Shown in pieces: positions 1-64,000 of a DNA stretch of 64,000 nt (position 1 is its first letter; each line of letters begins with the position of its first letter). Location: contig CAXXRD010000002.1 in NCBI GenBank assembly GCA_963663895.2, positions 64,001-128,000 on the forward strand. Reading direction: 5' to 3'. The notes below the pieces were generated by a model. That model was not told where the DNA came from and did no database searches. It saw nothing but the letters and a program-made list of their open reading frames with translations. The translations under genes were made by a program, and so were the position numbers. This DNA is from Dehalococcoidia bacterium (GTDB lineage Bacteria > Chloroflexota > Dehalococcoidia > Bin125).

Positions 1-171
1 GTGGAGCGGGACGGCTGGTACCAGGTGAGGACGAAAGGCAGTCACCGGCAGTTTCACCATCCAACGAAGCGAGGAACGGTGACCATACCCGGTCGCCTCC
101 GTGACGATGTCGGGCCGAGGCTCTGGTCGAGTATCATGAGTCAAGCGGGACTCAGGAAGAGAAGCCGATGA
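1..171 (+). CDS. hicA: HicA-family mRNA interferase toxin (5' truncated by window edge)
   Basis: Frame 1 reads ERDGWYQVRTKGSHRQFHHPTKRGTVTIPG (KGSH motif). Its TGA overlaps the hicB ATG (ATGA). Confidence 0.9.
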   Translation: MERDGWYQVRTKGSHRQFHHPTKRGTVTIPGRLRDDVGPRLWSSIMSQAGLRKRSR

Positions 172-509
172 AGCTGACGTACGCAGTCGTCTTCGAGCGG
201 ACCCCAAACAACTACGGCGCTTACGTGCCCGATGTGCCGGGCTGCGTCAGCACCGGCGAGAGCTGGGACGAGATGCAGGCGATGATCCGCGAGGCGCTCG
301 CATGCCACATCGAGGCGCTGCTGGAGGATGGGGAACCGCTCCCGGAGCCGAAGATGTCCATCGACGACGCCATCGCGCATCACAGCGAACCCGTCCCCGA
401 GGATGTCCTTGCGTCCTACGCCGAGTTCGGCGACCCGACTCCCGTGATTTCGACCACGTTCCATCTGGTCGAGATCGAGGTTCCCGCCCTGCAACCCGAG
501 ACCGTCTAG
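168..509 (+). CDS. hicB: HicB-family antitoxin
   Basis: YAVVFE...NYGAYVPDVPGCVSTG..WDE....IREAL..HIEAL..DGEPLPEP; translationally coupled to hicA. Confidence 0.9.
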   Translation: MKLTYAVVFERTPNNYGAYVPDVPGCVSTGESWDEMQAMIREALACHIEALLEDGEPLPEPKMSIDDAIAHHSEPVPEDVLASYAEFGDPTPVISTTFHLVEIEVPALQPETV

Positions 510-721
510 GGGCTCGTCCGCGGGACTGTCGGCATGGCCGAATATTCCGACTCCAGCGAAGCCCTGCCCGAACCGTCGACCCTCACGTCGTTAAAGCCGA
601 CATCAATGCGAGGAAGTTGACCAGAACAAGCCCCATCTTCCGTTTCGCGGATTGGGGCGAGTCACGCTGCGCCGTCGGGATACGAGACGGAAGCGGTGCC
701 GGGTGAGAGAATCGACTCCCG

Positions 722-1489
722 ATGCTCACTTACCGGGCCCACGTCTACAACCTCGCAATGGCCGTGTCTGGGGAGGCCACGGACCTCGCATCGGCACTGT
801 CGCAATGCGAGGCGGCGCTTCAAGTTGAACCCGATAACCACGTCACTCTTTCTGCTCACCTGCCAAGCTTGAGGAGCCAGGCCGCCGTGCTAAGGGCTGC
901 CATCGATGCGTTCTACGGCGCCCTCCCCCCAGATATCCAAGATTGGGTCGCCCAAGAATCCCGGTTGTTGCGACACATGCGCTTCATCGAACACTACCTG
1001 GATCGGAGCCACCCCGGAGGGTGCTCCAGGGACCCGATTGACATCGTGAAGTTGGATTTGCCTGCCGTCATCAGGGAATTTGAATGATGGTATGGGACCC
1101 ACTCACCAACGGACACGGTTTTCGCCGATCGGCTGCAGCCCCACGTCGCCAATGGTCAACTGAACGCCGCAGTTAGAGAGGCGTGGGTCATCTTCAAGAC
1201 TCGCATGGTCGAGTTGTTCCACCTCCCAGCCGACACGGACGGTGACAAACTCGCAGGGAAACTATTCGGAGGAGAATCCGTCACCACACAGTTCCTGGCC
1301 GCCCATGAGCGCGAAGGGTACCTCCACCTTTTCAAGGGCCTGTACGCGTTGAGCCGTAACCCTGTCGCGCACAATGATGTGCCGCCAAGCCCGGAGGAGA
1401 CGGAGGCTGTGCTGGCGCTCCTGAACTCGGCGCTAGTGAGTATCGAAGCTGCTCACAACGAGGCTGTGGCCGAAACAGTCGGCAAGTAG
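722..1489 (+). pseudogene. TIGR02391-like (HEPN-type RNxxxH) protein interrupted by one in-frame TGA at 1085-1087
   Basis: ORFs 722..1087 and 1205..1489 are in the same frame and the sequence between them is open (WYG...AAVREAWVIFKTR). The C-part has DGDKLAGKLF...EREGYLHLFKGLYALSRNPVAH. Confidence 0.7.
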
Positions 1490-1498
1490 GCATCAAAC

Positions 1499-2848
1499 TT
1501 GGTTGTACCTGTTTCTGCCGGCCCCTACCCCGCATACCGCGACTCCGGCGTCGAGTGGCTCGGCGAGGTGCCGGAGCATTGGGAGGTGCGCCCCTTCCGC
1601 CGTATCCTTCGAGAGTCACTCAAGTACGGTGCCAACGAGGCTGCCGAACTAGACGATCCGAACCTTCCGCGGTTCATTCGGATCACTGACATCGACGACA
1701 CTGGGCACCTGCGCGACGAGACTTTTCGTTCACTGCCGGTCGCGATCGCAGAGCCATATCTGCTTGAGTCCGGTGACCTACTGTTCGCCAGGAGTGGGTC
1801 GGTAGGTCGAACGTTTCTCTACGACGATTCGTGGGGCACGTGCGCCTACGCCGGATACCTAATCCGAGCTCGCGTAGACCTTGCCAAGGTCATATCGAAG
1901 TTCATCTCGTACTTCAGCGCTTCTCACTCCTACATGAACTGGCTCAGAACAGTTGCGATACAGGCGACTATCGAGAATGTCAGCGCCGAGCGTTACGCGA
2001 GGATGCCAATTCCACTTCCGCCCCTCGACGAGCAGCGGACCATCGCGGCTTTCCTCGACCGGGAGGCGGAACGGATCGACGCGTTGGTGGCGAAGAAACG
2101 GCTGCTGATCGAGCGGCTGGAGGAGTACCGGACGGCGCTGATCACGCGCACCGTGACGCGCGGCCTCCCGCCCGAAGCCGCCCGCGCCGCCGGCCTCGAC
2201 CCCGCACCCCGCCTCAAGCCTTCCGGCATGGAGTGGCTGGGCGATGTGCCGGAGCATTGGGAAGTGAGGCGACTTGCCAACGTGATTCAGTGCCTTGACG
2301 GGAGACGTGTCCCCCTCAATGCGGAGGAGCGTTCCGAACGTCAAGGCGACTTCCCGTATTGGGGTGCTAACGGGGTTCTCGACTACCTCGACGATTGGCT
2401 ATTCGATGAGCCGTTAGTGCTGTTGGGCGAGGATGGGGCTCCCTTCTTTGCGCCGAACAAGCGAGTAGCGTTCTCGGTCTCGGGCCGGATCTGGGTAAAC
2501 AACCACGCTCACGTACTGCGACCAGACGGCATTCACCAAGAATTCTTGATGCACCTCCTCAACATCACTGAGTACGCAGCTTTCATTGACGGATCCACTC
2601 GCGACAAGCTCACACAGGGAGATATGAATGGCATTCCCGTCCTATTGCCGCCGACGGAGGAGCAGGCCGAGATAGCCAGATATCTCCGCGCCGAGGTCGC
2701 GGACCTCGACCTTGTCGCCTACAGGGTTGAGCGGGCCATCGAACGCCTCCAGGAGTACCGAACCGCCCTCATCACGGCCGCCGTGACCGGCAAGATCGAT
2801 GTGCGAGAATCTGCTGAGGGACCAGCGTCTATAGTGGCAGAAGGGTGA
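1499..2848 (+). CDS. hsdS: Type I R-M specificity subunit
   Basis: Two TRDs separated by repeated conserved blocks SG(V/M)EWLG(E/D)VPEHWEV, PP..EQ..IA and EYRTALIT; C-terminal AVTGKIDVR. Confidence 0.95.
   Translation: MVVPVSAGPYPAYRDSGVEWLGEVPEHWEVRPFRRILRESLKYGANEAAELDDPNLPRFIRITDIDDTGHLRDETFRSLPVAIAEPYLLESGDLLFARSGSVGRTFLYDDSWGTCAYAGYLIRARVDLAKVISKFISYFSASHSYMNWLRTVAIQATIENVSAERYARMPIPLPPLDEQRTIAAFLDREAERIDALVAKKRLLIERLEEYRTALITRTVTRGLPPEAARAAGLDPAPRLKPSGMEWLGDVPEHWEVRRLANVIQCLDGRRVPLNAEERSERQGDFPYWGANGVLDYLDDWLFDEPLVLLGEDGAPFFAPNKRVAFSVSGRIWVNNHAHVLRPDGIHQEFLMHLLNITEYAAFIDGSTRDKLTQGDMNGIPVLLPPTEEQAEIARYLRAEVADLDLVAYRVERAIERLQEYRTALITAAVTGKIDVRESAEGPASIVAEG
2775..2814 (+). repeat. 40-bp direct repeat, copy 1 (hsdS 3' end)
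   Basis: cggccgccgtgaccggcaagatcgatgtgcgagaatctgc matches 3725-3764 with 2 mismatches. Confidence 0.9.
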
Positions 2849-3426
2849 AGCGAGGACTGGCGGTGCGGGCAAGGCGGATGGTGAGGCGGCGGACGCGCAC
2901 CGAACACGGTGAAGCCCTTCCGGACTTGCCGGAGAACTGGCCGGAGGAACTCGGCGAAGAGGAGCTTGAGTACCTCTACACGGAAAGCCGCCTGCGGTTG
3001 CGTGAGACCATCGAATTCGGGGACCAACAGGAAGCGAAGGCGCTGGCCCTCATCCGGCTCGCTCTGATTCTCATCGCCGCCAGCGGCATCTTCGGCGATC
3101 TGCAACTGGAAGGCGCGTGGAGCGCGATCTCCATCGCGTCCGCCCTCGCGATCCTGTCATCGGTTCTCGTCGGCGGGGTCGCCTTTGTTCTGCTGCGTCC
3201 GCAGCGATGGGAAACGGGCGCCAACGTCGAGTGGCTTGCTCATTGGTCTGGGGCCGCTCCGCCGGCGATGAAGGCCGCTGTCCTTGAGACGCTCGTCGAA
3301 GGCTTTCGCAGGAACAATGCGATCATCCAGAAGCGCGGCGAACGGCTGGTCTGGCTGCTTTGGCTCGTGGCCTTGCAGACGGTCTGCGTCGTCAGCGTGC
3401 AGGTCGTGAGCGAACTGGATCTTTGA
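2845..3426 (+). CDS. Three-TM membrane protein, Pycsar-effector/DUF5706-like topology
   Basis: Helix-EAKALAL-TM-TM-RP...loop...N..I..KR-TM pattern; start overlaps the hsdS stop (GTGA). Family resemblance is by eye. Confidence 0.6.
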   Translation: MKRGLAVRARRMVRRRTRTEHGEALPDLPENWPEELGEEELEYLYTESRLRLRETIEFGDQQEAKALALIRLALILIAASGIFGDLQLEGAWSAISIASALAILSSVLVGGVAFVLLRPQRWETGANVEWLAHWSGAAPPAMKAAVLETLVEGFRRNNAIIQKRGERLVWLLWLVALQTVCVVSVQVVSELDL

Positions 3427-3699
3427 ACAGGGCGGGAGGCACTAGCCAATGCCCTTCTTGAGCAAGGTGCTGGGCGATCCCGGCGGGCGCTTGCCCTCAC
3501 CCTTGGGGCCGCCGCTCCTTGTGGCTGGCGTGCTGGGCTTCCCAGACGGTTTTGGAGGCGGCGCCTGGGGCTGGTCCGCCTGACCGCGTGTTCCCGTGTC
3601 GCTAGCCATAGTGCAATTATTGAAGGCCTGCACAAGGAAGTCAAAGTACGCTTTGTCCGTTGCTCCCGCCACCAGCGGGGGCGCGGCAAGTACCTGGAG

Positions 3700-3790
3700 G
3701 GGAATATCGACCTGGCCCTCGTTCCGGCCGCCGTCACCGGCAAGATCGACGTGCGAGAATCTGCCCGCGAGCAGCTCGCCGCGAACTAGG
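3700..3790 (+). pseudogene. Orphan 3' remnant of a second hsdS (repeat copy 2 at 3725-3764)
   Basis: Translates as ..LALVPAAVTGKIDVRESAREQLAAN*, ending a few nt before the hsdR ATG. Confidence 0.75.
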
Positions 3791-3796
3791 CCGCCC

Positions 3797-6700
3797 ATGA
3801 CCAGCCAGACCAACGAGCAAGCCTTCGAGACCACCGTCGAGTCGATGCTTCTCGTCGGCGGCTGGCGGGCGGCCAACCTGGACGAGTGGGACACCGAGCG
3901 GGCGCTCTTCCCGGCGCGCGCGCTCGCCTTCCTGCGCGAGACGCAGCCCGAGCAGTGGGCGGCAATGGACCGCCTCCACGGCGACAACCTGGAGGCGATG
4001 ATCACCGATGCGCTGGTGAAGGAGCTCGACCTCAAGGGGTCGCTGCACGTCCTGCGGCACGGCTTCAAGTTCTACGGCAAGAGCTTCCGCCTCGCCTCCT
4101 TCAAGCCGGCGCACGGCCTCAACGCCGAGGCGCTGGCGCGGTTCGCCCGCAACGCGCTGACCGTCACGCGCCAGGTGCCCTGCCATCCGGGCAAGGGCGA
4201 CACTCTCGACCTCGTCTTCGCCCTCAACGGGGTGCCGGTCGCGACCTGCGAGCTCAAGAACCCGATGACCGGCCAGACGTGGCGCCACGCCGTGCGCCAG
4301 TACCAGCAGGACCGCGACCCCAACGCCCCCATCTTCCGCTTCCAGAAGCGGGCCCTCGTCCATTTCGCCGCCGACCCCGACGAGGTGCACATGACGACGC
4401 GCCTCGCCGGCGATGCGACGCGCTTCCTGCCCTTCAACCGCGGCAGCAGCCCCGGCGCCGTCGGCTGCGGCGCCGGCAACCCCCAGCATGCATCCGGCTA
4501 CCGCAGCGGCTACTTCTGGCAGGAGGTGCTCGAACGGGAGCGCTTCCTCGACATCCTCGGCTCCTACCTCTTCGTGGAGCGCCGCGAGGAGAAGGTCGAG
4601 GACGGCCAGGGCGCGCGCACGGTCCAGCGCGAGAACGTGATCTTCCCGCGCTACCACCAGCTCGACGCCGTCGGCCGGCTGGTGACGGCGGCCGGAAGCG
4701 AGGGGCCGGGGCGCAACTACTTGATCCAGCACTCGGCCGGCAGCGGCAAGACCAACAGCATCTCCTGGCTCTCGCACCGGCTCGCCAGCCTGCACGACGC
4801 CGGCGACGCCAAGGTCTTCGACTGCGTCGTCGTCATCACCGACCGCCGTGTCCTCGACCAGCAGCTGCAGGACGCCATCTACCAGATCGAGCACGCGCAA
4901 GGGGTCGTCAAGGCGATCGACCAGGATTCGCAGCAGCTGGCGCAGGCGCTCGTCGACGGCACCAAGATCGTGATCACGACGCTGCAGAAGTTCCCCTTCG
5001 TCTTGAAGGGCCTCCTACGCGCCGCCGGCGCCGCCGATCCCAAGACTCCGACCGAGGAGGAGAGCGCCCAAGCCGCCGAGTGGCGCAAGGCGATCGCCCG
5101 GCGCACCTACGCCGTCATCGTCGACGAGGCGCACAGCAGCCAGAGCGGCGAGAGCGCGCGCGAGATGAAGGCCATCCTCGGCGCTCGCGCGCAGGCGGCC
5201 GCCGGAGAAGCCGAGGACTGGCAGGACGGCCTCAACGCCGTCGTCGAGTCACGCGGCCCGCAGCCCAACCTCTCCTTCTTCGCCTTCACGGCGACTCCCA
5301 AGGGCAAGACCGTGGAGCTGTTCGGCCGGCCCGCGCCGGGCGGCGCGCCGCGGGCCTTCCACGTCTACAGCATGCGGCAGGCGATCGAGGAAGGCTTCAT
5401 CCTCGACGTGCTGCGGCACTACATCGACTACGACGCCTACTACCGCTTGGTGAAGCAGGCCGAGGACGATCCGACCGTGCCCAAGCGCCGCACGGCCGTG
5501 GCCCTGGCGAGGTTCATGACCCTGCACCCGCACAACATCGCCCAGAAGACCGAGGTGATCGTCGAGCACTTCCGCAACCACGTGCGGCACCACCTCAACG
5601 GCCGGGCCAAGGCGATGGTGGTCACCTCGTCGCGCCTGCACGCCGTGCGCTACATGCAGGCCTTCCAGCGCTACCTCGCCGAGCAAGGCTACAGCGACGT
5701 GCGCCCCCTGGTCGCGTTCAGCGGCACGGTCCGCGACCCCGACACGGGCGAGGAGTTCACCGAGCCCGGCATGAACACCGACATCGTGACGGGCAAGCCG
5801 ATCGGCGAGAGCGCGCTGCCTGCCCGCTTCGCCTCGCCCGACTACCAGATCCTGCTGGTGGCGGAGAAGTACCAGACCGGTTTCGACCAGCCGCTGCTGC
5901 AGGCGATGTACGTGGACAAGCGCCTGGACGGCGTGCAGGCCGTGCAGACGCTCTCGCGCCTCAACCGCGTCGCGCCGGGCAAGGCGCCCCCCTTCGTCCT
6001 CGACTTCGTGAACGACCCCGAGGAGATCTGCAGCGCCTTCGCGCCCTACTACGACCGCACGAAGCTGCTGGCCGCCTCCGACCCGCACCAGCTCGAATCC
6101 CTGAAGCACGAGCTGGACGGCATGCAGGTCTACCACCAGAGCGAGGTCGAGGCGTTCGCCCAGATCTTCTATCTTCCTGCTTCGAAGCGAAGTGCGGGCG
6201 ACCATGCCCGGCTCGAAAGGCAATTGCAGCCTGCCCGCGATCGCTTCGCAGCGCTCGACGAAGACGGGCAGACGGCGTTCCGCGACCGCCTGGGCGCGTT
6301 CGTGCACCTCTACGCCTTCCTGAGCCAGATCATCCCCTACGGCGACAGCGAGCAGGAGCAGCTCTCCTCGTTCGGCCGGGCGCTGCTCCCGCACCTGCTG
6401 CCGGATCGGGACGACGGCGCGATCCATCTCAGCGACGACGTGGAGCTGGAGTACTACCGGCTGCAGCGCGTCTCGTCCGGCGCGATCGGCGTCGGGGAGG
6501 AGGAAGAGGCCTACGTCACGAGCCCCACCGCCGTGGGTACGGGCAACCTCGAGGAGGAGCGGGCGCCGCTCTCGGAGATCATCGACCGCCTCAACGAGCG
6601 GTTCGGCACGGAGTTCACGAAGGAGGATCGACTGTTCTTCGAGCAGGTGAAGGAGCGTGGTGTCCGCGATGAGAATATCCGGCAGATGGCTCTCGCGAAC

Positions 6701-6889
6701 CCCTACGACAAGTTCGCGCTGGGCATCCGGGCCCTCATCCAGCAGTTGATGTTGGAGCGCATGGCCGACAACGACGCCATCGTGACGCGCTACATGAGCG
6801 ACAAAGCATTCGAGGAAACGGCCTTTCCCGTCCTCGCCCGTGAGATATTCGACACGGTCACGGCCGGGACGACGCCAGAGCAAGCCTAA
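3797..6889 (+). CDS. hsdR: Type I restriction endonuclease subunit R
   Basis: Nuclease motif D..FALNGVPVATCELKN, Walker A HSAGSGKT, DEAH box, FTATP and QTLSRLNR. Start placed at MTSQTNEQAFE. Confidence 0.95.
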   Translation: MTSQTNEQAFETTVESMLLVGGWRAANLDEWDTERALFPARALAFLRETQPEQWAAMDRLHGDNLEAMITDALVKELDLKGSLHVLRHGFKFYGKSFRLASFKPAHGLNAEALARFARNALTVTRQVPCHPGKGDTLDLVFALNGVPVATCELKNPMTGQTWRHAVRQYQQDRDPNAPIFRFQKRALVHFAADPDEVHMTTRLAGDATRFLPFNRGSSPGAVGCGAGNPQHASGYRSGYFWQEVLERERFLDILGSYLFVERREEKVEDGQGARTVQRENVIFPRYHQLDAVGRLVTAAGSEGPGRNYLIQHSAGSGKTNSISWLSHRLASLHDAGDAKVFDCVVVITDRRVLDQQLQDAIYQIEHAQGVVKAIDQDSQQLAQALVDGTKIVITTLQKFPFVLKGLLRAAGAADPKTPTEEESAQAAEWRKAIARRTYAVIVDEAHSSQSGESAREMKAILGARAQAAAGEAEDWQDGLNAVVESRGPQPNLSFFAFTATPKGKTVELFGRPAPGGAPRAFHVYSMRQAIEEGFILDVLRHYIDYDAYYRLVKQAEDDPTVPKRRTAVALARFMTLHPHNIAQKTEVIVEHFRNHVRHHLNGRAKAMVVTSSRLHAVRYMQAFQRYLAEQGYSDVRPLVAFSGTVRDPDTGEEFTEPGMNTDIVTGKPIGESALPARFASPDYQILLVAEKYQTGFDQPLLQAMYVDKRLDGVQAVQTLSRLNRVAPGKAPPFVLDFVNDPEEICSAFAPYYDRTKLLAASDPHQLESLKHELDGMQVYHQSEVEAFAQIFYLPASKRSAGDHARLERQLQPARDRFAALDEDGQTAFRDRLGAFVHLYAFLSQIIPYGDSEQEQLSSFGRALLPHLLPDRDDGAIHLSDDVELEYYRLQRVSSGAIGVGEEEEAYVTSPTAVGTGNLEEERAPLSEIIDRLNERFGTEFTKEDRLFFEQVKERGVRDENIRQMALANPYDKFALGIRALIQQLMLERMADNDAIVTRYMSDKAFEETAFPVLAREIFDTVTAGTTPEQA

Positions 6890-6950
6890 TGGATCTGCCG
6901 CTTCGGCGAGGCGGAGGAGTGGACGCGGATGGTCAGGGGCATGCCGCACC

Positions 6951-7050
6951 CACCGCGCAGAGTCGCTTGACCAGCCCTTGTACCGCGAGCACCTGCACGG
7001 ACTCCACGGACCATACTCTGCGGGTGGGTTCCGCCAGCTTGAATCTGTCC
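6951..7050 (+). repeat. Degenerate ~100-bp repeat, copy 1 (copy 2 at 9862-9961)
   Basis: Ungapped manual alignment of about 67/100 identities, sharing an exact 16-mer cgagcacctgcacgga. Confidence 0.6.
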
Positions 7051-7401
7051 ACCGGGGCCATCCGTGGGGAAGGTACTGTCATCTCAACGACACTCTCGCC
7101 TGCGACGCTAAGAAGATAACCTATCGGCCGTCAGGCCTCATATCCTCCCGCTCACCGAGCCGGAGCCCACGGGCTGGCATTCGCTAGATAACGGTCGAAC
7201 CCCACACCGCTGTCAGGTCAATGGAGGAGTGTTGCCAAGAATCTGCTCAAAGCACTCCCTATGCAGCGAGAAGAGTGGAATTATTCGAAAGCCCAAGGGG
7301 ACTAGGGAGTTTGCCTACTCGAACATACGGCTCCATAGCCTCTCTGAACTTCATACCGCGCGCTTCTCCGCTATCCGAACAACGGCTACACGGCGGATCC
7401 A

Positions 7402-8991
7402 TTACTCCAACATCGCACGCTCGATAAGTCTTCGAAACTCTGGATCATCTTTGTAGTCCTCAAATACTGGGAACTCTACGAGTTGGTGTGAGCTTAAGCT
7501 CTTGCCCAAAGCCTGCTCAATCGCGATAAACATTTCCTCTTTGTTGCCCCGCAATGCTGCCACGCCTGCCCTTAAATCTATATCGGCCGTGCTCCCATCT
7601 TGATCCAAAGTCTCAAGGTCTCTCTCCATCTCCTCAATCCGATCTAGCCTCTTTAATGCAATAGCCCTATTGATCCTGATATAAGCTTTGTCAAGACTCG
7701 CGTCGGAATGACTCTTGGATGTCATATTCAAGACTTCGGACGCCAAGTCTACAACCAGTTCATTCTCTTCAGCTCGGAGAAGCAAATATATTTTCTGACC
7801 ATCTGATAAGGGCGAATCAGGCACAAACTGGGCCAGCTTTTCGTGCTTACCTGCTGCCAAAAGGGCTTCCGCGTAGCTGCCTGCTATCCCTATATCGTGA
7901 GGGTCTTCCTCGTAGGCCTGGTCCCATACAATAAGGGCTTTTTCGACTTCACCCTTTGCAGCCAACGTGGCAGCTTCAACTGAGAGAGGTAGAACTGGCC
8001 TGTGAGTGTTCAACCCCATTAGCAGCCGTCGAATATCTTTCCCGATAATCGAGTGCTCTTTGAGCTGTGGCCTCACATCGACAAAAAGTCTGGCTCGGTC
8101 TCTTGCCATATCGAACGGACGAGAAATAGGCCTTGGCAGGCTAAGATCGGCTTCCGCGTGGAGATCGGCGGCGAATTCGTCGAAGCCGTCGATCTCGACG
8201 AGATAAACGCGATCCTTGCGAAGTAAGGACTCTAGGCGTCCAGAAACTTCTGCGCCACGACGTTGACACCAATAGACCCCTTGCCTGTAGTTATCCTCAT
8301 CGCGGAGAAGAAGTTCAAGTGTGTCCATAACCGATCTGTCGCGCCCGCTATATCCAAGAACTATAAGTCCATATTCTTGAGCAAACTGACCGAGCTTCTT
8401 CTTGGTATTAGCTTCTAAAGTCTCTAATTCTGCTAGGGTGTTCTTAATGTTATCGTACAGAAAATCGCCGTGGAGTTTAATTAACTTGGGACGGCCAGAC
8501 GTTACGCGAATCCCTTGGATCGCAGAATCATGGGCAGCAACAATAGGACGAAGCCCATCAGAGTAGAGATAACAAGCCTCATTGAGAAGGTCGTCAAAAT
8601 TGGTTGTGAAGACAACGTCAAATATACGATTGGCCAAGAAGTTCGTTAGATAAACATATCCCCAGCTGGGATGGCCATCTTTGACTACCTCCTCGATATA
8701 CGCCCGACGTTGAGGAGGTTGGTCATAGATCTCTTCGAAGAGTAGAGAATATTCGTCGTCGCTGTGTGACCAAGATTGAGCGGTGAGCCAGGTATCGTAG
8801 GGTATCGTGCTGGAGGACCGCTTGAAGAGGAGCCGACGCCACTCCTCGATCATGTCTTCTGCAGTGCGAACGCCGGATGTGACGGAAGCGCCAGACCCAA
8901 GAAAGAGAGCGAAGTTCGGCACGTTCGCATTGCGGGTGACGATGAGGTGCATCAAGTGCTGTGCGGTCTTGGCGTTCGAAGAGAGCGGCAT
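7402..8991 (-). CDS. SIR2-family NADase domain with TPR-like helical C-terminus (probable anti-phage effector)
   Basis: FLGSGAS, TTNFDDLL, KLHGD and GYSGRD sirtuin motifs; TPR-like helices (ALIVWDQAYEEDP, INRAIALKRL); visibly lower GC than the flanks. Confidence 0.85.
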   Translation of the reverse strand: MPLSSNAKTAQHLMHLIVTRNANVPNFALFLGSGASVTSGVRTAEDMIEEWRRLLFKRSSSTIPYDTWLTAQSWSHSDDEYSLLFEEIYDQPPQRRAYIEEVVKDGHPSWGYVYLTNFLANRIFDVVFTTNFDDLLNEACYLYSDGLRPIVAAHDSAIQGIRVTSGRPKLIKLHGDFLYDNIKNTLAELETLEANTKKKLGQFAQEYGLIVLGYSGRDRSVMDTLELLLRDEDNYRQGVYWCQRRGAEVSGRLESLLRKDRVYLVEIDGFDEFAADLHAEADLSLPRPISRPFDMARDRARLFVDVRPQLKEHSIIGKDIRRLLMGLNTHRPVLPLSVEAATLAAKGEVEKALIVWDQAYEEDPHDIGIAGSYAEALLAAGKHEKLAQFVPDSPLSDGQKIYLLLRAEENELVVDLASEVLNMTSKSHSDASLDKAYIRINRAIALKRLDRIEEMERDLETLDQDGSTADIDLRAGVAALRGNKEEMFIAIEQALGKSLSSHQLVEFPVFEDYKDDPEFRRLIERAMLE

Positions 8992-9399
8992 GAGAACTCC
9001 GGCGCAGTGCGGCGTCTAGGAATCTGAGTGGAGGGAGTGAGCAAGGTAGGACTGGAAGCCAGAAGAGGCAATACCGAACAATACCCGTAAGAAGACGTTC
9101 TGGGTGGAGGGTACCAACGTCGAAAGGGGGAAATCGGAAATGCGAATGGTTTTCCCTGGTGGTTGGTCAGGAAATCGAGGTCTCGGCTTCGTCGACGGAA
9201 GCGAACTGCGGGGACCGTCTGAGCGGGTCACTCGCGACTGTCGGATAACCCCGGCAACATGCGGCCGAGCCTCAGCACAGGTCCTCCTATCCGAGAAGGC
9301 CGTCGAGCCACTATCACTAGCCCTCGCCTTCTTCAGAGTCGACATCCCCACAGAAAGAGAAACGTAGATTGAGGGCGCCTCGGTGTCGTTCTACAACGG

Positions 9400-9770
9400 C
9401 ACGCCGGCTTCCGAGCTGATCGCCGGTCAAATGGTTATCCGCCTCGTACAACGTTTTCAGGTTGGTGAAGTTGCCCGTTCCCCCCCCCCCCGGGGGGGGG
9501 GTCCTTGGTAAGTTCATTGCCATTGAAAAAGAAGGTAGCCGCCGAGTGCAGTTGCGCCAGTTCGCGCGGGATCTCCCCTTCCAGGGGATTTGCACTCACA
9601 CCCAGAAGTCTCAACTTGGAGAGTTGAACGACTTCGGCTGATTCAGCCCCGCCAATTCAGAGGAGTTCAGGAATAGCGACTGTCACCCTAACAGGTTGTC
9701 CAGGTAGCGATGTCGGCCTAGTCCGTCCATTGGTAGCACTGTAGAACGCAACTTGCTCGCCCCTACCCGG
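9400..9770 (-). pseudogene. Decayed eukaryote-like (plant-type) leucine-rich-repeat gene
   Basis: Across frames it reads VAFYSATNG (N-cap) ... QLSKLRLLGVSANPLEGEIPRELAQLHSAATFFFNGNELT ... GNFTNLKTLYEADNHLTG. Stops present, and a C12G10 run lies at the frameshift. Confidence 0.7.
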
Positions 9771-9861
9771 TGAGACTGGCGGCTGCGGAGTGGTCACGGT
9801 CAGGAGCGATGCCTGTAGCGGACGCGCCCGCTGGCGCAAGTAATCGCGCTCACGCGACCCC

Positions 9862-9961
9862 TACCATGCGGATCCACTCGATCAACCCCTGCATCCCGAG
9901 CACCTGCACGGAGGTGACGGAGCACGAGGTACGGGGGGTTTCTGACGGCTTGAAGCGGTGC
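9862..9961 (+). repeat. Degenerate ~100-bp repeat, copy 2
   Basis: See 6951-7050. Confidence 0.6.
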
Positions 9962-10016
9962 TTGTCGAGAGCGCCGCATCCCCGGCGCAGCCTGCATCTC
10001 CGGCGGCGATCCGCCG

Positions 10017-10270
10017 TCAGGAGCCGATCAGACGGTCATACTCATCGTGGCTGCCGACCCAACCCCGATGAACTCGGAGCCGTCCTCGACAGCGAGCGCC
10101 CGGTAGTCGCGCCCGACCCGCGCCGACCAGAACGCACCCACCTTCTTGAAACGAAGCGAGGGATGCCCCGGATTCTCCGCGAGCAGCCGGAAGTTCCGTC
10201 TGGCAACCCGCTGCACCGGCTCTGGAAGCCGCCCGAACGCCCTCCAAAAGGGGGGCGTCGTCCGGTGCAC
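10017..10270 (-). pseudogene. RelE/ParE-superfamily toxin with a C-terminal frameshift
   Basis: MHRTTPPFW..F.RLP..VQ..A..NF.LL..NP.HPSLRFKKV..FWSARVG..YRALA. The expected tail WVGSHDEYDRLI is in another frame. Confidence 0.7.
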
Positions 10271-10471
10271 CTACAGCTCTTCGAGCGCGCCGCGCTCCCC
10301 GTCCTCGCGCGCTTCCGCGATCAGGAGGTCTAGTCGGCCCGCGGCCGCGTCGGCTTCGATCTGGCCGTCCCAGCGTTCCCAATCCAACTCGCTGATCCAC
10401 TTGCGCAGATGGACATACTCGGTCTCGGAAAGGATGCGGATCGCCTGCTGGATTTCCGTGATGCTCACCAT
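10271..10471 (-). CDS. Cognate antitoxin (66 aa)
   Basis: MVSITEIQQAIRIL...WERWDGQIEADAAAGRLDLLIAEA; abuts the toxin start. Confidence 0.8.
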   Translation of the reverse strand: MVSITEIQQAIRILSETEYVHLRKWISELDWERWDGQIEADAAAGRLDLLIAEAREDGERGALEEL

Positions 10472-10832
10472 CGCCTCTTCCCTGCCTGCATTGCAGCCGA
10501 CGCCACCGTCTGCCTGCGATGCTCGCCGCGTATACCAGCCCGTCGATCCGTACGCGGCGATCGGTGCCGCTCTCCCGGTCGTGTACCTGATCCTACCGCG
10601 CCCCGCGGTCCAAGCGGACGACCGTCGCACATACGCGCGCGGCAAGCCTACGCTGCCGCATGGCACCCCACCGGCAGACGGCCCACGATTTCCTCGTCCT
10701 CCTGGGCCGCGACCCTGCCATCCTTAGACTAAATCACACTGCCAGGCGATCCCTAGCAGCGAGCACACGGCACCCAGACTCCTCAGCTAGGAAGCGTGAT
10801 CTCTATCCGGAAGGGGAACCCGCCTTTACTCA

Positions 10833-10918
10833 CCACTGGACGAACATGGGCATCAATGTTCCAAAACGACCAATCCCACCGGGTGCCGTTCTCCTTGACT
10901 GTTCGTCTCTCGGGATGA
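10833..10918 (+). repeat. 86-bp direct repeat, copy 1, left of the iron-uptake cluster
   Basis: Ungapped match to 19176-19261 with about 11 mismatches (core atcaatgttccaaaacgaccaa...gggtgccgttct...tctctcgggatga). Confidence 0.9.
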
Positions 10919-11165
10919 ATTGCGGCTTCCATTGAGGAAGCAAGTCGCAGTCCAATCCGTACCTGTGTGCTTTGCGCCTACTCGTCTAGCGACCCTCTCC
11001 GCTTCTCTAAGCATTCACGATATGTGTTCTGGCGATACTCATCCTGGGCCTGTCTACACTCAGCACGAGAACGTTCCATTGACAGCGCCAAGTACGCGAT
11101 AGCACGTTCGCTGTCATCACCGGCCTTTTTGCGTGTCACCTACTGTAGGAGTGAGGAGTGGCAGC

Positions 11166-11236
11166 GGCTCTGCGGACGAATGCAAAGTCGCTTGCCCGGA
11201 AAGCGTGAGATCCCGGTTCGAATCCGGACAGAGCCT
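11166..11236 (+). tRNA. tRNA-like cloverleaf / pseudo-tRNA (anticodon position GGA, short variable loop, no encoded CCA)
   Basis: GGCTCTG/CAGAGCC 7-bp acceptor, GAC/GTC D-stem, CTTGC-CCGGAAA-GCGTG anticodon arm, CCGG-TTCGAAT-CCGG T arm, discriminator T. U8, G19 and U33 deviate from consensus. Confidence 0.6.
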
Positions 11237-11280
11237 CGCGGCTGTAGTGCCCTGACGCAGGTCGCGTCGGGGGGAAGTGC

Positions 11281-13092
11281 CTACCCGGTGGAGACACGGT
11301 GGGCTGCCTCGGTCTGTGCGGCGATCAGCGAGCGGTAGACGCGGCCGTGAGCAAGGAGGTCGTCATGGGTGCCCTGTTCCACGACTCGCCCTTCCTCGAG
11401 GACGACGATCCGGTCGGCGCTGCGAATCGTCGATAGCCGGTGAGCGATGACGAGTGTCGCCCGCCCCTGACGGACAGCCTGGAGCGCCAGGTTGAGTTCT
11501 TGCTCGTTGCGAGTGTCGAGACTCGACACCGCTTCGTCGAGGACGAGTACCGGTGAGTCCTTCAGCAGGGCGCGGGCGATCGCGATGCGCTGGCGCTGGC
11601 CACCGGACATCTGGACGCCGCGCTCACCCGCAACCGTGTCGTAGCCGCGGGGCATTTTGGTGATGAACTCGTGCGCCAGGGCCGTCCGTGCCGCGTTCTC
11701 GACCTCGGCGTCGGTGGCGCCGGGGCGCGCCATGCGAATGTTCTCCCGCAGGCTCGTATTGAAGAGGTAGATGTCCTGGGGCACCCAGGCAATGAGCTCC
11801 CGGAGGGAGTGCTGCGGCAGCTGGCGCACGTCGTGTCCCCCGATGGCGATGGTCCCGGCGTCGGCGTCCCAGAAGCGCATGAGCAGGCTCGCGCACGTGG
11901 TCTTCCCCGCGCCGGAGTGGCCCACGAGCGCCACGGTCTCCCCGGGCGCAATCTCGAGTGAGACATCCTGGAGCGCGGGAGCCCCGCCGCCGGGGTAGCC
12001 GAATGTCACTCCCGCGAAAGTGACTCGGGGCTCCACGTCGGCATCTGGCGGAGTGGCCCCCGGCGCGTCCGTAACGGGCGCCGGTTCGCGCAACAGATGG
12101 AAGACGCGTTCGGCTGAGGCGAAGACGATCCCGAGATTCTGGGCCACCGAGGCGATGGCGAGAATCGGGACAAAGACAAAGATCGCGAGCGTAATCGCCA
12201 CGGGGTAGTAGGCAGGATCGAGGTCTCCACGGGAAACGTGGATTGCCGCAACCGCAACGACGCTCAGCATGCCGCAGCTCATGAACGCCACGACGGCGCC
12301 CTGCTCGATCCCTGCGCGCATTCCATAGACCAGCTGCGAGCGGACGAGCCGCTGGCTATGGGACTCGAGGTTGGCGAGGAACCTCCGCTGGAAGCCGAAG
12401 GCCACCAGCTCGCGCAGGCCCTGTACGCCGTCCACAACCTCCGCGTTCAGATTGCCGAGGTCGGCCCTCAGTGCGCCGCCCTGCCTGGCGGCGCGACGCC
12501 GCAGCACGAGTGGCGCACTCGCGACCAGAAGAGCGAACGGCAGAAGCGTGAGCGGCAGGGTCCAGTGCATCACTCCGAGGGTCGCGAACGCCAAGAGCGG
12601 CACCACGACGGCCACGACGAACGTTCCGACGGTGTGGGCATAGAACCATTCGACGGTCTCGATGTCGGCCATGGCCGCCGACGCCACGTCGCCGGACCGC
12701 CGCTGGATCAGGTACCCGGGGGCGAGTCGTTCGAGAGCGGCGTAGAGGTGACCGCGAAGCTCGGCGAGGATGCGGTAGGCCAGATCATGCGCTACCCACA
12801 TCTCGACCCAGGCCATCACGGCCCGCAGGACGACGGCGCCCCCCAGCGCAACCGCAGGCGTGCGAAGGTCGGCGGCGGTCGCGCCGCCGGCGACTTGGCC
12901 GACCATGTAGGCGCCGAGCGCCGCGGCGGCAATCGTGGCGCCCTGGTTCAACACGCCCGTCACGATCGCGAGAACCATCAGGCCGAAGTATCCCCGGATC
13001 ATCCAGAGGAGTTGCCAGAATCCGGACGAGAATCGGGTCGCCTTTTGTCCGCTCTGCGCCGGCGCTGTCATCGGGTTGGCCATCGTCGTCAT
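11281..13092 (-). CDS. ABC transporter TMD-NBD half (IrtB/YbtQ/CydC-like)
   Basis: Multi-TM N-terminus, GHSGAGKTT, MSGGQRQR, LDEA, IAHRLS. Confidence 0.9.
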   Translation of the reverse strand: MTTMANPMTAPAQSGQKATRFSSGFWQLLWMIRGYFGLMVLAIVTGVLNQGATIAAAALGAYMVGQVAGGATAADLRTPAVALGGAVVLRAVMAWVEMWVAHDLAYRILAELRGHLYAALERLAPGYLIQRRSGDVASAAMADIETVEWFYAHTVGTFVVAVVVPLLAFATLGVMHWTLPLTLLPFALLVASAPLVLRRRAARQGGALRADLGNLNAEVVDGVQGLRELVAFGFQRRFLANLESHSQRLVRSQLVYGMRAGIEQGAVVAFMSCGMLSVVAVAAIHVSRGDLDPAYYPVAITLAIFVFVPILAIASVAQNLGIVFASAERVFHLLREPAPVTDAPGATPPDADVEPRVTFAGVTFGYPGGGAPALQDVSLEIAPGETVALVGHSGAGKTTCASLLMRFWDADAGTIAIGGHDVRQLPQHSLRELIAWVPQDIYLFNTSLRENIRMARPGATDAEVENAARTALAHEFITKMPRGYDTVAGERGVQMSGGQRQRIAIARALLKDSPVLVLDEAVSSLDTRNEQELNLALQAVRQGRATLVIAHRLSTIRSADRIVVLEEGRVVEQGTHDDLLAHGRVYRSLIAAQTEAAHRVSTG

Positions 13093-14825
13093 GAGGCGCC
13101 TTCCCGCTGTGCGCGAACCAGCTGTGCGTAGTGGCCATCGCGCGACACGAGATCCCCATGCCGGCCCGACTCCGCGACGCGGCCGTTATCGAGCACCACG
13201 ATGCGGTCCGCGTGGACGACCGACGAGAGGCGATGGGCGATGACGATGGTCGTCCGCCCTCGGGTGAGGAGGCTGAGCGCCTGCCGGATCGCCGCCTCGT
13301 TGGCGCCGTCGAGGCTCGAGGTGGCCTCATCGAGGATGAGCACGGGCGCGTCCTTCAGGAGCGCGCGGGCGATGGCGATGCGCTGGCGTTCGCCGCCCGA
13401 GAGCTTCGCGCCGCGCTCGCCGACGATGGTGTCGTAGCCATTCGGAAGCGACTGGATGAAGGCGTGGATGTTCGCCTTCGCGGCAGCATCCAGGATCGCC
13501 TCCCGTGTGGCGTCGGGCCGGCCGATTCGGAGGTTGTCCTCGATGGTCCCGTGGAAGAGGTACGCGTCCTGGGAGACGTAGCCGATGGACCGCCGCAGGT
13601 CGTCCAGAGGGATGTCGCGGAAGTCCGTCTCGCCGAACGTCAGCCGGCCCTCCTCCGGATCAAAGAACCGGAGCAGGAGCGATGCAACCGTCGTCTTGCC
13701 GGCGCCGGAGCCGCCGACGATCGCGACAGTCTCGCCCTCGCGAATTTCCAGGGATACATCCTTGAGGGCCGGGCGGGCGTCAGGTGAGTAGCGAAACGTA
13801 ACGTCGTGGAGGGCGATCGCTCCGCCGGGCAACGTGGCGATGCCGGTCCGCCCGGCGGCCGCGTCACGAATCTCCGGTTCGGTATCGAGCAGCTCGAAGA
13901 TGCCCGTCGAAGCCGAAATGCCCATGTAGCCGGCATGCCAGTAGGCATCCAGTTCGACGAGGGGCCGAAAGCACTCGGCCGAAAGGAAGAGGATGATCAG
14001 CAGCGCGGCGATGCCCAGCTCGCCGGCGACCACCTGGAAGCTTCCAATACCGACGGCGAGCGCCACACCGGCGCTCATCGCGAACCCGACCAGTCCGTTG
14101 CGGATCATCGAGATCGAAAGCTGTGACATGGTGGCTCGGTAGAGCGCCTGGCTCGCGCTGCGGAGCTCTTTCCCTCGCCGTTCGCTCGCGTTGAGCGCTT
14201 TCAGCGTGACCATGCCCTGCATGGAGTCGACAAACTGGGCATCCAGCGACGAATACGCGGCCCAGTGCCGCTGGCCGTACTCGCCCAGGACGCGGTCCCA
14301 GATTCGGGGGACAAGCGGCACGGCCAGCGCGAAGGCCAGGACGACACCGCCGATAAGCGGATCGAGAAACACGATGACGCCGACGATGCAGATCGGAACA
14401 ACGACCGACACCATGGCCTGGGGCAGGTAGTAGCCAACATACGACTCGAGCGCTTCGACACCATCGACCAGGGTCGCCTGCACTTTGCCCGTTTCCGTGT
14501 GCTCCAGGTAACCGGGTCCAAGCAGGAGCATCTGAGCGAACAGCCGGCGGCGTAGCTTGGTCTTGACGACGGCTGTGACCTGCTTCGCCAAGACCTCGCG
14601 GATAAAGATCAGTGCCGCGCGAAGCAAAGTCAGGCCGGCGACGGCGGCGACGAGGCCGGCGATCGCCGTCCAGCCATCGCCATCAAGGATTCGCCGCACG
14701 ATGAGCGCGATGAGCACCCCCTGGGCGACCCAGGTCGCGGAGATGGCAAGGCCAAGCGCAATGGAGAGGGCCAGGAGCCGGCGCACGCCAACAGTCAGCA
14801 CCACGATTCGCCGGTGGATCAGCAT
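13089..14825 (-). CDS. ABC transporter TMD-NBD half (IrtA/YbtP/CydD-like)
   Basis: GGSGAGKTT, LSGGERQR, LDEATS; overlaps its partner by 4 nt, suggesting a heterodimer. Confidence 0.9.
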   Translation of the reverse strand: MLIHRRIVVLTVGVRRLLALSIALGLAISATWVAQGVLIALIVRRILDGDGWTAIAGLVAAVAGLTLLRAALIFIREVLAKQVTAVVKTKLRRRLFAQMLLLGPGYLEHTETGKVQATLVDGVEALESYVGYYLPQAMVSVVVPICIVGVIVFLDPLIGGVVLAFALAVPLVPRIWDRVLGEYGQRHWAAYSSLDAQFVDSMQGMVTLKALNASERRGKELRSASQALYRATMSQLSISMIRNGLVGFAMSAGVALAVGIGSFQVVAGELGIAALLIILFLSAECFRPLVELDAYWHAGYMGISASTGIFELLDTEPEIRDAAAGRTGIATLPGGAIALHDVTFRYSPDARPALKDVSLEIREGETVAIVGGSGAGKTTVASLLLRFFDPEEGRLTFGETDFRDIPLDDLRRSIGYVSQDAYLFHGTIEDNLRIGRPDATREAILDAAAKANIHAFIQSLPNGYDTIVGERGAKLSGGERQRIAIARALLKDAPVLILDEATSSLDGANEAAIRQALSLLTRGRTTIVIAHRLSSVVHADRIVVLDNGRVAESGRHGDLVSRDGHYAQLVRAQREGAS

Positions 14826-15026
14826 ATGTAGTGTATGCGGCTTCCGCGCCTCCGCTGCCCCCTACCGGAACAAGCCCGGGCCCGTGTTACGAGAGGCGAA
14901 GTGCGAAATCGCACCGTCTCCTCATGCCATTTCCTTCCGTTGGCCCTCGTTGCGTGCAGCCCCAAGTTGCCGGCCTCCTTCTGGTGGCTCGCCGGAAGCT
15001 CGGCATAGTCCATATGATACCGTTAG

Positions 15027-15068
15027 AATAGGAATAGTTCTCATTACTGTCATTGAGACTTAGGTCTC
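15027..15068. promoter_or_regulatory. Fur-family operator(s) in the divergent promoter region
   Basis: AT-rich AATAGGAATAGTTCTCATT resembles the 9-1-9 Fur-type palindrome AATGAGAATnATTCTCATT. A second dyad, GAGACttagGTCTC, is at 15055-15068. Confidence 0.65.
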
Positions 15069-15084
15069 GCATGGAGAGAAAAAG

Positions 15085-16191
15085 ATGCTTCGACGAATGG
15101 TACTTACGCTCGTGGTGGCCTTGGCATTGCCAATGGCCGTGGCTTGCGGCGGGGATAGCGACGACAGCACCACACCGGCTGCAACACCTGCGCCCGCGAC
15201 TTCGGAGGCCCCGTCGCCGACAGAGGCTGCAGCGGCAGCGGACCAGTCCCCTGCCGTCGAGGACGCTACATCTGCGCCCGCGACTTCGGAGGCCCCGTCG
15301 CCGACAGAGGCTGCGGCGACACCGGACCAGTCCCTTGCCATTGAAGACGCTACAGGTCAGACGGTCACTCTGGACGCACCGGCGGCCCGTGTTGTCTGCC
15401 TCACGGGGCTCTGCGTCGATACGATGTTCGTGCTCGGGATCAAGCCGGTGGCTGCGAACGACTTGCTCCACCAGAACGACGCTTACTGGGGACCGGATGA
15501 GAACGAAATCGGAGCCATAAGCGGCTCGTTCTTTGAGCCAAGTCTGGAGGACATCGCGCAGGCGAACCCCGACATCGTCATCGGGCTCTACGCCGTTCAT
15601 GAAGGCCTGCGCCCGGGCCTCGCTAGCATCGCACCGCTGTTCATCGTCAACCCGATCGGCGTCGACGGGATGCTCGCGCATGTCGCGGAGATCGGAACCC
15701 TTCTCGGCATGGAAGAGGAGGCCGAGGCCGCAGCGGCAGCATTCGAATCCCGGCTTGAGGAATACGTGGCGGGAGTCACCGCCAAGCGGTCCGTCATGGT
15801 CGTGTTCGGGTCCGATGTCAACATTGGGGCCGATACGCTGTGCACGCCGCCCGTGGATGCGCTGGGTCGCGCGGTGACCTACGGCCTGGATTTCCCCGGC
15901 TGCATCCACGGGGAGTTCCCGAGCTTCTCCGTGGAGCAGCTGCTGAGCGTCGATCCCGACGTGATCTTCGTCCAGACGTTCGGATTTGGGCCTACGCCCC
16001 CGCAGCCAGTGTCCGAGCAGCTGGCTGACAATGCGATCTGGAGGGAGCTGAGGGCGGTCCAGAACGGCGAGGTACACGAGGTGGACTTCTTTGTCTGGGG
16101 CACATCCCGAGGCATTCGCGGCACGACCGTTGTGCTTGACGAGGCGATGCCGAAGATCTATCCGGAGGCGTTCCCGGCCCCTCTGCCTTGA
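15085..16191 (+). CDS. Iron-siderophore/cobalamin-type ABC substrate-binding lipoprotein
   Basis: Lipobox AVAC, Ala/Pro/Thr linker, DATGQTVTL..PAARVV, PSLEDIAQANPDIVI, SVEQLLSVDPDVI, W.EL.AVQNGEV. Confidence 0.9.
   Translation: MLRRMVLTLVVALALPMAVACGGDSDDSTTPAATPAPATSEAPSPTEAAAAADQSPAVEDATSAPATSEAPSPTEAAATPDQSLAIEDATGQTVTLDAPAARVVCLTGLCVDTMFVLGIKPVAANDLLHQNDAYWGPDENEIGAISGSFFEPSLEDIAQANPDIVIGLYAVHEGLRPGLASIAPLFIVNPIGVDGMLAHVAEIGTLLGMEEEAEAAAAAFESRLEEYVAGVTAKRSVMVVFGSDVNIGADTLCTPPVDALGRAVTYGLDFPGCIHGEFPSFSVEQLLSVDPDVIFVQTFGFGPTPPQPVSEQLADNAIWRELRAVQNGEVHEVDFFVWGTSRGIRGTTVVLDEAMPKIYPEAFPAPLP
15188..15354 (+). repeat. 84-bp-period tandem duplication in the lipoprotein linker
   Basis: APATSEAPSPTEAAAxxDQSxAxEDAT twice (15188-15270 and 15272-15354). 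Confidence 0.9.
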
Positions 16192-17213
16192 GCGCAGCCC
16201 CGGGCGCGGCTCCCGGCTGGTCCCGGGTGATCGCGGCTGGAGCGATCGTCGTGACACTCGCTGGCCTCGCCGTCGTCCACCTGAGCGTGGGTGAGCCGAT
16301 AGTGGCGCCCGCGCAACTTCCCGGCATCCTGATGGGCGAATCCGGCGACCGGATCGAACAGCTGGTGGTCCGTGAGCTACGGGTACCGCGGCTGATTCTG
16401 GCGCTGCTTGCGGGCGCGGGGTTCGGGCTCTCCGGGGCCATCCTTCAGATCGTTCTGCGGAATCCGCTGGCCTCGCCCGAGCTGCTTGGCGTGTCGGCGG
16501 GGGCATCGCTGGCGATGGCCGCCATCCTGCTGCTGAACGCGCCGGTCCTGTTCGCGCTTCATCCGGTCGTGGCGCTTGCCGGGGGCCTCGGCGGCGGCAT
16601 GATCGTCCTCGCGACATCGCGGGGAGCGCGAACACCGCTGGAAGCCGCGCTGATCGGCGTCGCGGTGGCGGCGCTCCTCAACGGCGCCATCCTCGCCATT
16701 ATCAGCCTCGCGGCCTCCTCTGGCGCCGTGCAGGTCTTCTTCCTCTTCACGGTCGGCAACCTCGCGAACAGGACCTGGGATCACGTCCAGCTCGTGTGGC
16801 CGTGGGTGATTGTGGGGATTCCCGCGGCCTTCCTCCTTGCCCGAGGCGCCAATGTGCTCCAGCTGCACGAGGATGTCGCCTCGTCGCTGGGGATGCCGGC
16901 AAGGCGCATGCGCCTCGTCTTCGTCGCACTGGCCGCGCTGCTCGTCGGGAGCCTTGTGGCCGTGGCAGGCCCCATCGCCTGGGTTGGGCTGCTGACGCCC
17001 CACATCGCTCGCCTGATCGTCCCGAGGCCGGATGCGAGGCTTCTCTTTCCGGCGGCCACGGTGATCGGAGCGTTCCTGGTACTGGCGTCCGACGTGCTCT
17101 CCAAGGTCCTTCTCTATCCGCGCGAGATTCCCGTGGGGCTGTGCGCGACCCTCCTGGCCGCCCCGATGATCCTCCTGCTCCTCCGCCGCACAAACCTGGG
17201 ACTGAACCGCTAA
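16188..17213 (+). CDS. FecCD/FhuB-family permease
   Basis: LRVPR, SGAILQ..LRNPLASP.LLGVSAGA, GPIAWVGL..PH.AR. Confidence 0.9.
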   Translation: MSAAPGAAPGWSRVIAAGAIVVTLAGLAVVHLSVGEPIVAPAQLPGILMGESGDRIEQLVVRELRVPRLILALLAGAGFGLSGAILQIVLRNPLASPELLGVSAGASLAMAAILLLNAPVLFALHPVVALAGGLGGGMIVLATSRGARTPLEAALIGVAVAALLNGAILAIISLAASSGAVQVFFLFTVGNLANRTWDHVQLVWPWVIVGIPAAFLLARGANVLQLHEDVASSLGMPARRMRLVFVALAALLVGSLVAVAGPIAWVGLLTPHIARLIVPRPDARLLFPAATVIGAFLVLASDVLSKVLLYPREIPVGLCATLLAAPMILLLLRRTNLGLNR

Positions 17214-17214
17214 C

Positions 17215-18240
17215 GTGACATCGGCGCGTTCCTTTGCGGTCCTCACGCTGCTCGCGGCCCTTGCGGCTGCCGTGCTCTTCATCCTCCACCTGGGACTGGG
17301 TACCGTCTGGATCCCACCGGACCGCGTCATCCTCGCCCTGCTGGATCGACCAACGGACCCCACGGACCTGACGATCGTCCGGGAACTGCGGCTGCCTCGC
17401 GCGATACTCGGTCTCCTGGTGGGTTGCATGCTGGGCCTCTCCGGGGCATTGCTGCAGGTCGTCATGCGCAATCGCCTCGCCGAGCCCGGACTCACCGGCG
17501 TCTCCACGGGGGGCATTCTCGCCGCGGTCCTCTTCCTCGCGGGCACGTGGGGATTGCCGCCACCCGGCCGGTTGCTGCCGTTCGTCGTGCTCCTGGGCGC
17601 CCTGGCGGGGGGAGCCCTGGTGCTCTTCGCCAGTTCGTTTCGCGGACGCATTGATCCCTTACGACTGATCCTCACAGCGGTCATCGTCAACGCCGTACTT
17701 GGATCACTGACTGCGATTGTCATGCTGCGCTCGCAGGAGGCGCTTGGCAGCATCCTCTCCTGGCTCATCGGGTCGCTGAACGGCCGCGTCTGGGACGATG
17801 TCTGGCTTGCACTGCCGTGGGCCGCCGTCGGCATCCCGGCGGGGTTGCTGGCTGCCCGTGCCGCGAACCTCCTCCAGCTTGACGACGAATCTGGCCGCGC
17901 GCTCGGCCTCCCATTGCAGCCTGCTCGAGTCGCGCTATTCGGGCTCGCCGCGGTCTTGGCTGCCGGGGCTGTGAGTGTCTCCGGAGCCATCGCGTTCGTA
18001 GGCCTGATGGCCCCAAACGCCGCGCGGGCGATCGCCGGCGCTGACGCCCGCCGTGTCTTGCCCCTGGCCGCCCTCATCGGCTGCGTGCTCCTGCTGGCGG
18101 CCGACCTCGTTGCCCAATCGCTCTCCATCAAGCCGCCAATCTCCTCCTCAGCGTATCGCGTGGGCCTTCCCGTCGGGGCCGTGTTGGCCGTCTTCGGGGC
18201 GCCACTGCTCATCATCCTTCTTCGGAGGAGCATTCGATGA
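17215..18240 (+). CDS. FecCD/FhuG-family permease
   Basis: LRLPR, SGALLQ..MRN.LAEP..TGVS.G, GAIAFVGLMAP. Confidence 0.9.
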   Translation: MTSARSFAVLTLLAALAAAVLFILHLGLGTVWIPPDRVILALLDRPTDPTDLTIVRELRLPRAILGLLVGCMLGLSGALLQVVMRNRLAEPGLTGVSTGGILAAVLFLAGTWGLPPPGRLLPFVVLLGALAGGALVLFASSFRGRIDPLRLILTAVIVNAVLGSLTAIVMLRSQEALGSILSWLIGSLNGRVWDDVWLALPWAAVGIPAGLLAARAANLLQLDDESGRALGLPLQPARVALFGLAAVLAAGAVSVSGAIAFVGLMAPNAARAIAGADARRVLPLAALIGCVLLLAADLVAQSLSIKPPISSSAYRVGLPVGAVLAVFGAPLLIILLRRSIR

Positions 18241-19034
18241 ACGATTTCGAACCCATCAGGCTGGCACAAGTCAGCGCCGGCTACGGACAGCGGATGGTGC
18301 TCGATGGCCTCGACCTAGAACTGAAACAGGGCACGATCACGGCTATTGTCGGGCCGAACGGGTCGGGGAAATCCACCGTGATCCGGGCGATGGCCCGGCT
18401 GCTTCCAACGCGGAGCGGCGTCGTACTCCTCGATGGGCAGGACATCCGGAGCTTCGGATCTCGCGGTATCGCCCGTCTGGTATCCGTCCTTCCCCAATCT
18501 CCATCGAGCCCACCCGGGCTGACGGTTCGCGAACTCGTCGAGTTGGGCCGCTTTCCCCATACCGGTCTGTTCGGACGACTCGGCGCCGAGGGCACACTCG
18601 CCGTGGAGTCTGCACTCACGCTCACGGGTTTGACCGATTTCGCGGAGCGCCCCCTCGACGAACTCTCCGGGGGTGAACGCCAGCGCGCATGGGTCGCGCT
18701 CGCTCTCGCGCAAGGTGCCAGCACTCTCCTCCTGGACGAACCGACCACATTTCTCGATGTCCGGCACCAGTTCGAGGTTCTCGACCTCGTTACGTCCCTC
18801 TGCACGAGCCGCGGCATGACGGTCGTTATGGTGCTCCACGACCTCGTGCATGCAGCGAACTATGCGGATCGTGTCGTCGTGGTGGACAGTGGCCGAATCG
18901 TGGCGGACGGTGCGCCCTCCGCCGTGCTCACCGTCGAACTGATGCGGACGGTGTTCGGCGTGGCGGCGAAGATCTTCACCAACCCCGAATCCGGTCGGAT
19001 GTTCTGCCTGCCGATCGGCACTGGCAGGAGTTGA
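18237..19034 (+). CDS. FhuC/FecE-family ABC ATPase
   Basis: GPNGSGKST, LSGGERQRAW, LLDEPTTFLD, VLHDL. Confidence 0.92.
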   Translation: MNDFEPIRLAQVSAGYGQRMVLDGLDLELKQGTITAIVGPNGSGKSTVIRAMARLLPTRSGVVLLDGQDIRSFGSRGIARLVSVLPQSPSSPPGLTVRELVELGRFPHTGLFGRLGAEGTLAVESALTLTGLTDFAERPLDELSGGERQRAWVALALAQGASTLLLDEPTTFLDVRHQFEVLDLVTSLCTSRGMTVVMVLHDLVHAANYADRVVVVDSGRIVADGAPSAVLTVELMRTVFGVAAKIFTNPESGRMFCLPIGTGRS

Positions 19035-19175
19035 TCTCCGTGCCAACAGGCCACCGCATCACTGCTGCTCTTACTAGCGAACTGGTAGCGGAGTCAGCCC
19101 TCGTTTAGCGAGTGAAAAGCCAGACGACCCAGCCGGATACTCGGCGAAGGTCAACAGGTGTCCAGCTGCTCAGGT

Positions 19176-19261
19176 CCACTGCACGAACATTGGGATCAAT
19201 GTTCCAAAACGACCAACAGGGCAGGGTGCCGTTCTGCTTGACTGTTGGTCTCTCGGGATGA
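19176..19261 (+). repeat. 86-bp direct repeat, copy 2, right of the iron-uptake cluster
   Basis: See 10833-10918. Confidence 0.9.
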
Positions 19262-19480
19262 GATGCGTTAACCGGCTGCTTTCTCTGTGATCGAGGTGCC
19301 CTTGCATGGACCCCGGTCGACCCGCGCTCGGGCGAGGGAGCAGGCAATCCGAGCCTCGCGAGGCCGTCGTTCAAGGCGTGGTCTCACCTGTTGGTGAACA
19401 GAGGCCGACCACAGTTCGTGCCCCTCTTGGTAGGCCTAACTTGGGGATTATACAGGCTAGTGCCCATTCGGAGGGATGAC

Positions 19481-19798
19481 ATGTTAAGGGAATCTGGCTT
19501 GTACGACTTTTGCCAAGACGGCCCTGACCGGGGGAGTTTCAGCATCCGCCGTGGCGGATGGCGACCAACGCGCGTGGAGTTTGCCAACGCACCAAAGACG
19601 CAAGGCGGGTTGGCCGTGCGCGTGCTCGATGTGAGCGGCGGCGAGAGCCATCCCTACCAATGGCAACTGACAGAGGAGCAGAACGCAGCGATCTACGCAT
19701 GGTGCCACGCGGTGATGAAGCAGTTAGGCATGAGGCCGAAGACGAGGATGGTATGGATACCTGGCTTGCACAGGATCGCCCCGTCCGGTGGGCACTAG
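19481..19798 (+). CDS. Hypothetical protein
   Basis: GAGGG upstream of the ATG and protein-like composition; no motif recognised. Confidence 0.4.
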   Translation: MLRESGLYDFCQDGPDRGSFSIRRGGWRPTRVEFANAPKTQGGLAVRVLDVSGGESHPYQWQLTEEQNAAIYAWCHAVMKQLGMRPKTRMVWIPGLHRIAPSGGH

Positions 19799-19852
19799 GC
19801 TATATAAGCCCCCCTAACTTGACGGTAGGCAGTACCACCTTCGAGGTGCTGT

Positions 19853-20071
19853 TCAATCTGTAGCCGTGGGCTCGATGACCACGCGCCCTCCGTCCTCGAC
19901 TTCGATGTACAGGCTGTAGCCATCAAGCAGCCGCATGCCGACGAGCGGCGTCGTGTCGGAGGCATCCGCCTCCGTATACCCGGCTAGGCCATCCCAGAGC
20001 ACGGCCATCTCATAGTAAGGGAATCTCGTCTCCCTGCCATCGGCAAGCGTCGCGCGAGCAAGCCGCGGCTC
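19853..20071 (-). pseudogene. C-terminal fragment of a clan AA aspartic-protease-like gene
   Basis: ATLADGRE..F..Y...VLWDG......A.DTTPLVGMRLLDGYSLYIEVEDGGRVVIE. The N-terminal DTG half is missing and a stop lies upstream. Confidence 0.7.
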
Positions 20072-20774
20072 CTATGGGTCGACTGCTAGTCGCGAGCCTA
20101 CGAGGACAGTGAGTGCGTCCGTTGGACGTTGGATGCTCACGGAGTCCTCGCCCAAGCCAGTCCTGTCAGCATATAATGGCTACACTCAGCCAGAGCGCTT
20201 AGGCACCTGCTCAATTGCGTACCGACCAGCGATCGCTTGCTGCTTAGGCCTGGTCAGCGGCGGAGAGGATCCAGCCCGATGGCTTGCCAGATCGGAATCA
20301 CCACCGATCCAGACAGGAGGAGGAGGGAGTGGCGGAGTCAGCGCCCCACTCTGCGAGACTGGCGAATTCTGAGCACGCACTGATCCAAGCGCGCCGCCCA
20401 GAGGGAAGAAAGTAAGCTGGCGGTACGATCCACCTGCAGCTCTCATGCGGGCAGAGCCGCCCCCGAGCGCGCGACGTGGTACGTCTACCGCTTCAACCTT
20501 CTGAGAGCCGGCGTCGGGCAGCGCGTGTTGACCCCCACCGGACAGGACTCTGCGTGCTGATGCAGGGGCGCTTCAGACATCAGTCGAGGGTGGCAGGGAA
20601 TGGTTCCCGCCATCACTGCGCTGCGATAGAGCCGCTCCAAGGTTGGGTGCCACCTTCCCACGGGTTCGGGTGGAGCGGCCGGCGGGACCCGCAGAGATGC
20701 GGGCTTCCAGCCGGGGGATGGGGAACCCCGACGCAACCGTCGTCGGGAGGCCTCGAGTCGCCGGAGCGCGATCG

Positions 20775-22544
20775 ATGCTGAAGGAGATCCCCCGAAGAGA
20801 TCCGCTAGTCCGAGAGATACTCAAGTGGGCGGATGTGCAGGCCAGCCCGGTGTTGACGCACGAGTCTGCTCCTGGAACGACCTGTCAGGAGAAGGAGTTG
20901 TTGGCGGCGGTGGGCGGTCTAGCCAATGCCGTCTCGATGCGGGCTGACAACAACGGCTCCAGTGTGCCACGCGAGGTGAGGGATTGGTGGGACGCGGCCC
21001 CATCCCCTCCAGCGAATGTCGTCGACAGGGCTTGTAGCGCCTTGAACTCGGGCCGGGACCTGTTCGGCGAGCTCTATGCGGCGATCGTGTCGATGTCTAG
21101 CCGTCGACGGCTAGGCACAGTCTTCACACCGCGCCAATTGACGACACACATGCTCGCTCTCTGCGACGAGTACGGAGTCACCCCGGCCACCGTTGTCGAC
21201 CCTGGAGCGGGCGTCGGCGCCTTCACTTTGGACGCCGCAGCCAAGTGGCAGGTGCCTGTGATCGCGGTGGACCTCAATGTGGCCACGCTCGGCTTTCTTG
21301 CTGCTCGCTGCCACCTTGCCGGCCTCGAGACGTCGACGTACCCCACTCAGAACGAGACCGCGTGTACCGCACCAAGCGGGATTCACCTCGTCTGCGACGA
21401 CTTTCTTACTTGGCTGCCGGACGGCTCTTCTCGAGTACAAGGGCCGACTCTAGTGATCGGGAACCCTCCCTACACCCGGCACCAAGGGATGGACCAGCAG
21501 TCCAAGGCCGCTGCTCGAGCAGCGGCGGGTCCGCTTATTTCCTCCGGACTCGCAGGTATGGCAGCCTATTTCCTCGCGGCGACTCTCCTCCATCTGAAGC
21601 CTGCGGATGCGCTTTGCATGGTCCTCCCCAGTTCTTGGATGCACGCCAAATACGGCCGCGAGATTCGCGACCATCTGTGGCGGCTCACTCATCGAAGCGT
21701 CCGACTCGATGTCTTCCCGCACGACGTGGATGTCTTCCCGCGAGCGAAGGTCGACGCCGTGGTCCTCTTCGTGGGCCCCGAAGCACGGGAGCCAAAGTGT
21801 CTGACCGTCACCGATGCCTCCGTCAGCAGCACGAAGGTAGCCACTGCCCGGGCGGAGCACATAGACCGCCAATTCGAGCAGCCGCCGATGTTTCCCCGGT
21901 TGCCACTCGAGTGGAGTTGTGCGGATGACCAAGAAGCAGACCTTTGGGAGTCTTTCACGGTCCATAGAGGAATTGCTACGGGGATGAACGCGTTCTTCCT
22001 CCTCACCGACGCCGAGGTGGCAGAGCACCGGCTCCCCGATTCAGTATTGGCACCCGTGGTCAGCAGTCTCCGGGGGGTAGACGCTGAGACACTAGACGAA
22101 GCGGCGTTCGAGCGTCTCGGGAGTCAAGAGATGAAGCGCTGGCTCCTGGTAGTCAAGCCAGACGACATCGACATCCCAGAGGTGTCCGCATACCTCAGCC
22201 GCGGGGTTCGCTGCGGGGCCTCTGACGGATTCCTTACGAGGCAGCGAGCACACTGGTTCTCTCTCGAGGATCGCGAGGAGGCTCCACTGCTGCTGCTTCC
22301 TATGACAAAGGGCGACTTCCGTGTGGTAAGGAACCTGAAGGGTGTGAAGCATACGAACAGTCTCTACGGCTTGTACCCACGCTCTGACGATGTCGACGTC
22401 GACGAAGCCGCTCGCTGGCTCCGCGGCGCTAAGGGCCAGCAAGCACTGCGCCAGGTCGCGAGGCGGTATGGTGCTGGCATGCTGAAGCTGGAACCGCGAG
22501 CCGTGGGTTCCACCCGCGTGCCGCGATCTTTCGGCAAGACGTAG
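20775..22544 (+). CDS. N6-adenine DNA methyltransferase (gamma class, TaqI/Eco57I-like)
   Basis: G.VFTP, motif I VDPGAGVGAF, motif IV GNPPY, TRD with RGIATG.NAFF and LKLEP. Start uncertain (20643-20775). Confidence 0.88.
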   Translation: MLKEIPRRDPLVREILKWADVQASPVLTHESAPGTTCQEKELLAAVGGLANAVSMRADNNGSSVPREVRDWWDAAPSPPANVVDRACSALNSGRDLFGELYAAIVSMSSRRRLGTVFTPRQLTTHMLALCDEYGVTPATVVDPGAGVGAFTLDAAAKWQVPVIAVDLNVATLGFLAARCHLAGLETSTYPTQNETACTAPSGIHLVCDDFLTWLPDGSSRVQGPTLVIGNPPYTRHQGMDQQSKAAARAAAGPLISSGLAGMAAYFLAATLLHLKPADALCMVLPSSWMHAKYGREIRDHLWRLTHRSVRLDVFPHDVDVFPRAKVDAVVLFVGPEAREPKCLTVTDASVSSTKVATARAEHIDRQFEQPPMFPRLPLEWSCADDQEADLWESFTVHRGIATGMNAFFLLTDAEVAEHRLPDSVLAPVVSSLRGVDAETLDEAAFERLGSQEMKRWLLVVKPDDIDIPEVSAYLSRGVRCGASDGFLTRQRAHWFSLEDREEAPLLLLPMTKGDFRVVRNLKGVKHTNSLYGLYPRSDDVDVDEAARWLRGAKGQQALRQVARRYGAGMLKLEPRAVGSTRVPRSFGKT

Positions 22545-22559
22545 CGAAGGCGAGTTCGC

Positions 22560-24821
22560 ATGGCGAGGTTCACGGTCGACACGCACCTCTTCTCGGAGTT
22601 GGGCGCCCTGCTCGTCGGCCGCGACAGCACGGCGCTCAATGAACTCGTCAAGAACGCGTATGACGCTGATGCCTCCACGGTGATCGTGCATGGTGAGGGC
22701 TTGGCGGCTGCCGGTGGATCGATTGAAGTGATCGATGACGGCGTAGGGATGACCGCGGAAGCGTTCGAGCGAGGATTCCTTCGGATCGCTTCGCGCGTGA
22801 AGACACTGGGGGAGCGAAAGTCCCCTGTCTTTGGCCGTCGATACACTGGACGGAAGGGGATTGGACGTCTTGCCGCCCACAAACTAGCTTCGCAAGTCGG
22901 CGTGCATTCGGTGCCCGACCCAAGAGTATTCGGATCCGACGCAGTGGGAGTGGAGGCATCGATCGATTGGGACATGATCGAGTCCCTTGAGTCGATCGAT
23001 GAAACCGATGCCGGTATCGATTTGCGTACGCTTCCGGCCAACCCGGGCCCGCATGGAACAACCGTTGCCCTGGGGCGGCTCAGGAGTCGCTGGAGCCCTT
23101 CCATGCTCGCGAGATTCGTCGGCGAGGTGCGCAGCTTCGAGGCCCCTGCGTTCCTAGTCGATCGACTCCCAACCACCACAATCGCGGAGCCCTTGTTGTT
23201 TGAGCAGCCGCGCGTTCGAGACTCATCTGCCGATGATCCGGGGTTTCTCGTACGACTATCAGGAGACCTTGACGTCGGCGATGACTACTGGCAGCAACTC
23301 GCTGAGCGGTGCCAGTGGATTATCGAGATTAAGGCTCGGCAGGGAGAACGGAACGTCGAGTATGCGGTGGGGCCAACCGCGGCCGAGGCCGTCCGCACCC
23401 CGTTAGCACACTTCCAGCACTGGACTATCCCGCACCCCGATCCTGATACAGGCCCGTTCTTCGCCGCTCGTATCTTCGTGAGGGCTACCAGGAGGGTCAC
23501 CGGACCTGTGCGTGCCTTCGCACTCGGTGCAGCCGGCGTGCGCGTGTATATGGAAGGATTCCGTGTTCTTCCCTACGGTGAGAGAGGTGACGACTGGCTA
23601 AAGCTTGACGCGGACTACACACGGCGTCGTCAGCCCTTCGAGCTAGGCGGTCTCTCCGGGCAGCCGCTGGACGAGCCAGTCGAAGAAGAGACGCTCCTCC
23701 GCCTGGCCAACGACAACTACTACGGTGGGGTCTTCCTCACCGACGCCGGTTCACCAATGTTGGAAATGCTCGTGAACCGGGAAGGGTTCATTCCTGGCGA
23801 GGGCTTCGTACACCTAGTGGATCTGGTGCGCAGAGGTATAGACCTGTCGGTGCGCTTGCGTGCGTCTGTGCAATCACAGACTCGGTCGGGACGAGGCTTG
23901 GACGCCGGAGACGATGGGACCGTCGCGCAGCCGGCTCACGTCGAGGAAGCCCTCAAGCGCACACTGGAGGTCATTGGCGACGCGAGGATTCACACGAAAG
24001 AGCTGGGGTCGGATGGCGAGCTGCTCGACGACGCACTAGATCGCACTGCTAGCTCTGTGCGAGATACCCAGAAAGTGCTCTCTGCGGCACGCTCTGAGCA
24101 GCAGAATCTGCGGACTGCCGCAAGCATTGGTACGCAGTTCGCTGCCTTCATCCATGAGATCCATGCGCTGTTGGCACAAGCTCGCGCGGTGGACGCCATT
24201 GCAGAGCGTCTCACCACTGACGATGCCATCCCGCGATCGTCGCGCCAGACCTTACGCGATCTGCGCGATGCAATCGCCGCCCTCGTCCTGCAGCTGGAGC
24301 GGCAGGCGTCGTTCCTGACTGATGTCGTGGGGGCCAACGCTCGCAGACGCAGGCGTCGATTATCGGTCCGGGTGGAGGTCAGTAGCGCCCTTAGGCTGCT
24401 TTCCTCGCGCATCGAACGCAGGGACCAATCAATCGAGATCGATGTTGCCCCTAACCTCAGGACCCCACCGATGTTCAGTTCAGAATGGTTGAGCATTCTG
24501 ATCAACGTCCTCAGCAACGCAGTCAAGGCTGCAGGCGACGGGGGAACCATCCTTGTGAGAAGCAGTGCAACCGATGGGTACTTGCACCTCGAGGTCGCCA
24601 ACACAGGAGAGGCCGTTGACTTGGCAGATGCGGAGCGCTGGTTTCGACCATTCGAGTCCAGCACCGCAGAAATAGACGAAGTCCTCGGGCAGGGAATGGG
24701 ATTGGGGCTCCCTATCGTCCGCCGGATCCTCGATGAGTACGGAGGCTCAGCAGAATTCGTCCCCTCCAAACCGCCCTTCATGACCACTCTTGACATCCGT
24801 CTACCCGAGCGCGCCCGATGA
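22560..24821 (+). CDS. MORC/GHKL ATPase fused to a histidine kinase
   Basis: N-terminal Bergerat motifs ELVKNAYDADA, DDGVGM, GRKGIGR and GTTV; central GFRVLPYG..DDWL and NREGF; C-terminal H-box FIHEI, N-box NAVKA and G2 GQGMGLGL. No TM segments. Confidence 0.88.
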   Translation: MARFTVDTHLFSELGALLVGRDSTALNELVKNAYDADASTVIVHGEGLAAAGGSIEVIDDGVGMTAEAFERGFLRIASRVKTLGERKSPVFGRRYTGRKGIGRLAAHKLASQVGVHSVPDPRVFGSDAVGVEASIDWDMIESLESIDETDAGIDLRTLPANPGPHGTTVALGRLRSRWSPSMLARFVGEVRSFEAPAFLVDRLPTTTIAEPLLFEQPRVRDSSADDPGFLVRLSGDLDVGDDYWQQLAERCQWIIEIKARQGERNVEYAVGPTAAEAVRTPLAHFQHWTIPHPDPDTGPFFAARIFVRATRRVTGPVRAFALGAAGVRVYMEGFRVLPYGERGDDWLKLDADYTRRRQPFELGGLSGQPLDEPVEEETLLRLANDNYYGGVFLTDAGSPMLEMLVNREGFIPGEGFVHLVDLVRRGIDLSVRLRASVQSQTRSGRGLDAGDDGTVAQPAHVEEALKRTLEVIGDARIHTKELGSDGELLDDALDRTASSVRDTQKVLSAARSEQQNLRTAASIGTQFAAFIHEIHALLAQARAVDAIAERLTTDDAIPRSSRQTLRDLRDAIAALVLQLERQASFLTDVVGANARRRRRRLSVRVEVSSALRLLSSRIERRDQSIEIDVAPNLRTPPMFSSEWLSILINVLSNAVKAAGDGGTILVRSSATDGYLHLEVANTGEAVDLADAERWFRPFESSTAEIDEVLGQGMGLGLPIVRRILDEYGGSAEFVPSKPPFMTTLDIRLPERAR

Positions 24822-25921
24822 CGATTCCGCACATCCTGATCGTTGATGACGACCCGGACCGAGCAAGGAAATCGATTGGGCTTGAATTCGTCGCAGACGA
24901 CGCGAATGTTGTTGTCCGGCACCCCCAGGAAATCTCATCAGGTGACTTGGCGAGCTGCACGGTTATCGCCGTAGACCACTACCTGGAGGACTGGCCCGAA
25001 CGGGACCTGCAGGGTCCCGCCATGAACCCCAGAAACGGATTTGCGGTAGCGGCCGTCCTCCGCTCGCAGCTGCCAGTGGACCAACCGGGTCCCGCGATTG
25101 CGATCCTCACTGCCGAGTTGTCTACGCTTGCTGGGACATTGCCGTTGAAGGCCGCCGAGCACCTGCTCGCCTGGCAGCACGATATTGAGTGGGTGTTCCC
25201 CAAGAGCAGCGCAGTCCCACTTCGTCTGATCGCCATGTCCAGAGCCGTCCAGAAGCTCCGAGATGTATGGAGCAGTTCGCTTGAACTGGAGGACCTTGCC
25301 TCGGGCTGGCTCGACCTAAAGGATGTCGACTGGCGCGGTGTAGCGCTGGATCATGTCCTCCAGACCCGTCCGCCCATTCACGCCGTCAGCGCCCAGACCG
25401 CCGGTGCTAGCATCCTGGGGTGGTTCTTGCACCGGGTGCTACCGTACCCCACCTTCTTAACCAACATCTTCTGGACAGCCACCCGTTTGGGCGTTGCTCC
25501 GAGCTGGCTCGAGGCGGAGCTTCAGACGGACAGCGGGCTGTCCACGCGCCTGTCGGGCTGCCAGTACTCGGGGGCTTTCTCGGAGTTCTCGGCCCCGCAT
25601 TGGTGGAGGGCGGGCCTTGCGAACATGATCGCTCAACTCTCGGACGGACAGCCGTTCGATCGGACCGCGCTGCATACGGGGGTTCGTCGCGTCACCTCGG
25701 TCGAGCCGGACTTCTTGACCGAAGAGCATCCTGTTCTCGCGGTCGACCCCGCGACGATGGAGCCGACGCGAATCGTCGAGGTTGACCGGGCGATACGGAT
25801 TAGCCCCGACGGCTGGCCACTCTACGCAGATGACGCTTGGGCATCGGTGGCTGACGCCCTCGACAATCCCGATATCGCCGAGATCGTTCTGGAACAGTCG
25901 CTTCTTGAGGCTCCCGGCTAA
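24818..25921 (+). CDS. Receiver-domain protein with an unrecognised C-terminal output region
   Basis: ILIVDDD, phosphoacceptor-like VDHYL, NGF, ILT, FPK; ATGA overlap with the kinase. Confidence 0.8.
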   Translation: MTIPHILIVDDDPDRARKSIGLEFVADDANVVVRHPQEISSGDLASCTVIAVDHYLEDWPERDLQGPAMNPRNGFAVAAVLRSQLPVDQPGPAIAILTAELSTLAGTLPLKAAEHLLAWQHDIEWVFPKSSAVPLRLIAMSRAVQKLRDVWSSSLELEDLASGWLDLKDVDWRGVALDHVLQTRPPIHAVSAQTAGASILGWFLHRVLPYPTFLTNIFWTATRLGVAPSWLEAELQTDSGLSTRLSGCQYSGAFSEFSAPHWWRAGLANMIAQLSDGQPFDRTALHTGVRRVTSVEPDFLTEEHPVLAVDPATMEPTRIVEVDRAIRISPDGWPLYADDAWASVADALDNPDIAEIVLEQSLLEAPG

Positions 25922-25924
25922 CCG

Positions 25925-26713
25925 ATGACGGATGATCCCCTTCAATTTGACGTGCATGAGCTCATTAGCGAGGTGAAGCTCATGGAGAAGCTGGGCGCGG
26001 CCTTTCTCGAGGAAGGTGCAACCTGTGTGTTGAAGGACGTCGTCGGCCAGCTCGAAAGGCTCCGGTACTGTCGTGACGCGATTACGGTGTCCGTAGGTCC
26101 CGAGTGGCCGATCAGGACAATTGCATCTGACGGCGGGTATGAGCGAGACCACGGCGGCAGCCACAAGGATCTGTTCGCAGAACTAATCTTCCACTGGCGA
26201 CTACGGCCGCTGGGCAACGCGAGCAAGAAACCTCAAGCGAGACGCCGAGTGGAGGTTGCCGGAATCACGTCCACCGTGGCTCGACTGAAGATCAACTACC
26301 AGGGAACGGCGTTTGACGTCGCAAGTTGGCGAATGGAGTTCGGCGACGGCGCAAGCCCGGGGGCCTTTTTTCATGCTCAGATTCCGGACGCGTGGGAGGC
26401 GTGTGATCAGGCCGACCAAGGGAACGGGCCGACGAAGTGGCCCCACTGGTTGCCGGTACCTAGGCTGCCAATACCGGTTCTGACACCGATGCTTGCGTTG
26501 GAGTTCACACTCGCGGAGGTATTCCAAGACCGCTGGCCTGAGCACCTTGCATCGGGCAGGTATGAGGTAGACAAGTGGCGCGCGCTGCAGCAGAACCGCT
26601 ATGTGAGTTACTACGAGTGGCAAAAAGAGAATGCAGGTACATCGGGGCCCGGTTCGCCCATCTTAGCCACAAAGGGCGCGAAGCCAGCTTGGGACTTGTT
26701 CCTCTCCCAGTAG
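25925..26713 (+). CDS. Hypothetical protein, fourth gene of the operon (DUF2290-like pattern by eye)
   Basis: Starts 3 nt after the previous stop; WRMEF.....PG.FFHAQI...PRLPIP.LTP..ALEF.L..VF. Confidence 0.75.
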   Translation: MTDDPLQFDVHELISEVKLMEKLGAAFLEEGATCVLKDVVGQLERLRYCRDAITVSVGPEWPIRTIASDGGYERDHGGSHKDLFAELIFHWRLRPLGNASKKPQARRRVEVAGITSTVARLKINYQGTAFDVASWRMEFGDGASPGAFFHAQIPDAWEACDQADQGNGPTKWPHWLPVPRLPIPVLTPMLALEFTLAEVFQDRWPEHLASGRYEVDKWRALQQNRYVSYYEWQKENAGTSGPGSPILATKGAKPAWDLFLSQ

Positions 26714-27199
26714 TAGGAGGGAGCTGGTCCGGTCGGCAACAGTCCGTGGCACTGCGGGTAGCCGAGTGAGTGGTGCGGACTTCGAGCATCCCCAGCTGCA
26801 GGGTGTTCCGGTAGACCATGAGACGACCCGCAACCAGCTTAGTCGGGTCGATGCGCCAGTAGGGTCGGGAAGCTGAAAGCGTAAGTCGCTCTGCGCTTAT
26901 AGAGCTGCGGGATGGCTCCCCATCGGGTGCCCCCCGGCATCCGGAAGCCAACGCAGGGCTCGGGGCGACGCCAGAGCTGGTCGCAGCAGCGCTACTGAGG
27001 CACCGGCCCGAGGGCGATCGCTCCTAAGGGCCTGTCTACACTTGGCGGCAACGACTAGGCTGTATGGCATGTCGAGGAAATGTGGAAACCCAGCGATCAC
27101 GGGTGAAGCCCCAGCGAGGACGCCCGAACGCCTCTTGTGCGTACCCTCCATCAAGGGAATGCAGCGCTACCATCGGTGGCTTCGATACGGGGATACCTA

Positions 27200-28586
27200 C
27201 AAGTGTGACACCTGCGGGAAGATAGACGACCGCTAGCTTGGTCACGCGAACTCCTCGCGCGCCGCGCCCAGACAAAGCAGGCGGCAGAAGAGGTGCGCGA
27301 AGCGCTCGGGGTCTTCCCGGACGATCTGCTCGCTCGCCTGGGCGACGATGTCCGGGCCGAACTCGGGGAGTACGTCGAGCCATCCACGGAGCGAATCGGC
27401 CATGCCTTCCCGGTAGCGCCGGGGGTGCTCGCCCCGGGCGGGGGCTCCACGCCACGACGACGTACGAACCCGATGGCGTCGTGAGCTTTGAGGCGACATC
27501 ACACGTGGAGGCGCTCGCCAAGGGCGCAGCCATGCTCGGCAGTGAGCCCGTCGCGAACCTCATGGCCGGATGGCTGCGGGGTGAGCCGATCCGATACCAG
27601 ATCAGGAGCATCCTCAACACTGACTGCATCCTGCCGGAACCCCTGTGGCCGAGGAGGGCGTGCGGCTCGAGTCGCTCCCGCTCTCGACCGACCGTCTCAG
27701 CGGATACTTGCCACTGATTGGGGAGCGGTCGCCCGAGCAGTACCTCGGCAGGATGATGTTGGCGATGGATCATTCCGCGTCGCCCGCGCTGTTCCGGCTC
27801 GGCGACGAACAGTCCGTGCGCGCGGAGCGCGCGACGGGCGCCCCGGGTGCCGAACCAGAGGTGGTCTGCCAGGCGCTGGCGATCGAAGCGGACGCCTTCA
27901 CGGAGGTCGCGTTCTCGTGGCCGGACTTCGGGGACCACCTCAGCGTGCTCGGCCTGCGAAGCGGGGATCAAATCTGGTCCACCGCACAGGCCCACTTCCG
28001 ACCCTCGTCATTCCGGAACTACTCCGTGGAGACCGACTACGTGACAGACGTGACGACGCTGACGTTCGAGGACGCGCCGGAGATCGAAGTCGACGGCGAA
28101 CGGCTGGGAGCCGTACTCACCGCCCTTGCGGAGTCCTCGTCCGGCAGTCTCCAGATCGCCGCGTCGCGGTGGCTGCGATCCAAGGACACGTCCCCTCCCC
28201 TCAAAGATCGGTTCATCGATCTGCGGATTGCGCTGGAATCACTGTACTTGCGCGACTTCAAGAACGAGCACAGCCAAGAGATGGGGTTTCGGGTGGCGCT
28301 CTTCAGCGCGTGGCATCTGGGAGCCGATCTCGACGAGAGACGAACGCTCCGCAAGACGCTGCGCGACGCATACCGCGCAGCGTCGAGAGCGGTCCACGAC
28401 GGCGACATCGAATCCGAGCGTAAATCCAGGCGCAAGAATAACGAGAAGCCGCCCCGCCTGTGGCGCGAGAACGAGAAGCTCTTGTCCGAGGCTCAGGACA
28501 TCGTTCGCCAGGGCTTGCTGGCAACGATCGCGAACGGCCCGCCGCGTGACTGGGGCGACCTCGTTCTCGGCGGCGGCCCGACATAG
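27200..28586 (+). pseudogene. ApeA-like/HEPN-domain gene with two apparent frameshifts (~27445 and ~27645)
   Basis: Three overlapping frames join into one protein-like sequence. The C-terminal DRFIDLRIALESLY...FRVAL..AWHLG...AY..ASRAVHDG is a HEPN-like motif with the R replaced. 5' end approximate. Confidence 0.65.
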
Positions 28587-28655
28587 ATCCCGCGCGTACG
28601 CCCGGCAGTGGGCCAGCGCGCGGGCGGCAAGAGAGCCGCGCACACAGCGCTGGGC

Positions 28656-28689
28656 AGGACGCCGCCGCCGGGTCTGGCGGCGGCGTCCT
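28656..28689. terminator. GC-rich hairpin between convergent genes
   Basis: aggacgccgccgccg-ggtc-tggcggcggcgtcct. Confidence 0.65.
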
Positions 28690-28698
28690 CTTGCGTGG

Positions 28699-29245
28699 CT
28701 ACCCGGCGGCGGCCAGCGCCCCCTCGTGTTCTTTATCGAGTGCCCACTCGAGGAGAGAGAACGTCGGAGCCTCGTCCCGACGCTTGCGTGGCGGTTCCTC
28801 CGGCTCATCGGCCATGAACTCCGCCCTCGAGAACAGCGACCGCTCCGCCTCCGGCGCCGCGCCACCGTCCGTGACCGGCTCCGCTGTCGCTCCGGCCCCG
28901 GCCGTCACGGGCTCGGGTTCCGGTGCGGCCCAGCCTTCGTCGGCCAGCAGCGCCTCGGCCTCCGCCGCGACCTGGCGGGCCTGCTAGAAGACCGACTCCG
29001 CCGAACCCGCGTCCTCCTCGCCCGCGACGATCTTGCGTGCTAGGGAAAGCATCAAGTCGTCGCCGTCGTCCCCGTAGGCGGCGAGGCCGTCCTCGGGCAG
29101 CTCCCCCTCGACGGCGAGCGAGGTCTGGAGCTTCTGCGCCACGTGCTTCAGGGCGTCGGCCTGGGGGGGGTATTCCAGTAGGCATGAAGACGACCTGCAC
29201 GGGCTCGCTCTGGCCGATGCGCCGGGAGGCCTTCCGCAACGCGTT
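28699..29245 (-). pseudogene. 3' relic of a large ICE-type SF2 helicase gene
   Basis: LRKASRRIGQSEPVQVVFM (motif VI-like) ... QADALKHVAQKLQTSLAVEGELPEDGL ... SLFSRAEFMADEP ... SLLEWAL; frameshift and internal TAG. Confidence 0.65.
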
Positions 29246-29505
29246 GGACACCGCAACCGTCTCGAACCAACGAGACTATCGACGCAGGTGGACCTCCTCA
29301 TGATCGAGTAGGGAACGGGAGATTGTACGTATCGTGGACCGAACAAGGGGGGCAAGGTTCGGGATGTTCGCGGTCCGCAGGGAACTGTCCACAGTGACAT
29401 GGGAAACGCGCGTTGGCTTTGCCCCGTCTATCCTCGGCAAACATTCCCCCCTGACCACGTCACGAGGCCAGGTACCTCAAATCTGCACGACGCCGGGGAC
29501 CTCCG

Positions 29506-30693
29506 TTGAGCTTGACTAAGCGGCTTCTCGAAGAACAGCTGGAGCGAGGTTGGTCCCTCGTCCCTGACGATCGATACGCTTGCACTGCCTGCGTGGACGA
29601 TGAGGGGCTTGTTGCGGTCATCGAAGCGGAGGCCGAGCACGTCGCATGTTCGTATTGTCGGCGAGCTGGTGCTGAGCCGAACGCCATACCTGTGAATCGG
29701 CTCTTTGAAGTGATCGCTTCAGGCATCCGCTACGAACTGACTGATCCCGCGAACGAACTGCCATCCGACGGCGGTGAGTACGTTTTTGCAGAGGCCATCA
29801 TCGACTCTGACGAATTGCTCGCTTCCCATGTTCCTCTGATCTCCGACGGACTCATCGAGGATTTCATGGACTCCTTCGCTCATCTCGACTGGGTTCGCCG
29901 AGAATTCTTCGCCCTCCCTCAAGACGAGGCATTGATGGAGGGCTGGAAGGCGTTCGTGCGGGAGTCGATTCGCGCTCAAGCAACGCCGGAGCGACCCCCT
30001 GAGGAAATCTATGGGAGCGACATTCAGCCGCAGGAGCTACTCGATCGCCTCGGAACGGCAGTGACCCAGGCCGACGTAGTCCGTTTTCTCCCTGCGGGCA
30101 TGACCATCTACCGGACACGGGTCCATCCGATCGGCTCAGTCGTCAGCGGTGCTGCCGCTCTCGGTGCGCCGACACCTGAACTGGCGACTCTACCGAACAG
30201 GATGAGCCCGGCTGGACGGCCGATGTTCTACGGGGCGCTCGACGAAGAGACTTCCGTCGTAGAGACCCTCATAGAAGAGGAGGGCTACACGGTCACGACC
30301 GGGGCGTTCACCCTTAGCAAAGAGATTGCTGTCCTTGACCTAACGGAGATCCCTGCAGTCTCGAGTCTCTTTGATGAACAGAAGCGGCATGCTCGTCGAC
30401 CGCTTATGTTTCTTCGCGCTTTTGCGGAGGAGGTGTCCAGGCCTATTCAGCGCGATGGTGGAGAGTGCTTAGAGTATGTGCCGACGCAGCGTGTGACCGA
30501 GTACTTCCGGACAAAGTATGAACCACTGAGCGCATCGGTCCTGACGGGCCTGACGTACCGCTCGTCACGGAATGGCCGCCCCTGCGTCGTCCTGTTTGTG
30601 GGGAATGGTGATGCGATCGATCGCGCCGCTCGAAACCCGACTGACGGGCACCTCCTTACGTTGGAGTCACAGTACACTCGCCCAACAGGGTGA
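29506..30693 (+). CDS. Zn-ribbon/HEPN-associated N-terminal domain plus RES domain protein
   Basis: CTAC..CSYC, then YRTR, LGAP, NRMSPAG.PMFYGA, EYVPTQ..TEY and YRSS (R-E-S residues). Confidence 0.85.
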   Translation: MSLTKRLLEEQLERGWSLVPDDRYACTACVDDEGLVAVIEAEAEHVACSYCRRAGAEPNAIPVNRLFEVIASGIRYELTDPANELPSDGGEYVFAEAIIDSDELLASHVPLISDGLIEDFMDSFAHLDWVRREFFALPQDEALMEGWKAFVRESIRAQATPERPPEEIYGSDIQPQELLDRLGTAVTQADVVRFLPAGMTIYRTRVHPIGSVVSGAAALGAPTPELATLPNRMSPAGRPMFYGALDEETSVVETLIEEEGYTVTTGAFTLSKEIAVLDLTEIPAVSSLFDEQKRHARRPLMFLRAFAEEVSRPIQRDGGECLEYVPTQRVTEYFRTKYEPLSASVLTGLTYRSSRNGRPCVVLFVGNGDAIDRAARNPTDGHLLTLESQYTRPTG

Positions 30694-30777
30694 CATCTGA
30701 CTCCAGCGTGCAGGATCGCCCTAAGCGGTAAACGTCGAAGGACTCTTAACGCGAAGAAATCTCCACGCAAAGGGAAG

Positions 30778-30812
30778 GAGGGAGGCCACTGCGGAGTGCA
30801 GTGGCCTCCCTC
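30778..30812. terminator. 15-bp perfect-stem hairpin
   Basis: gagggaggccactgc-ggagt-gcagtggcctccctc, between the RES gene and the convergent relic. Confidence 0.75.
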
Positions 30813-30823
30813 TCGCGATAGGG

Positions 30824-31009
30824 TCAGCGCCCAGCGCCAACCAACTCCCTTTCCCGTTCGAGCGCCCACTCGCAGAGCGAGAGCGTCGGGGCTTCGTCGT
30901 GACGGTGCCGCTTCGGCGGCTCTGGCCTCTCGGCCATGAACCCGGCCCACGAGAACAGCGACTGCTGGGGTTCGGGTGCTTCCCCGTCCGCGATGGCCAC
31001 GGGGAGCAA
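30824..31009 (-). pseudogene. Second relic of the same helicase C-terminus
   Basis: QQSLFSWAGFMAERPEPP....DEAPTLSLCEWALERE aligns with 28699-28860. Confidence 0.7.
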
Positions 31010-31086
31010 CAGCCCCTCGCATGCCCGTAGTCGCGGCCCACAATCGCTTTTCTGAACCGGACGCTATCTGATCACGCGCCTGATCC

Positions 31087-31138
31087 GATCGGGACAGCTG
31101 GGACACGATTTTGTCCTGATCGGACACAGCGGGACACG
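31087..31138 (+). repeat. Imperfect 21-bp direct repeats (iteron- or arm-site-like)
   Basis: gatcgggacagctgggacacg and gatcggacacagcgggacacg, starting 31 bp apart. Confidence 0.55.
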
Positions 31139-31476
31139 TGGGGCCTCCCCCCGACGGAGGATATCCGGATAACGCCGCCCTGGCTGGCGCTTCTCTGGAA
31201 AACTCGATGGATCGCGTCCGATAAGGGGGACCTATCGGGCCTCCAAGGCCGCCCAGAGCCCCCGGAAAGGCCCGGGTGTGACGTGACAGCCGAAGCCGCC
31301 CAGATGGGACAGCGGCCGTGTCAAGCGGGCCCGTGGGGCCGTGCAGGAACCCCTCTTGACGATCGGTCACCGGGCCTGAGGAGAGGGATTCCGGATCCGA
31401 CGCGCGCGCGTAGGAAAGCCACGCGCGGGCCGGTCGCATCGCTTGATGCATGATCGCGAAACATTGAAGTGTTGAC

Positions 31477-31506
31477 TTGACAGGACCCACGCATCCGGAG
31501 TACAAG
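31477..31506 (+). promoter_or_regulatory. Putative sigma70 promoter of the ardC-like gene
   Basis: TTGACA-N18-TACAAG, followed by a GC hairpin and an AAGGAG RBS. Confidence 0.5.
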
Positions 31507-31579
31507 GGGCCCACCAACACGAATCGCCCCCGCACCGCTGCAACGGCCGGGGGCACGGCACACGAAGGAGTGTCTTCGC

Positions 31580-33493
31580 ATGCAACGTCATCCTACCCCC
31601 CGATCCGAGCGGGTCAACGAGACCCTGGCCAGGCTGGAAGAGGGCGCCCTCGCCCTCGCCCAGTCCGATCGCTATCGCGACTGGCTCGAGCATCTGGGCC
31701 AGTTCCACCAGTACAGCGTCTCCAACAGCCTGCTGATCTGGCTGCAGCGGCCGCACGCGTCGCGCGTCGCCGGCTTCCAGCGCTGGAAGACGCTCGGCCG
31801 CCACGTCAGGAAGGGCGAGAAGGGGATCAGGATCCTCGCCCCCATCGTGGTCAAGAAGCGGGCCGGCGATGACGACCAGGACGATGACGAACAGCGACGC
31901 GTCGTCACGCTCTTCAAGGTCGTCCACGTCTTCGACATCGCCCAGACCGATGGCGACGCCCTCCCCGAGATCGCCCACACGCTGCAAGGCGTCGCCCCGG
32001 TCGACGCCTACGACCAGCTGGTGGCCGTGGCCCGGACCGAGCGGCTCGCGGTCGAGTTCGAAGCGCTGGGGCCCGATTGCAACGGCTACTACCAGCGCGA
32101 CGCCCGGCGCATCGTCCTGGCGACCGAACGGAGCCAGGCGCAACGCGTCAAGACGCTGGCCCACGAGCTCGCCCATCACTTCACGGAGAGCGACTGCCGC
32201 CGGCCGGAGAAGGAGATCATCGCGGAATCGGTCGCCTACGTGGTCGGCGACGCGCTGGGCTTGGACACGAGCGACTACTCGTTCGGATACGTGGCCGCGT
32301 GGAGCGGCGGCGACGCCGGGCCGATCAAGGAGACGGCCGCGGCCGTCCAGTCGGTCGCGCATCGCCTCCTGGACGCGCTCGAGGGGCCGCAGCCGGCGGC
32401 CGGGGATTCCCCGGCCCCGGCCCCGGTCGCGGCCCCGGCTGCTGAATCCAACAAGGCAGCCACGGGCGGCGCGTTCGATGTCCGCTCGCGTTGCGCGCAA
32501 TGCGGAGCGGCGGCGTCCGATGCCACCGGCCCGCGCGAGCAGCGGCGCTGTCATGCATGCCAGCAAGCGGAAGCGACGGCCGCAGCCAAGGCTACAGCCG
32601 ATGCGCTCGCCAAGACCAAAGCGCAGCCGGCCCCGGCCCGTTGCGAGGATGACGACCACCCGAAGAGCTGTGAGCCCTGGCGCTGTGAGCGCTGCGGCGC
32701 AACGCTGCACACGGTCAAGGATCACACGGCCCGGCTCCTCGCCGAGCACGAGCGCGCTTGCAAGTACAAACCGCGCAAGCGCGCGGCCGGGTACCGCGGC
32801 CCCCGGCGCCAGCGCGCCCTGGAAGAGACGATCGACCCGGCCGAGGGTCTGATCCGCGTGGTCCTGGCCCGCGATGACGTGCAGCCGTGGGGCCAGCTCT
32901 CGCCCATCGTGGGCGTGACGGCCACGTGGGGCGCGGCCATCGACCCGGCCGTGGTCCGGTCCCTGAGCACGCTGGACGGCTGGCAATCGCGCGGGCCCGC
33001 ATGGATGGAAGCGCAGGCCCGGGCCGCCGGATTCGCCCTCACGATGGATGCGTGTCCGGCCCACGGGCGATCGGTCGGGGGAGCCGGCCGCACCTACACG
33101 CGCATGGATTACCGCGTGAAGGCCGCGCAGGACGGCCAGCCATCGCTGCCGGCCGACGCGTGCAGCTGGTGGATCGACCCGGCCAGGAGCGACCAGGTCC
33201 GCCGGGCCGCGTGGGGCGGCATCATCACCAGCTACCAGGACATCCTGGAGCTCGAGGCGATGCGCGACCGCGGTCAGACGACCGTCGCCGAGAATCACGC
33301 GCTCGACGCGTTGACCGAGGAGCATCGCCGCGAGCTTTACGAGATCGCCCTCACGATCGCCCAGGAAGAGGAGCCTTGCCGGCCCGTGGAGATCATCCCG
33401 GGCCGGCCGGAAGGATTTCTCTGCCGCACGGAGCAGGACGACCTCCCGTGCGAGTTCGGCTGCCCCTGCCACGAAGAGGCCCGCGTCGCCTAG
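31580..33493 (+). CDS. ArdC-like ssDNA-binding/zincin polyvalent protein with an extended Cys-rich C-terminus
   Basis: FHQYS.SN.LLI..Q.P.AS.VAGF..WK.LGR.VRKGEKGI.ILAP, VFDIAQT.G, TLAHELAH, E.IAESVAY, YSFGYV..W; then CAQC, CHAC, CERC..H..H and CPCH. Confidence 0.85.
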   Translation: MQRHPTPRSERVNETLARLEEGALALAQSDRYRDWLEHLGQFHQYSVSNSLLIWLQRPHASRVAGFQRWKTLGRHVRKGEKGIRILAPIVVKKRAGDDDQDDDEQRRVVTLFKVVHVFDIAQTDGDALPEIAHTLQGVAPVDAYDQLVAVARTERLAVEFEALGPDCNGYYQRDARRIVLATERSQAQRVKTLAHELAHHFTESDCRRPEKEIIAESVAYVVGDALGLDTSDYSFGYVAAWSGGDAGPIKETAAAVQSVAHRLLDALEGPQPAAGDSPAPAPVAAPAAESNKAATGGAFDVRSRCAQCGAAASDATGPREQRRCHACQQAEATAAAKATADALAKTKAQPAPARCEDDDHPKSCEPWRCERCGATLHTVKDHTARLLAEHERACKYKPRKRAAGYRGPRRQRALEETIDPAEGLIRVVLARDDVQPWGQLSPIVGVTATWGAAIDPAVVRSLSTLDGWQSRGPAWMEAQARAAGFALTMDACPAHGRSVGGAGRTYTRMDYRVKAAQDGQPSLPADACSWWIDPARSDQVRRAAWGGIITSYQDILELEAMRDRGQTTVAENHALDALTEEHRRELYEIALTIAQEEEPCRPVEIIPGRPEGFLCRTEQDDLPCEFGCPCHEEARVA

Positions 33494-33500
33494 AGCCGAA

Positions 33501-33522
33501 AAGCGGCCCGCGCGGGCCGCTT
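33501..33522. terminator. Perfect 22-bp palindrome after the ardC-like gene
   Basis: aagcggcccgcgcgggccgctt. Confidence 0.6.
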
Positions 33523-33761
33523 CCGACCGGGGATGGGCGACCGGCGCTGAACGAGGCAGCCCAGCACGCAAGCGAGGGACGGAGTGCCCGCGATGCACGT
33601 CAACCCAGGAGACCGCATCCCACCATCGGCGAGACCCAGCGGCACGCAAGCGCCATCGCCCGGCGCGCGGGCGCTGCGGGGGCCATCGTCTGCGACCATG
33701 GCGGCCAGGCGCAGGCCCGTTCGCACAGCGGGCCCCGATCCTGGGCGCGCACAGAGAAGGG

Positions 33762-34061
33762 ATGCCGGTGACCGCCATGGAGATCGACGCGCCGCCCTGC
33801 GCGGCGCATGCGTCCACGGGCCGCCGCTGGCAGTGTCCCGACTGCCGGCGGCTGTGGCGGCGGGCCTACCACCGCCAGTACCACAGCCAGCGCCTCAAAC
33901 CCGCCCGCCAGGCGCGCCGCGCCCAGCGGTTGGCGCAGCATCGCTGTACCTACTGCGGCCGGCCGCTGGACGAGGGAGCCCCCTACCAGCGCTGCGCCGC
34001 CTGCCGGGCCTATCTCACCGCCAAGCAGCGCGAATCCCGCGCCCGACGCCGAACGGAGTAA
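33762..34061 (+). CDS. Small basic Cys-rich (Zn-finger-like) protein
   Basis: CAAH, CPDC, CTYC and CAAC; purine-rich RBS agagaaggg. Confidence 0.65.
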   Translation: MPVTAMEIDAPPCAAHASTGRRWQCPDCRRLWRRAYHRQYHSQRLKPARQARRAQRLAQHRCTYCGRPLDEGAPYQRCAACRAYLTAKQRESRARRRTE

Positions 34062-34099
34062 CCCCCGCTCGCACACTCGCGGCATCCCCTACGGCCCGC

Positions 34100-35155
34100 G
34101 TGGATAGGGATGCAACCGGCCACGGAGACGACAGCCCCGCGCTCCGTCTCGTCCGCGTCCCCGACCCGGTCGCCACTGCCACGGAAGGCAACGAGGCATC
34201 GGCCCCCGGCCTGCCGGATCCCCTGGCGGCCGGCTTCGCGGCGCCCGCCCCCGGCATCTCCGAGGAGGCGTTCGCCGCCCATGAGCGCGCGGCTGGCTGG
34301 AGCGCCAACACCTGCCGCGCCTACTGGCGTGCGTGGAGCACGTGGCAGGCCTGGGCCGCTGCCCACGGCGTGGGCGCGCTGCCCGCCCGCTGGCAAGATG
34401 TCCGCGCCTACCTGCTCGAGCGCGCCGCCGCCGGACGCACCCTGGCCACCCTCCGCGCCGACGCCGACGGCATCGCCGCCGTCCACACCACCACCCGCCA
34501 GCCCAACCCCTGCGCCAAGGGCGGAGCCGTGCGGATGGCGTTGACGCGGCTGGCCAAGGGGCGCGGCCGCGCCCCGCGCCAGGTGGCCGCCCTCGACGCC
34601 GCCGCGCTCGCCGCCATCCGCGCCACGGCCGCCCAGCCGCGCCGGGGCACCCGCCGCCGCGAATCGCCGGCCGCCGCCCGCCGGCGGGCCCTGCTCGACT
34701 GCGCCCTCGTGGGGCTGCTCAGCGATGGCGGGCTGCGGCGCTCCGAGGCCGCCGCCCTCCTCTGGGGGGATGTCGCCTGCGCCGACGATGGCTCGGGCCG
34801 CGTCACCGTGCGGCGCTCCAAGACGGACCCCACGGGCGAGGGGGCCGTGGTCGCGGTCACGCGCACCACCATGGAGGCCCTGGCAGCCCTGCGGGACGAG
34901 GCGCCCGACGACGCCCCCGTGATCGGCCTCTCGACGCGCCAGATCGCCCGCCGCATCAAGGCCGCCGCCCTCGCGGCCGGGCTGGGCGACGGCTTCAGCG
35001 GCCACTCCGGCCGGGTCGGCATGGCCCGCCGCATGGTCCGGGCCGGGGCGCCGACGGCCACCGTGCAGCGGCAGGGGCGCTGGAAATCGCCCGCCATGGT
35101 CGCCGCCTACACCCGCGCCGAATCCGCCGCCGAGGCGCTGCGCTTCCTTGAGTAG
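34100..35155 (+). CDS. Cre-like tyrosine recombinase (start uncertain)
   Basis: SAM-like domain (SANT.RAY...W), GLRRSE, RSKTD, GHSGRVG, GRWKS and catalytic Y in VAAY; W in place of the second H, as in Cre. Confidence 0.85.
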   Translation: MDRDATGHGDDSPALRLVRVPDPVATATEGNEASAPGLPDPLAAGFAAPAPGISEEAFAAHERAAGWSANTCRAYWRAWSTWQAWAAAHGVGALPARWQDVRAYLLERAAAGRTLATLRADADGIAAVHTTTRQPNPCAKGGAVRMALTRLAKGRGRAPRQVAALDAAALAAIRATAAQPRRGTRRRESPAAARRRALLDCALVGLLSDGGLRRSEAAALLWGDVACADDGSGRVTVRRSKTDPTGEGAVVAVTRTTMEALAALRDEAPDDAPVIGLSTRQIARRIKAAALAAGLGDGFSGHSGRVGMARRMVRAGAPTATVQRQGRWKSPAMVAAYTRAESAAEALRFLE

Positions 35156-35352
35156 GCCGGGTCGAACGGGCCGCGCACGGCGGTCAGTCGTCCGCCAGCA
35201 CTGCCGCCGCTCCACGCGGTTCAGCCTGCTCCGCTCCGCCTCCCGACTCGGGGCGGTCGTTGTCAGTCGACACCCTCGCTCGGCGCTGGACTCTCGGAGC
35301 GCTGTAGCTGAAAGGGCAGGGCCATCAACGTGCCCAGGCTCGACTCCCCAGG

Positions 35353-36546
35353 CTAATGATCCCCGGATCCAAGAGAGAAAGGCCTCTCAGAGACGCCGCC
35401 AGCGCTCCAACGGGATGCAGAAAGCACACAGAGCGAGAGCACCAACAAGATCAACTGTGTAGTTCGTTCCCCCCCCTCTTCAGAGCGGTTCTCGTCGGCA
35501 TCGCGAAGTTGCAGGAAGCTGGACGCGTCCCGGCGCAAGACGTGCCGGACGGCCTTGCGATCCATCCCGAACTCCCGTGCCAGGGCGTGCAGGGAGGCCC
35601 CTGCCTGAAAGGCGGACACGATCGCCCTGTCGCGCTTGGCGTTGCGTTTGCGGCGGGCCGCGCCACTGGCGCGTCCTCGGCGGCGGCCCCACTCCTGCTG
35701 CTCTGCAGGCGTGTAGAATCGTCCCTGCTCGATCCACTCTCGGCGGTATCGCTCCACCGACTTGGCCACCCCCCGGACTTCGCTGCCGGGCAGCGGGCCG
35801 CGCAGCGTGCCAGCGAACATGGTTTGGTTCCACGCCAAGGCGACCGGCTCGACGGGCTGCCCGAGATTACGCGCGGCTCCCGCCCAGCGCATCAACGCCT
35901 CAAAGAGGGCACAGTTGCGGCCGGGCTCGGTGCGCAGCTCGCGCGGTGCTCGCGGGCGGCGAAATCTGGCCGCGGCCGGATAGGCGGTGAGATCATCGAG
36001 GAGGTAGGGAAGCTCGCGGCCCCAGCGGACCTCAAAGAGATCAGGATCGACGCCGCACGGGTTGTGGGCCAGGACGCCGTTATAGCCAGGGTCCGCCTCC
36101 AAAACCGAAGCACCGTACTCCATAAAGCGGGCGAAGGCGCGCTGGGGCTTCAGCCGCGCCCTCGCGCCGTAGAGGACGGGGCGCAGGAGCGTGTAGAACA
36201 CCTGCGCGTGGCCGCTGGCTTCGCGCACCACGATCCAGTTGGCAGGCGGCAGCGTTCTTTTGAAATGAACCTCGACGATGTAGCGATCCAGCGCATCGCC
36301 GCCGTCAAGATCGAAGATCCCCACCGGCCAGCTGTTCGGCGTGCGGTATTCGATCGAGGGATACGTCCACGCTTCCACAACCGGCCGGCGAAACGAGTAC
36401 GCGAAGAGCCCCGTCGCGTCCTTGCCCCAGCTCACAAGCGGGTGCGCATGTGCCTCCTCGAGCCCATGGGCGCGGACGGGCTCAGGAACCGCCTCGATGG
36501 CAAACCGGGGACCGCGGAGCGGTGAAGCTGAGGAGGACGAAGACAT
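35353..36546 (-). CDS. ColE2/pAL5000-type replication initiator (Replicase + PriCT-1 + HTH)
   Basis: FDLD, PANW.V....SGHAQ.FY.L..PV, L.ADPGY.G.L.HNP, GRNC.LF, PLP.SEV..VAKSV; C-terminal HTH. Confidence 0.85.
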   Translation of the reverse strand: MSSSSSASPLRGPRFAIEAVPEPVRAHGLEEAHAHPLVSWGKDATGLFAYSFRRPVVEAWTYPSIEYRTPNSWPVGIFDLDGGDALDRYIVEVHFKRTLPPANWIVVREASGHAQVFYTLLRPVLYGARARLKPQRAFARFMEYGASVLEADPGYNGVLAHNPCGVDPDLFEVRWGRELPYLLDDLTAYPAAARFRRPRAPRELRTEPGRNCALFEALMRWAGAARNLGQPVEPVALAWNQTMFAGTLRGPLPGSEVRGVAKSVERYRREWIEQGRFYTPAEQQEWGRRRGRASGAARRKRNAKRDRAIVSAFQAGASLHALAREFGMDRKAVRHVLRRDASSFLQLRDADENRSEEGGERTTQLILLVLSLCVLSASRWSAGGVSERPFSLGSGDH

Positions 36547-36811
36547 GACCTTTCTCGCACAAAAGTGGTCTCTTGCCGAGGTCGGTCAATCCGGTACCCT
36601 CCCCATTCGTTTCGCTCCTCAAGACGCACACTTTCACCGAGGAGCGACGCGCGGGCAAGCCGATCTCCAATAGACCCACCGAGATATGTCGCTGGATGGG
36701 GCAGTTATCGATCAGCAGCGAGCAGAACACCCGGGAAGCGCCCGCACCACCCCCTAGGGTTGCAACCGGCCCTGCGGAATGCGGCGAGCCAGACATGAGG
36801 GCCGTACGTGC

Positions 36812-37000
36812 TTAGGCTGCCGGGCGGTCGCGAAGCCATGCCTCGACCTCCCTGCGCCGCCAGCCGACGGCCCGGGAGTTCGGACCCCCCAGCCGAAGGG
36901 CAGCCGGAAACTCACCAGCACGGACGCGCCGCCAGAGCGTGCTCCTGCTGAGACCGGTTAGGTCGCAGACCTCTTTTTGTCGCAGGATTTCTGGTTCCAT
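36812..37000 (-). CDS. alpA: AlpA-family regulator/excisionase
   Basis: ILRQKEV..LTGLSRSTLWR.VRAG.FP..L.LG...RAVGW...EV.AW. Confidence 0.92.
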   Translation of the reverse strand: MEPEILRQKEVCDLTGLSRSTLWRRVRAGEFPAALRLGGPNSRAVGWRRREVEAWLRDRPAA

Positions 37001-37132
37001 AGCGGCCTCCGGGGGTCATGGGAGGCCACCATATGCACAGCCATCTGTCGGTTCAAGCGTTATGGGCGGTGCACATCGAAATTGTCATGCCAGGGGCACG
37101 GACGCGGTGTCATGCCCGTTACGCGTATAGCG

Positions 37133-38296
37133 TCATGGGCCGTGCACATACGCTGCCCACTCTTGCATCAGCGCTCGTCGGCGCTCGAACAGATCCGATC
37201 GCCGATATGCGGCTTCGACGCGATCATTGTTGACGTGGGCGAGGGCCAGTTCGCACACTTCGCGGGGCGCGTCCGTGCACTCCGCCGCCCAATCGCGGAA
37301 GCTCGAGCGCATCCCATGCGGCACCGCTGGAATGCCGAGGTCGCGCAGCAGCTTGGAGAGCGTGTTGTCCGAGAGCACGCGGCCCTGGACGCTGGGGAAC
37401 ACGAGGCCCGATCCGTCCGCGAGTTCCTGGGCCGCATCGAGGACCGCGAGCGCGTGCGACGAGAGCGGGACCCGATGGGCGCGCCCCGCTTTCATGCGGG
37501 AGCCGGGAATGGTCCATGTTGCGCTTTCCCGGTCGATCTCTTCCCAGCGGGCGCCGCGAACCTCTCCCGACCGGCTCGCGGTCAGGGTCAGGAACTCCAG
37601 GGCGAGCTTGGTCGTCGGCGCGGCCGCAGACGCCCGCACCGCGGTGAGCGCGGCCCCGACTTCGGCGTGCGGGAGCGCCCGATGGTGCGCTTGCTGTCCC
37701 CCGTTCTTGGGGAGCGCGGCCCCGAGGGCCTCGCCGGCGGGGTTATCCTCGCGGTGGCCCTCGGCGATCGCCCAGCGCATCACCGCGCGGATGCGTTGCC
37801 GCACGCGCCGGGCCGTCTCCGGCTTCGCGCTCCAGATCGGCACGAGCACGGCCAGCACGTCCGCCGTGGTGATCTGATCGATCCGCTTGCGGCCCAACTG
37901 CGGCAGGACGTAGGTCCCGAGGCTGGCGCGCCACTGCTTCTCGTTCTTGCCGCCGTCCCGCCAGCCGGCCGCGTGAATCGCGATCACGGCGTCGACCGCG
38001 GCGGCGAAGGCGGGCACGCCGCCTCCGCGTGGATCCCGTCCCTGCGCGACCGCGCGGCGATTCTCCAAGGCCGCCTTGCGGGCCTCGGCCAGCGTGACCA
38101 CCGGATAGGCCCCTAGGCCGACGTTGAGCGGCCGGCCTGCGATCCGCAGCCGTTGGCTCCACGTCTTGGAGAGCCGGCCCGTGGATGTCGGCTTCACGAG
38201 CAGCGAGAGGCCGTAGCCGCCGCGCCCGTCGCCGTAGCGGCCTGGTACACTGATGGTCTTGACGAAGGCTGCGGAGAGGGTCTTAGGCCGTTGCAT
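37133..38296 (-). CDS. P4-family tyrosine integrase
   Basis: Arm-binding N-terminus (DG.G..GL.L.V...G..K.W, LG.YP.VTLAEAR); catalytic RSGE, RMK, HGMR, LAH and AAY. Confidence 0.95.
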   Translation of the reverse strand: MQRPKTLSAAFVKTISVPGRYGDGRGGYGLSLLVKPTSTGRLSKTWSQRLRIAGRPLNVGLGAYPVVTLAEARKAALENRRAVAQGRDPRGGGVPAFAAAVDAVIAIHAAGWRDGGKNEKQWRASLGTYVLPQLGRKRIDQITTADVLAVLVPIWSAKPETARRVRQRIRAVMRWAIAEGHREDNPAGEALGAALPKNGGQQAHHRALPHAEVGAALTAVRASAAAPTTKLALEFLTLTASRSGEVRGARWEEIDRESATWTIPGSRMKAGRAHRVPLSSHALAVLDAAQELADGSGLVFPSVQGRVLSDNTLSKLLRDLGIPAVPHGMRSSFRDWAAECTDAPREVCELALAHVNNDRVEAAYRRSDLFERRRALMQEWAAYVHGP

Positions 38297-38437
38297 GATG
38301 AACCACTTTGGTTATCACTTCTCGTGTGAGGCTAAGCGGTGCGCCGTGAAGCGTCAAGAAACTGATTCTACGAGAAATTCAGTGGTTTCTGACACATGCG
38401 GTCCAGCCTGCTAGCTCGCGAAATCTCCCATTTGCTG

Positions 38438-38452
38438 ACACACCCTCCGCCA
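38438..38452 (+). other. Candidate att core resembling a tRNA(Ser) 3' end
   Basis: acacaccctccgcca (acceptor strand + G + CCA), ~140 bp upstream of the integrase at the island/core junction. No second copy seen in the window. Confidence 0.45.
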
Positions 38453-38508
38453 TCGCGCTCCGCGCTCCACCGGCAACCGGTACCCTGACTGCTCATGAGG
38501 AGATCGCA

Positions 38509-39900
38509 GTGAGCGCCTATCACCTCTGGACCGTCGGTTGCCAGGTCAACCAAGCCGACTCCGGCAAGCTCGCCGCCGGCCTCCGCCGCCTCGGCTGGGA
38601 TCCCACCGATCATCCCGCCGACGCCGACTTCATCGTCCTCAACACCTGCGCGGTCCGCGAGCACGCCGAGGAGCGCGCCGCGTCCAAGCTCGGGTCGCTC
38701 GCCCACCTCAAGCGCAAAAACCCCGCCCTCAAGATCGCCGTGATGGGCTGCATGGTCGGACCCAAGGACGACGCTCTCCGCCGACGCTTCCCCTACGTGG
38801 ACGTCTTCGCCCGTCCCCAGCATTTCGACGAGGTTCTCTCGGTCCTGGGCCTTCCCCCGGACGACCTCGGCGGCGAGTTCTGGCCCTCCGTCTTCCCGCA
38901 GAGCGACGGCCACTCCACCGCCTTCGTTCCCGTCATCGAAGGCTGCGACAAATTCTGCACCTACTGCATCGTCCCTCTCCGGCGTGGCCGCGAGCGCAGC
39001 CGCCCGATCGCCGCCGTGGTCCAGGAGGTCCGCACGCACGTCGCCCGCGGCGTCCGCGAGGTCACCCTCCTCGGACAAACCGTCGAGGCCTACGGCAAGG
39101 ACCAACCCCCGGTCGATCCCGCCACTGCCCACGCCGACCTCTTCGACCTCATGGCCGCCTGCCAGGAAATCTCCGGCCTGCACCGCATCCGCGCCCTCAC
39201 CTCGTACCCCCCCGACATGAGCGACCGCATCCTGGAAGGGATGGCCGCCCTTCCCAAGGTCTGCGAGTCCTTCTCGCTCCCCGTCCAATCCGGCGACGAC
39301 CCGCTGCTCGCCAGCATGCGCCGCGGCTATACCGTCGACCGCTTCCGCGACCGCATCAGGAAGGTCCGCGACTGCATGCCCGCAGTCGGCATCAGCACCG
39401 ACGTCATCGTCGGCTTCCCCGGTGAGAGCGACGCCCAGTTCCAAAATACCCACGACCTCCTCGCCGAGCTGCGCTTCGACAAGGTCCACGCCGCCGCCTA
39501 CAGCCCCCGTCCCGGCACCTTCGCCGCGCGCAAGCAACCCAACACCGTCCCCGATCACGTCAAGGCCGAGCGGCTCCAAGCCGTCGAAGCCCTGCAGGCC
39601 GCCATCGCCGCCCAGATCAACCGGCGGCTCGAAGGCCGCACCCTGCAAGTGCTCGTCGAGGAGATCAAGCCCGGCGAGGGCCAAGGCCAAGACGCCTCAC
39701 CCGCCAGGCGCTGCAGCGGCCGTACCCGGACCAACAAGCTCGTCCATTTCGACGCGCCCTCTCCGGCCCCTCCCGCCGGGGGCAGCAGGTCCGACGTGGC
39801 CGCGGGCGACCTGGTCGAGGTGGCCATCACCGGCTCCGGGCCCTGGTCCCTTCGCGGCGCGCTCGTACCCGACAGACGGCCCAGCGCCATGCGGGCCTGA
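38509..39900 (+). CDS. miaB: tRNA methylthiotransferase MiaB
   Basis: TVGCQVN.ADS, NTCAVRE.AE, radical SAM GCDKFCTYC and a TRAM domain. Confidence 0.93.
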   Translation: MSAYHLWTVGCQVNQADSGKLAAGLRRLGWDPTDHPADADFIVLNTCAVREHAEERAASKLGSLAHLKRKNPALKIAVMGCMVGPKDDALRRRFPYVDVFARPQHFDEVLSVLGLPPDDLGGEFWPSVFPQSDGHSTAFVPVIEGCDKFCTYCIVPLRRGRERSRPIAAVVQEVRTHVARGVREVTLLGQTVEAYGKDQPPVDPATAHADLFDLMAACQEISGLHRIRALTSYPPDMSDRILEGMAALPKVCESFSLPVQSGDDPLLASMRRGYTVDRFRDRIRKVRDCMPAVGISTDVIVGFPGESDAQFQNTHDLLAELRFDKVHAAAYSPRPGTFAARKQPNTVPDHVKAERLQAVEALQAAIAAQINRRLEGRTLQVLVEEIKPGEGQGQDASPARRCSGRTRTNKLVHFDAPSPAPPAGGSRSDVAAGDLVEVAITGSGPWSLRGALVPDRRPSAMRA

Positions 39901-39914
39901 TCTCGCAGAGGGAA

Positions 39915-40568
39915 ATGCCCCCCACCCAACCCACCGACCGCACCGTCGCCGTCCTCGTCGTCATCTTCACCGTCGCCGACGGCGCCCTGCAAGTCCTTCT
40001 CATCCAGCGCTCGGCGCCGCCCGATGAGGGCCGCTGGGCCATCCCCGGCGGCGCCCTCCGCCCCGACGAGGCGCTCGACGCCGCCGCCGTCCGCAAGCTC
40101 GCCGACGAAACCGGCGTCACCGACGTCTTCCTCGAACAGCTCTACACCTTCGACGGCCTCGACCCCGCCACTCCCACGACCACCGCCATCACCCACTTCG
40201 CCCTCGTCGACCATGCCCGCGTGCGCCTCCCCGAGCGTTCCGCCTGGCGGCCCGCCTGGTTCCCCATGGCCGCGCTCCCCGTCCTCGCTCTCCACAACGA
40301 CCGCGTCCTCGAAATCGCCCGCCGCCGCCTCATCAACAAGCTCGAATACACCAACGCCGCCTACAGCCTCCTGCCCGAGCACTTCCCCCTCTCCGACCTT
40401 CAAGCCGTCTACGAGAGCATCCTCGGCCGCCGGCTCGACAAGCGGAACTTCCGCCGCCGCATGCTCGCCTCCGGCCTCCTCGTGGCGACCGCCCGCACCG
40501 TGCAAGCCGGGCGGCACCGCCCCGCCCGCCTCTATCGCTTCGCCAGCCGTCTCCCGACCGAGCTCTGA
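39915..40568 (+). CDS. nrtR: Nudix-related transcriptional regulator NrtR
   Basis: Degenerate Nudix box (PGG..RPDE.L..AA.RKL.DETG, LEQLYTF) plus winged helix (F.LS.LQ.VYE.ILG..LDKRNFRR, RPARLYRF). Confidence 0.9.
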   Translation: MPPTQPTDRTVAVLVVIFTVADGALQVLLIQRSAPPDEGRWAIPGGALRPDEALDAAAVRKLADETGVTDVFLEQLYTFDGLDPATPTTTAITHFALVDHARVRLPERSAWRPAWFPMAALPVLALHNDRVLEIARRRLINKLEYTNAAYSLLPEHFPLSDLQAVYESILGRRLDKRNFRRRMLASGLLVATARTVQAGRHRPARLYRFASRLPTEL

Positions 40569-40600
40569 ATCGAAAATATAAAGAGTTGCAGTACCGAGAA

Positions 40601-41012
40601 TTACTGGCGAGTTCGGATTCCTTCAAACACGTAGAATTCGGTACCTCCGACCTTCTCGTCGTCTATGAAAATGTTGATACTGTAGTTGCCTTTTTCGACG
40701 ATATCTATCTTAGCATCACAAGCCAAATCACCTACGAAAAAAGGAGAGTCGCCATAAGTGTCAAGTGTTAGCGATGACGGCTTATTGAAACACTGTTTCT
40801 CCACTGGGAGCAGTTGCACTCATTCGTATTTCTATACTCCTTCCAGCGTCAGTCGGATCTACCCGAAAGTGCATGAGAACCGTAAAGGGAAGTTGAGCGA
40901 TGGGGAACTCAGACGGCGGGATGATCAGAGAAGTAAAGAGTTTTTCGATATTCCACATCCTGTCTTCGGTCTGTTCTGCACTCTTGGCTGTGATTGCCCA
41001 GATAAGCTCCAT
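40601..41012 (-). pseudogene. Low-GC beta-rich small protein (DUF6941-like) split by one frameshift near 40790
   Basis: MELIWAITAKSAE...APSGETVF joins NKP...GNYSINIFIDDEKVG; RBS ggaaagga. Confidence 0.55.
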
Positions 41013-41155
41013 GACTTCCTTTCCTGATGAATCTGCACAGATCGAGCCCACTCTACTAGGTCCTGCGCATCCCCACTGACTTTCCCGCCTACACCGGCCA
41101 GAACCCGTTTTCATCAAAGCCGATGGTGAACCCATCAAAGACACCAAGCTGGGTT

Positions 41156-42460
41156 TCAGGACGCCATCCAGCCGTTCTTCGCGTTCAGGCGGCGGAGGCC
41201 GGAGAGCGTGTAGGTATTGCTCTTGGCGCGGTTGCAGGGGCCGCAGAGCAGGATGCGATTCGAGATGTGGTTGAGGCCAGCCGTCGGAGCGCGGCGTGTT
41301 GTGGTCGAGTTCGAGGTAGCGCGAGTCGTCGAAGACGCGGTCGCAGCCCTGACACTTCGGGCCATGTTGCCGGAGCAGAAAAATCGTACATTTCCGCGCG
41401 GGCTCATCTTCGGACCGCCCGGTTCTGCGTGCCGTTCAGTGACTTGGAGAAACGGCACAGCCTCTTGGCCGTCGTCGGTTCGTTGAGGCGGCGTGGATTC
41501 GTAGTGGATCACGGGGATATCAGTGAGAAGTTGGCGATTGTCCTCCATGCGCTGGCGAACAATGGCGTGTGCTTTATCCCAAAGGTCGATACCGACCCAC
41601 TGGCGCTCTAACCGCTCAGCGGCAATAGGTGTCGTCGCGCAACCGCAGAATGGATCGAGAACGATATCGCCTGGATTTGAGGATGCTCGAACGATCCGTT
41701 CGTACAGCGCAAGGGGCTTCTGGGTGGGGTAGCCTAGCCGCTCCTTGGCAGAAGGAGCGACAAATGGAATTTGCCAAACATCATTCTCCCGAACGCCTTT
41801 ATCATTTACTTCGCTATCACTTACGAGATACGGCTCCTCTCCCTTCTTGAAACGATGCAGTACACCTTGCTCCTTTCGCTCCTTAGAGCCCTTCGTATAT
41901 TTGGTATAAATGGGATTGAATGTGTAACTCTCAGATTTTGCGTAGAACAAGATTAAATCGTGCAGCCTCTGAAATCTCTTAGCCTTTCCTGTCCATCGCC
42001 GATAGTGCCACACAATCTCATTTACGAAATTCTTTCGACCAAATATGGCGTCCATCAACTCTTTGAGATAATGGCTAGCCGTTGGATCGCAATGTAGGTA
42101 GATGCTGCCATCGTCACGAAGAACACGGTGCATTTCCAGCAGCCGCACCCCCATGAAGCAAAGAAATGCGCCCATATCGTCGCCGTACGACTGGCGCGAG
42201 CCGTTGATCACGTTCATCACCTTGGGCCAGTCGTCGGTGATCTGATCGACCCACTCCCCCTCCACGTCATCTTCCCAGCTCCAGCGATCTTGAAACCTGG
42301 CACCAGCAGCGAGGCTGTCAGGCGTCGCGTGAAAGTCGCGTCCCTTGTTGAACGGTGGATCGGTCGCGATCAGGTGCACCGTGCCGCTGTTCATCCCTCG
42401 GAGAACGTCCAGGTTGTCCCCGTGGTACAGGGTACGGTTCTGGAAGTTGACCTCTGCCAT
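41156..42460 (-). CDS. Beta-class N4/N6 DNA methyltransferase with a C-terminal HNH domain (indels in the HNH part)
   Basis: GDNL, DPPF, YPTQKP and DPFCGCATT; across frames CQGC...LELDHNTPRSDG.LNHISNRILLCGPCNRAKS. Confidence 0.85.
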   Translation of the reverse strand: MAEVNFQNRTLYHGDNLDVLRGMNSGTVHLIATDPPFNKGRDFHATPDSLAAGARFQDRWSWEDDVEGEWVDQITDDWPKVMNVINGSRQSYGDDMGAFLCFMGVRLLEMHRVLRDDGSIYLHCDPTASHYLKELMDAIFGRKNFVNEIVWHYRRWTGKAKRFQRLHDLILFYAKSESYTFNPIYTKYTKGSKERKEQGVLHRFKKGEEPYLVSDSEVNDKGVRENDVWQIPFVAPSAKERLGYPTQKPLALYERIVRASSNPGDIVLDPFCGCATTPIAAERLERQWVGIDLWDKAHAIVRQRMEDNRQLLTDIPVIHYESTPPQRTDDGQEAVPFLQVTERHAEPGGPKMSPRGNVRFFCSGNMARSVRAATASSTTRATSNSTTTRRAPTAGLNHISNRILLCGPCNRAKSNTYTLSGLRRLNAKNGWMAS

Positions 42461-42545
42461 TCCCTCGCTCCTGCTAGCCGGTCCTATCACGCCGTTGGAG
42501 AAACGAGAAACGTGCTCGCGATATGCCGCACGACGACGCCAGCGA

Positions 42546-43319
42546 TCAGCGATTCTTGAGCCGCGGGGGGCGCTTCTCCAGGAACGCTTGGATCCGCTCC
42601 TGGGCGTCGTAGGACTGCGACGATCCGGCCATCACCTCCACCGCGTGCGCATACGCTTTTGGCTGCTCCATGTCGATCGAGGCGTAAAACGCCGCCTTCC
42701 CCAGCCCCTTGGAGAAAGCGCTGCCGCGCGTGGCCCGCTTCAGCAGCGCCTCGCTCTCCGCCTCCAGCTCCTCCAGCGGCACCACGTAGTTCACCAAGCC
42801 CCACTGCAAGGCCGTCTCCGCGTCGATCGGGTCGCCCGTCATCAGCATCTCCAGGGCTCGCTTGCGGCCCACATTGCGGCTCAGCGGCACCATCGGCGTG
42901 AAGCAGAACCAACCTCCGGCGCCGCCCGGCGTCTGGAAGCGCGCGGTGCTGGAGGCCACCGCCAGGTCCGCGCTCCCCACCAGCTGGCAGCCCGCCGCCG
43001 TCGCCAGTCCCTGCACCCGCGCCAGCAGCGGCTGCGGCGCCCGCTGCATCGCGCCGTGCAACTCGGCCGACAGCAGCAGCAGATCGCGCACATCCTTCAG
43101 GTCGTGCCCGGCGATCTCGTGAAAGTCGTGCCCCGCCGAAAAGACCGGCCCGTTCCCCGCGAGGATGACGCCGCGCGCGTCGCCGGCGGCCGTCTCGTTC
43201 AGCGCCTCCGTAATCTCCCGCATCATCGCGCTGGAGAGCGCATTGCGGCGCTCGGGCCGGTTCATCGTGATCGTGACGAAGTCGTCCTCGCGCGCAACCA
43301 GGATCTCCCGATAGGCCAT
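42546..43319 (-). CDS. Enoyl-CoA hydratase/isomerase family protein
   Basis: NRPERRNALS, FSAGHD, ATAAGCQLV, TG.PIDA..AL.WGLVN. Confidence 0.92.
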   Translation of the reverse strand: MAYREILVAREDDFVTITMNRPERRNALSSAMMREITEALNETAAGDARGVILAGNGPVFSAGHDFHEIAGHDLKDVRDLLLLSAELHGAMQRAPQPLLARVQGLATAAGCQLVGSADLAVASSTARFQTPGGAGGWFCFTPMVPLSRNVGRKRALEMLMTGDPIDAETALQWGLVNYVVPLEELEAESEALLKRATRGSAFSKGLGKAAFYASIDMEQPKAYAHAVEVMAGSSQSYDAQERIQAFLEKRPPRLKNR

Positions 43320-43380
43320 GCCACATTCCCCCTTCGAGCTACGCGCGCATCATAAGCCCGCGCTTCGCCGAGCGCCCGAC

Positions 43381-43456
43381 TTCGTGTCGGCTTGACGCGA
43401 ACTCCCGCGATCGGCCACACTGATCGCCCGACTTCGTGTCATTTTGACACGAAGTC
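43381..43456. promoter_or_regulatory. Tandem NrtR operators upstream of nadA
   Basis: TTCGTGTCggcTTGACgCGAA (43381-43401) and the perfect dyad GACTTCGTGTCA-ttt-TGACACGAAGTC (43430-43456); both have the GT-N7-AC core. Confidence 0.85.
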
Positions 43457-43547
43457 ATGAGCGCTTCTCCCGGATCCGTCGGCGCCGAACGGCCCGCTGC
43501 CGATCCCGGCCGCGAAGAGGCGCCGCAAGCGAGAGGGACGCACAAGC

Positions 43548-44768
43548 ATGCGAGCACCGCTCGAAGAGCTGACCACCAGCTTCCAACCCCAGCGCCTTCC
43601 CCCCGACCTTCCCGACGCGGACTGCGAGAGCGGCATCGCCACGGTCCCCCTCGTCGAAGAGCCACACCGTCCCGCCTGGCAGCCCGATATCCCCGATCGC
43701 TACCTCGATCTTCCCCCCGAGGAGCTCGTCGCCCGCGTCAAGCGCGCCCGCCGCATCCTCGGCGAGCGGCTCGTCATCCTCGGCCACCACTATCAGCGCG
43801 ACGACGTCATCCAGTTCGCCGATTTCCGCGGCGACTCCTTCAAGCTCTGCCGCGAAGCCGCCGCCCGCGACGGCGCCGAGTTCATCGTCTTCTGCGGCGT
43901 GCACTTCATGGCCGAGGGCGCGGACATCCTCACCCGCCCAGAGCAAACCGTCATCCTGCCCAATCTCGCCGCCGGCTGCTCCATGGCCGACATGGCCGAC
44001 CCCGGCGACGTCTACGCCGCCTGGGAGGATCTTGGAGAGGCCGTCCCCGGCGGGAGCACGATCCCGATCACCTACATGAACTCCGCCGCCTCCCTGAAAG
44101 GCTTCGTGGGCCGCAACGGCGGCGCCGTGTGCACCTCCTCCAACGCCAGCGCCGCCCTCCGCTGGGCCTTGGCCCGCGCCGACCGTGTCTTCTTTTTCCC
44201 GGACCAGCATCTCGGCCGCAACACCGCCAAGAAGCTCGGCATCGACATCGCCACCGAAACCGCCATCTGGAATCCGCGCAAGCGCTGCGGCGGCCTCAGC
44301 CGCGAACAGATCGCCCGCGCCAAGGTCCTGCTCTGGCAGGGCCATTGCTCGGTGCACATCCGCTTCAAGGTCGAGCAGATCGAAAAGGCGCGCGCGGAAT
44401 ACCCCGGCGTGCGCGTGGTCGTGCACCCCGAGTGCACGCAGGCGGTCGTCGACGCCGCCGACGCCGACGGATCCACCGAGCAGATCATCCGCTACGTGCA
44501 GGACGGCCCGCCCGGCGTCTACGCCATCGGCACCGAGATCAACCTCGTCCATCGCCTCGCCCAAGAGGTCCGCGACCAAGGCAAGCAGGTCTTCTGCCTC
44601 GATCCCGTCGTCTGCCCCTGCTCCACCATGTACCGCATCCATCCCGCCTACCTCGCCTGGGTCACCGAGGCCCTCGTCGACGGCCACGTGCCCAATCGCA
44701 TCCGCGTCGACGACGAGACGCGCGCCCACGCTCTCGTCGCCCTCGAGCGTATGCTGGCGATCACCTAG
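43548..44768 (+). CDS. nadA: Quinolinate synthase
   Basis: ILGHHYQ, GDS, FCGVHFMAE, AGCSMADM, YMNS, CTSSN, HCSVH, HPEC, CPCSTM. Confidence 0.96.
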   Translation: MRAPLEELTTSFQPQRLPPDLPDADCESGIATVPLVEEPHRPAWQPDIPDRYLDLPPEELVARVKRARRILGERLVILGHHYQRDDVIQFADFRGDSFKLCREAAARDGAEFIVFCGVHFMAEGADILTRPEQTVILPNLAAGCSMADMADPGDVYAAWEDLGEAVPGGSTIPITYMNSAASLKGFVGRNGGAVCTSSNASAALRWALARADRVFFFPDQHLGRNTAKKLGIDIATETAIWNPRKRCGGLSREQIARAKVLLWQGHCSVHIRFKVEQIEKARAEYPGVRVVVHPECTQAVVDAADADGSTEQIIRYVQDGPPGVYAIGTEINLVHRLAQEVRDQGKQVFCLDPVVCPCSTMYRIHPAYLAWVTEALVDGHVPNRIRVDDETRAHALVALERMLAIT

Positions 44769-44782
44769 CCCCGCGGAGCGGC

Positions 44783-46308
44783 ATGCCGTACGACTACCTC
44801 GTCCTGGGCTCCGGGATCGCCGGGCTGTACGCCGCCCTCCTCGCGGCGAAGCACGGATCCGTCTGCGTCCTGAGCAAAGGGTCGATCACCGAGTCCAACA
44901 GCGCCCGCGCCCAGGGCGGCATCGCCGCCGCCATCGGCCCCGGCGACAGTCCCGCCCAGCACCGCGAAGACACCCTCCGCGCCGGCGCCGGCCTCTGCGA
45001 CCCCGCCGCCGTCGAGGTGCTCGTCCAAGAAGCCCCCTCCCATATCCGCACGCTCATCGAACTCGGCGTTCCCTTCGACACGACCCAGGGCGCCGTCGCC
45101 CTCGGGCGGGAGGGCGCTCACAGCGCTCCCCGAATCCTCCACGCGGGCGGCGACCGCACCGGCGCCGCCATTGAGCGCGTCATGGTCGAGCGCGCCACCG
45201 AAGCCGGCGTCACCCTCCTCGACAATCACACCGTTACCGCCTTACTCGTCGAGCAGGGCCGCTGCCGCGGCGTGCACGCCCGCTCCGCCGCCGACGAGCA
45301 GCGCACCGTCGCCGCAACCCGGACCATTCTCGCCACCGGCGGCGGCGGCCAGCTCTACACCCTGACCACCAACTCGCCCCTCGCGACCGGGGACGGCATC
45401 GCCCTCGCCTTCCAAGCCGGCGCCGTGGTCCGCGATATGGAATTCGTCCAGTTCCACCCCACCGCACTGGCCCTCCCCGGCGCGCGCGCCTTCCTCATCT
45501 CCGAGGCCTTGCGCGGCGAAGGCGCGCAACTCCTCGCCAGCGACGGCCGCCGCTTCATGCCCCACTACCACCCAGACGCCGAGCTCGCCCCCCGGGACGT
45601 CGTCGCCCGCGCCATCATCGCCGAGATGCAGCGCACCGACAGCGACCACGTCCTCCTCGACATCAGCCACCGCGATCCCGCCTTCGTGGCCGCCCGCTTC
45701 CCCGGGCATCTACCAGCACTGCCTCCGCCACGAGCTCGATATCACCCGCACGCCCGCCCCCGTGGCCCCCGCCGCTCACTACCTCATGGGCGGCGTTCTC
45801 ACCGATACCAGGGGACGCACCACGGTGCCGGGCTTGCTGGCCTGCGGCGAGGTCGCCAACACCGGCATCCACGGCGCCAACCGCCTCGCCTCCAACTCTC
45901 TCTTGGAAACCATCGTCTTCTCCCAACGCGCCGTGGCAGGCACGCTCGACCAAGAGACGAGCGCCGCGCTTCCCGTCCCGGCCGACACGCGGCCACTCGA
46001 TCCGCACGACACCGCTCCGCCCGACCGCGTCACGCTGCAAACCCTGCTCGGGGACCACGCCGGCATCATCCGCGACGGCCACGGTCTCCGCGCGGCCCGC
46101 CGCCGTGATCGACTCCTGGCCCACCGCCAGCGGCCAACCCGCTACGCTCACCGCCATGGAGCTCCGCAACATGGCGACCGTCGCCCGCCTGATCCTGCGC
46201 GCCGCGCTCGACCGGCGCGAGAGCCGCGGCGCCCATTACCGCAGCGACTATCCGCAGCCCGCATCGCACTGGCAACGGCGCCTCAGCTACCGCCGCTCCT
46301 CCTCCTAA
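44783..46308 (+). pseudogene. nadB: L-aspartate oxidase with two +1 frameshifts (~45705 and ~46096); may be an assembly error
   Basis: GSGIAGL, AQGGIAA, REGAHS..RILH, QFHPT, ELAPRDVVAR / AAHYLMGG, HGANRLASNSL / ESRGAHYRSD occur in three successive frames. Confidence 0.88.
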
Positions 46309-46316
46309 ATACGCTC

Positions 46317-47231
46317 GTGTCCAACTCCGATCCCGTCCCGTCCGAACCCGCCGCGCTCGACCGCATCACCCTGCGGCGGCTCGTCCAGACCGCCCTGGAC
46401 GAGGACGGCGCCAACCAAGACCTCACCACCAACGCGCTCGTCCCCCCGAACCAACTTGGCCGCGCTCGCATCGTCGCCAAGCAGCCGGGCGTGATCTGTG
46501 GTCTCAGCTTCGGCCAAGAGACCTACCACGTCGTCGAGCCCCGGGTGCAATGGATGGCCGCGGTGATCGAAGGGATGGAGGTCGCCCCTGGAGCGACGAT
46601 CGCGCACCTGGCCGGACCCGTTCACCCCATGCTGCGCGGCGAGCGCACCGCCCTCAACTTCCTCCAACGCCTTTCCGGCATCGCGACGTTGACGCGCGAG
46701 GCCGTCGCGCGCATCGCCCACACCGACGCCAAGATCCTCGACACGCGCAAGACCAGTCCCGGCCTGCGCGTCGCTGAGCGCTACGCCGTTCGCGTCGGCG
46801 GCGGCCTCAACCACCGCTTCAATCTCACTGCCGGCCTGCTCGTGAAAGACAATCACCTCGCCGCCTGGCGCGCCCGCGGCGGCTCCCTCGCCGCGGCGAC
46901 CCGCGCCGCCGTCGCGGCGGCAGGTCCCGCCACCGCAGTGGAGATCGAAGTCACGACCCTCAGCGAAGTGGAGGAGGCGCTCGCCGCCGGCGCGCCCGCG
47001 CTCCTGCTCGACAACCTCGATCCCAGCGCCATGGCGCAGGCGGTCGCGCGCGCCAAGCAGGCCGGCGCGCTCACCGAGGCCAGCGGCAACATCACCTTGG
47101 AGAACGTCGCCGCCGTCGCCGAGTCCGGCGTCGACTTCATCTCGCTGGGCGCCCTCACCCACTCCGCCCCGGCGCTGGACCTCTCCTTCCAGCTAGACCC
47201 CGACGCCGACCAAGACGTCCGCCCGAGCTAA
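46317..47231 (+). CDS. nadC: Quinolinate phosphoribosyltransferase
   Basis: ER.ALNFLQ.LSGIAT, DTRKT.PG.R, NHR..L, KDNH, EIEV, LLDN, EASGNIT. Confidence 0.95.
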
Positions 47232-47698
47232 GCCCCACCACGCCGCGGCCGCTCCAGATCCGCGGAGTCCAGCACGATCGTCACCGGCCCATCGTTCGCC
47301 AGCCGCACCAGCATCTTGGCACCGAACCGCCCCCGCGCCACACGCACGCCCTGCTCCTCCAGCGCGGCCGCATAGCGCTCCACCAGCCCCGCCGCGATCG
47401 CGGGATCCGCCGCTTTCGTAAAAGAGGGGCGCCGCCCCTTGCGGACGTCCGCCAGCAGCGTGAACTGGCTGATCACCAACGCCTCGCCACCCAGATCCAA
47501 CAGCGCCCGGTTGAACTTGCCCGCCGCGTCGGCGAAAACCCGCAGTTCCGCCGTCTTCGCCGCCAAGGCCTCCGCCTGCTCGGACCCGTCGCCCGCACCC
47601 ACTCCCACCAGCGCCACGAACCCTTGCTGGATGGCGCCCACCACCCCCCCCTCCACCGAAACCGAGGCCTCGGTGACGCGCTGCAACACGACCCGCAT
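47228..47698 (-). CDS. dtd: D-aminoacyl-tRNA deacylase
   Basis: [26 protein letters not shown]. Confidence 0.97.
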
Positions 47699-47756
47699 AG
47701 CCGGAGCCTAGCGGCGCGCAGGTCCCGCTGCACGCCGTACGACCAAGCCAGCCCAA

Positions 47757-48095
47757 CTAGCCCTTCGACTTGCCCCTGGACGTACTCGCCGCCGAGCTCT
47801 TCGCCCGATCCGGCGATCCGCTCTTCGACGCGACCGGCTCCGCTTTGGGCTTGGTCTCGGGCGCCTTCATCTCCGGCGATGACTTTCCGTCCTCGGATTT
47901 GCTCCCCGAGCCGTGCTGCTTCGTCCGGCTATCCGTCTTATAGAAGCCCGTCCCTTTGAAAACGATCGCCGGCGCTACTGGAATCCGCCGGGACGGTCCC
48001 TCGCACTCCCGACAGGCCTGCTCCACCGGGGCATCGAACCCCTCGGCCTTCTCGTATACGTGCCCAGCGGTGCACTCGTAGGTATAGCGCGGCAC
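47757..48095 (-). CDS. FmdB-family zinc-ribbon protein
   Basis: MP.Y.YEC..GH..E...C.EC...I.FKG.GFY.TD. Confidence 0.9.
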   Translation of the reverse strand: MPRYTYECTAGHVYEKAEGFDAPVEQACRECEGPSRRIPVAPAIVFKGTGFYKTDSRTKQHGSGSKSEDGKSSPEMKAPETKPKAEPVASKSGSPDRAKSSAASTSRGKSKG

Positions 48096-48364
48096 TCGTG
48101 GCTCCTGCGTGCGTCCGAATCCCGGGGCGACCAGCCTAACAACAGCGTCCGCCCACCAGCAATAACGTCGGGAACGGCCGCGGCCGCGTCTCTCCCTTGG
48201 CTAGTTTCCCGGATCGTCCCTCTTGATTGCTTGCCTCCGTGCGCCCTGCCTATACTGGCCTCTCGGAGAGGGTCCCTGGTCCGTGGCGCGCGCGGCCGGT
48301 GACGGCCGCTTTTTCTTGCGCGCAAGCGCGCACCGCGGAACGCCTCAGCGAACGCAGGAGGGCA

Positions 48365-49117
48365 ATGGCTGACCTACCAACCATGAAGGAGCTCTTGGAG
48401 GGCGGCGTCCACTTTGGACACCAGACCCAGCGCTGGAATCCCAAGATGAAGCCATTCATCCACTCCGCCCGCAACGGCATCCACATCCTCGACCTCGCTC
48501 AAACCGTTCAGCTCCTCCACAGCGCCGTCAACTTCGTCCGCCAGACCGCCGCCGAGGGCGACGACATCCTCTTCGTCGGCACCAAGAAACAGGCGCAGGA
48601 GCTCATCAAAGCTGAGGCCGAGCGCTGCCAGATGCCCTACGTCATCAACCGCTGGCTCGGCGGCACGCTCACGAACTGGCAAACGATCCAGACACGCATC
48701 AGCTACATGCAGCGACTTGAGCGCCTGGAGTTCGCCGACGGCTTCGACGCGCTGCCCAAAAAAGAAGCCCTGCGCCGCCGCGATGAGCTCCGCCGTCTCC
48801 GCCGCTATCTCGGCGGACTCCACGACATGACCCGTCTGCCCGGCGCCCTCTTCATCGTCGACGTCCCAAGGGAGAACATCGCCGTTCTCGAGGCCAACCG
48901 CCTCGGCATCCCCATCGTCGCCGTGTGCGACACCAACTGTGACCCCACCCCAATCGCCTACCCCATCCCCTCCAATGACGACGCCTTCCGCGCTATTGGC
49001 ATGATCACCACCCAGATTGCCGATGCCGCGGTAGAGGGGCGCGCCGCGGCCGAGTCCGCGCAGGTCGATGAAGCCGTCAGCGAGATCGCCGAGCCCGTCC
49101 CCGCCGGTTCCGCCTAG
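48365..49117 (+). CDS. rpsB: 30S ribosomal protein S2
   Basis: [39 protein letters not shown]. Confidence 0.98.
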
Positions 49118-49132
49118 CCAGAGGGAGTCGCA

Positions 49133-49633
49133 GTGGTCATCAACATCGACGCCATCAAAACCCTGCGCGAACGTACGCAGGCCGGCGTCATGGACTGCCG
49201 CCAAGCGCTGGAGGAGGCCGACGGCGACATGGACCGGGCCACCGCCATCCTCCGTGACAAAGGCCTCGCCACCGCGAGCAAGCGTGCCGACCGCGAGACC
49301 AACCACGGCCTCGTCGAGGCCTATGTCCATGGCGGCCGCATCGGCGCCTTGGTGGAGATCAACTGCGAAACGGACTTCGTCGCCCGGACGGATCTCTTCA
49401 AGACGCTCGCGCACGACATCGCCATGCAGATCGCCTCGATGCAGCCTGCGGTGATCCGTCCCGAAGACCTCGACCCGGATGCTGCTGGCTCGTCCGAGCA
49501 ACTCGCCCTCCTCGCACAGCCCTTCATTAAAGACCAGTCCAAATCCGTGCAGGACCGCATCAACGAAACCGTTGCCAGTACCGGCGAGAAGATCAAGGTG
49601 CGCCGCATGATGCGCTACAGTCTCGGCGAGTAG
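49133..49633 (+). CDS. tsf: Elongation factor Ts (short form)
   Basis: LRERT.AG.MDC..AL, VEINCETDFVA, GE.I.VRR. Confidence 0.97.
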   Translation: MVINIDAIKTLRERTQAGVMDCRQALEEADGDMDRATAILRDKGLATASKRADRETNHGLVEAYVHGGRIGALVEINCETDFVARTDLFKTLAHDIAMQIASMQPAVIRPEDLDPDAAGSSEQLALLAQPFIKDQSKSVQDRINETVASTGEKIKVRRMMRYSLGE

Positions 49634-49661
49634 CGGCTGCAACCACTCCGAAGGAGTCCAC

Positions 49662-50411
49662 ATGGCTGCCGCGCGCAAAGAGCGAGTCCTGCTCAAGCTC
49701 AGCGGCGCGGCTTTGCTGGGCCAGCGCCCCTTCGGGCTTGACCCCCCCACCCTCCGCAACATCGCCCGCCAGCTGCAGCGCTGCCACGAGGCCGGCTTCG
49801 AAATGGCCGTCGTCGTCGGGGGCGGCAACCTCTTCCGCGGGGCCACGGCCGCCGAAGCCGGCTTCAACCGCGCCACCGCCGACTACGCCGGCATGCTCGC
49901 CACCGTCATCAACGCGCTCGCGCTGCAGGATGCCATCGAAGCGAAGGGCGTCCAAGTCCGCACTATGTCGGCCCTCAGCCTGGCCCAGGTCGCGGAGCCC
50001 TATATCCGCCGCCGCGCCATCCGCCACCTCGAGAAAGGCCGTCTCGTCCTCTTCGCCGCCGGCACCGGCAATCCTTACGTCACCACCGATACCGCCGCCG
50101 CCCTGCGCGGCGTCGAAGTCGGCGCCCAGCGCTTGCTGATGGCCAAAACCGGCGTCGACGGCGTCTACACCGCCGATCCCGCTATCGATCCCACCGCCGC
50201 GCGCTACGACACGCTCAGCTACCGCGACGCAATCACCAAACGCGTGCAGATCATGGACACCGCCGCCCTCTCGCTGTGTGAAGAGAACCAGCTTCCCATC
50301 GTAGTCTTTGATATCGCCCCGCTGGACGCTATCGTGCGGGCGGTGATCGATGGCTCCGCCGGGACACTGGTCGGTGCCGAACCGACTAAACTGACCCGGG
50401 AGGCGAGCTAA
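49662..50411 (+). CDS. pyrH: UMP kinase
   Basis: LLKLSG, VGGGN.FRG, GMLAT..N, GTGNPY.TTD. Confidence 0.97.
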   Translation: MAAARKERVLLKLSGAALLGQRPFGLDPPTLRNIARQLQRCHEAGFEMAVVVGGGNLFRGATAAEAGFNRATADYAGMLATVINALALQDAIEAKGVQVRTMSALSLAQVAEPYIRRRAIRHLEKGRLVLFAAGTGNPYVTTDTAAALRGVEVGAQRLLMAKTGVDGVYTADPAIDPTAARYDTLSYRDAITKRVQIMDTAALSLCEENQLPIVVFDIAPLDAIVRAVIDGSAGTLVGAEPTKLTREAS

Positions 50412-50439
50412 TCGAGGCGGCGCGCCCCGCTGAGGGATC

Positions 50440-51012
50440 ATGCCGGACGACGACCTCACCACCCTCGCCCTAGAAGACGCCGAGAGCCGCATGCACGGGG
50501 CCATTGAGGCGTTCAAGCGCGAGCTCGCGACCGTGCGCACCGGGCGTGCTCACCCAGCCCTGGTCGAGCATCTGCCGATCGATTACTTCGGTACGACCAT
50601 GCCACTCAATCAGCTCGCCACGATCACCGCCCCCGAGGCACGCCTCATCGTTATCCAGCCTTGGGACAAAAACGCCATTGATCCCATCACCAAAAGCATC
50701 CAGCGTTCGAACCTCGGACTGAATCCCCAGAACGATGGGGTCGTCGTGCGTCTCGCCATCCCCGAACTCACCGAGGAACGGCGGCGCGCCTTGGTCAAGC
50801 AAGTCACCCAAAAAAACGAGGCCGCGCGTATCGCCATCCGCAACGTCCGCCGCCACGCGCAGGATGATCTGCGCGGTCTGCTCAAGGCCAAGGAGATCTC
50901 CAAGGATGCCGAGCGCAGCGCGCACGAAGAGCTAGAGAAGCTCACCCATCGCTTCGTGGAGCAGGCGGACAAAGACGGCACCGAAAAGGAAAAGGAGCTG
51001 CTGGAGGTCTAG
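50440..51012 (+). CDS. frr: Ribosome recycling factor
   Basis: RTGRA.P, IQPWD, LGLNP.NDG, P.LTEERR, IRNVRR. Confidence 0.98.
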   Translation: MPDDDLTTLALEDAESRMHGAIEAFKRELATVRTGRAHPALVEHLPIDYFGTTMPLNQLATITAPEARLIVIQPWDKNAIDPITKSIQRSNLGLNPQNDGVVVRLAIPELTEERRRALVKQVTQKNEAARIAIRNVRRHAQDDLRGLLKAKEISKDAERSAHEELEKLTHRFVEQADKDGTEKEKELLEV

Positions 51013-51026
51013 CCTCCCCGCCGCTC

Positions 51027-51800
51027 ATGGCCCAACCCGAACAGCCCTCCATACCCCGCCACGTCGCGCTCATCATGGACGGCAACGGGCGCTGGGCGGA
51101 GGCGCGCGGCCTCTCCCGTACCGCCGGGCACCGTGCCGGCACCGAGAACATCCGCACCGTCATTGAGACCTTCGGCGAGCGCGGCGTCGAATGTCTCACG
51201 CTCTACGCCTTTAGCACGGAAAACTGGGGGCGCCCGAAATGGGAAGTGGATTCCCTCCTGCGCATTCTCGCTCGCACCATCCGTAAAGAAGTCCGCCCCC
51301 TCCACGAGGCGGGCGTCCGGCTGCGTTGGATCGGCCGCATCAACGTGCTCCCCGCGCGGCTGCAGCAGCAGATCGAGAATGCCGTCGAGTTGACCCGCCA
51401 CAACGACAAGATGACCGTTTGCGCCGCCTTCAACTACGGCGCGCGCGCGGAGATCGTCGAGGCCGTGCAACGCATCGCCAGCGAGGGCGTTCCGCCCGAC
51501 GCCATCGACGAGGCCCTCGTCGCCAGCCGCCTCTACACGGCCGGCCTTCCCGACCCCGACCTCATCGTCCGCACCGGCGGCGAGTGGCGCCTCTCCAACT
51601 TTCTCCTCTGGCAAGCCGCCTATGCGGAGTACCACAGCACCCCGACCTACTGGCCCGACTTCTCCAAGGCAGACATCGACGAGGCCCTCGCCGTCTACCA
51701 GCGGCGCGTGCGCAAGTTCGGCGCGCTGGTCGACGACGGCCGTGGCAACGGCCCCACCCCCGCGCGCGCCGCCGCGCAGCCCGGTGGGAACGGCGCCTGA
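51027..51800 (+). CDS. uppS: cis-Prenyltransferase
   Basis: HVALIMDGNGRWA, YAFSTENW.RP, RTGGE.RLSNFLLWQ. Confidence 0.97.
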   Translation: MAQPEQPSIPRHVALIMDGNGRWAEARGLSRTAGHRAGTENIRTVIETFGERGVECLTLYAFSTENWGRPKWEVDSLLRILARTIRKEVRPLHEAGVRLRWIGRINVLPARLQQQIENAVELTRHNDKMTVCAAFNYGARAEIVEAVQRIASEGVPPDAIDEALVASRLYTAGLPDPDLIVRTGGEWRLSNFLLWQAAYAEYHSTPTYWPDFSKADIDEALAVYQRRVRKFGALVDDGRGNGPTPARAAAQPGGNGA

Positions 51801-52685
51801 TTGATGTCGCTCGCCTCCCAGATCTGGAACCGGGGCTGGCGGCTTTTCGTCTCCTCTCCCCTGTTCCTGCGCGTGGTGACCGCCGCGCCGGCCGTGCCGA
51901 TCGTCGTTGTCGCGATCCTGGAGGGTGGCGGGCTCTGGGCCGCTATCGTCGCGCTCACGCTCGTCGTCGCGATGATCGAGTTCGCCTCTGCGGTGGGAAT
52001 CTCCCGGCGCGACCCGCTGCTCGCCATCTTGGTCGCCGCCGCCGCCGCTATCCCGGCCGTCGCCCTTCTCAGTGACATTCCCCGCACCTGGCCCTTGACC
52101 GCAGCACTGCTCGCCCTCGCCGCGTTTCCGATCGCCGCCGGCACCGGCCTGCGCCTCGGCGGCCTGATCAAGCCGACCGATATCCGCGCCCTCGCCCCCC
52201 GCCTGGCCTATGCCGCCTTCGCGCTGATCTATTTCGCCTGGCTGGGCAGCTTCCTCGTCGCCTTGCGAGAACTGCCCCAAGGCGAGGAGTGGACCCTGCT
52301 CGCCCTCTTCGCCGTCATGGCCGCCGACACGGGCGCCTTCGTCGTGGGCAAGCTCGGCGGACGCCGCCCGCTCGTGCCACAGCTCAGCCCCAATAAGACC
52401 GTCGAAGGCGCGCTCGGTGGCTTCGCCGCCGGCTTCGCCACCGTCCTGCTGATCAACCTCCTACCAGATCTCAACGTCCCGCTAGAGAAGATGGTCATCC
52501 TGGCGCTCGTCCTGCCCCTCATGGCCGGGATCGGGGATCTGGCCGAATCCACGCTGAAGCGATCACTGAACGTGAAAGACATCGGCGGCATGCTCCCCGG
52601 CCACGGTGGCGTCCCCGACCGCCTCGACAGCCTGCTCTTCGGCGTGCCGACGGTATACTTTTTTGTACTATGGGCCGTGGTCTGA
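51801..52685 (+). CDS. cdsA: Phosphatidate cytidylyltransferase
   Basis: D..A...G, SPNKT.EG, GDL.ES.LKR...VKD.G..LPGHGG..DR.DS. Confidence 0.95.
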   Translation: MMSLASQIWNRGWRLFVSSPLFLRVVTAAPAVPIVVVAILEGGGLWAAIVALTLVVAMIEFASAVGISRRDPLLAILVAAAAAIPAVALLSDIPRTWPLTAALLALAAFPIAAGTGLRLGGLIKPTDIRALAPRLAYAAFALIYFAWLGSFLVALRELPQGEEWTLLALFAVMAADTGAFVVGKLGGRRPLVPQLSPNKTVEGALGGFAAGFATVLLINLLPDLNVPLEKMVILALVLPLMAGIGDLAESTLKRSLNVKDIGGMLPGHGGVPDRLDSLLFGVPTVYFFVLWAVV

Positions 52686-53824
52686 CTCGCGTCCTCGTCC
52701 TCGGCAGCACCGGCAGCATCGGCACCCAAACTCTCGATGTCATCCGTTCCCTCCCGACGCACTTCCAAGTGGTGGGCCTGGCGGCCGGCAGCAATCTCGA
52801 TCTGCTCGCCCAGCAGGCGCGGGAGTTCCATCCTCAACTCCTCTGGTGTGAGCGCGCCGCGCCCGCAGCACTGGCCGACTTGGCTTCCCAAATAGGAGCA
52901 GTGGTGACCCCGCTGGAGGAGATGGTTTCCGCCGTCGATCTCGACGTGGTGGCCGTCGGCACCGCCGGGCGCGCCGGTCTTGAGCCGACCTTGACCGCTC
53001 TCCAGCAAGGCCGCGCCGTCGCCCTCGCGAATAAAGAGGTGATCGTCATGGCCGGCCACCTCGTGCGGCGCGCGGCCGATGAAGGCGGTGGGCAGCTGCG
53101 GCCCGTCGACTCGGAGCACTCGGCGATCTGGCAGTGCCTCTGGGGCGAAGAGGGCAACGACATTCGACGCATCATCCTCACCGCCTCCGGCGGCGCCCTG
53201 CGCAACTTGCCCGCCAGTGCCCTTGCCCAGGTCACGCCCGAGCAGGCGCTCGCCCATCCCACTTGGAAGATGGGCCCCAAGATCACCGTCGACTCCGCCA
53301 CCCTCCTCAACAAAGGGCTGGAAACGATCGAGGCGCGCTGGCTCTTCGACGTGCCCTATGACCGCGTGGAGGTAGTGCAGCACGCCGAATCGATCGTGCA
53401 CTCCCTCGTCGAGTTCGGCGATGGCTCGGTCAAGGCCCAGCTCGGCAATCCAGACATGCGCCTGCCCATTCAGTGCGCACTCAGCTACCCCGGGCGCCTG
53501 CAGCCCACCGTCGCCCCCTTGGACCTCCCCGCGATCGGCGCGCTCACCTTCGAAACGCCCGACCTGGAGCGCTACCCTTGCCTGCGCCTCGCCATGGAGG
53601 CCGGCCGCCAAGGCGGTACCTATCCCACCGTCCTCGCCGCCGCCGACGAGGTCGCCGTCGGCGCCTTCCTCAACGGAGCGATCCGCTTCACGCAGATCCC
53701 AACCGCGATCGCGTCTGCCCTCGACGCGCACACCTCCACCCCAGATCCCACGCTCGGCGCAATCGACGAAGCCGACCGTTGGGCGCGCGACTTCGCCACC
53801 CACTGGCTGGCGGCGCGAGTCTAG
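52670..53824 (+). CDS. dxr: 1-deoxy-D-xylulose-5-phosphate reductoisomerase
   Basis: LGSTGSIG.Q, LANKE, PVDSEHSAI, HP.W.MG.KIT.DSAT. Confidence 0.97.
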   Translation: MGRGLTRVLVLGSTGSIGTQTLDVIRSLPTHFQVVGLAAGSNLDLLAQQAREFHPQLLWCERAAPAALADLASQIGAVVTPLEEMVSAVDLDVVAVGTAGRAGLEPTLTALQQGRAVALANKEVIVMAGHLVRRAADEGGGQLRPVDSEHSAIWQCLWGEEGNDIRRIILTASGGALRNLPASALAQVTPEQALAHPTWKMGPKITVDSATLLNKGLETIEARWLFDVPYDRVEVVQHAESIVHSLVEFGDGSVKAQLGNPDMRLPIQCALSYPGRLQPTVAPLDLPAIGALTFETPDLERYPCLRLAMEAGRQGGTYPTVLAAADEVAVGAFLNGAIRFTQIPTAIASALDAHTSTPDPTLGAIDEADRWARDFATHWLAARV

Positions 53825-53826
53825 CC

Positions 53827-55521
53827 GTGCTCGATACCATCCTCCCCTTCATCGGCATCCTGCTCGGACTCGTGATCCTGCACGAACTCGGCCACTTCGT
53901 CGTGGCCAAGCTCGCGGGTGTGCGCGTCGAAGAGTTCGGTATCGGCATGCCCCCGCGGATCGCCGGCATCCGCTTTGGCGAAACCCTCTACTCGATCAAT
54001 TGGCTGCCCCTGGGCGGCTTCGTGCGCCTCACCGGGGAGGAAAGCGCGCGCGTCTTCGTCGCCACCGTCAACGCCCAGAGTGCCGCCGCCCGCGCCGGTC
54101 TGCACGCGGGCGACGTCATCCTGAAAGTCGACGGCACGCCCGTCCACAGCGACGAGCAACTCGCCAAGCAACTCCGCCTGGCCGCCGCCGACAGCGGCCC
54201 GATCCCGATCGAGATCGAGCGCGAGCAGCAGGGGGCGCGGGGGGCCGAACTGGAACGGCGCACCCTCCTGCTAGAGCCGCAGACGGTCCCCGCCACAGCG
54301 ACCGCTGCGGCAGCGCGCCCCGCCGGGCCCGCTGCCGGGATCGGCAGCATCGCCGGCATCCAAACCAGCCCGGACCCTCGCTCCCTCGCCACCAAGCCGC
54401 GCCCCGTGCGCATCGCCGTGATGGCGGCCGGCGCCGTCACCAACTTCATCGTCCCGATCGTGCTCTTCGCCGTCGCTGCGCTCATTCCCCAAGCCGCGCC
54501 CGGGGGCCCCGCGGTCATCACCTCCGTCGTCGAAGGCGCCCCCGCCGAACGCGCCGGACTGCGGGCCGGCGATCGCGTAGTCAGCATCAACGGCGAGCCG
54601 ATCCGACACGCCGGCGACCTTTCTCTCGCCATTCAACTGAACGTCGGCAACCAAGTGGAGTTCGTTGTCGAGCGGGAGGTCTACGCGGAGGGCACTGCCC
54701 AACGCCAGAGCTTCCAGCTACAGCTCTTCACGACCGTCGTGCAAGCACGGCTCGCGCCGCAGGACCTCGATCACGTCGTGCAGCCGGACGAAACCATCCA
54801 CGACATCGCTGCCCTGCTGGGTGTGAGCGCCACCCAAGTCCTGCGCGGCGCCGGCCTCGGCGCCGGCTTTCCCATCGACGAGGGCACCGAGCTCGTGCTC
54901 GCGGACGGCACCCGCTACGTCGTCCAGCAAGACGATACCGCGGAGTCGATCGCCGACGACCTGTTCGTCCGCAACCAAGTGATCTACGACGCCGCCGGCA
55001 TCGACCCCATACGGCTGGAGCCCGGCATGACGGTCAGCGTGGAGCAAGGCCCCACCGGCATCACCATCGCCAATCTCCGCCCCACCACCGTCACGGAGCG
55101 CTCGGACTTCTTCGCCGCCGTCGAGACCGGATGGACGCGCACCGTCGACACGTTCATGCTCGTACGTAATCGCATTCGCTCCTGGATCGCCGGCGGCGAC
55201 CCCATCACGGTCAGCGGCCCCATCGGCTTGGCCCGCGCCACGGACGAGATCGTCGAACGCGCCGGCTGGCTGCGCCTGATCGAACTCGCTGCGCTCCTCA
55301 GCCTCAACCTGGCCGTGATCAACATCCTGCCCCTGCCCATGCTTGATGGCGGCCGCATCATGTTCGTCCTGATCGAGATCGCCCGGCGCGGCCGCCGGAT
55401 CTCCCCCGAGAAAGAGGGCCTAGTGCACCTCACCGGCTTCGCGATCATCATCGCCTTCATGGTGATCGTCGGCTACTTCGACGTCATCCGCGCTATCGCC
55501 GGCGAAAGCGCTCTGCGCTAA
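53827..55521 (+). CDS. rseP: Site-2 protease RseP/RasP with two PDZ and two LysM-like inserts
   Basis: HELGH, PLGGFV, AG..N and NILPLP.LDGG; LysM-like HVVQPDETIHDIA and YVVQQDDTAESIA. Confidence 0.92.
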   Translation: MLDTILPFIGILLGLVILHELGHFVVAKLAGVRVEEFGIGMPPRIAGIRFGETLYSINWLPLGGFVRLTGEESARVFVATVNAQSAAARAGLHAGDVILKVDGTPVHSDEQLAKQLRLAAADSGPIPIEIEREQQGARGAELERRTLLLEPQTVPATATAAAARPAGPAAGIGSIAGIQTSPDPRSLATKPRPVRIAVMAAGAVTNFIVPIVLFAVAALIPQAAPGGPAVITSVVEGAPAERAGLRAGDRVVSINGEPIRHAGDLSLAIQLNVGNQVEFVVEREVYAEGTAQRQSFQLQLFTTVVQARLAPQDLDHVVQPDETIHDIAALLGVSATQVLRGAGLGAGFPIDEGTELVLADGTRYVVQQDDTAESIADDLFVRNQVIYDAAGIDPIRLEPGMTVSVEQGPTGITIANLRPTTVTERSDFFAAVETGWTRTVDTFMLVRNRIRSWIAGGDPITVSGPIGLARATDEIVERAGWLRLIELAALLSLNLAVINILPLPMLDGGRIMFVLIEIARRGRRISPEKEGLVHLTGFAIIIAFMVIVGYFDVIRAIAGESALR

Positions 55522-55562
55522 GCGGGAAGCGCAAGCACGCTCCCGCAAACCACAAGCCGGGG

Positions 55563-56699
55563 CTAGACGGCGGTGCGCTCCGCGATGATCGCGTCCAACT
55601 CCACCCGCAGCCTCCCCAACACCTCGTCGTACGCGTAGGCGCCCAAGCTTTCCTCGCCTCGCTTGAGGTTGACCGCCACCGGCCCGCACCACAAGCCAAG
55701 ATCCGCGTCGTCCGTTTCTCCAGGGCCGTTCACCCGGCAGCCCATCACCGCGATCGTGACATCGTGATCCTTGGCATAGGCCGTCATCTCCTTGACATCC
55801 TGCGCCAGCTCGATGAACGCCTCGTTCTCCACTCGCGAGCAGGACGGACAGGAGATGATGTTCAACCCTTGGTCCAGCGAGGCGGGCACCGACCGGAACC
55901 GCCCCGCCTGAATATCCGCGATGATCTCCCGCGCCACCGTCACCTCGCGCCCCTTCTCCTCGAAAGGCACCGTCAGGGAGACCCGCACCGTGTCGCCGAT
56001 CCCCTGCGTGATCAGCTGCTCGAAAGCCACCCGCGTCTTGATCTCACCCTCCGGCGGCATCCCCGCCTCCGTCACTCCCAAGTGCAGCGGGACATCGGGC
56101 CGTTCTGCCGCAAAGCGTCGATTGCCCTCGACCACCTTGCGCCAGTCCGAATCCTTCAGGGAAACCACGTAGCGCTCAAACCCCATCCGGTCCAGCAACG
56201 CACAATGCTCCAGCGCGCTGGCCACCATCCCGCTGACGTGATCGCTGCCGTAGCGCTCCAACATCCGCGGATCGACCGAGCCGCAATTCACGCCCACGCG
56301 CAGCGCGCAGTCGTGCTCCATCGCCGTCTCCGCCAGGAACGCTACCTTCTCCTCAATGGCGCGATCCTTCTCGTGGTGGTGAAGGTGCCCGGGGTTGTAG
56401 CGCATCTTGTCCACGTGCGGCGCCACCAACGCCGCCAGCCGGTAATTCTCCTGCAGGTCGACCGAGAGCGGCGCCGACGTCCGCCGCCGTACTTCCGCCA
56501 GCGCGGCCACGTCGCGCTTCGAGTCCACTGCCACCCGCACCAGATCGGCCCCGGCGGCCTCGATCAGCTCCACCTGCCGCACCGTCGCATCGATGTCCTG
56601 CGTACGCGTCGCGGCCATCGACTGGACCGCGATCGGCGCCCCTCCGCCCAGCGTCAGCGGCCCAACCCCGACAGCGCGTGTGATCCGACGTTCGGCCAT
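55563..56699 (-). CDS. ispG: HMBPP synthase
   Basis: [42 protein letters not shown]. Confidence 0.96.
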
Positions 56700-56810
56700 C
56701 GCCGCCCTTCAGCCATCCGGCTCACGGGGGCATTCTCGCACCGGCAGCGAGGCGCGAGCCAGCACCATGTTACGCGACCCCGCAATGCGCGCGGTCGGTA
56801 CCCTGCACCC

Positions 56811-57137
56811 GTGCCCTTCGACGCCATCTTCCTCACGCTCTTCTTCCTCACCTGGTGCCTGCTGGCGCTGCTGCCGTGGATCGCGCTGAGCGTCCGGCGG
56901 CAAGCCCACGGAGCGATCTGGGCCTTCCCCTTCGCGCTCGTGGGAGGAGCCGCGGGCGGCATGCTCGTGCCGCTCCTCGGCCTGGACAACGGCCTGGGCG
57001 TGGGCGTCAGCATGCTCACCGCTCCCACCGGCGGCGCGCTCCTCAGCGCGCTCGCTTTTTTCGCTTGGGACCGGTACACGCTCGGCCAACGGTTCGCCCG
57101 GCTCGGCCTGCAGCAACCGACGCCGCCCCGCCGCTAA
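56811..57137 (+). CDS. Small membrane protein
   Basis: Three hydrophobic Gly-rich segments; fills the ispG-proS gap. Confidence 0.65.
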   Translation: MPFDAIFLTLFFLTWCLLALLPWIALSVRRQAHGAIWAFPFALVGGAAGGMLVPLLGLDNGLGVGVSMLTAPTGGALLSALAFFAWDRYTLGQRFARLGLQQPTPPRR

Positions 57138-57184
57138 TCTCCTCATGGCCCGCAAGCGGGACCGTGGCTACACTCAACGACGCC

Positions 57185-58900
57185 ATGGCCACCCGCATGA
57201 GCCAGCTGTTCGGGCGCACACTGCGCGAGGCGCCAGCCGAGGCCGAGAGCGCCAATCACCAGCTACTTCTGCGCGCCGGCTTGATCGCCCAGCTCTCCGC
57301 CGGCGTGTATTCCTATCTGCCGCTGGCCTGGCGAGCGCTACGGAAGATCGAGGCGATTATCCGCGACGAAATGGACGCCGCCAGCGCCCAAGAACTCCTC
57401 ATGCCGATCATCCAGCCACTCGAACTCTGGCGCGAGACCGGCCGGGACGAAGCCTACGGCGAGGTGCTCTTCCGCCTGCGCGACCGGCGCGAGCACGAGC
57501 ACGTCCTCGCTCCCACCCACGAAGAGTCGGTCACGGACCTCGTGCGCCGGACCGTGCAGTCCTACCGCGAGCTGCCGGTGACGCTCTACCAAATCCAGCA
57601 GAAATTCCGCGACGAGCCGCGGCCGCGTGGCGGCCTGGTCCGCGTCCGTCAATTCATCATGAAGGATGCGTACTCCTTCGATCGCGATGAGGAAGGATTC
57701 CAGCGCTCCTACGACGCTATGAGACGCGCCTACGCCAACATCTTCGACCGGTGCGGCGTTCCCACCCTGCCGGTCGAGGCCGATTCCGGCGCCATCGGCG
57801 GCAAGATCTCCCAGGAGTTCGTCTTCCTCTCCGAAATTGGCGAGGACACCATCGCCCTCTGCCCCAGTTGCCGCTACGGCGCCAACACCGAACGCGCGGA
57901 GTTCCGGCGCGGCGACCCCGTCCAGGAAACCCCTCTCCCCTTGGAGGAGATCGCCACGCCGGAGATCACAACCATTGAGGCCCTGGCCGACTACCTGCAG
58001 ATCGCCCCGCGCCAAACTGCCAAGGCGATCTTCTACCTCGCCGATGGCGCGCCCATCTTCGCCGTGATCCGCGGCGACCTCGGAGTGAACGAAGTCAAGC
58101 TGGCTAACCTCCTCGGCGCCCGCGACCTCCGTTCCATGGACGACCAAGCAGTCGCCGCCGCTGGTTGGACGGCCGGCTACGCGTCGCCCATCGGCCTCAA
58201 GAACGTCCGCGCCGTCGCCGACATCTCCATACCGGATGCCTCCAACCTCGTCGCGGGCGCGAACAAGCCCAACACGCACCTCGGCAACACCAACTACGGC
58301 CGCGACTGGACTGCCGAGATCGTCGGCGACATCGGCTCCGCCCAGGCAGGTCTGCCCTGTCCCCGCTGTGGCGAGCCGCTGGAAACGCACCGAGCCATCG
58401 AGCTGGGCCACGTCTTCAAGCTCGGCACCGGCTATAGCGAGAAGATGGCCACCACCTTTTCCGCCGCCGACGGCGAGCAGCGCTTTCCCATCATGGGCTG
58501 CTACGGCATCGGCTTGGAGCGACTGCTGGCCGCGGTCATCGAAGCCAATCACGACGAGGGCGGAATCCGCTGGCCCCGCTCCGTCGCCCCCTACGACATC
58601 CACATCGTCGCCATCGACGCAGACAGGGACGAGGTCCGCGCACTCGTCGCGTCGGTGGCAGCAGAGCTGGAAGCCGCCGGCTACAGCCTCCTCATTGACG
58701 ACCGGGACGAGCGCCCCGGAGTCAAGTTCAACGACGCCGACCTCCTCGGCATGCCGCTACGGCTCACGCTCGGCCCCCGCAGCCTCAAGAACGATGCCGT
58801 GGAGCTCAAAGCCCGCAACACCGCAGCGGTGCAGCAAGTCGCGCGCGCCAACCTCCTCGCCGCGACCACCGCCGCTTTCACCGACGCGGCGGCCTGCTAG
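57185..58900 (+). CDS. proS: Proline-tRNA ligase (with editing domain)
   Basis: LAPTHEE, KFRDE.RPR.G..R.R.F.MKD.YSF, GHVFKLG, MGCYGIG.ER. Confidence 0.98.
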   Translation: MATRMSQLFGRTLREAPAEAESANHQLLLRAGLIAQLSAGVYSYLPLAWRALRKIEAIIRDEMDAASAQELLMPIIQPLELWRETGRDEAYGEVLFRLRDRREHEHVLAPTHEESVTDLVRRTVQSYRELPVTLYQIQQKFRDEPRPRGGLVRVRQFIMKDAYSFDRDEEGFQRSYDAMRRAYANIFDRCGVPTLPVEADSGAIGGKISQEFVFLSEIGEDTIALCPSCRYGANTERAEFRRGDPVQETPLPLEEIATPEITTIEALADYLQIAPRQTAKAIFYLADGAPIFAVIRGDLGVNEVKLANLLGARDLRSMDDQAVAAAGWTAGYASPIGLKNVRAVADISIPDASNLVAGANKPNTHLGNTNYGRDWTAEIVGDIGSAQAGLPCPRCGEPLETHRAIELGHVFKLGTGYSEKMATTFSAADGEQRFPIMGCYGIGLERLLAAVIEANHDEGGIRWPRSVAPYDIHIVAIDADRDEVRALVASVAAELEAAGYSLLIDDRDERPGVKFNDADLLGMPLRLTLGPRSLKNDAVELKARNTAAVQQVARANLLAATTAAFTDAAAC

Positions 58901-58979
58901 CCCCGTACCCGTAAAACAGGGTAGTTATAGACAATAGTAGCACTCCTATGGTACTATAAGTACGTAAAGGGGGTGCGTA

Positions 58980-59912
58980 ATGGCCGGTGGACCGGGGCGA
59001 TCGGAGCGGGAAGGGCTGACGCTGGCGGAGCTGTTCAAGCGGTTCCCCGACGATGCGAAGGCAGAGGCATGGTTCGTAGCAGGGCGCTGGTCAGATGGCC
59101 CGATCTGCCCGCACTGTGAGTCCGACACGATCAAGATCGGCCCGAAGCATCCGACGATGCCCTACCGCTGCCGTGCCTGCAAGAAGTACTTCAGCGTCAA
59201 GATGGGGACCGTGATGGAGGGGTCGAACCTCGGCTACCAGACGTGGGCCATTGCGATTTACCGCATGACGACCAGTCTGCGCGGCGTCTCCAGCATGCAG
59301 CTTCACCGCGATCTGGGGATCTCCCAGAAGGCGGCTTGGCACTTGGCCCACCGCATCCGGCAGGCGTTCGGCACGCCAGCGGAACCGATGGCCGGCCCGG
59401 TCGAAGTGGATGAGACCTACATCGGCGGACTGGAAGGCAACAAGCACGAATCCAAGCGCCAGCACCGGGGCCATGATGGCAAAGTCGCGGTCATTGGCGC
59501 GAAGGACCGGGCGACCGGGAAGGTGCGAGCGGAAGTGCTCGGCAAGGCGGAAGCGCCCCGCATGCGGGAGTTCGTGCGGCGGCAGGCGGCTCCGAAAGCG
59601 TCGGTCTACTCGGACGGGCATGGAGCCTACACGTCGCTGGAAGGAGAGTTCCGCCACCGCGCGGTCCAGCATGCGGCGGGAACCTACGTCATCTTCGATA
59701 CGCACACGAACGGGATCGAGGGGTTCTGGTCGCAACTCAAGCGCGGCTACCACGGAACCTACACGCATTGGAGCGCGAAGCACACGCACCGCTACCTGGA
59801 TGAGTTCACAGGCCGCTACAACGCCCGGAGCGCAGACACCGTGGACCAGATGGCGGGCATCGCCAAGGGGATGCAGGGGAAGCGGCTCCGATACCGAGAA
59901 CTCGTGGCTTAA
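58980..59912 (+). CDS. IS1595-family transposase
   Basis: Zn ribbon CPHC..CRAC, HTH, VEVDETY, SDG, HTNGIEGFWS, YLDEF. Confidence 0.96.
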   Translation: MAGGPGRSEREGLTLAELFKRFPDDAKAEAWFVAGRWSDGPICPHCESDTIKIGPKHPTMPYRCRACKKYFSVKMGTVMEGSNLGYQTWAIAIYRMTTSLRGVSSMQLHRDLGISQKAAWHLAHRIRQAFGTPAEPMAGPVEVDETYIGGLEGNKHESKRQHRGHDGKVAVIGAKDRATGKVRAEVLGKAEAPRMREFVRRQAAPKASVYSDGHGAYTSLEGEFRHRAVQHAAGTYVIFDTHTNGIEGFWSQLKRGYHGTYTHWSAKHTHRYLDEFTGRYNARSADTVDQMAGIAKGMQGKRLRYRELVA

Positions 59913-60724
59913 TCTGTCGGCAGACCAGACGGTAGTTGCAGGATGCGATCGAGGTGGGGCAGCGCGTCGGGAAAGCGATCCTGGAAGTACGCGTGCGCCC
60001 GCGTTGGCAGCCAGACCTCGTGGAAGTACCGGCGAAAATCCGCCAAGTGCTCAATCGGGTAGAGTCGCGCCTGCACGGTGGGGCGTCGCCCGTCAATGAA
60101 CTCGTGGTCATAGGTGGGGAACTGGTTGGGGTCGATGCCTCTTCGCCGGAGGAAATCGGAGAACATGCGGCCCGTCGAAATGTCCGGCATCATCCTGTCT
60201 GGCGGAATCACCCCCACGTCTTCCAAAGGCGCGAGCAGGTGTAGGTAAATCTCATTCAGCATCGAGAAATGGGTGTGGGGAATCTTCGCCCGATTCTTCA
60301 AGAATCGCTGAATGTGGACGGGCATGTAAGCCCGGAAGTTGCCCGACATCCAGTCGTAGACCCACCGGTTTACCTTGACTGCGAACTCGGGCGAGAGCCA
60401 TTGGCCGAGGTGCGTAGCAACTTGGGGGTGAACCCAAGTACCCTGCAACTGTGGCTCCCCTCCTTTGATGATCTGCACGAGTTCCGATATGGGAATTCCC
60501 ATATCGGCTGAAAGTTCATCAAGGTACGCCTTCGTTTGGCTGTTTCGGTGGTAGTCCGCAAATAACTTCCCTGCTTCCTGGCAGAGCCTCGTAGCGTTGA
60601 TGTAACCGTCGCGCGGTCGCTGAGGAACGAGGCCGCCATTGGCCGGGTGTTCGATGATGAGGGGGAGCTGCTGAAACTCCATGGGTTTTGTGAGAGCGCG
60701 TTGTTTCTTGTTCATCTCTGGCAT
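59909..60724 (-). CDS. KilA-N domain protein (IS passenger)
   Basis: QR..DGYINAT.LC...GK, QGTWVHP.VA..L.QW.SPEFAV.V..W. Confidence 0.92.
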   Translation of the reverse strand: MPEMNKKQRALTKPMEFQQLPLIIEHPANGGLVPQRPRDGYINATRLCQEAGKLFADYHRNSQTKAYLDELSADMGIPISELVQIIKGGEPQLQGTWVHPQVATHLGQWLSPEFAVKVNRWVYDWMSGNFRAYMPVHIQRFLKNRAKIPHTHFSMLNEIYLHLLAPLEDVGVIPPDRMMPDISTGRMFSDFLRRRGIDPNQFPTYDHEFIDGRRPTVQARLYPIEHLADFRRYFHEVWLPTRAHAYFQDRFPDALPHLDRILQLPSGLPTD

Positions 60725-60882
60725 CCCTGCCCGTATGCCACGCTCTCTATACCGCAGATGCCCCGGCTGCTGTGGTCCGAACGGGGAAAAGTCACGATTT
60801 CTCGTAGACGGATTGTGTATTGAGGGGAAAATGTGCAGGTTTGGAGACGCGAGCAGAACGGGGGCAGGCTATCCGAACCCCG

Positions 60883-60978
60883 TTACTTCTTCGGCTTCCG
60901 TACGCCGCCGCCCTTCACGATCGCCTGCATCACCTGCTGGGGCGTCGCCTTGATGCGGAGGTCTTTGATCTTCGGCAT
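60883..60978 (-). CDS. 31-aa basic peptide (IS passenger)
   Basis: MPKIKDLRIKATPQQVMQAIVKGGGVRKPKK*; below the ORF-track cutoff. Confidence 0.55.
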   Translation of the reverse strand: MPKIKDLRIKATPQQVMQAIVKGGGVRKPKK

Positions 60979-61010
60979 GGCAACTCTCAGGTTACTACCA
61001 GAGGCGCGCG

Positions 61011-61409
61011 TCAGAAACAGTCAGCACCACGGAAGCGGACCGACCCAGTGAAAGGATCGAGCCGCACAGAGCAGGTGATGACCTGGTCATCACCATCGAA
61101 GAGGAATGATTCTTCCGCGCAGCGAGATGCTGGACGATCGCAGCGCACCGCCACGACGAACTCAAAGATATCGTCGTCTGTCTCGCGGTAGCGCCAGGTC
61201 TCTTGCTGATCAGAGCAATCGGTCTCAGGGGACGCCAGAGTAACGTCCTCCTGGACGTTTTCGAGGACAAGCCCGACAGCAGCACGGCAGCCATCAGCGG
61301 CGGTGAAGTCATCGAAGAGGACAGAGTCACCACCACCGCAGGCCAAGACTGTGACGCTACCTAGACAGGCGATCACCCCGAGCAGCGCTACTTTAATTCG
61401 CTGAGACAT
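61011..61409 (-). CDS. Cys-rich lipoprotein (IS passenger)
   Basis: Signal peptide with lipobox VLAC, AAGGGG RBS and six further Cys. Confidence 0.7.
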   Translation of the reverse strand: MSQRIKVALLGVIACLGSVTVLACGGGDSVLFDDFTAADGCRAAVGLVLENVQEDVTLASPETDCSDQQETWRYRETDDDIFEFVVAVRCDRPASRCAEESFLFDGDDQVITCSVRLDPFTGSVRFRGADCF

Positions 61410-61516
61410 AGGTATCCCCTTACCGCGCGAGCGGGCGGCACACTACGGGATCACCTGTAGGCGGTCAATGCTACTATTGTCTATAACTACCTAAAACAGA
61501 CGGCCGGCGCGACCTC

Positions 61517-61580
61517 TGCTACACTGGTCGCGAAACCGAAAGCGTGTTTCGCTGAAGGTGGGCTGGAGCCCACCTTTTTT
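61517..61580 (+). promoter_or_regulatory. nusA operon promoter and leader hairpin (rimP-leader-like attenuator)
   Basis: Extended -10 TGcTACACT, followed by aaggtgggct-gg-agcccacctt and a T tract. Confidence 0.65.
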
Positions 61581-61645
61581 GATACCACGTTCGAATGGAG
61601 CGCCAGGGCGGCGCGGCGAGCGCAAGCGTCGAGAGGACTTGACCG

Positions 61646-63169
61646 ATGGCACAACTGAATACGGATGCGACCAAGACGGGCACGGCTGCCGCAGCAGCGC
61701 CACCCGCGCCCGCAACACTTCCGCCCGACTTCCTCACCGCGATCACCACCCTGACGGCAGAAAAAAACCTGCCGGAGCCCGTCGTCTTCGAAGCGGTCGA
61801 GTCCGCACTCGCCGCCGCCTATAAGCGCGACTACAACATCCGCGGCGATGTCAAGGTCCAGATCGACCGAGTATCGGGCGCGCTCAAGGTCTGGTCCCAG
61901 ATCGAAGTCGTCGAGATCGAAGAGGACATCGCCGACCCCGATCTACAGATCGAGCACGAGGCCGCCCTCAATATCCAGCCGGATATCCAAATCGGGCAGC
62001 TGCTCATCCAAGACCACACGGTGGGCGTCGCCGGACGTATCGCCGCGCAGACCGCGAAGCAAGTGGTCTTGCAGCGCCTCCGCGAAGCGGAGCGCGAGGT
62101 CGTCTTCGACGAGTACTCCGGCCAGGAAGGCGACATCCTCTCGGGCGTTGTCCAACGGCTCGAGTCCCGCCAAGTGATCGTCGATCTCGGCCGGACCGAG
62201 GCCGTGCTCCCGCCCTCCGAGCAAATCCGCATGGAACACTACCGGCCCGGCCAGCGCATCCGCGTCTACCTCCTAGAGGTGCTCATGGGCACCAAAGGCC
62301 CTCAGGTCGTCGTCTCCCGCACCCATAAGAACCTGATCAAACGCCTCTTCGAGCTCGAGGTCCCCGAGATCTTCCGCGGCCAAGTGGAGGTCAAGGGGAT
62401 CGCGCGGGAGCCCGGGCACCGCACTAAGGTCGCCGTGCACAGCCACCGAGACGGGCTCGACCCTGTTGGCGCCTGCGTCGGCATGCGCGGCATACGCATC
62501 CAAAACGTCGTCAACGAACTGCAAGGCGAGCGCATCGACGTCATCCAGTGGGACCCGGACCCGCGCCGTTACGTCGCGCATGCGCTCAGCCCGGCCCAAG
62601 TACTCGCCGTGCGGTTACTGCCAGACAGCAACACCGCCGAGGTGGCCGTGCCGAACAAGCAGCTCTCGCTCGCCATCGGCAAGGAAGGACAAAACGCGCG
62701 GCTGGCCGCCCGCCTCACCGGTCTGCGTATCGATATCAAGCCGCAATCACTCGCCGAGAAGCTGGCCAAAGAAGGGCTGGGCCCTCTCGCACCTCAGCCC
62801 GAGCTACCGAAGCCGGTGGTGCCCACGCCGACTACGGTCAAAGCCCAGCCCGCCGCCGTCACGCCTGAGCCCGCCACCGCCGCAACGGCAGACCCCGCCC
62901 CCGCGCGGCGCGAGCTGCCGCTCCAGGAACCCGAAGAGCCCGTCATCGAAGAGAAAGAAGAGGAAGAAGAGGAGATCGAGCCCGCCGCCGCCGAACTCGA
63001 AGTCGCGGCCCCGCCACCCAGCGAGCCCGGCAAGATCCGCTTCGCGGAGGAGGTACTGGCGCGCCCCACCCTGGAAACCAAGCAGAAGAAGCGGCGTAAG
63101 ATCCGCTACGTGGAGACCGACGAGGGTCTCGACGAAGATCCCTACGCGGACTACGCCGCAGAGGAGTAG
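61646..63169 (+). CDS. nusA: Transcription elongation factor NusA
   Basis: [46 protein letters not shown]. Confidence 0.98.
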
Positions 63170-63176
63170 CAGCCGC

Positions 63177-63485
63177 GTGACGGCGCGGCGAGGGAAACGC
63201 GTACCGCAGCGTACCTGCGTGGGCTGTCGCCGCACGGCCCCGCAGCAGGCATTCGTGCGCGTGGTCCGCACGGCCGAGAGGATGGTCCTCGTTGATCAAG
63301 AAGAGCGTACCGCCGGCCGCGGCGCTTATCTGTGTCCCAAGGCGGCCTGTTGGGAAAGGGCGCTCAAAGGCCGACGCCTGGCCAACGCTCTCCGCACTAC
63401 ACTGAGCAACGTCGAACAGGAGCGGCTACGGCGAATCGGGGCGAACTTCCCAGCCCCAGAGACCGGGCAGGGCGATGACGACTGA
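63177..63485 (+). CDS. ylxR: YlxR/DUF448 RNA-binding protein
   Basis: [16 protein letters not shown]; located between nusA and infB. Confidence 0.93.
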
Positions 63486-64000
63486 CGCCAAGCACACCGA
63501 AAAGCAGCGCGTACAGATCCCGCGTGCCCTCACCGTGCGCGAGCTCGGCGAGCTGTTGGGCGTCAGCGGCGTGACGGTCGTCAAGGCCCTCATCACCCAC
63601 GGCCTGATGGCCGACGTCACCAAGACCATCGACTTCGAAACCGCCGCCAAAGTCGCCACAGACCTCGGCCTCGAGCCCATTGAGCACAGTGAAATCGTCG
63701 AGGAGGTTCAAGCGCCCAGCATCTTCGCCGAAGAAGCCGATGATCCGGCCGCGCTCAAGCCACGCTCCCCCGTCGTAGCGATGTTGGGGCACGTCGACCA
63801 TGGTAAAACCAGCTTGCTCGATCAGATCCGCGACACCCACACCGCCAGCGGTGAGGCCGGCGGCATCACCCAGCATATCGGCGCTTACCAAGCCTCGGTT
63901 CGTGGCAACCGCATCACTTTTCTGGATACTCCCGGTCACGAGGCCTTCACGCAGATGCGTGCCCGCGGTGCCGAGGCAACCGACATCGCCATTCTCGTCG
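63475..64000 (+). CDS. infB: Translation initiation factor IF-2 (runs off the window edge)
   Basis: [48 protein letters not shown]. Confidence 0.97.

Follow-up and report, generated by a model that had tools for sequence, protein, structure and literature searches.

The closest described counterpart of the locus analysed here is Ambrosia (AbrR-AbrA-AbrB-AbrC-AbrD), which according to a 2025 preprint consists of an XRE regulator, an N6 methylase, a HATPase kinase, a REC-wHTH protein and an HNH nuclease, and which was validated there as protecting P. aeruginosa from phages (bioRxiv 10.1101/2025.09.30.679545). As the preprint describes it, protection is lost with the receiver mutation D60A, and likewise with mutations in each gene; phage propagated on the Ambrosia methylase alone is still sensitive; and infection induces reporters that replace abrA or abrD, the authors' preferred model being transcriptional induction. 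The same source reports the system mainly from Pseudomonadales (76%). A comparative study of 2021 had linked pairs of a GHKL kinase and a receiver (HEF_HK, PF19191, and Response_reg_2, PF19192) to methylases or restriction-modification (R-M), and a regulatory role was proposed for them in that work (Bellieny-Rabelo et al. 2021, PMC8011034). The BbrUII/HgiDII family of GHKL restriction enzymes (NF050001), in turn, belongs to the paraMORC3/Shedu-like class (Iyer 2008, PMC2292703; VcSduA, PMC12137116).

Here we describe four genes, M, K, R and X, in a Dehalococcoidia bacterium (GenBank assembly GCA_963663895.2); the window, i.e., the whole stretch of DNA analysed, comprises 64,000 nucleotides of contig CAXXRD010000002.1. 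Likening the two by gene order and architecture, we regard M-K-R-X as an unstudied variant of Ambrosia and not as a wholly new kind of system. The original prediction had held this exact four-gene set to be experimentally uncharacterised; the literature searched contained no experimental study of a cassette of the X type, but the 2021 pairs and Ambrosia are precedents.

The four genes and their products

The gene structure of the cassette and the domain identities of its products are established. All four ORFs are intact, lie on the same (+) strand and span positions 20775-26713 of the window. M (20775-22544, 589 aa) is followed after a 15-nt gap by K (22560-24821, 753 aa), R (24818-25921) overlaps K by 4 nt (ATGA), and X (25925-26713, 262 aa) begins after a gap of 3 nt, so the ORF coordinates confirm the tight coupling that had been predicted. 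The predicted defence island stood only in part: a type I R-M system and SIR2 do lie upstream, but 12-19 kb away, past about 8 kb of ABC-transporter genes. Downstream of the cassette are HEPN/RES-RES, ArdC-like, integrase and replicase genes, and the cassette itself sits within an element having integrases, a replicase and an ArdC-like gene. Around the operon, scans for promoters, terminators, repeats and Rfam families returned nothing above chance, with no promoter-like site and no convincing repeated operator upstream of M. A search for an XRE regulator was likewise empty in Pfam for the small ORFs at 18689-19108, 19391-19798 and 20109-20372 and for the ORFs in 27036-29043, and the ORF list holds no further HTH gene.

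The product of M is a gamma-class N6-adenine DNA methyltransferase of the Eco57I type. It is matched by Eco57I (1.3e-09) and N6_Mtase (2.6e-05) in Pfam and, over residues 92-583, by the PADLOC model MTase_II PDLC03222 (8.1e-43), and it carries DPGAGVG at 142, NPPY at 230 and its own C-terminal target-recognition region. A TTG start at 20643 would give a possible longer version. M also matches mad2 (1.6e-17), but membership in MADS was rejected because MTase_II models score far better and because K, R and X match no mad model in PADLOC.

K encodes a dual-GHKL protein in which an N-terminal MORC/MutL-like ATPase module (about residues 1-440) is followed by a helical linker, a DHp domain containing H532 and, at the C-terminus, a kinase CA domain. 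Pfam assigns residues 24-118 to HATPase_c_3 (1.5e-14) and residues 645-751 to HATPase_c (3.2e-22); all the N-terminal GHKL motifs are preserved (ELVKNAYDAD, DDGVGM, GRKGIGRLA and GTT), and the H-box, which includes H532, reads FIHEIH. Profile comparisons with the PDB retrieved ZraS (2e-18), MutL (2.1e-05) and MORC2 (6e-04). The N-terminus matches NF050001 in NCBIfam (3.1e-22), and hhalign aligned K 4-353 with residues 3-315 of the BbrUII family (probability 99%, E 5.2e-18). No membrane-like segment was detected, the top Kyte-Doolittle mean over 19 residues being 1.16, and together with the domain, PDB and hhalign matches this corroborates the original prediction of a cytoplasmic protein with a MORC/MutL-type ATPase in the position of a sensor. 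H532-E533, the N-box and the G2 box are invariant in 23/23 aligned sequences, and the G1 box is NTG, not DxG, in 23/23 members; NTG also occurs in the G1 box of one solved kinase, 9m08_C.

R starts with a receiver (REC) domain (residues 1-153) that has D10, D11, D53 and K129. Among 64 sequences compared, D11 and D53 are conserved in all 64, D10 in 58 and K129 in 59, and the acidic pocket expected for a His-Asp relay is thus present in R and conserved among its relatives, as had been anticipated. The output region is made up of HTH-like helices and then a small beta domain, and matches no known family: Pfam, NCBIfam and PADLOC gave nothing for the tail, a profile search of the C-terminal region alone against PDB sequences reached a best E of 0.4 (chance level), the ESM Atlas offered no usable match, and fold searches using the whole protein matched the receiver domain as the sole part. 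Earlier described as a Trp-rich tail of some 230 aa, it does contain 9 Trp, but its length is 213 aa. The accompanying statement that it has no obvious HTH is doubtful, given an HTH-like stretch with the consensus LAARLG and helices at 217-224, 228-235 and 240-248, as judged from alignment and prediction. R223, L224 and G225 are conserved in this stretch, and after it come helices and a hairpin with Y250, G252 and W262-W263. The LAARLG-like stretch and the predicted helices suggest that the tail may hold a wHTH.

X has no match in Pfam, NCBIfam or PADLOC. Its fold is confidently predicted and resembles none that was searched: the best Foldseek hit in the PDB had an E of 0.08, in a whole-protein search that a small HNH core could escape, and the best among viral structures in BFVD had an E of 0.023, with no look-alike. 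The profile of X retrieved designed coiled coils at E 0.005 at most from PDB sequences and otherwise chance matches (E>=0.4). Pfam detected no HNH domain in X or in 56 relatives, and comparison of the X profile with the HNH_2 protein of a sister cassette (locus L064) gave an E of 0.3. The prediction that the four genes include neither a PD-(D/E)xK nor an HNH restriction gene was upheld by Pfam, NCBIfam and PADLOC, and by Pfam for their relatives as well. In the ESM Atlas X falls into unnamed 'hypothetical protein' clusters; a weak lead there to DUF2290 (score 0.89, 15% of members) was unsupported by Pfam scans. An X-like domain was also looked for inside BbrUII-type enzymes and is absent. More distant X-like proteins could be tied to X only weakly (hhalign E 4.8e-4, probability 32%). 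H150 and R180 are the only invariant residues, and an acidic residue at 138, Q152, P179 and Q222 are conserved.

Conservation, spread and exchange of the fourth gene

Conservation was assessed in 550 confirmed relatives on one-genome-per-species contigs, with 74 loci having a full match to K. R follows K in 59 of the 70 loci with room for it, the order K-R-X (X second after K) is kept in 54/66 loci with room, from many phyla, and an M-type methylase adjoins K-R-X in 38 of 41, again counting loci with room. The gene-neighbourhood check suggested by the original prediction therefore shows the four genes to co-occur across genomes as one conserved unit. Cassette genes are found in Actinomycetota, Bacteroidota, Pseudomonadota, Chloroflexota, Planctomycetota, Acidobacteriota and other phyla; closer to the host, R was detected in none of 36 genomes from the host's own family and in 1/24 other families of the class. 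Among plasmid copies, one is borne by a Clavibacter MOBF plasmid, and on a haloarchaeal plasmid a K-receiver pair adjoins an N-6 methylase. The distribution of the cassette is sporadic and mobile, and the cassette has been widely transferred. Full-length homologues of K number more than 2,009, and clustering at 50% identity gives at least 1,740 clusters for X; by these counts the X-type form appears to be the common one.

Sister cassettes have other genes in the fourth slot, namely HNH_2 (L064, 1.6e-15) and EcoRII (L118, 6e-64), and the methylase is exchangeable among them as well, being of the Eco57I type, N6_N4 or C5. The receiver output regions of the EcoRII and HNH_2 variants showed no similarity to that of R when compared as profile against single sequence, an approach of low sensitivity. 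A further locus (L085), considered as a K-R fusion, has two separate ORFs instead. Both the conservation of the cassette and the swapping of its fourth gene are established by these comparisons. X is most likely the effector, judging by gene position alone: the original prediction had named gene 4 or the receiver tail for this part, and the nucleases that occupy the slot in sister cassettes agree with gene 4, but X itself bears no nuclease signature.

Proposed mechanism and competing explanations

We consider M-K-R-X to be probably a horizontally mobile, R-M-like anti-phage cassette of the Ambrosia type, and the reading we find most likely is a restriction-like defence that is gated by a phosphorelay and has X as its effector. 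The MORC/MutL-like ATPase module of K, the same as that which drives BbrUII/HgiDII-type enzymes, would engage DNA or another infection cue and thereby switch the C-terminal kinase core to autophosphorylation on H532, from which the phosphoryl group would pass to D53 of R. Phosphorylated R might then turn on X, either by a direct action on X or through an HTH-like output region that induces the operon, and X, with its invariant His and Arg, would attack the invader, most likely its DNA. M would methylate adenine in a defined motif, a mark that may either protect self DNA or create the target. We favour a role in defence because the cassette is conserved across phyla with its signalling residues kept, because the ATPase of K is homologous to restriction enzymes and nucleases occupy the fourth slot of sister cassettes, and because Ambrosia, a demonstrated defence system, needs its receiver Asp, the distribution of the cassette being sporadic and mobile. 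The NTG G1 box of K, the missing XRE gene, the lack of a nuclease signature in X, the silence of PADLOC on K, R and X and the weak link to distant X-like proteins were counted against it.

In one rival explanation, phosphorylated R may be a winged-helix activator that does nothing but induce the operon on infection, X being constitutively active and possibly directed at M-modified DNA (type IV-like). AbrC reportedly has a wHTH and the abrA- and abrD-replacing reporters respond to infection, according to the preprint, and the R223-L224-G225 stretch of R with the helices and the Tyr, Gly and Trp-Trp hairpin behind it would suit such an activator; however, the C-terminal region of R has no match among PDB sequences or in the Atlas, the DNA 5' of M shows neither promoter-like site nor convincing operator, and an XRE partner was not found. 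We rate gating by transcription alone as possible but unlikely. A classical self/non-self scheme, put forward in the original prediction, has M protecting the host, K sensing unmethylated sites with its GHKL clamp and X being activated post-translationally through the relay; it would make the cassette a true R-M system with a signalling step between recognition and cleavage. The roughly 310 residues of homology between the module of K and the sequence-specific BbrUII/HgiDII enzymes point this way, as does the adjoining methylase with its own recognition region. Since the four genes are translationally coupled, synthesis of X would accompany that of M, K and R, which favours control of the activity of X over control of its production; an output region of R unlike those of the EcoRII and HNH_2 variants would also be expected if output is matched to effector, but those comparisons had low sensitivity. 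The Ambrosia preprint, moreover, reports that phage from a methylase-only host stayed sensitive and that reporters were induced on infection, and we hold the self/non-self scheme to be rather unlikely.

A role outside immunity seems improbable to us. K and R would then tune an orphan methylase in epigenetic control, with X as a signalling accessory such as a phosphatase or phosphotransfer protein acting through H150 and R180, an invariant His and Arg that would fit phosphoryl chemistry; X lacks a nuclease motif, and the 2021 study, in the part bearing on such pairs, suggested regulation (PMC8011034). Against this stand the nucleases in the X slot of sister cassettes, the reported defence function of Ambrosia, and the mobile, sporadic distribution of genes that here lie inside an integrative element.

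It is a tentative and quite unlikely proposal that X is a new effector fold switched on post-translationally by the phosphorylated receiver, with the MORC-type clamp of K reading DNA methylation. If true, this would be a bacterial pathway running from epigenetic reader through histidine kinase and receiver to effector, with a phosphorelay between recognition and attack, and one far commoner than the HNH form, the one studied to date. Of the relatives, Ambrosia alone has been tested; the nuclease it uses is a familiar HNH enzyme, and how it works is not yet settled. The function of X, and whether a MORC-like ATPase can drive a histidine kinase, would bear on how restriction-like systems are regulated and on what prokaryotic MORC-type ATPases sense.

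Comparison with described systems

PADLOC-DB v2.0.0 (library of 2023) holds no system-specific model for K, R or X: K is reached by REase_II models only, through its N-terminus, and R and X by none. Set against classical type II R-M, K, R and X match no known nuclease family in Pfam, NCBIfam or PADLOC, X being a candidate by position. The BbrUII/HgiDII enzymes share with K the N-terminal GHKL module and the next domain, over about 310 residues, but end in a D...ExK nuclease where K has a histidine-kinase transmitter. As a full-length member K falls short, scoring 78.9 bits where the NF050001 cut-off is 550, with only model positions 3-170 matched and hhalign coverage stopping at 315 of 646.

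Detocs (DtcA-DtcB-DtcC), a phage defence based on two-component signalling, combines a TPR-type sensor with a buffer protein that is receiver-only and a receiver-nucleosidase fusion, and is not known to include a methylase. A relay from histidine kinase to receiver for immunity, with an effector downstream of the receiver, is common ground, whereas the TPR-type sensor, the buffer protein and the receiver-nucleosidase are all absent here.

The HEF_HK pairs, as far as the 2021 study describes them, share with K a soluble kinase of HATPase_c_3, DHp and HATPase_c, and we count their proposed descent from paraMORC ATPases as common ground (PMC8011034); both kinases also have a receiver-like gene and a DNA methylase as neighbours. 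By hhalign, however, K and the HEF_HK type have the DHp/CA region alone in common. PF19191 does not match K at E<=0.1 but does recognise two other loci (L083, L084), and PF19192 is absent from R, from all 64 R relatives and from 61 genomes, that of the window included. The HEF_HK examples fetched are larger (kinase 993-1003 aa, receiver protein 555-617 aa) and have a C5 methylase, one also with Vsr and neither with an X gene. Their Response_reg_2 proteins were considered as fusions of R and X, and hhalign of the R and X profiles against one of them gave nothing.

Ambrosia, compared by its published description, has the same core order of N6-adenine methylase, HATPase/histidine kinase, receiver and fourth gene, and both systems are R-M-like while neither is a textbook type II. 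M corresponds to AbrA as an N6-adenine methyltransferase (Eco57I, N6_Mtase, MTase_II, NPPY), K to AbrB at the level of architecture only (HATPase_c_3, H-box and HATPase_c), and R to AbrC in its REC fold, the wHTH of R being putative. No counterpart of the HipB-like XRE regulator AbrR was found near M-K-R-X, and X, without an HNH match, stands in the place of the type IV HNH endonuclease AbrD. Ambrosia is described mainly from Pseudomonadales, whereas the X-type variant occurs in many phyla; the receiver Asp is present in both, as D60 in Ambrosia and as D53 here.

Gene organization and predicted products

The ORF coordinates and spacing bear out the original prediction of four tightly coupled genes on the + strand: M, a methyltransferase (20775-22544, 589 aa); K, a GHKL ATPase-histidine kinase (22560-24821, 753 aa); R, a receiver protein (24818-25921, 367 aa); and X, the fourth protein (25925-26713, 262 aa). 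M and K are separated by a 15-nt gap, K and R share a 4-nt ATGA overlap, and R and X are 3 nt apart. G+C is approximately 0.62-0.64 around the locus, and the window is itself G+C-rich. The roughly 1.7 kb 5' of M (19050-20775) and 2.8 kb 3' of X (26714-29505) contain only ORFs without a family match, and neither region yielded an Rfam match or a promoter-like site above chance.

M matches Eco57I (1.3e-09) and N6_Mtase (2.6e-05) in Pfam, aligns across residues 92-583 with a PADLOC model for type II methyltransferases (8.1e-43), and carries the motifs DPGAGVG at 142 and NPPY at 230. M is an adenine methyltransferase of the gamma class that stands alone and has a C-terminal region of its own.

For K, Pfam places HATPase_c_3 at 24-118 and HATPase_c at 645-751, and no membrane-like segment was found in the protein. 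The motifs of the N-terminal ATPase (E28, N32, D35; D59-G61-G63; G97-K99-G100-G102; G166-T167), the H-box (H532-E533), the N-box and the G2 box are all invariant across 23 aligned members, and in the same 23 the G1 box reads NTG, not DxG (K residues 681-683, window 24600-24608); the solved kinase 9m08_C aligns N-S-G at this position. When the K-family profile was searched, its C-terminal third retrieved histidine kinases (ZraS, 2e-18) and its first 70-85 residues retrieved MutL, MORC2, and PMS2. NCBIfam matched K residues 4-177 to the N-terminus of BbrUII/HgiDII restriction enzymes (3.1e-22), at 78.9 bits vs a curated cut-off of 550, which K thus does not reach. Profile-profile comparison with an alignment of eight fetched BbrUII/HgiDII-family members established homology between K 4-353 and alignment positions 3-315 (probability 99%, E 5.2e-18), and K therefore carries the ATPase engine found in GHKL-type restriction enzymes. 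The BbrUII/HgiDII members terminate in a D526...E540-x-K542 motif; in K, a kinase transmitter stands where those enzymes have their nuclease.

R retrieved no Pfam match. In an alignment of R and 63 relatives (10 of 50 database matches and 53 of 57 locus ORFs), D11 and D53 are conserved in 64/64, D10 in 58/64 and K129 in 59/64, and the AlphaFold2 prediction for R is confident (pLDDT 95.2, pTM 0.92). The remaining 213 residues form a tail with conserved R223-L224-G225 (family consensus LAARLG), Y250, G252 and (R/H)261-W262-W263. The prediction gives this tail several short helices and then a small beta domain, and the helical part may be a helix-turn-helix. Fold searches with whole R were filled by receiver-domain matches, and the tail alone found nothing among PDB sequences or in the Atlas.

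X has no match in Pfam, NCBIfam or PADLOC, and among the 57 members of its family alignment (X, 9 of 48 database matches, and 47 of 49 locus ORFs) none matched a nuclease family. Within this alignment H150 and R180 are invariant; conservation also extends to P179, Q152, Q222 and an acidic residue at 138. The predicted structure is confident (pLDDT 90.0, pTM 0.89) and found no structural match, the best E being 0.082 with Foldseek against PDB and 0.023 in BFVD. When all 1.84 billion representatives were scanned with HMMER, 1,740 clusters passed E<=1e-3, of which 1,382 also passed E<=1e-10, and each of the 150 best matches is a stand-alone protein 227-292 aa long.

Conservation of the cassette and its fourth slot

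Of 8,000 scored candidates, at least 2,009 are K homologues at E<=0.001; those among the matches listed are full length, with identity down to 44%, and their source names indicate several phyla. Related loci were sampled with a single genome for each species. Confirmation succeeded for 550 of the 585 pattern matches, the 80 best loci were retained, and six whose K match was 1,900 nt or shorter were set aside before counting. As counted by HMMs trained on these same loci and run over all stop-to-stop ORFs, R lies after K in 59 of the 70 loci with room in this 74-locus sample (best 80 of 550, minus 6), and X is the second gene after K in 54/66. The four genes do occur together elsewhere: complete K-R-X is present in 54 of 66 loci with room, and an M-type methylase adjoins it in 38 of the 41 with room on both sides. 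On the K-R-X strand, the methylase lies downstream in 22 of these 38 and upstream in 11; on the opposite strand, it lies downstream in 4 and upstream in 1. Modular defence cassettes typically show such an arrangement, in which K-R-X forms a fixed core and M changes position around it.

In most loci that lack R or X, K is still followed by one gene of 390-460 aa and one of 190-280 aa. Nine of these shorter proteins, along with one from L116, have a common motif, G-x-RFE-x-P...H-x-Y-x-HAQ...P-A-F-P-L, which aligns with the X segment W-[HR]-x-[DE]...H-x-Q...P-R in a weak profile match (E 4.8e-4, probability 32%). The fourth slot is occupied by HNH_2 in L064, by Vsr in the C5-methylase cassettes L068, L119 and L124, and by EcoRII in L118 (G697:C24:1-10000), from the order-level genome sample around G061. 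L118 consists of a HipA-like kinase gene, a K-type kinase, a 391-aa receiver protein and a full EcoRII restriction enzyme (EcoRII-N 3.9e-43, EcoRII-C 6.1e-64). The methylase type also varies among these sister cassettes (Eco57I-type, N6_N4, C5). In comparisons against single sequences, which are insensitive, the receiver proteins of the EcoRII variant have only the receiver part in common with R (E 1.3e-4), and those of the HNH_2 variant have no detectable similarity to it. Since known nucleases fill this slot in sister cassettes, we infer from position that X is the putative effector of its own variant.

Mobility and genomic surroundings

Besides the genome from which the window derives, R was found in 1 of 60 relatives, with 0/36 in same-family genomes (2 of them of the same genus) and 1/24 in other families of the class. 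K-type genes were found on 21 plasmid records, 5 at full length. A Clavibacter MOBF plasmid carries the cassette, its four genes all annotated as hypothetical or ATP-binding protein. On the archaeal plasmid pLC1Hm-01 of Halomicrobium sp. LC1Hm, a gene annotated as a response regulator comes after a K-type kinase (27% identity at 99% coverage), and the opposite strand bears an N-6 DNA methylase close by.

Downstream of the cassette are a HEPN/RES N-terminal domain 1 plus RES domain gene (29506-30693, +; 9e-18 and 8.3e-15), which has no PADLOC match and is likely a toxin-type defence or addiction gene; an ArdC-like gene (ArdC-N and DUF6782 metallopeptidase, 31580-33493); a tyrosine integrase (33584-35155, +); a Replicase-family gene (35353-36546, -); and a tyrosine integrase with an Arm DNA-binding domain (37133-38296, -). 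A MiaB-like radical SAM gene (38509-39900) adjoins this integrase/replicase region (31580-38296). The cassette is probably part of an integrative mobile element.

Upstream are ABC transporters, a SIR2 gene, and a type I R-M system with a specificity subunit (1499-2848, +; PADLOC 8.8e-92) and an R subunit (3596-6889, +; HSDR_N, SWI2_SNF2, T1R_D3); an antisense ORF (5249-6949) overlapping the latter appears spurious. The 529-aa SIR2_2 protein (7402-8991, -; PADLOC) matches pAgo-associated SIR2 models (Aga_SIR2-PNTD1-PNTD2, 1.2e-68, residues 25-297) and also PDC-S65 (3.7e-33), with no Argonaute gene evident beside it.

Comparison with known systems

Soluble kinases with HATPase_c_3, HEF_HK and HATPase_c domains have been described beside Response_reg_2 proteins, with 91.6% linkage, in neighbourhoods enriched in R-M genes, chiefly C5 methylases and Vsr (Bellieny-Rabelo et al. 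2021, PMC8011034); a paraMORC origin was proposed, and the study included no experiments. K and R do not match the published Pfam models of these families. Two fetched HEF_HK/Response_reg_2 examples have a kinase of 993-1003 aa, a receiver protein of 555-617 aa and a C5 methylase, with Vsr in one and an X gene in neither, and their kinases share only the DHp/CA region with K. Iyer et al. 2008 (PMC2292703), who defined paraMORCs within R-M contexts, mention neither kinase fusions nor receivers in the excerpted text.

The closest tested system, likened here by description, is Ambrosia (bioRxiv 10.1101/2025.09.30.679545), described as an XRE regulator, an N6 methylase, a HATPase kinase, a REC-wHTH protein and a type IV HNH nuclease. 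According to that account, it defends P. aeruginosa PAO1 from two phage groups, defence is lost on mutating each gene (including receiver D60A), and infection induces reporters in place of abrA or abrD. Most likely, a phosphorelay from H532 of K to D53 of R would turn on X at our locus, either through transcription or by direct action on X, and M may either protect or mark DNA. The original prediction further held that M marks self DNA and K senses unmethylated DNA or R-M inhibition before the relay activates an effector; a self/non-self scheme of this kind is possible; Ambrosia, the sole experimental relative, does not favour it as described, and phage grown on AbrA alone reportedly remains sensitive to Ambrosia. 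No later work on such cassettes was found in the literature searched. By description, the methylase-kinase-receiver core is common to Ambrosia and our locus, whereas Ambrosia has an XRE regulator, none of which was found at the locus, and an HNH nuclease as its fourth protein in contrast to X. The locus is best filed with the Ambrosia kind, as a variant with another fourth protein.
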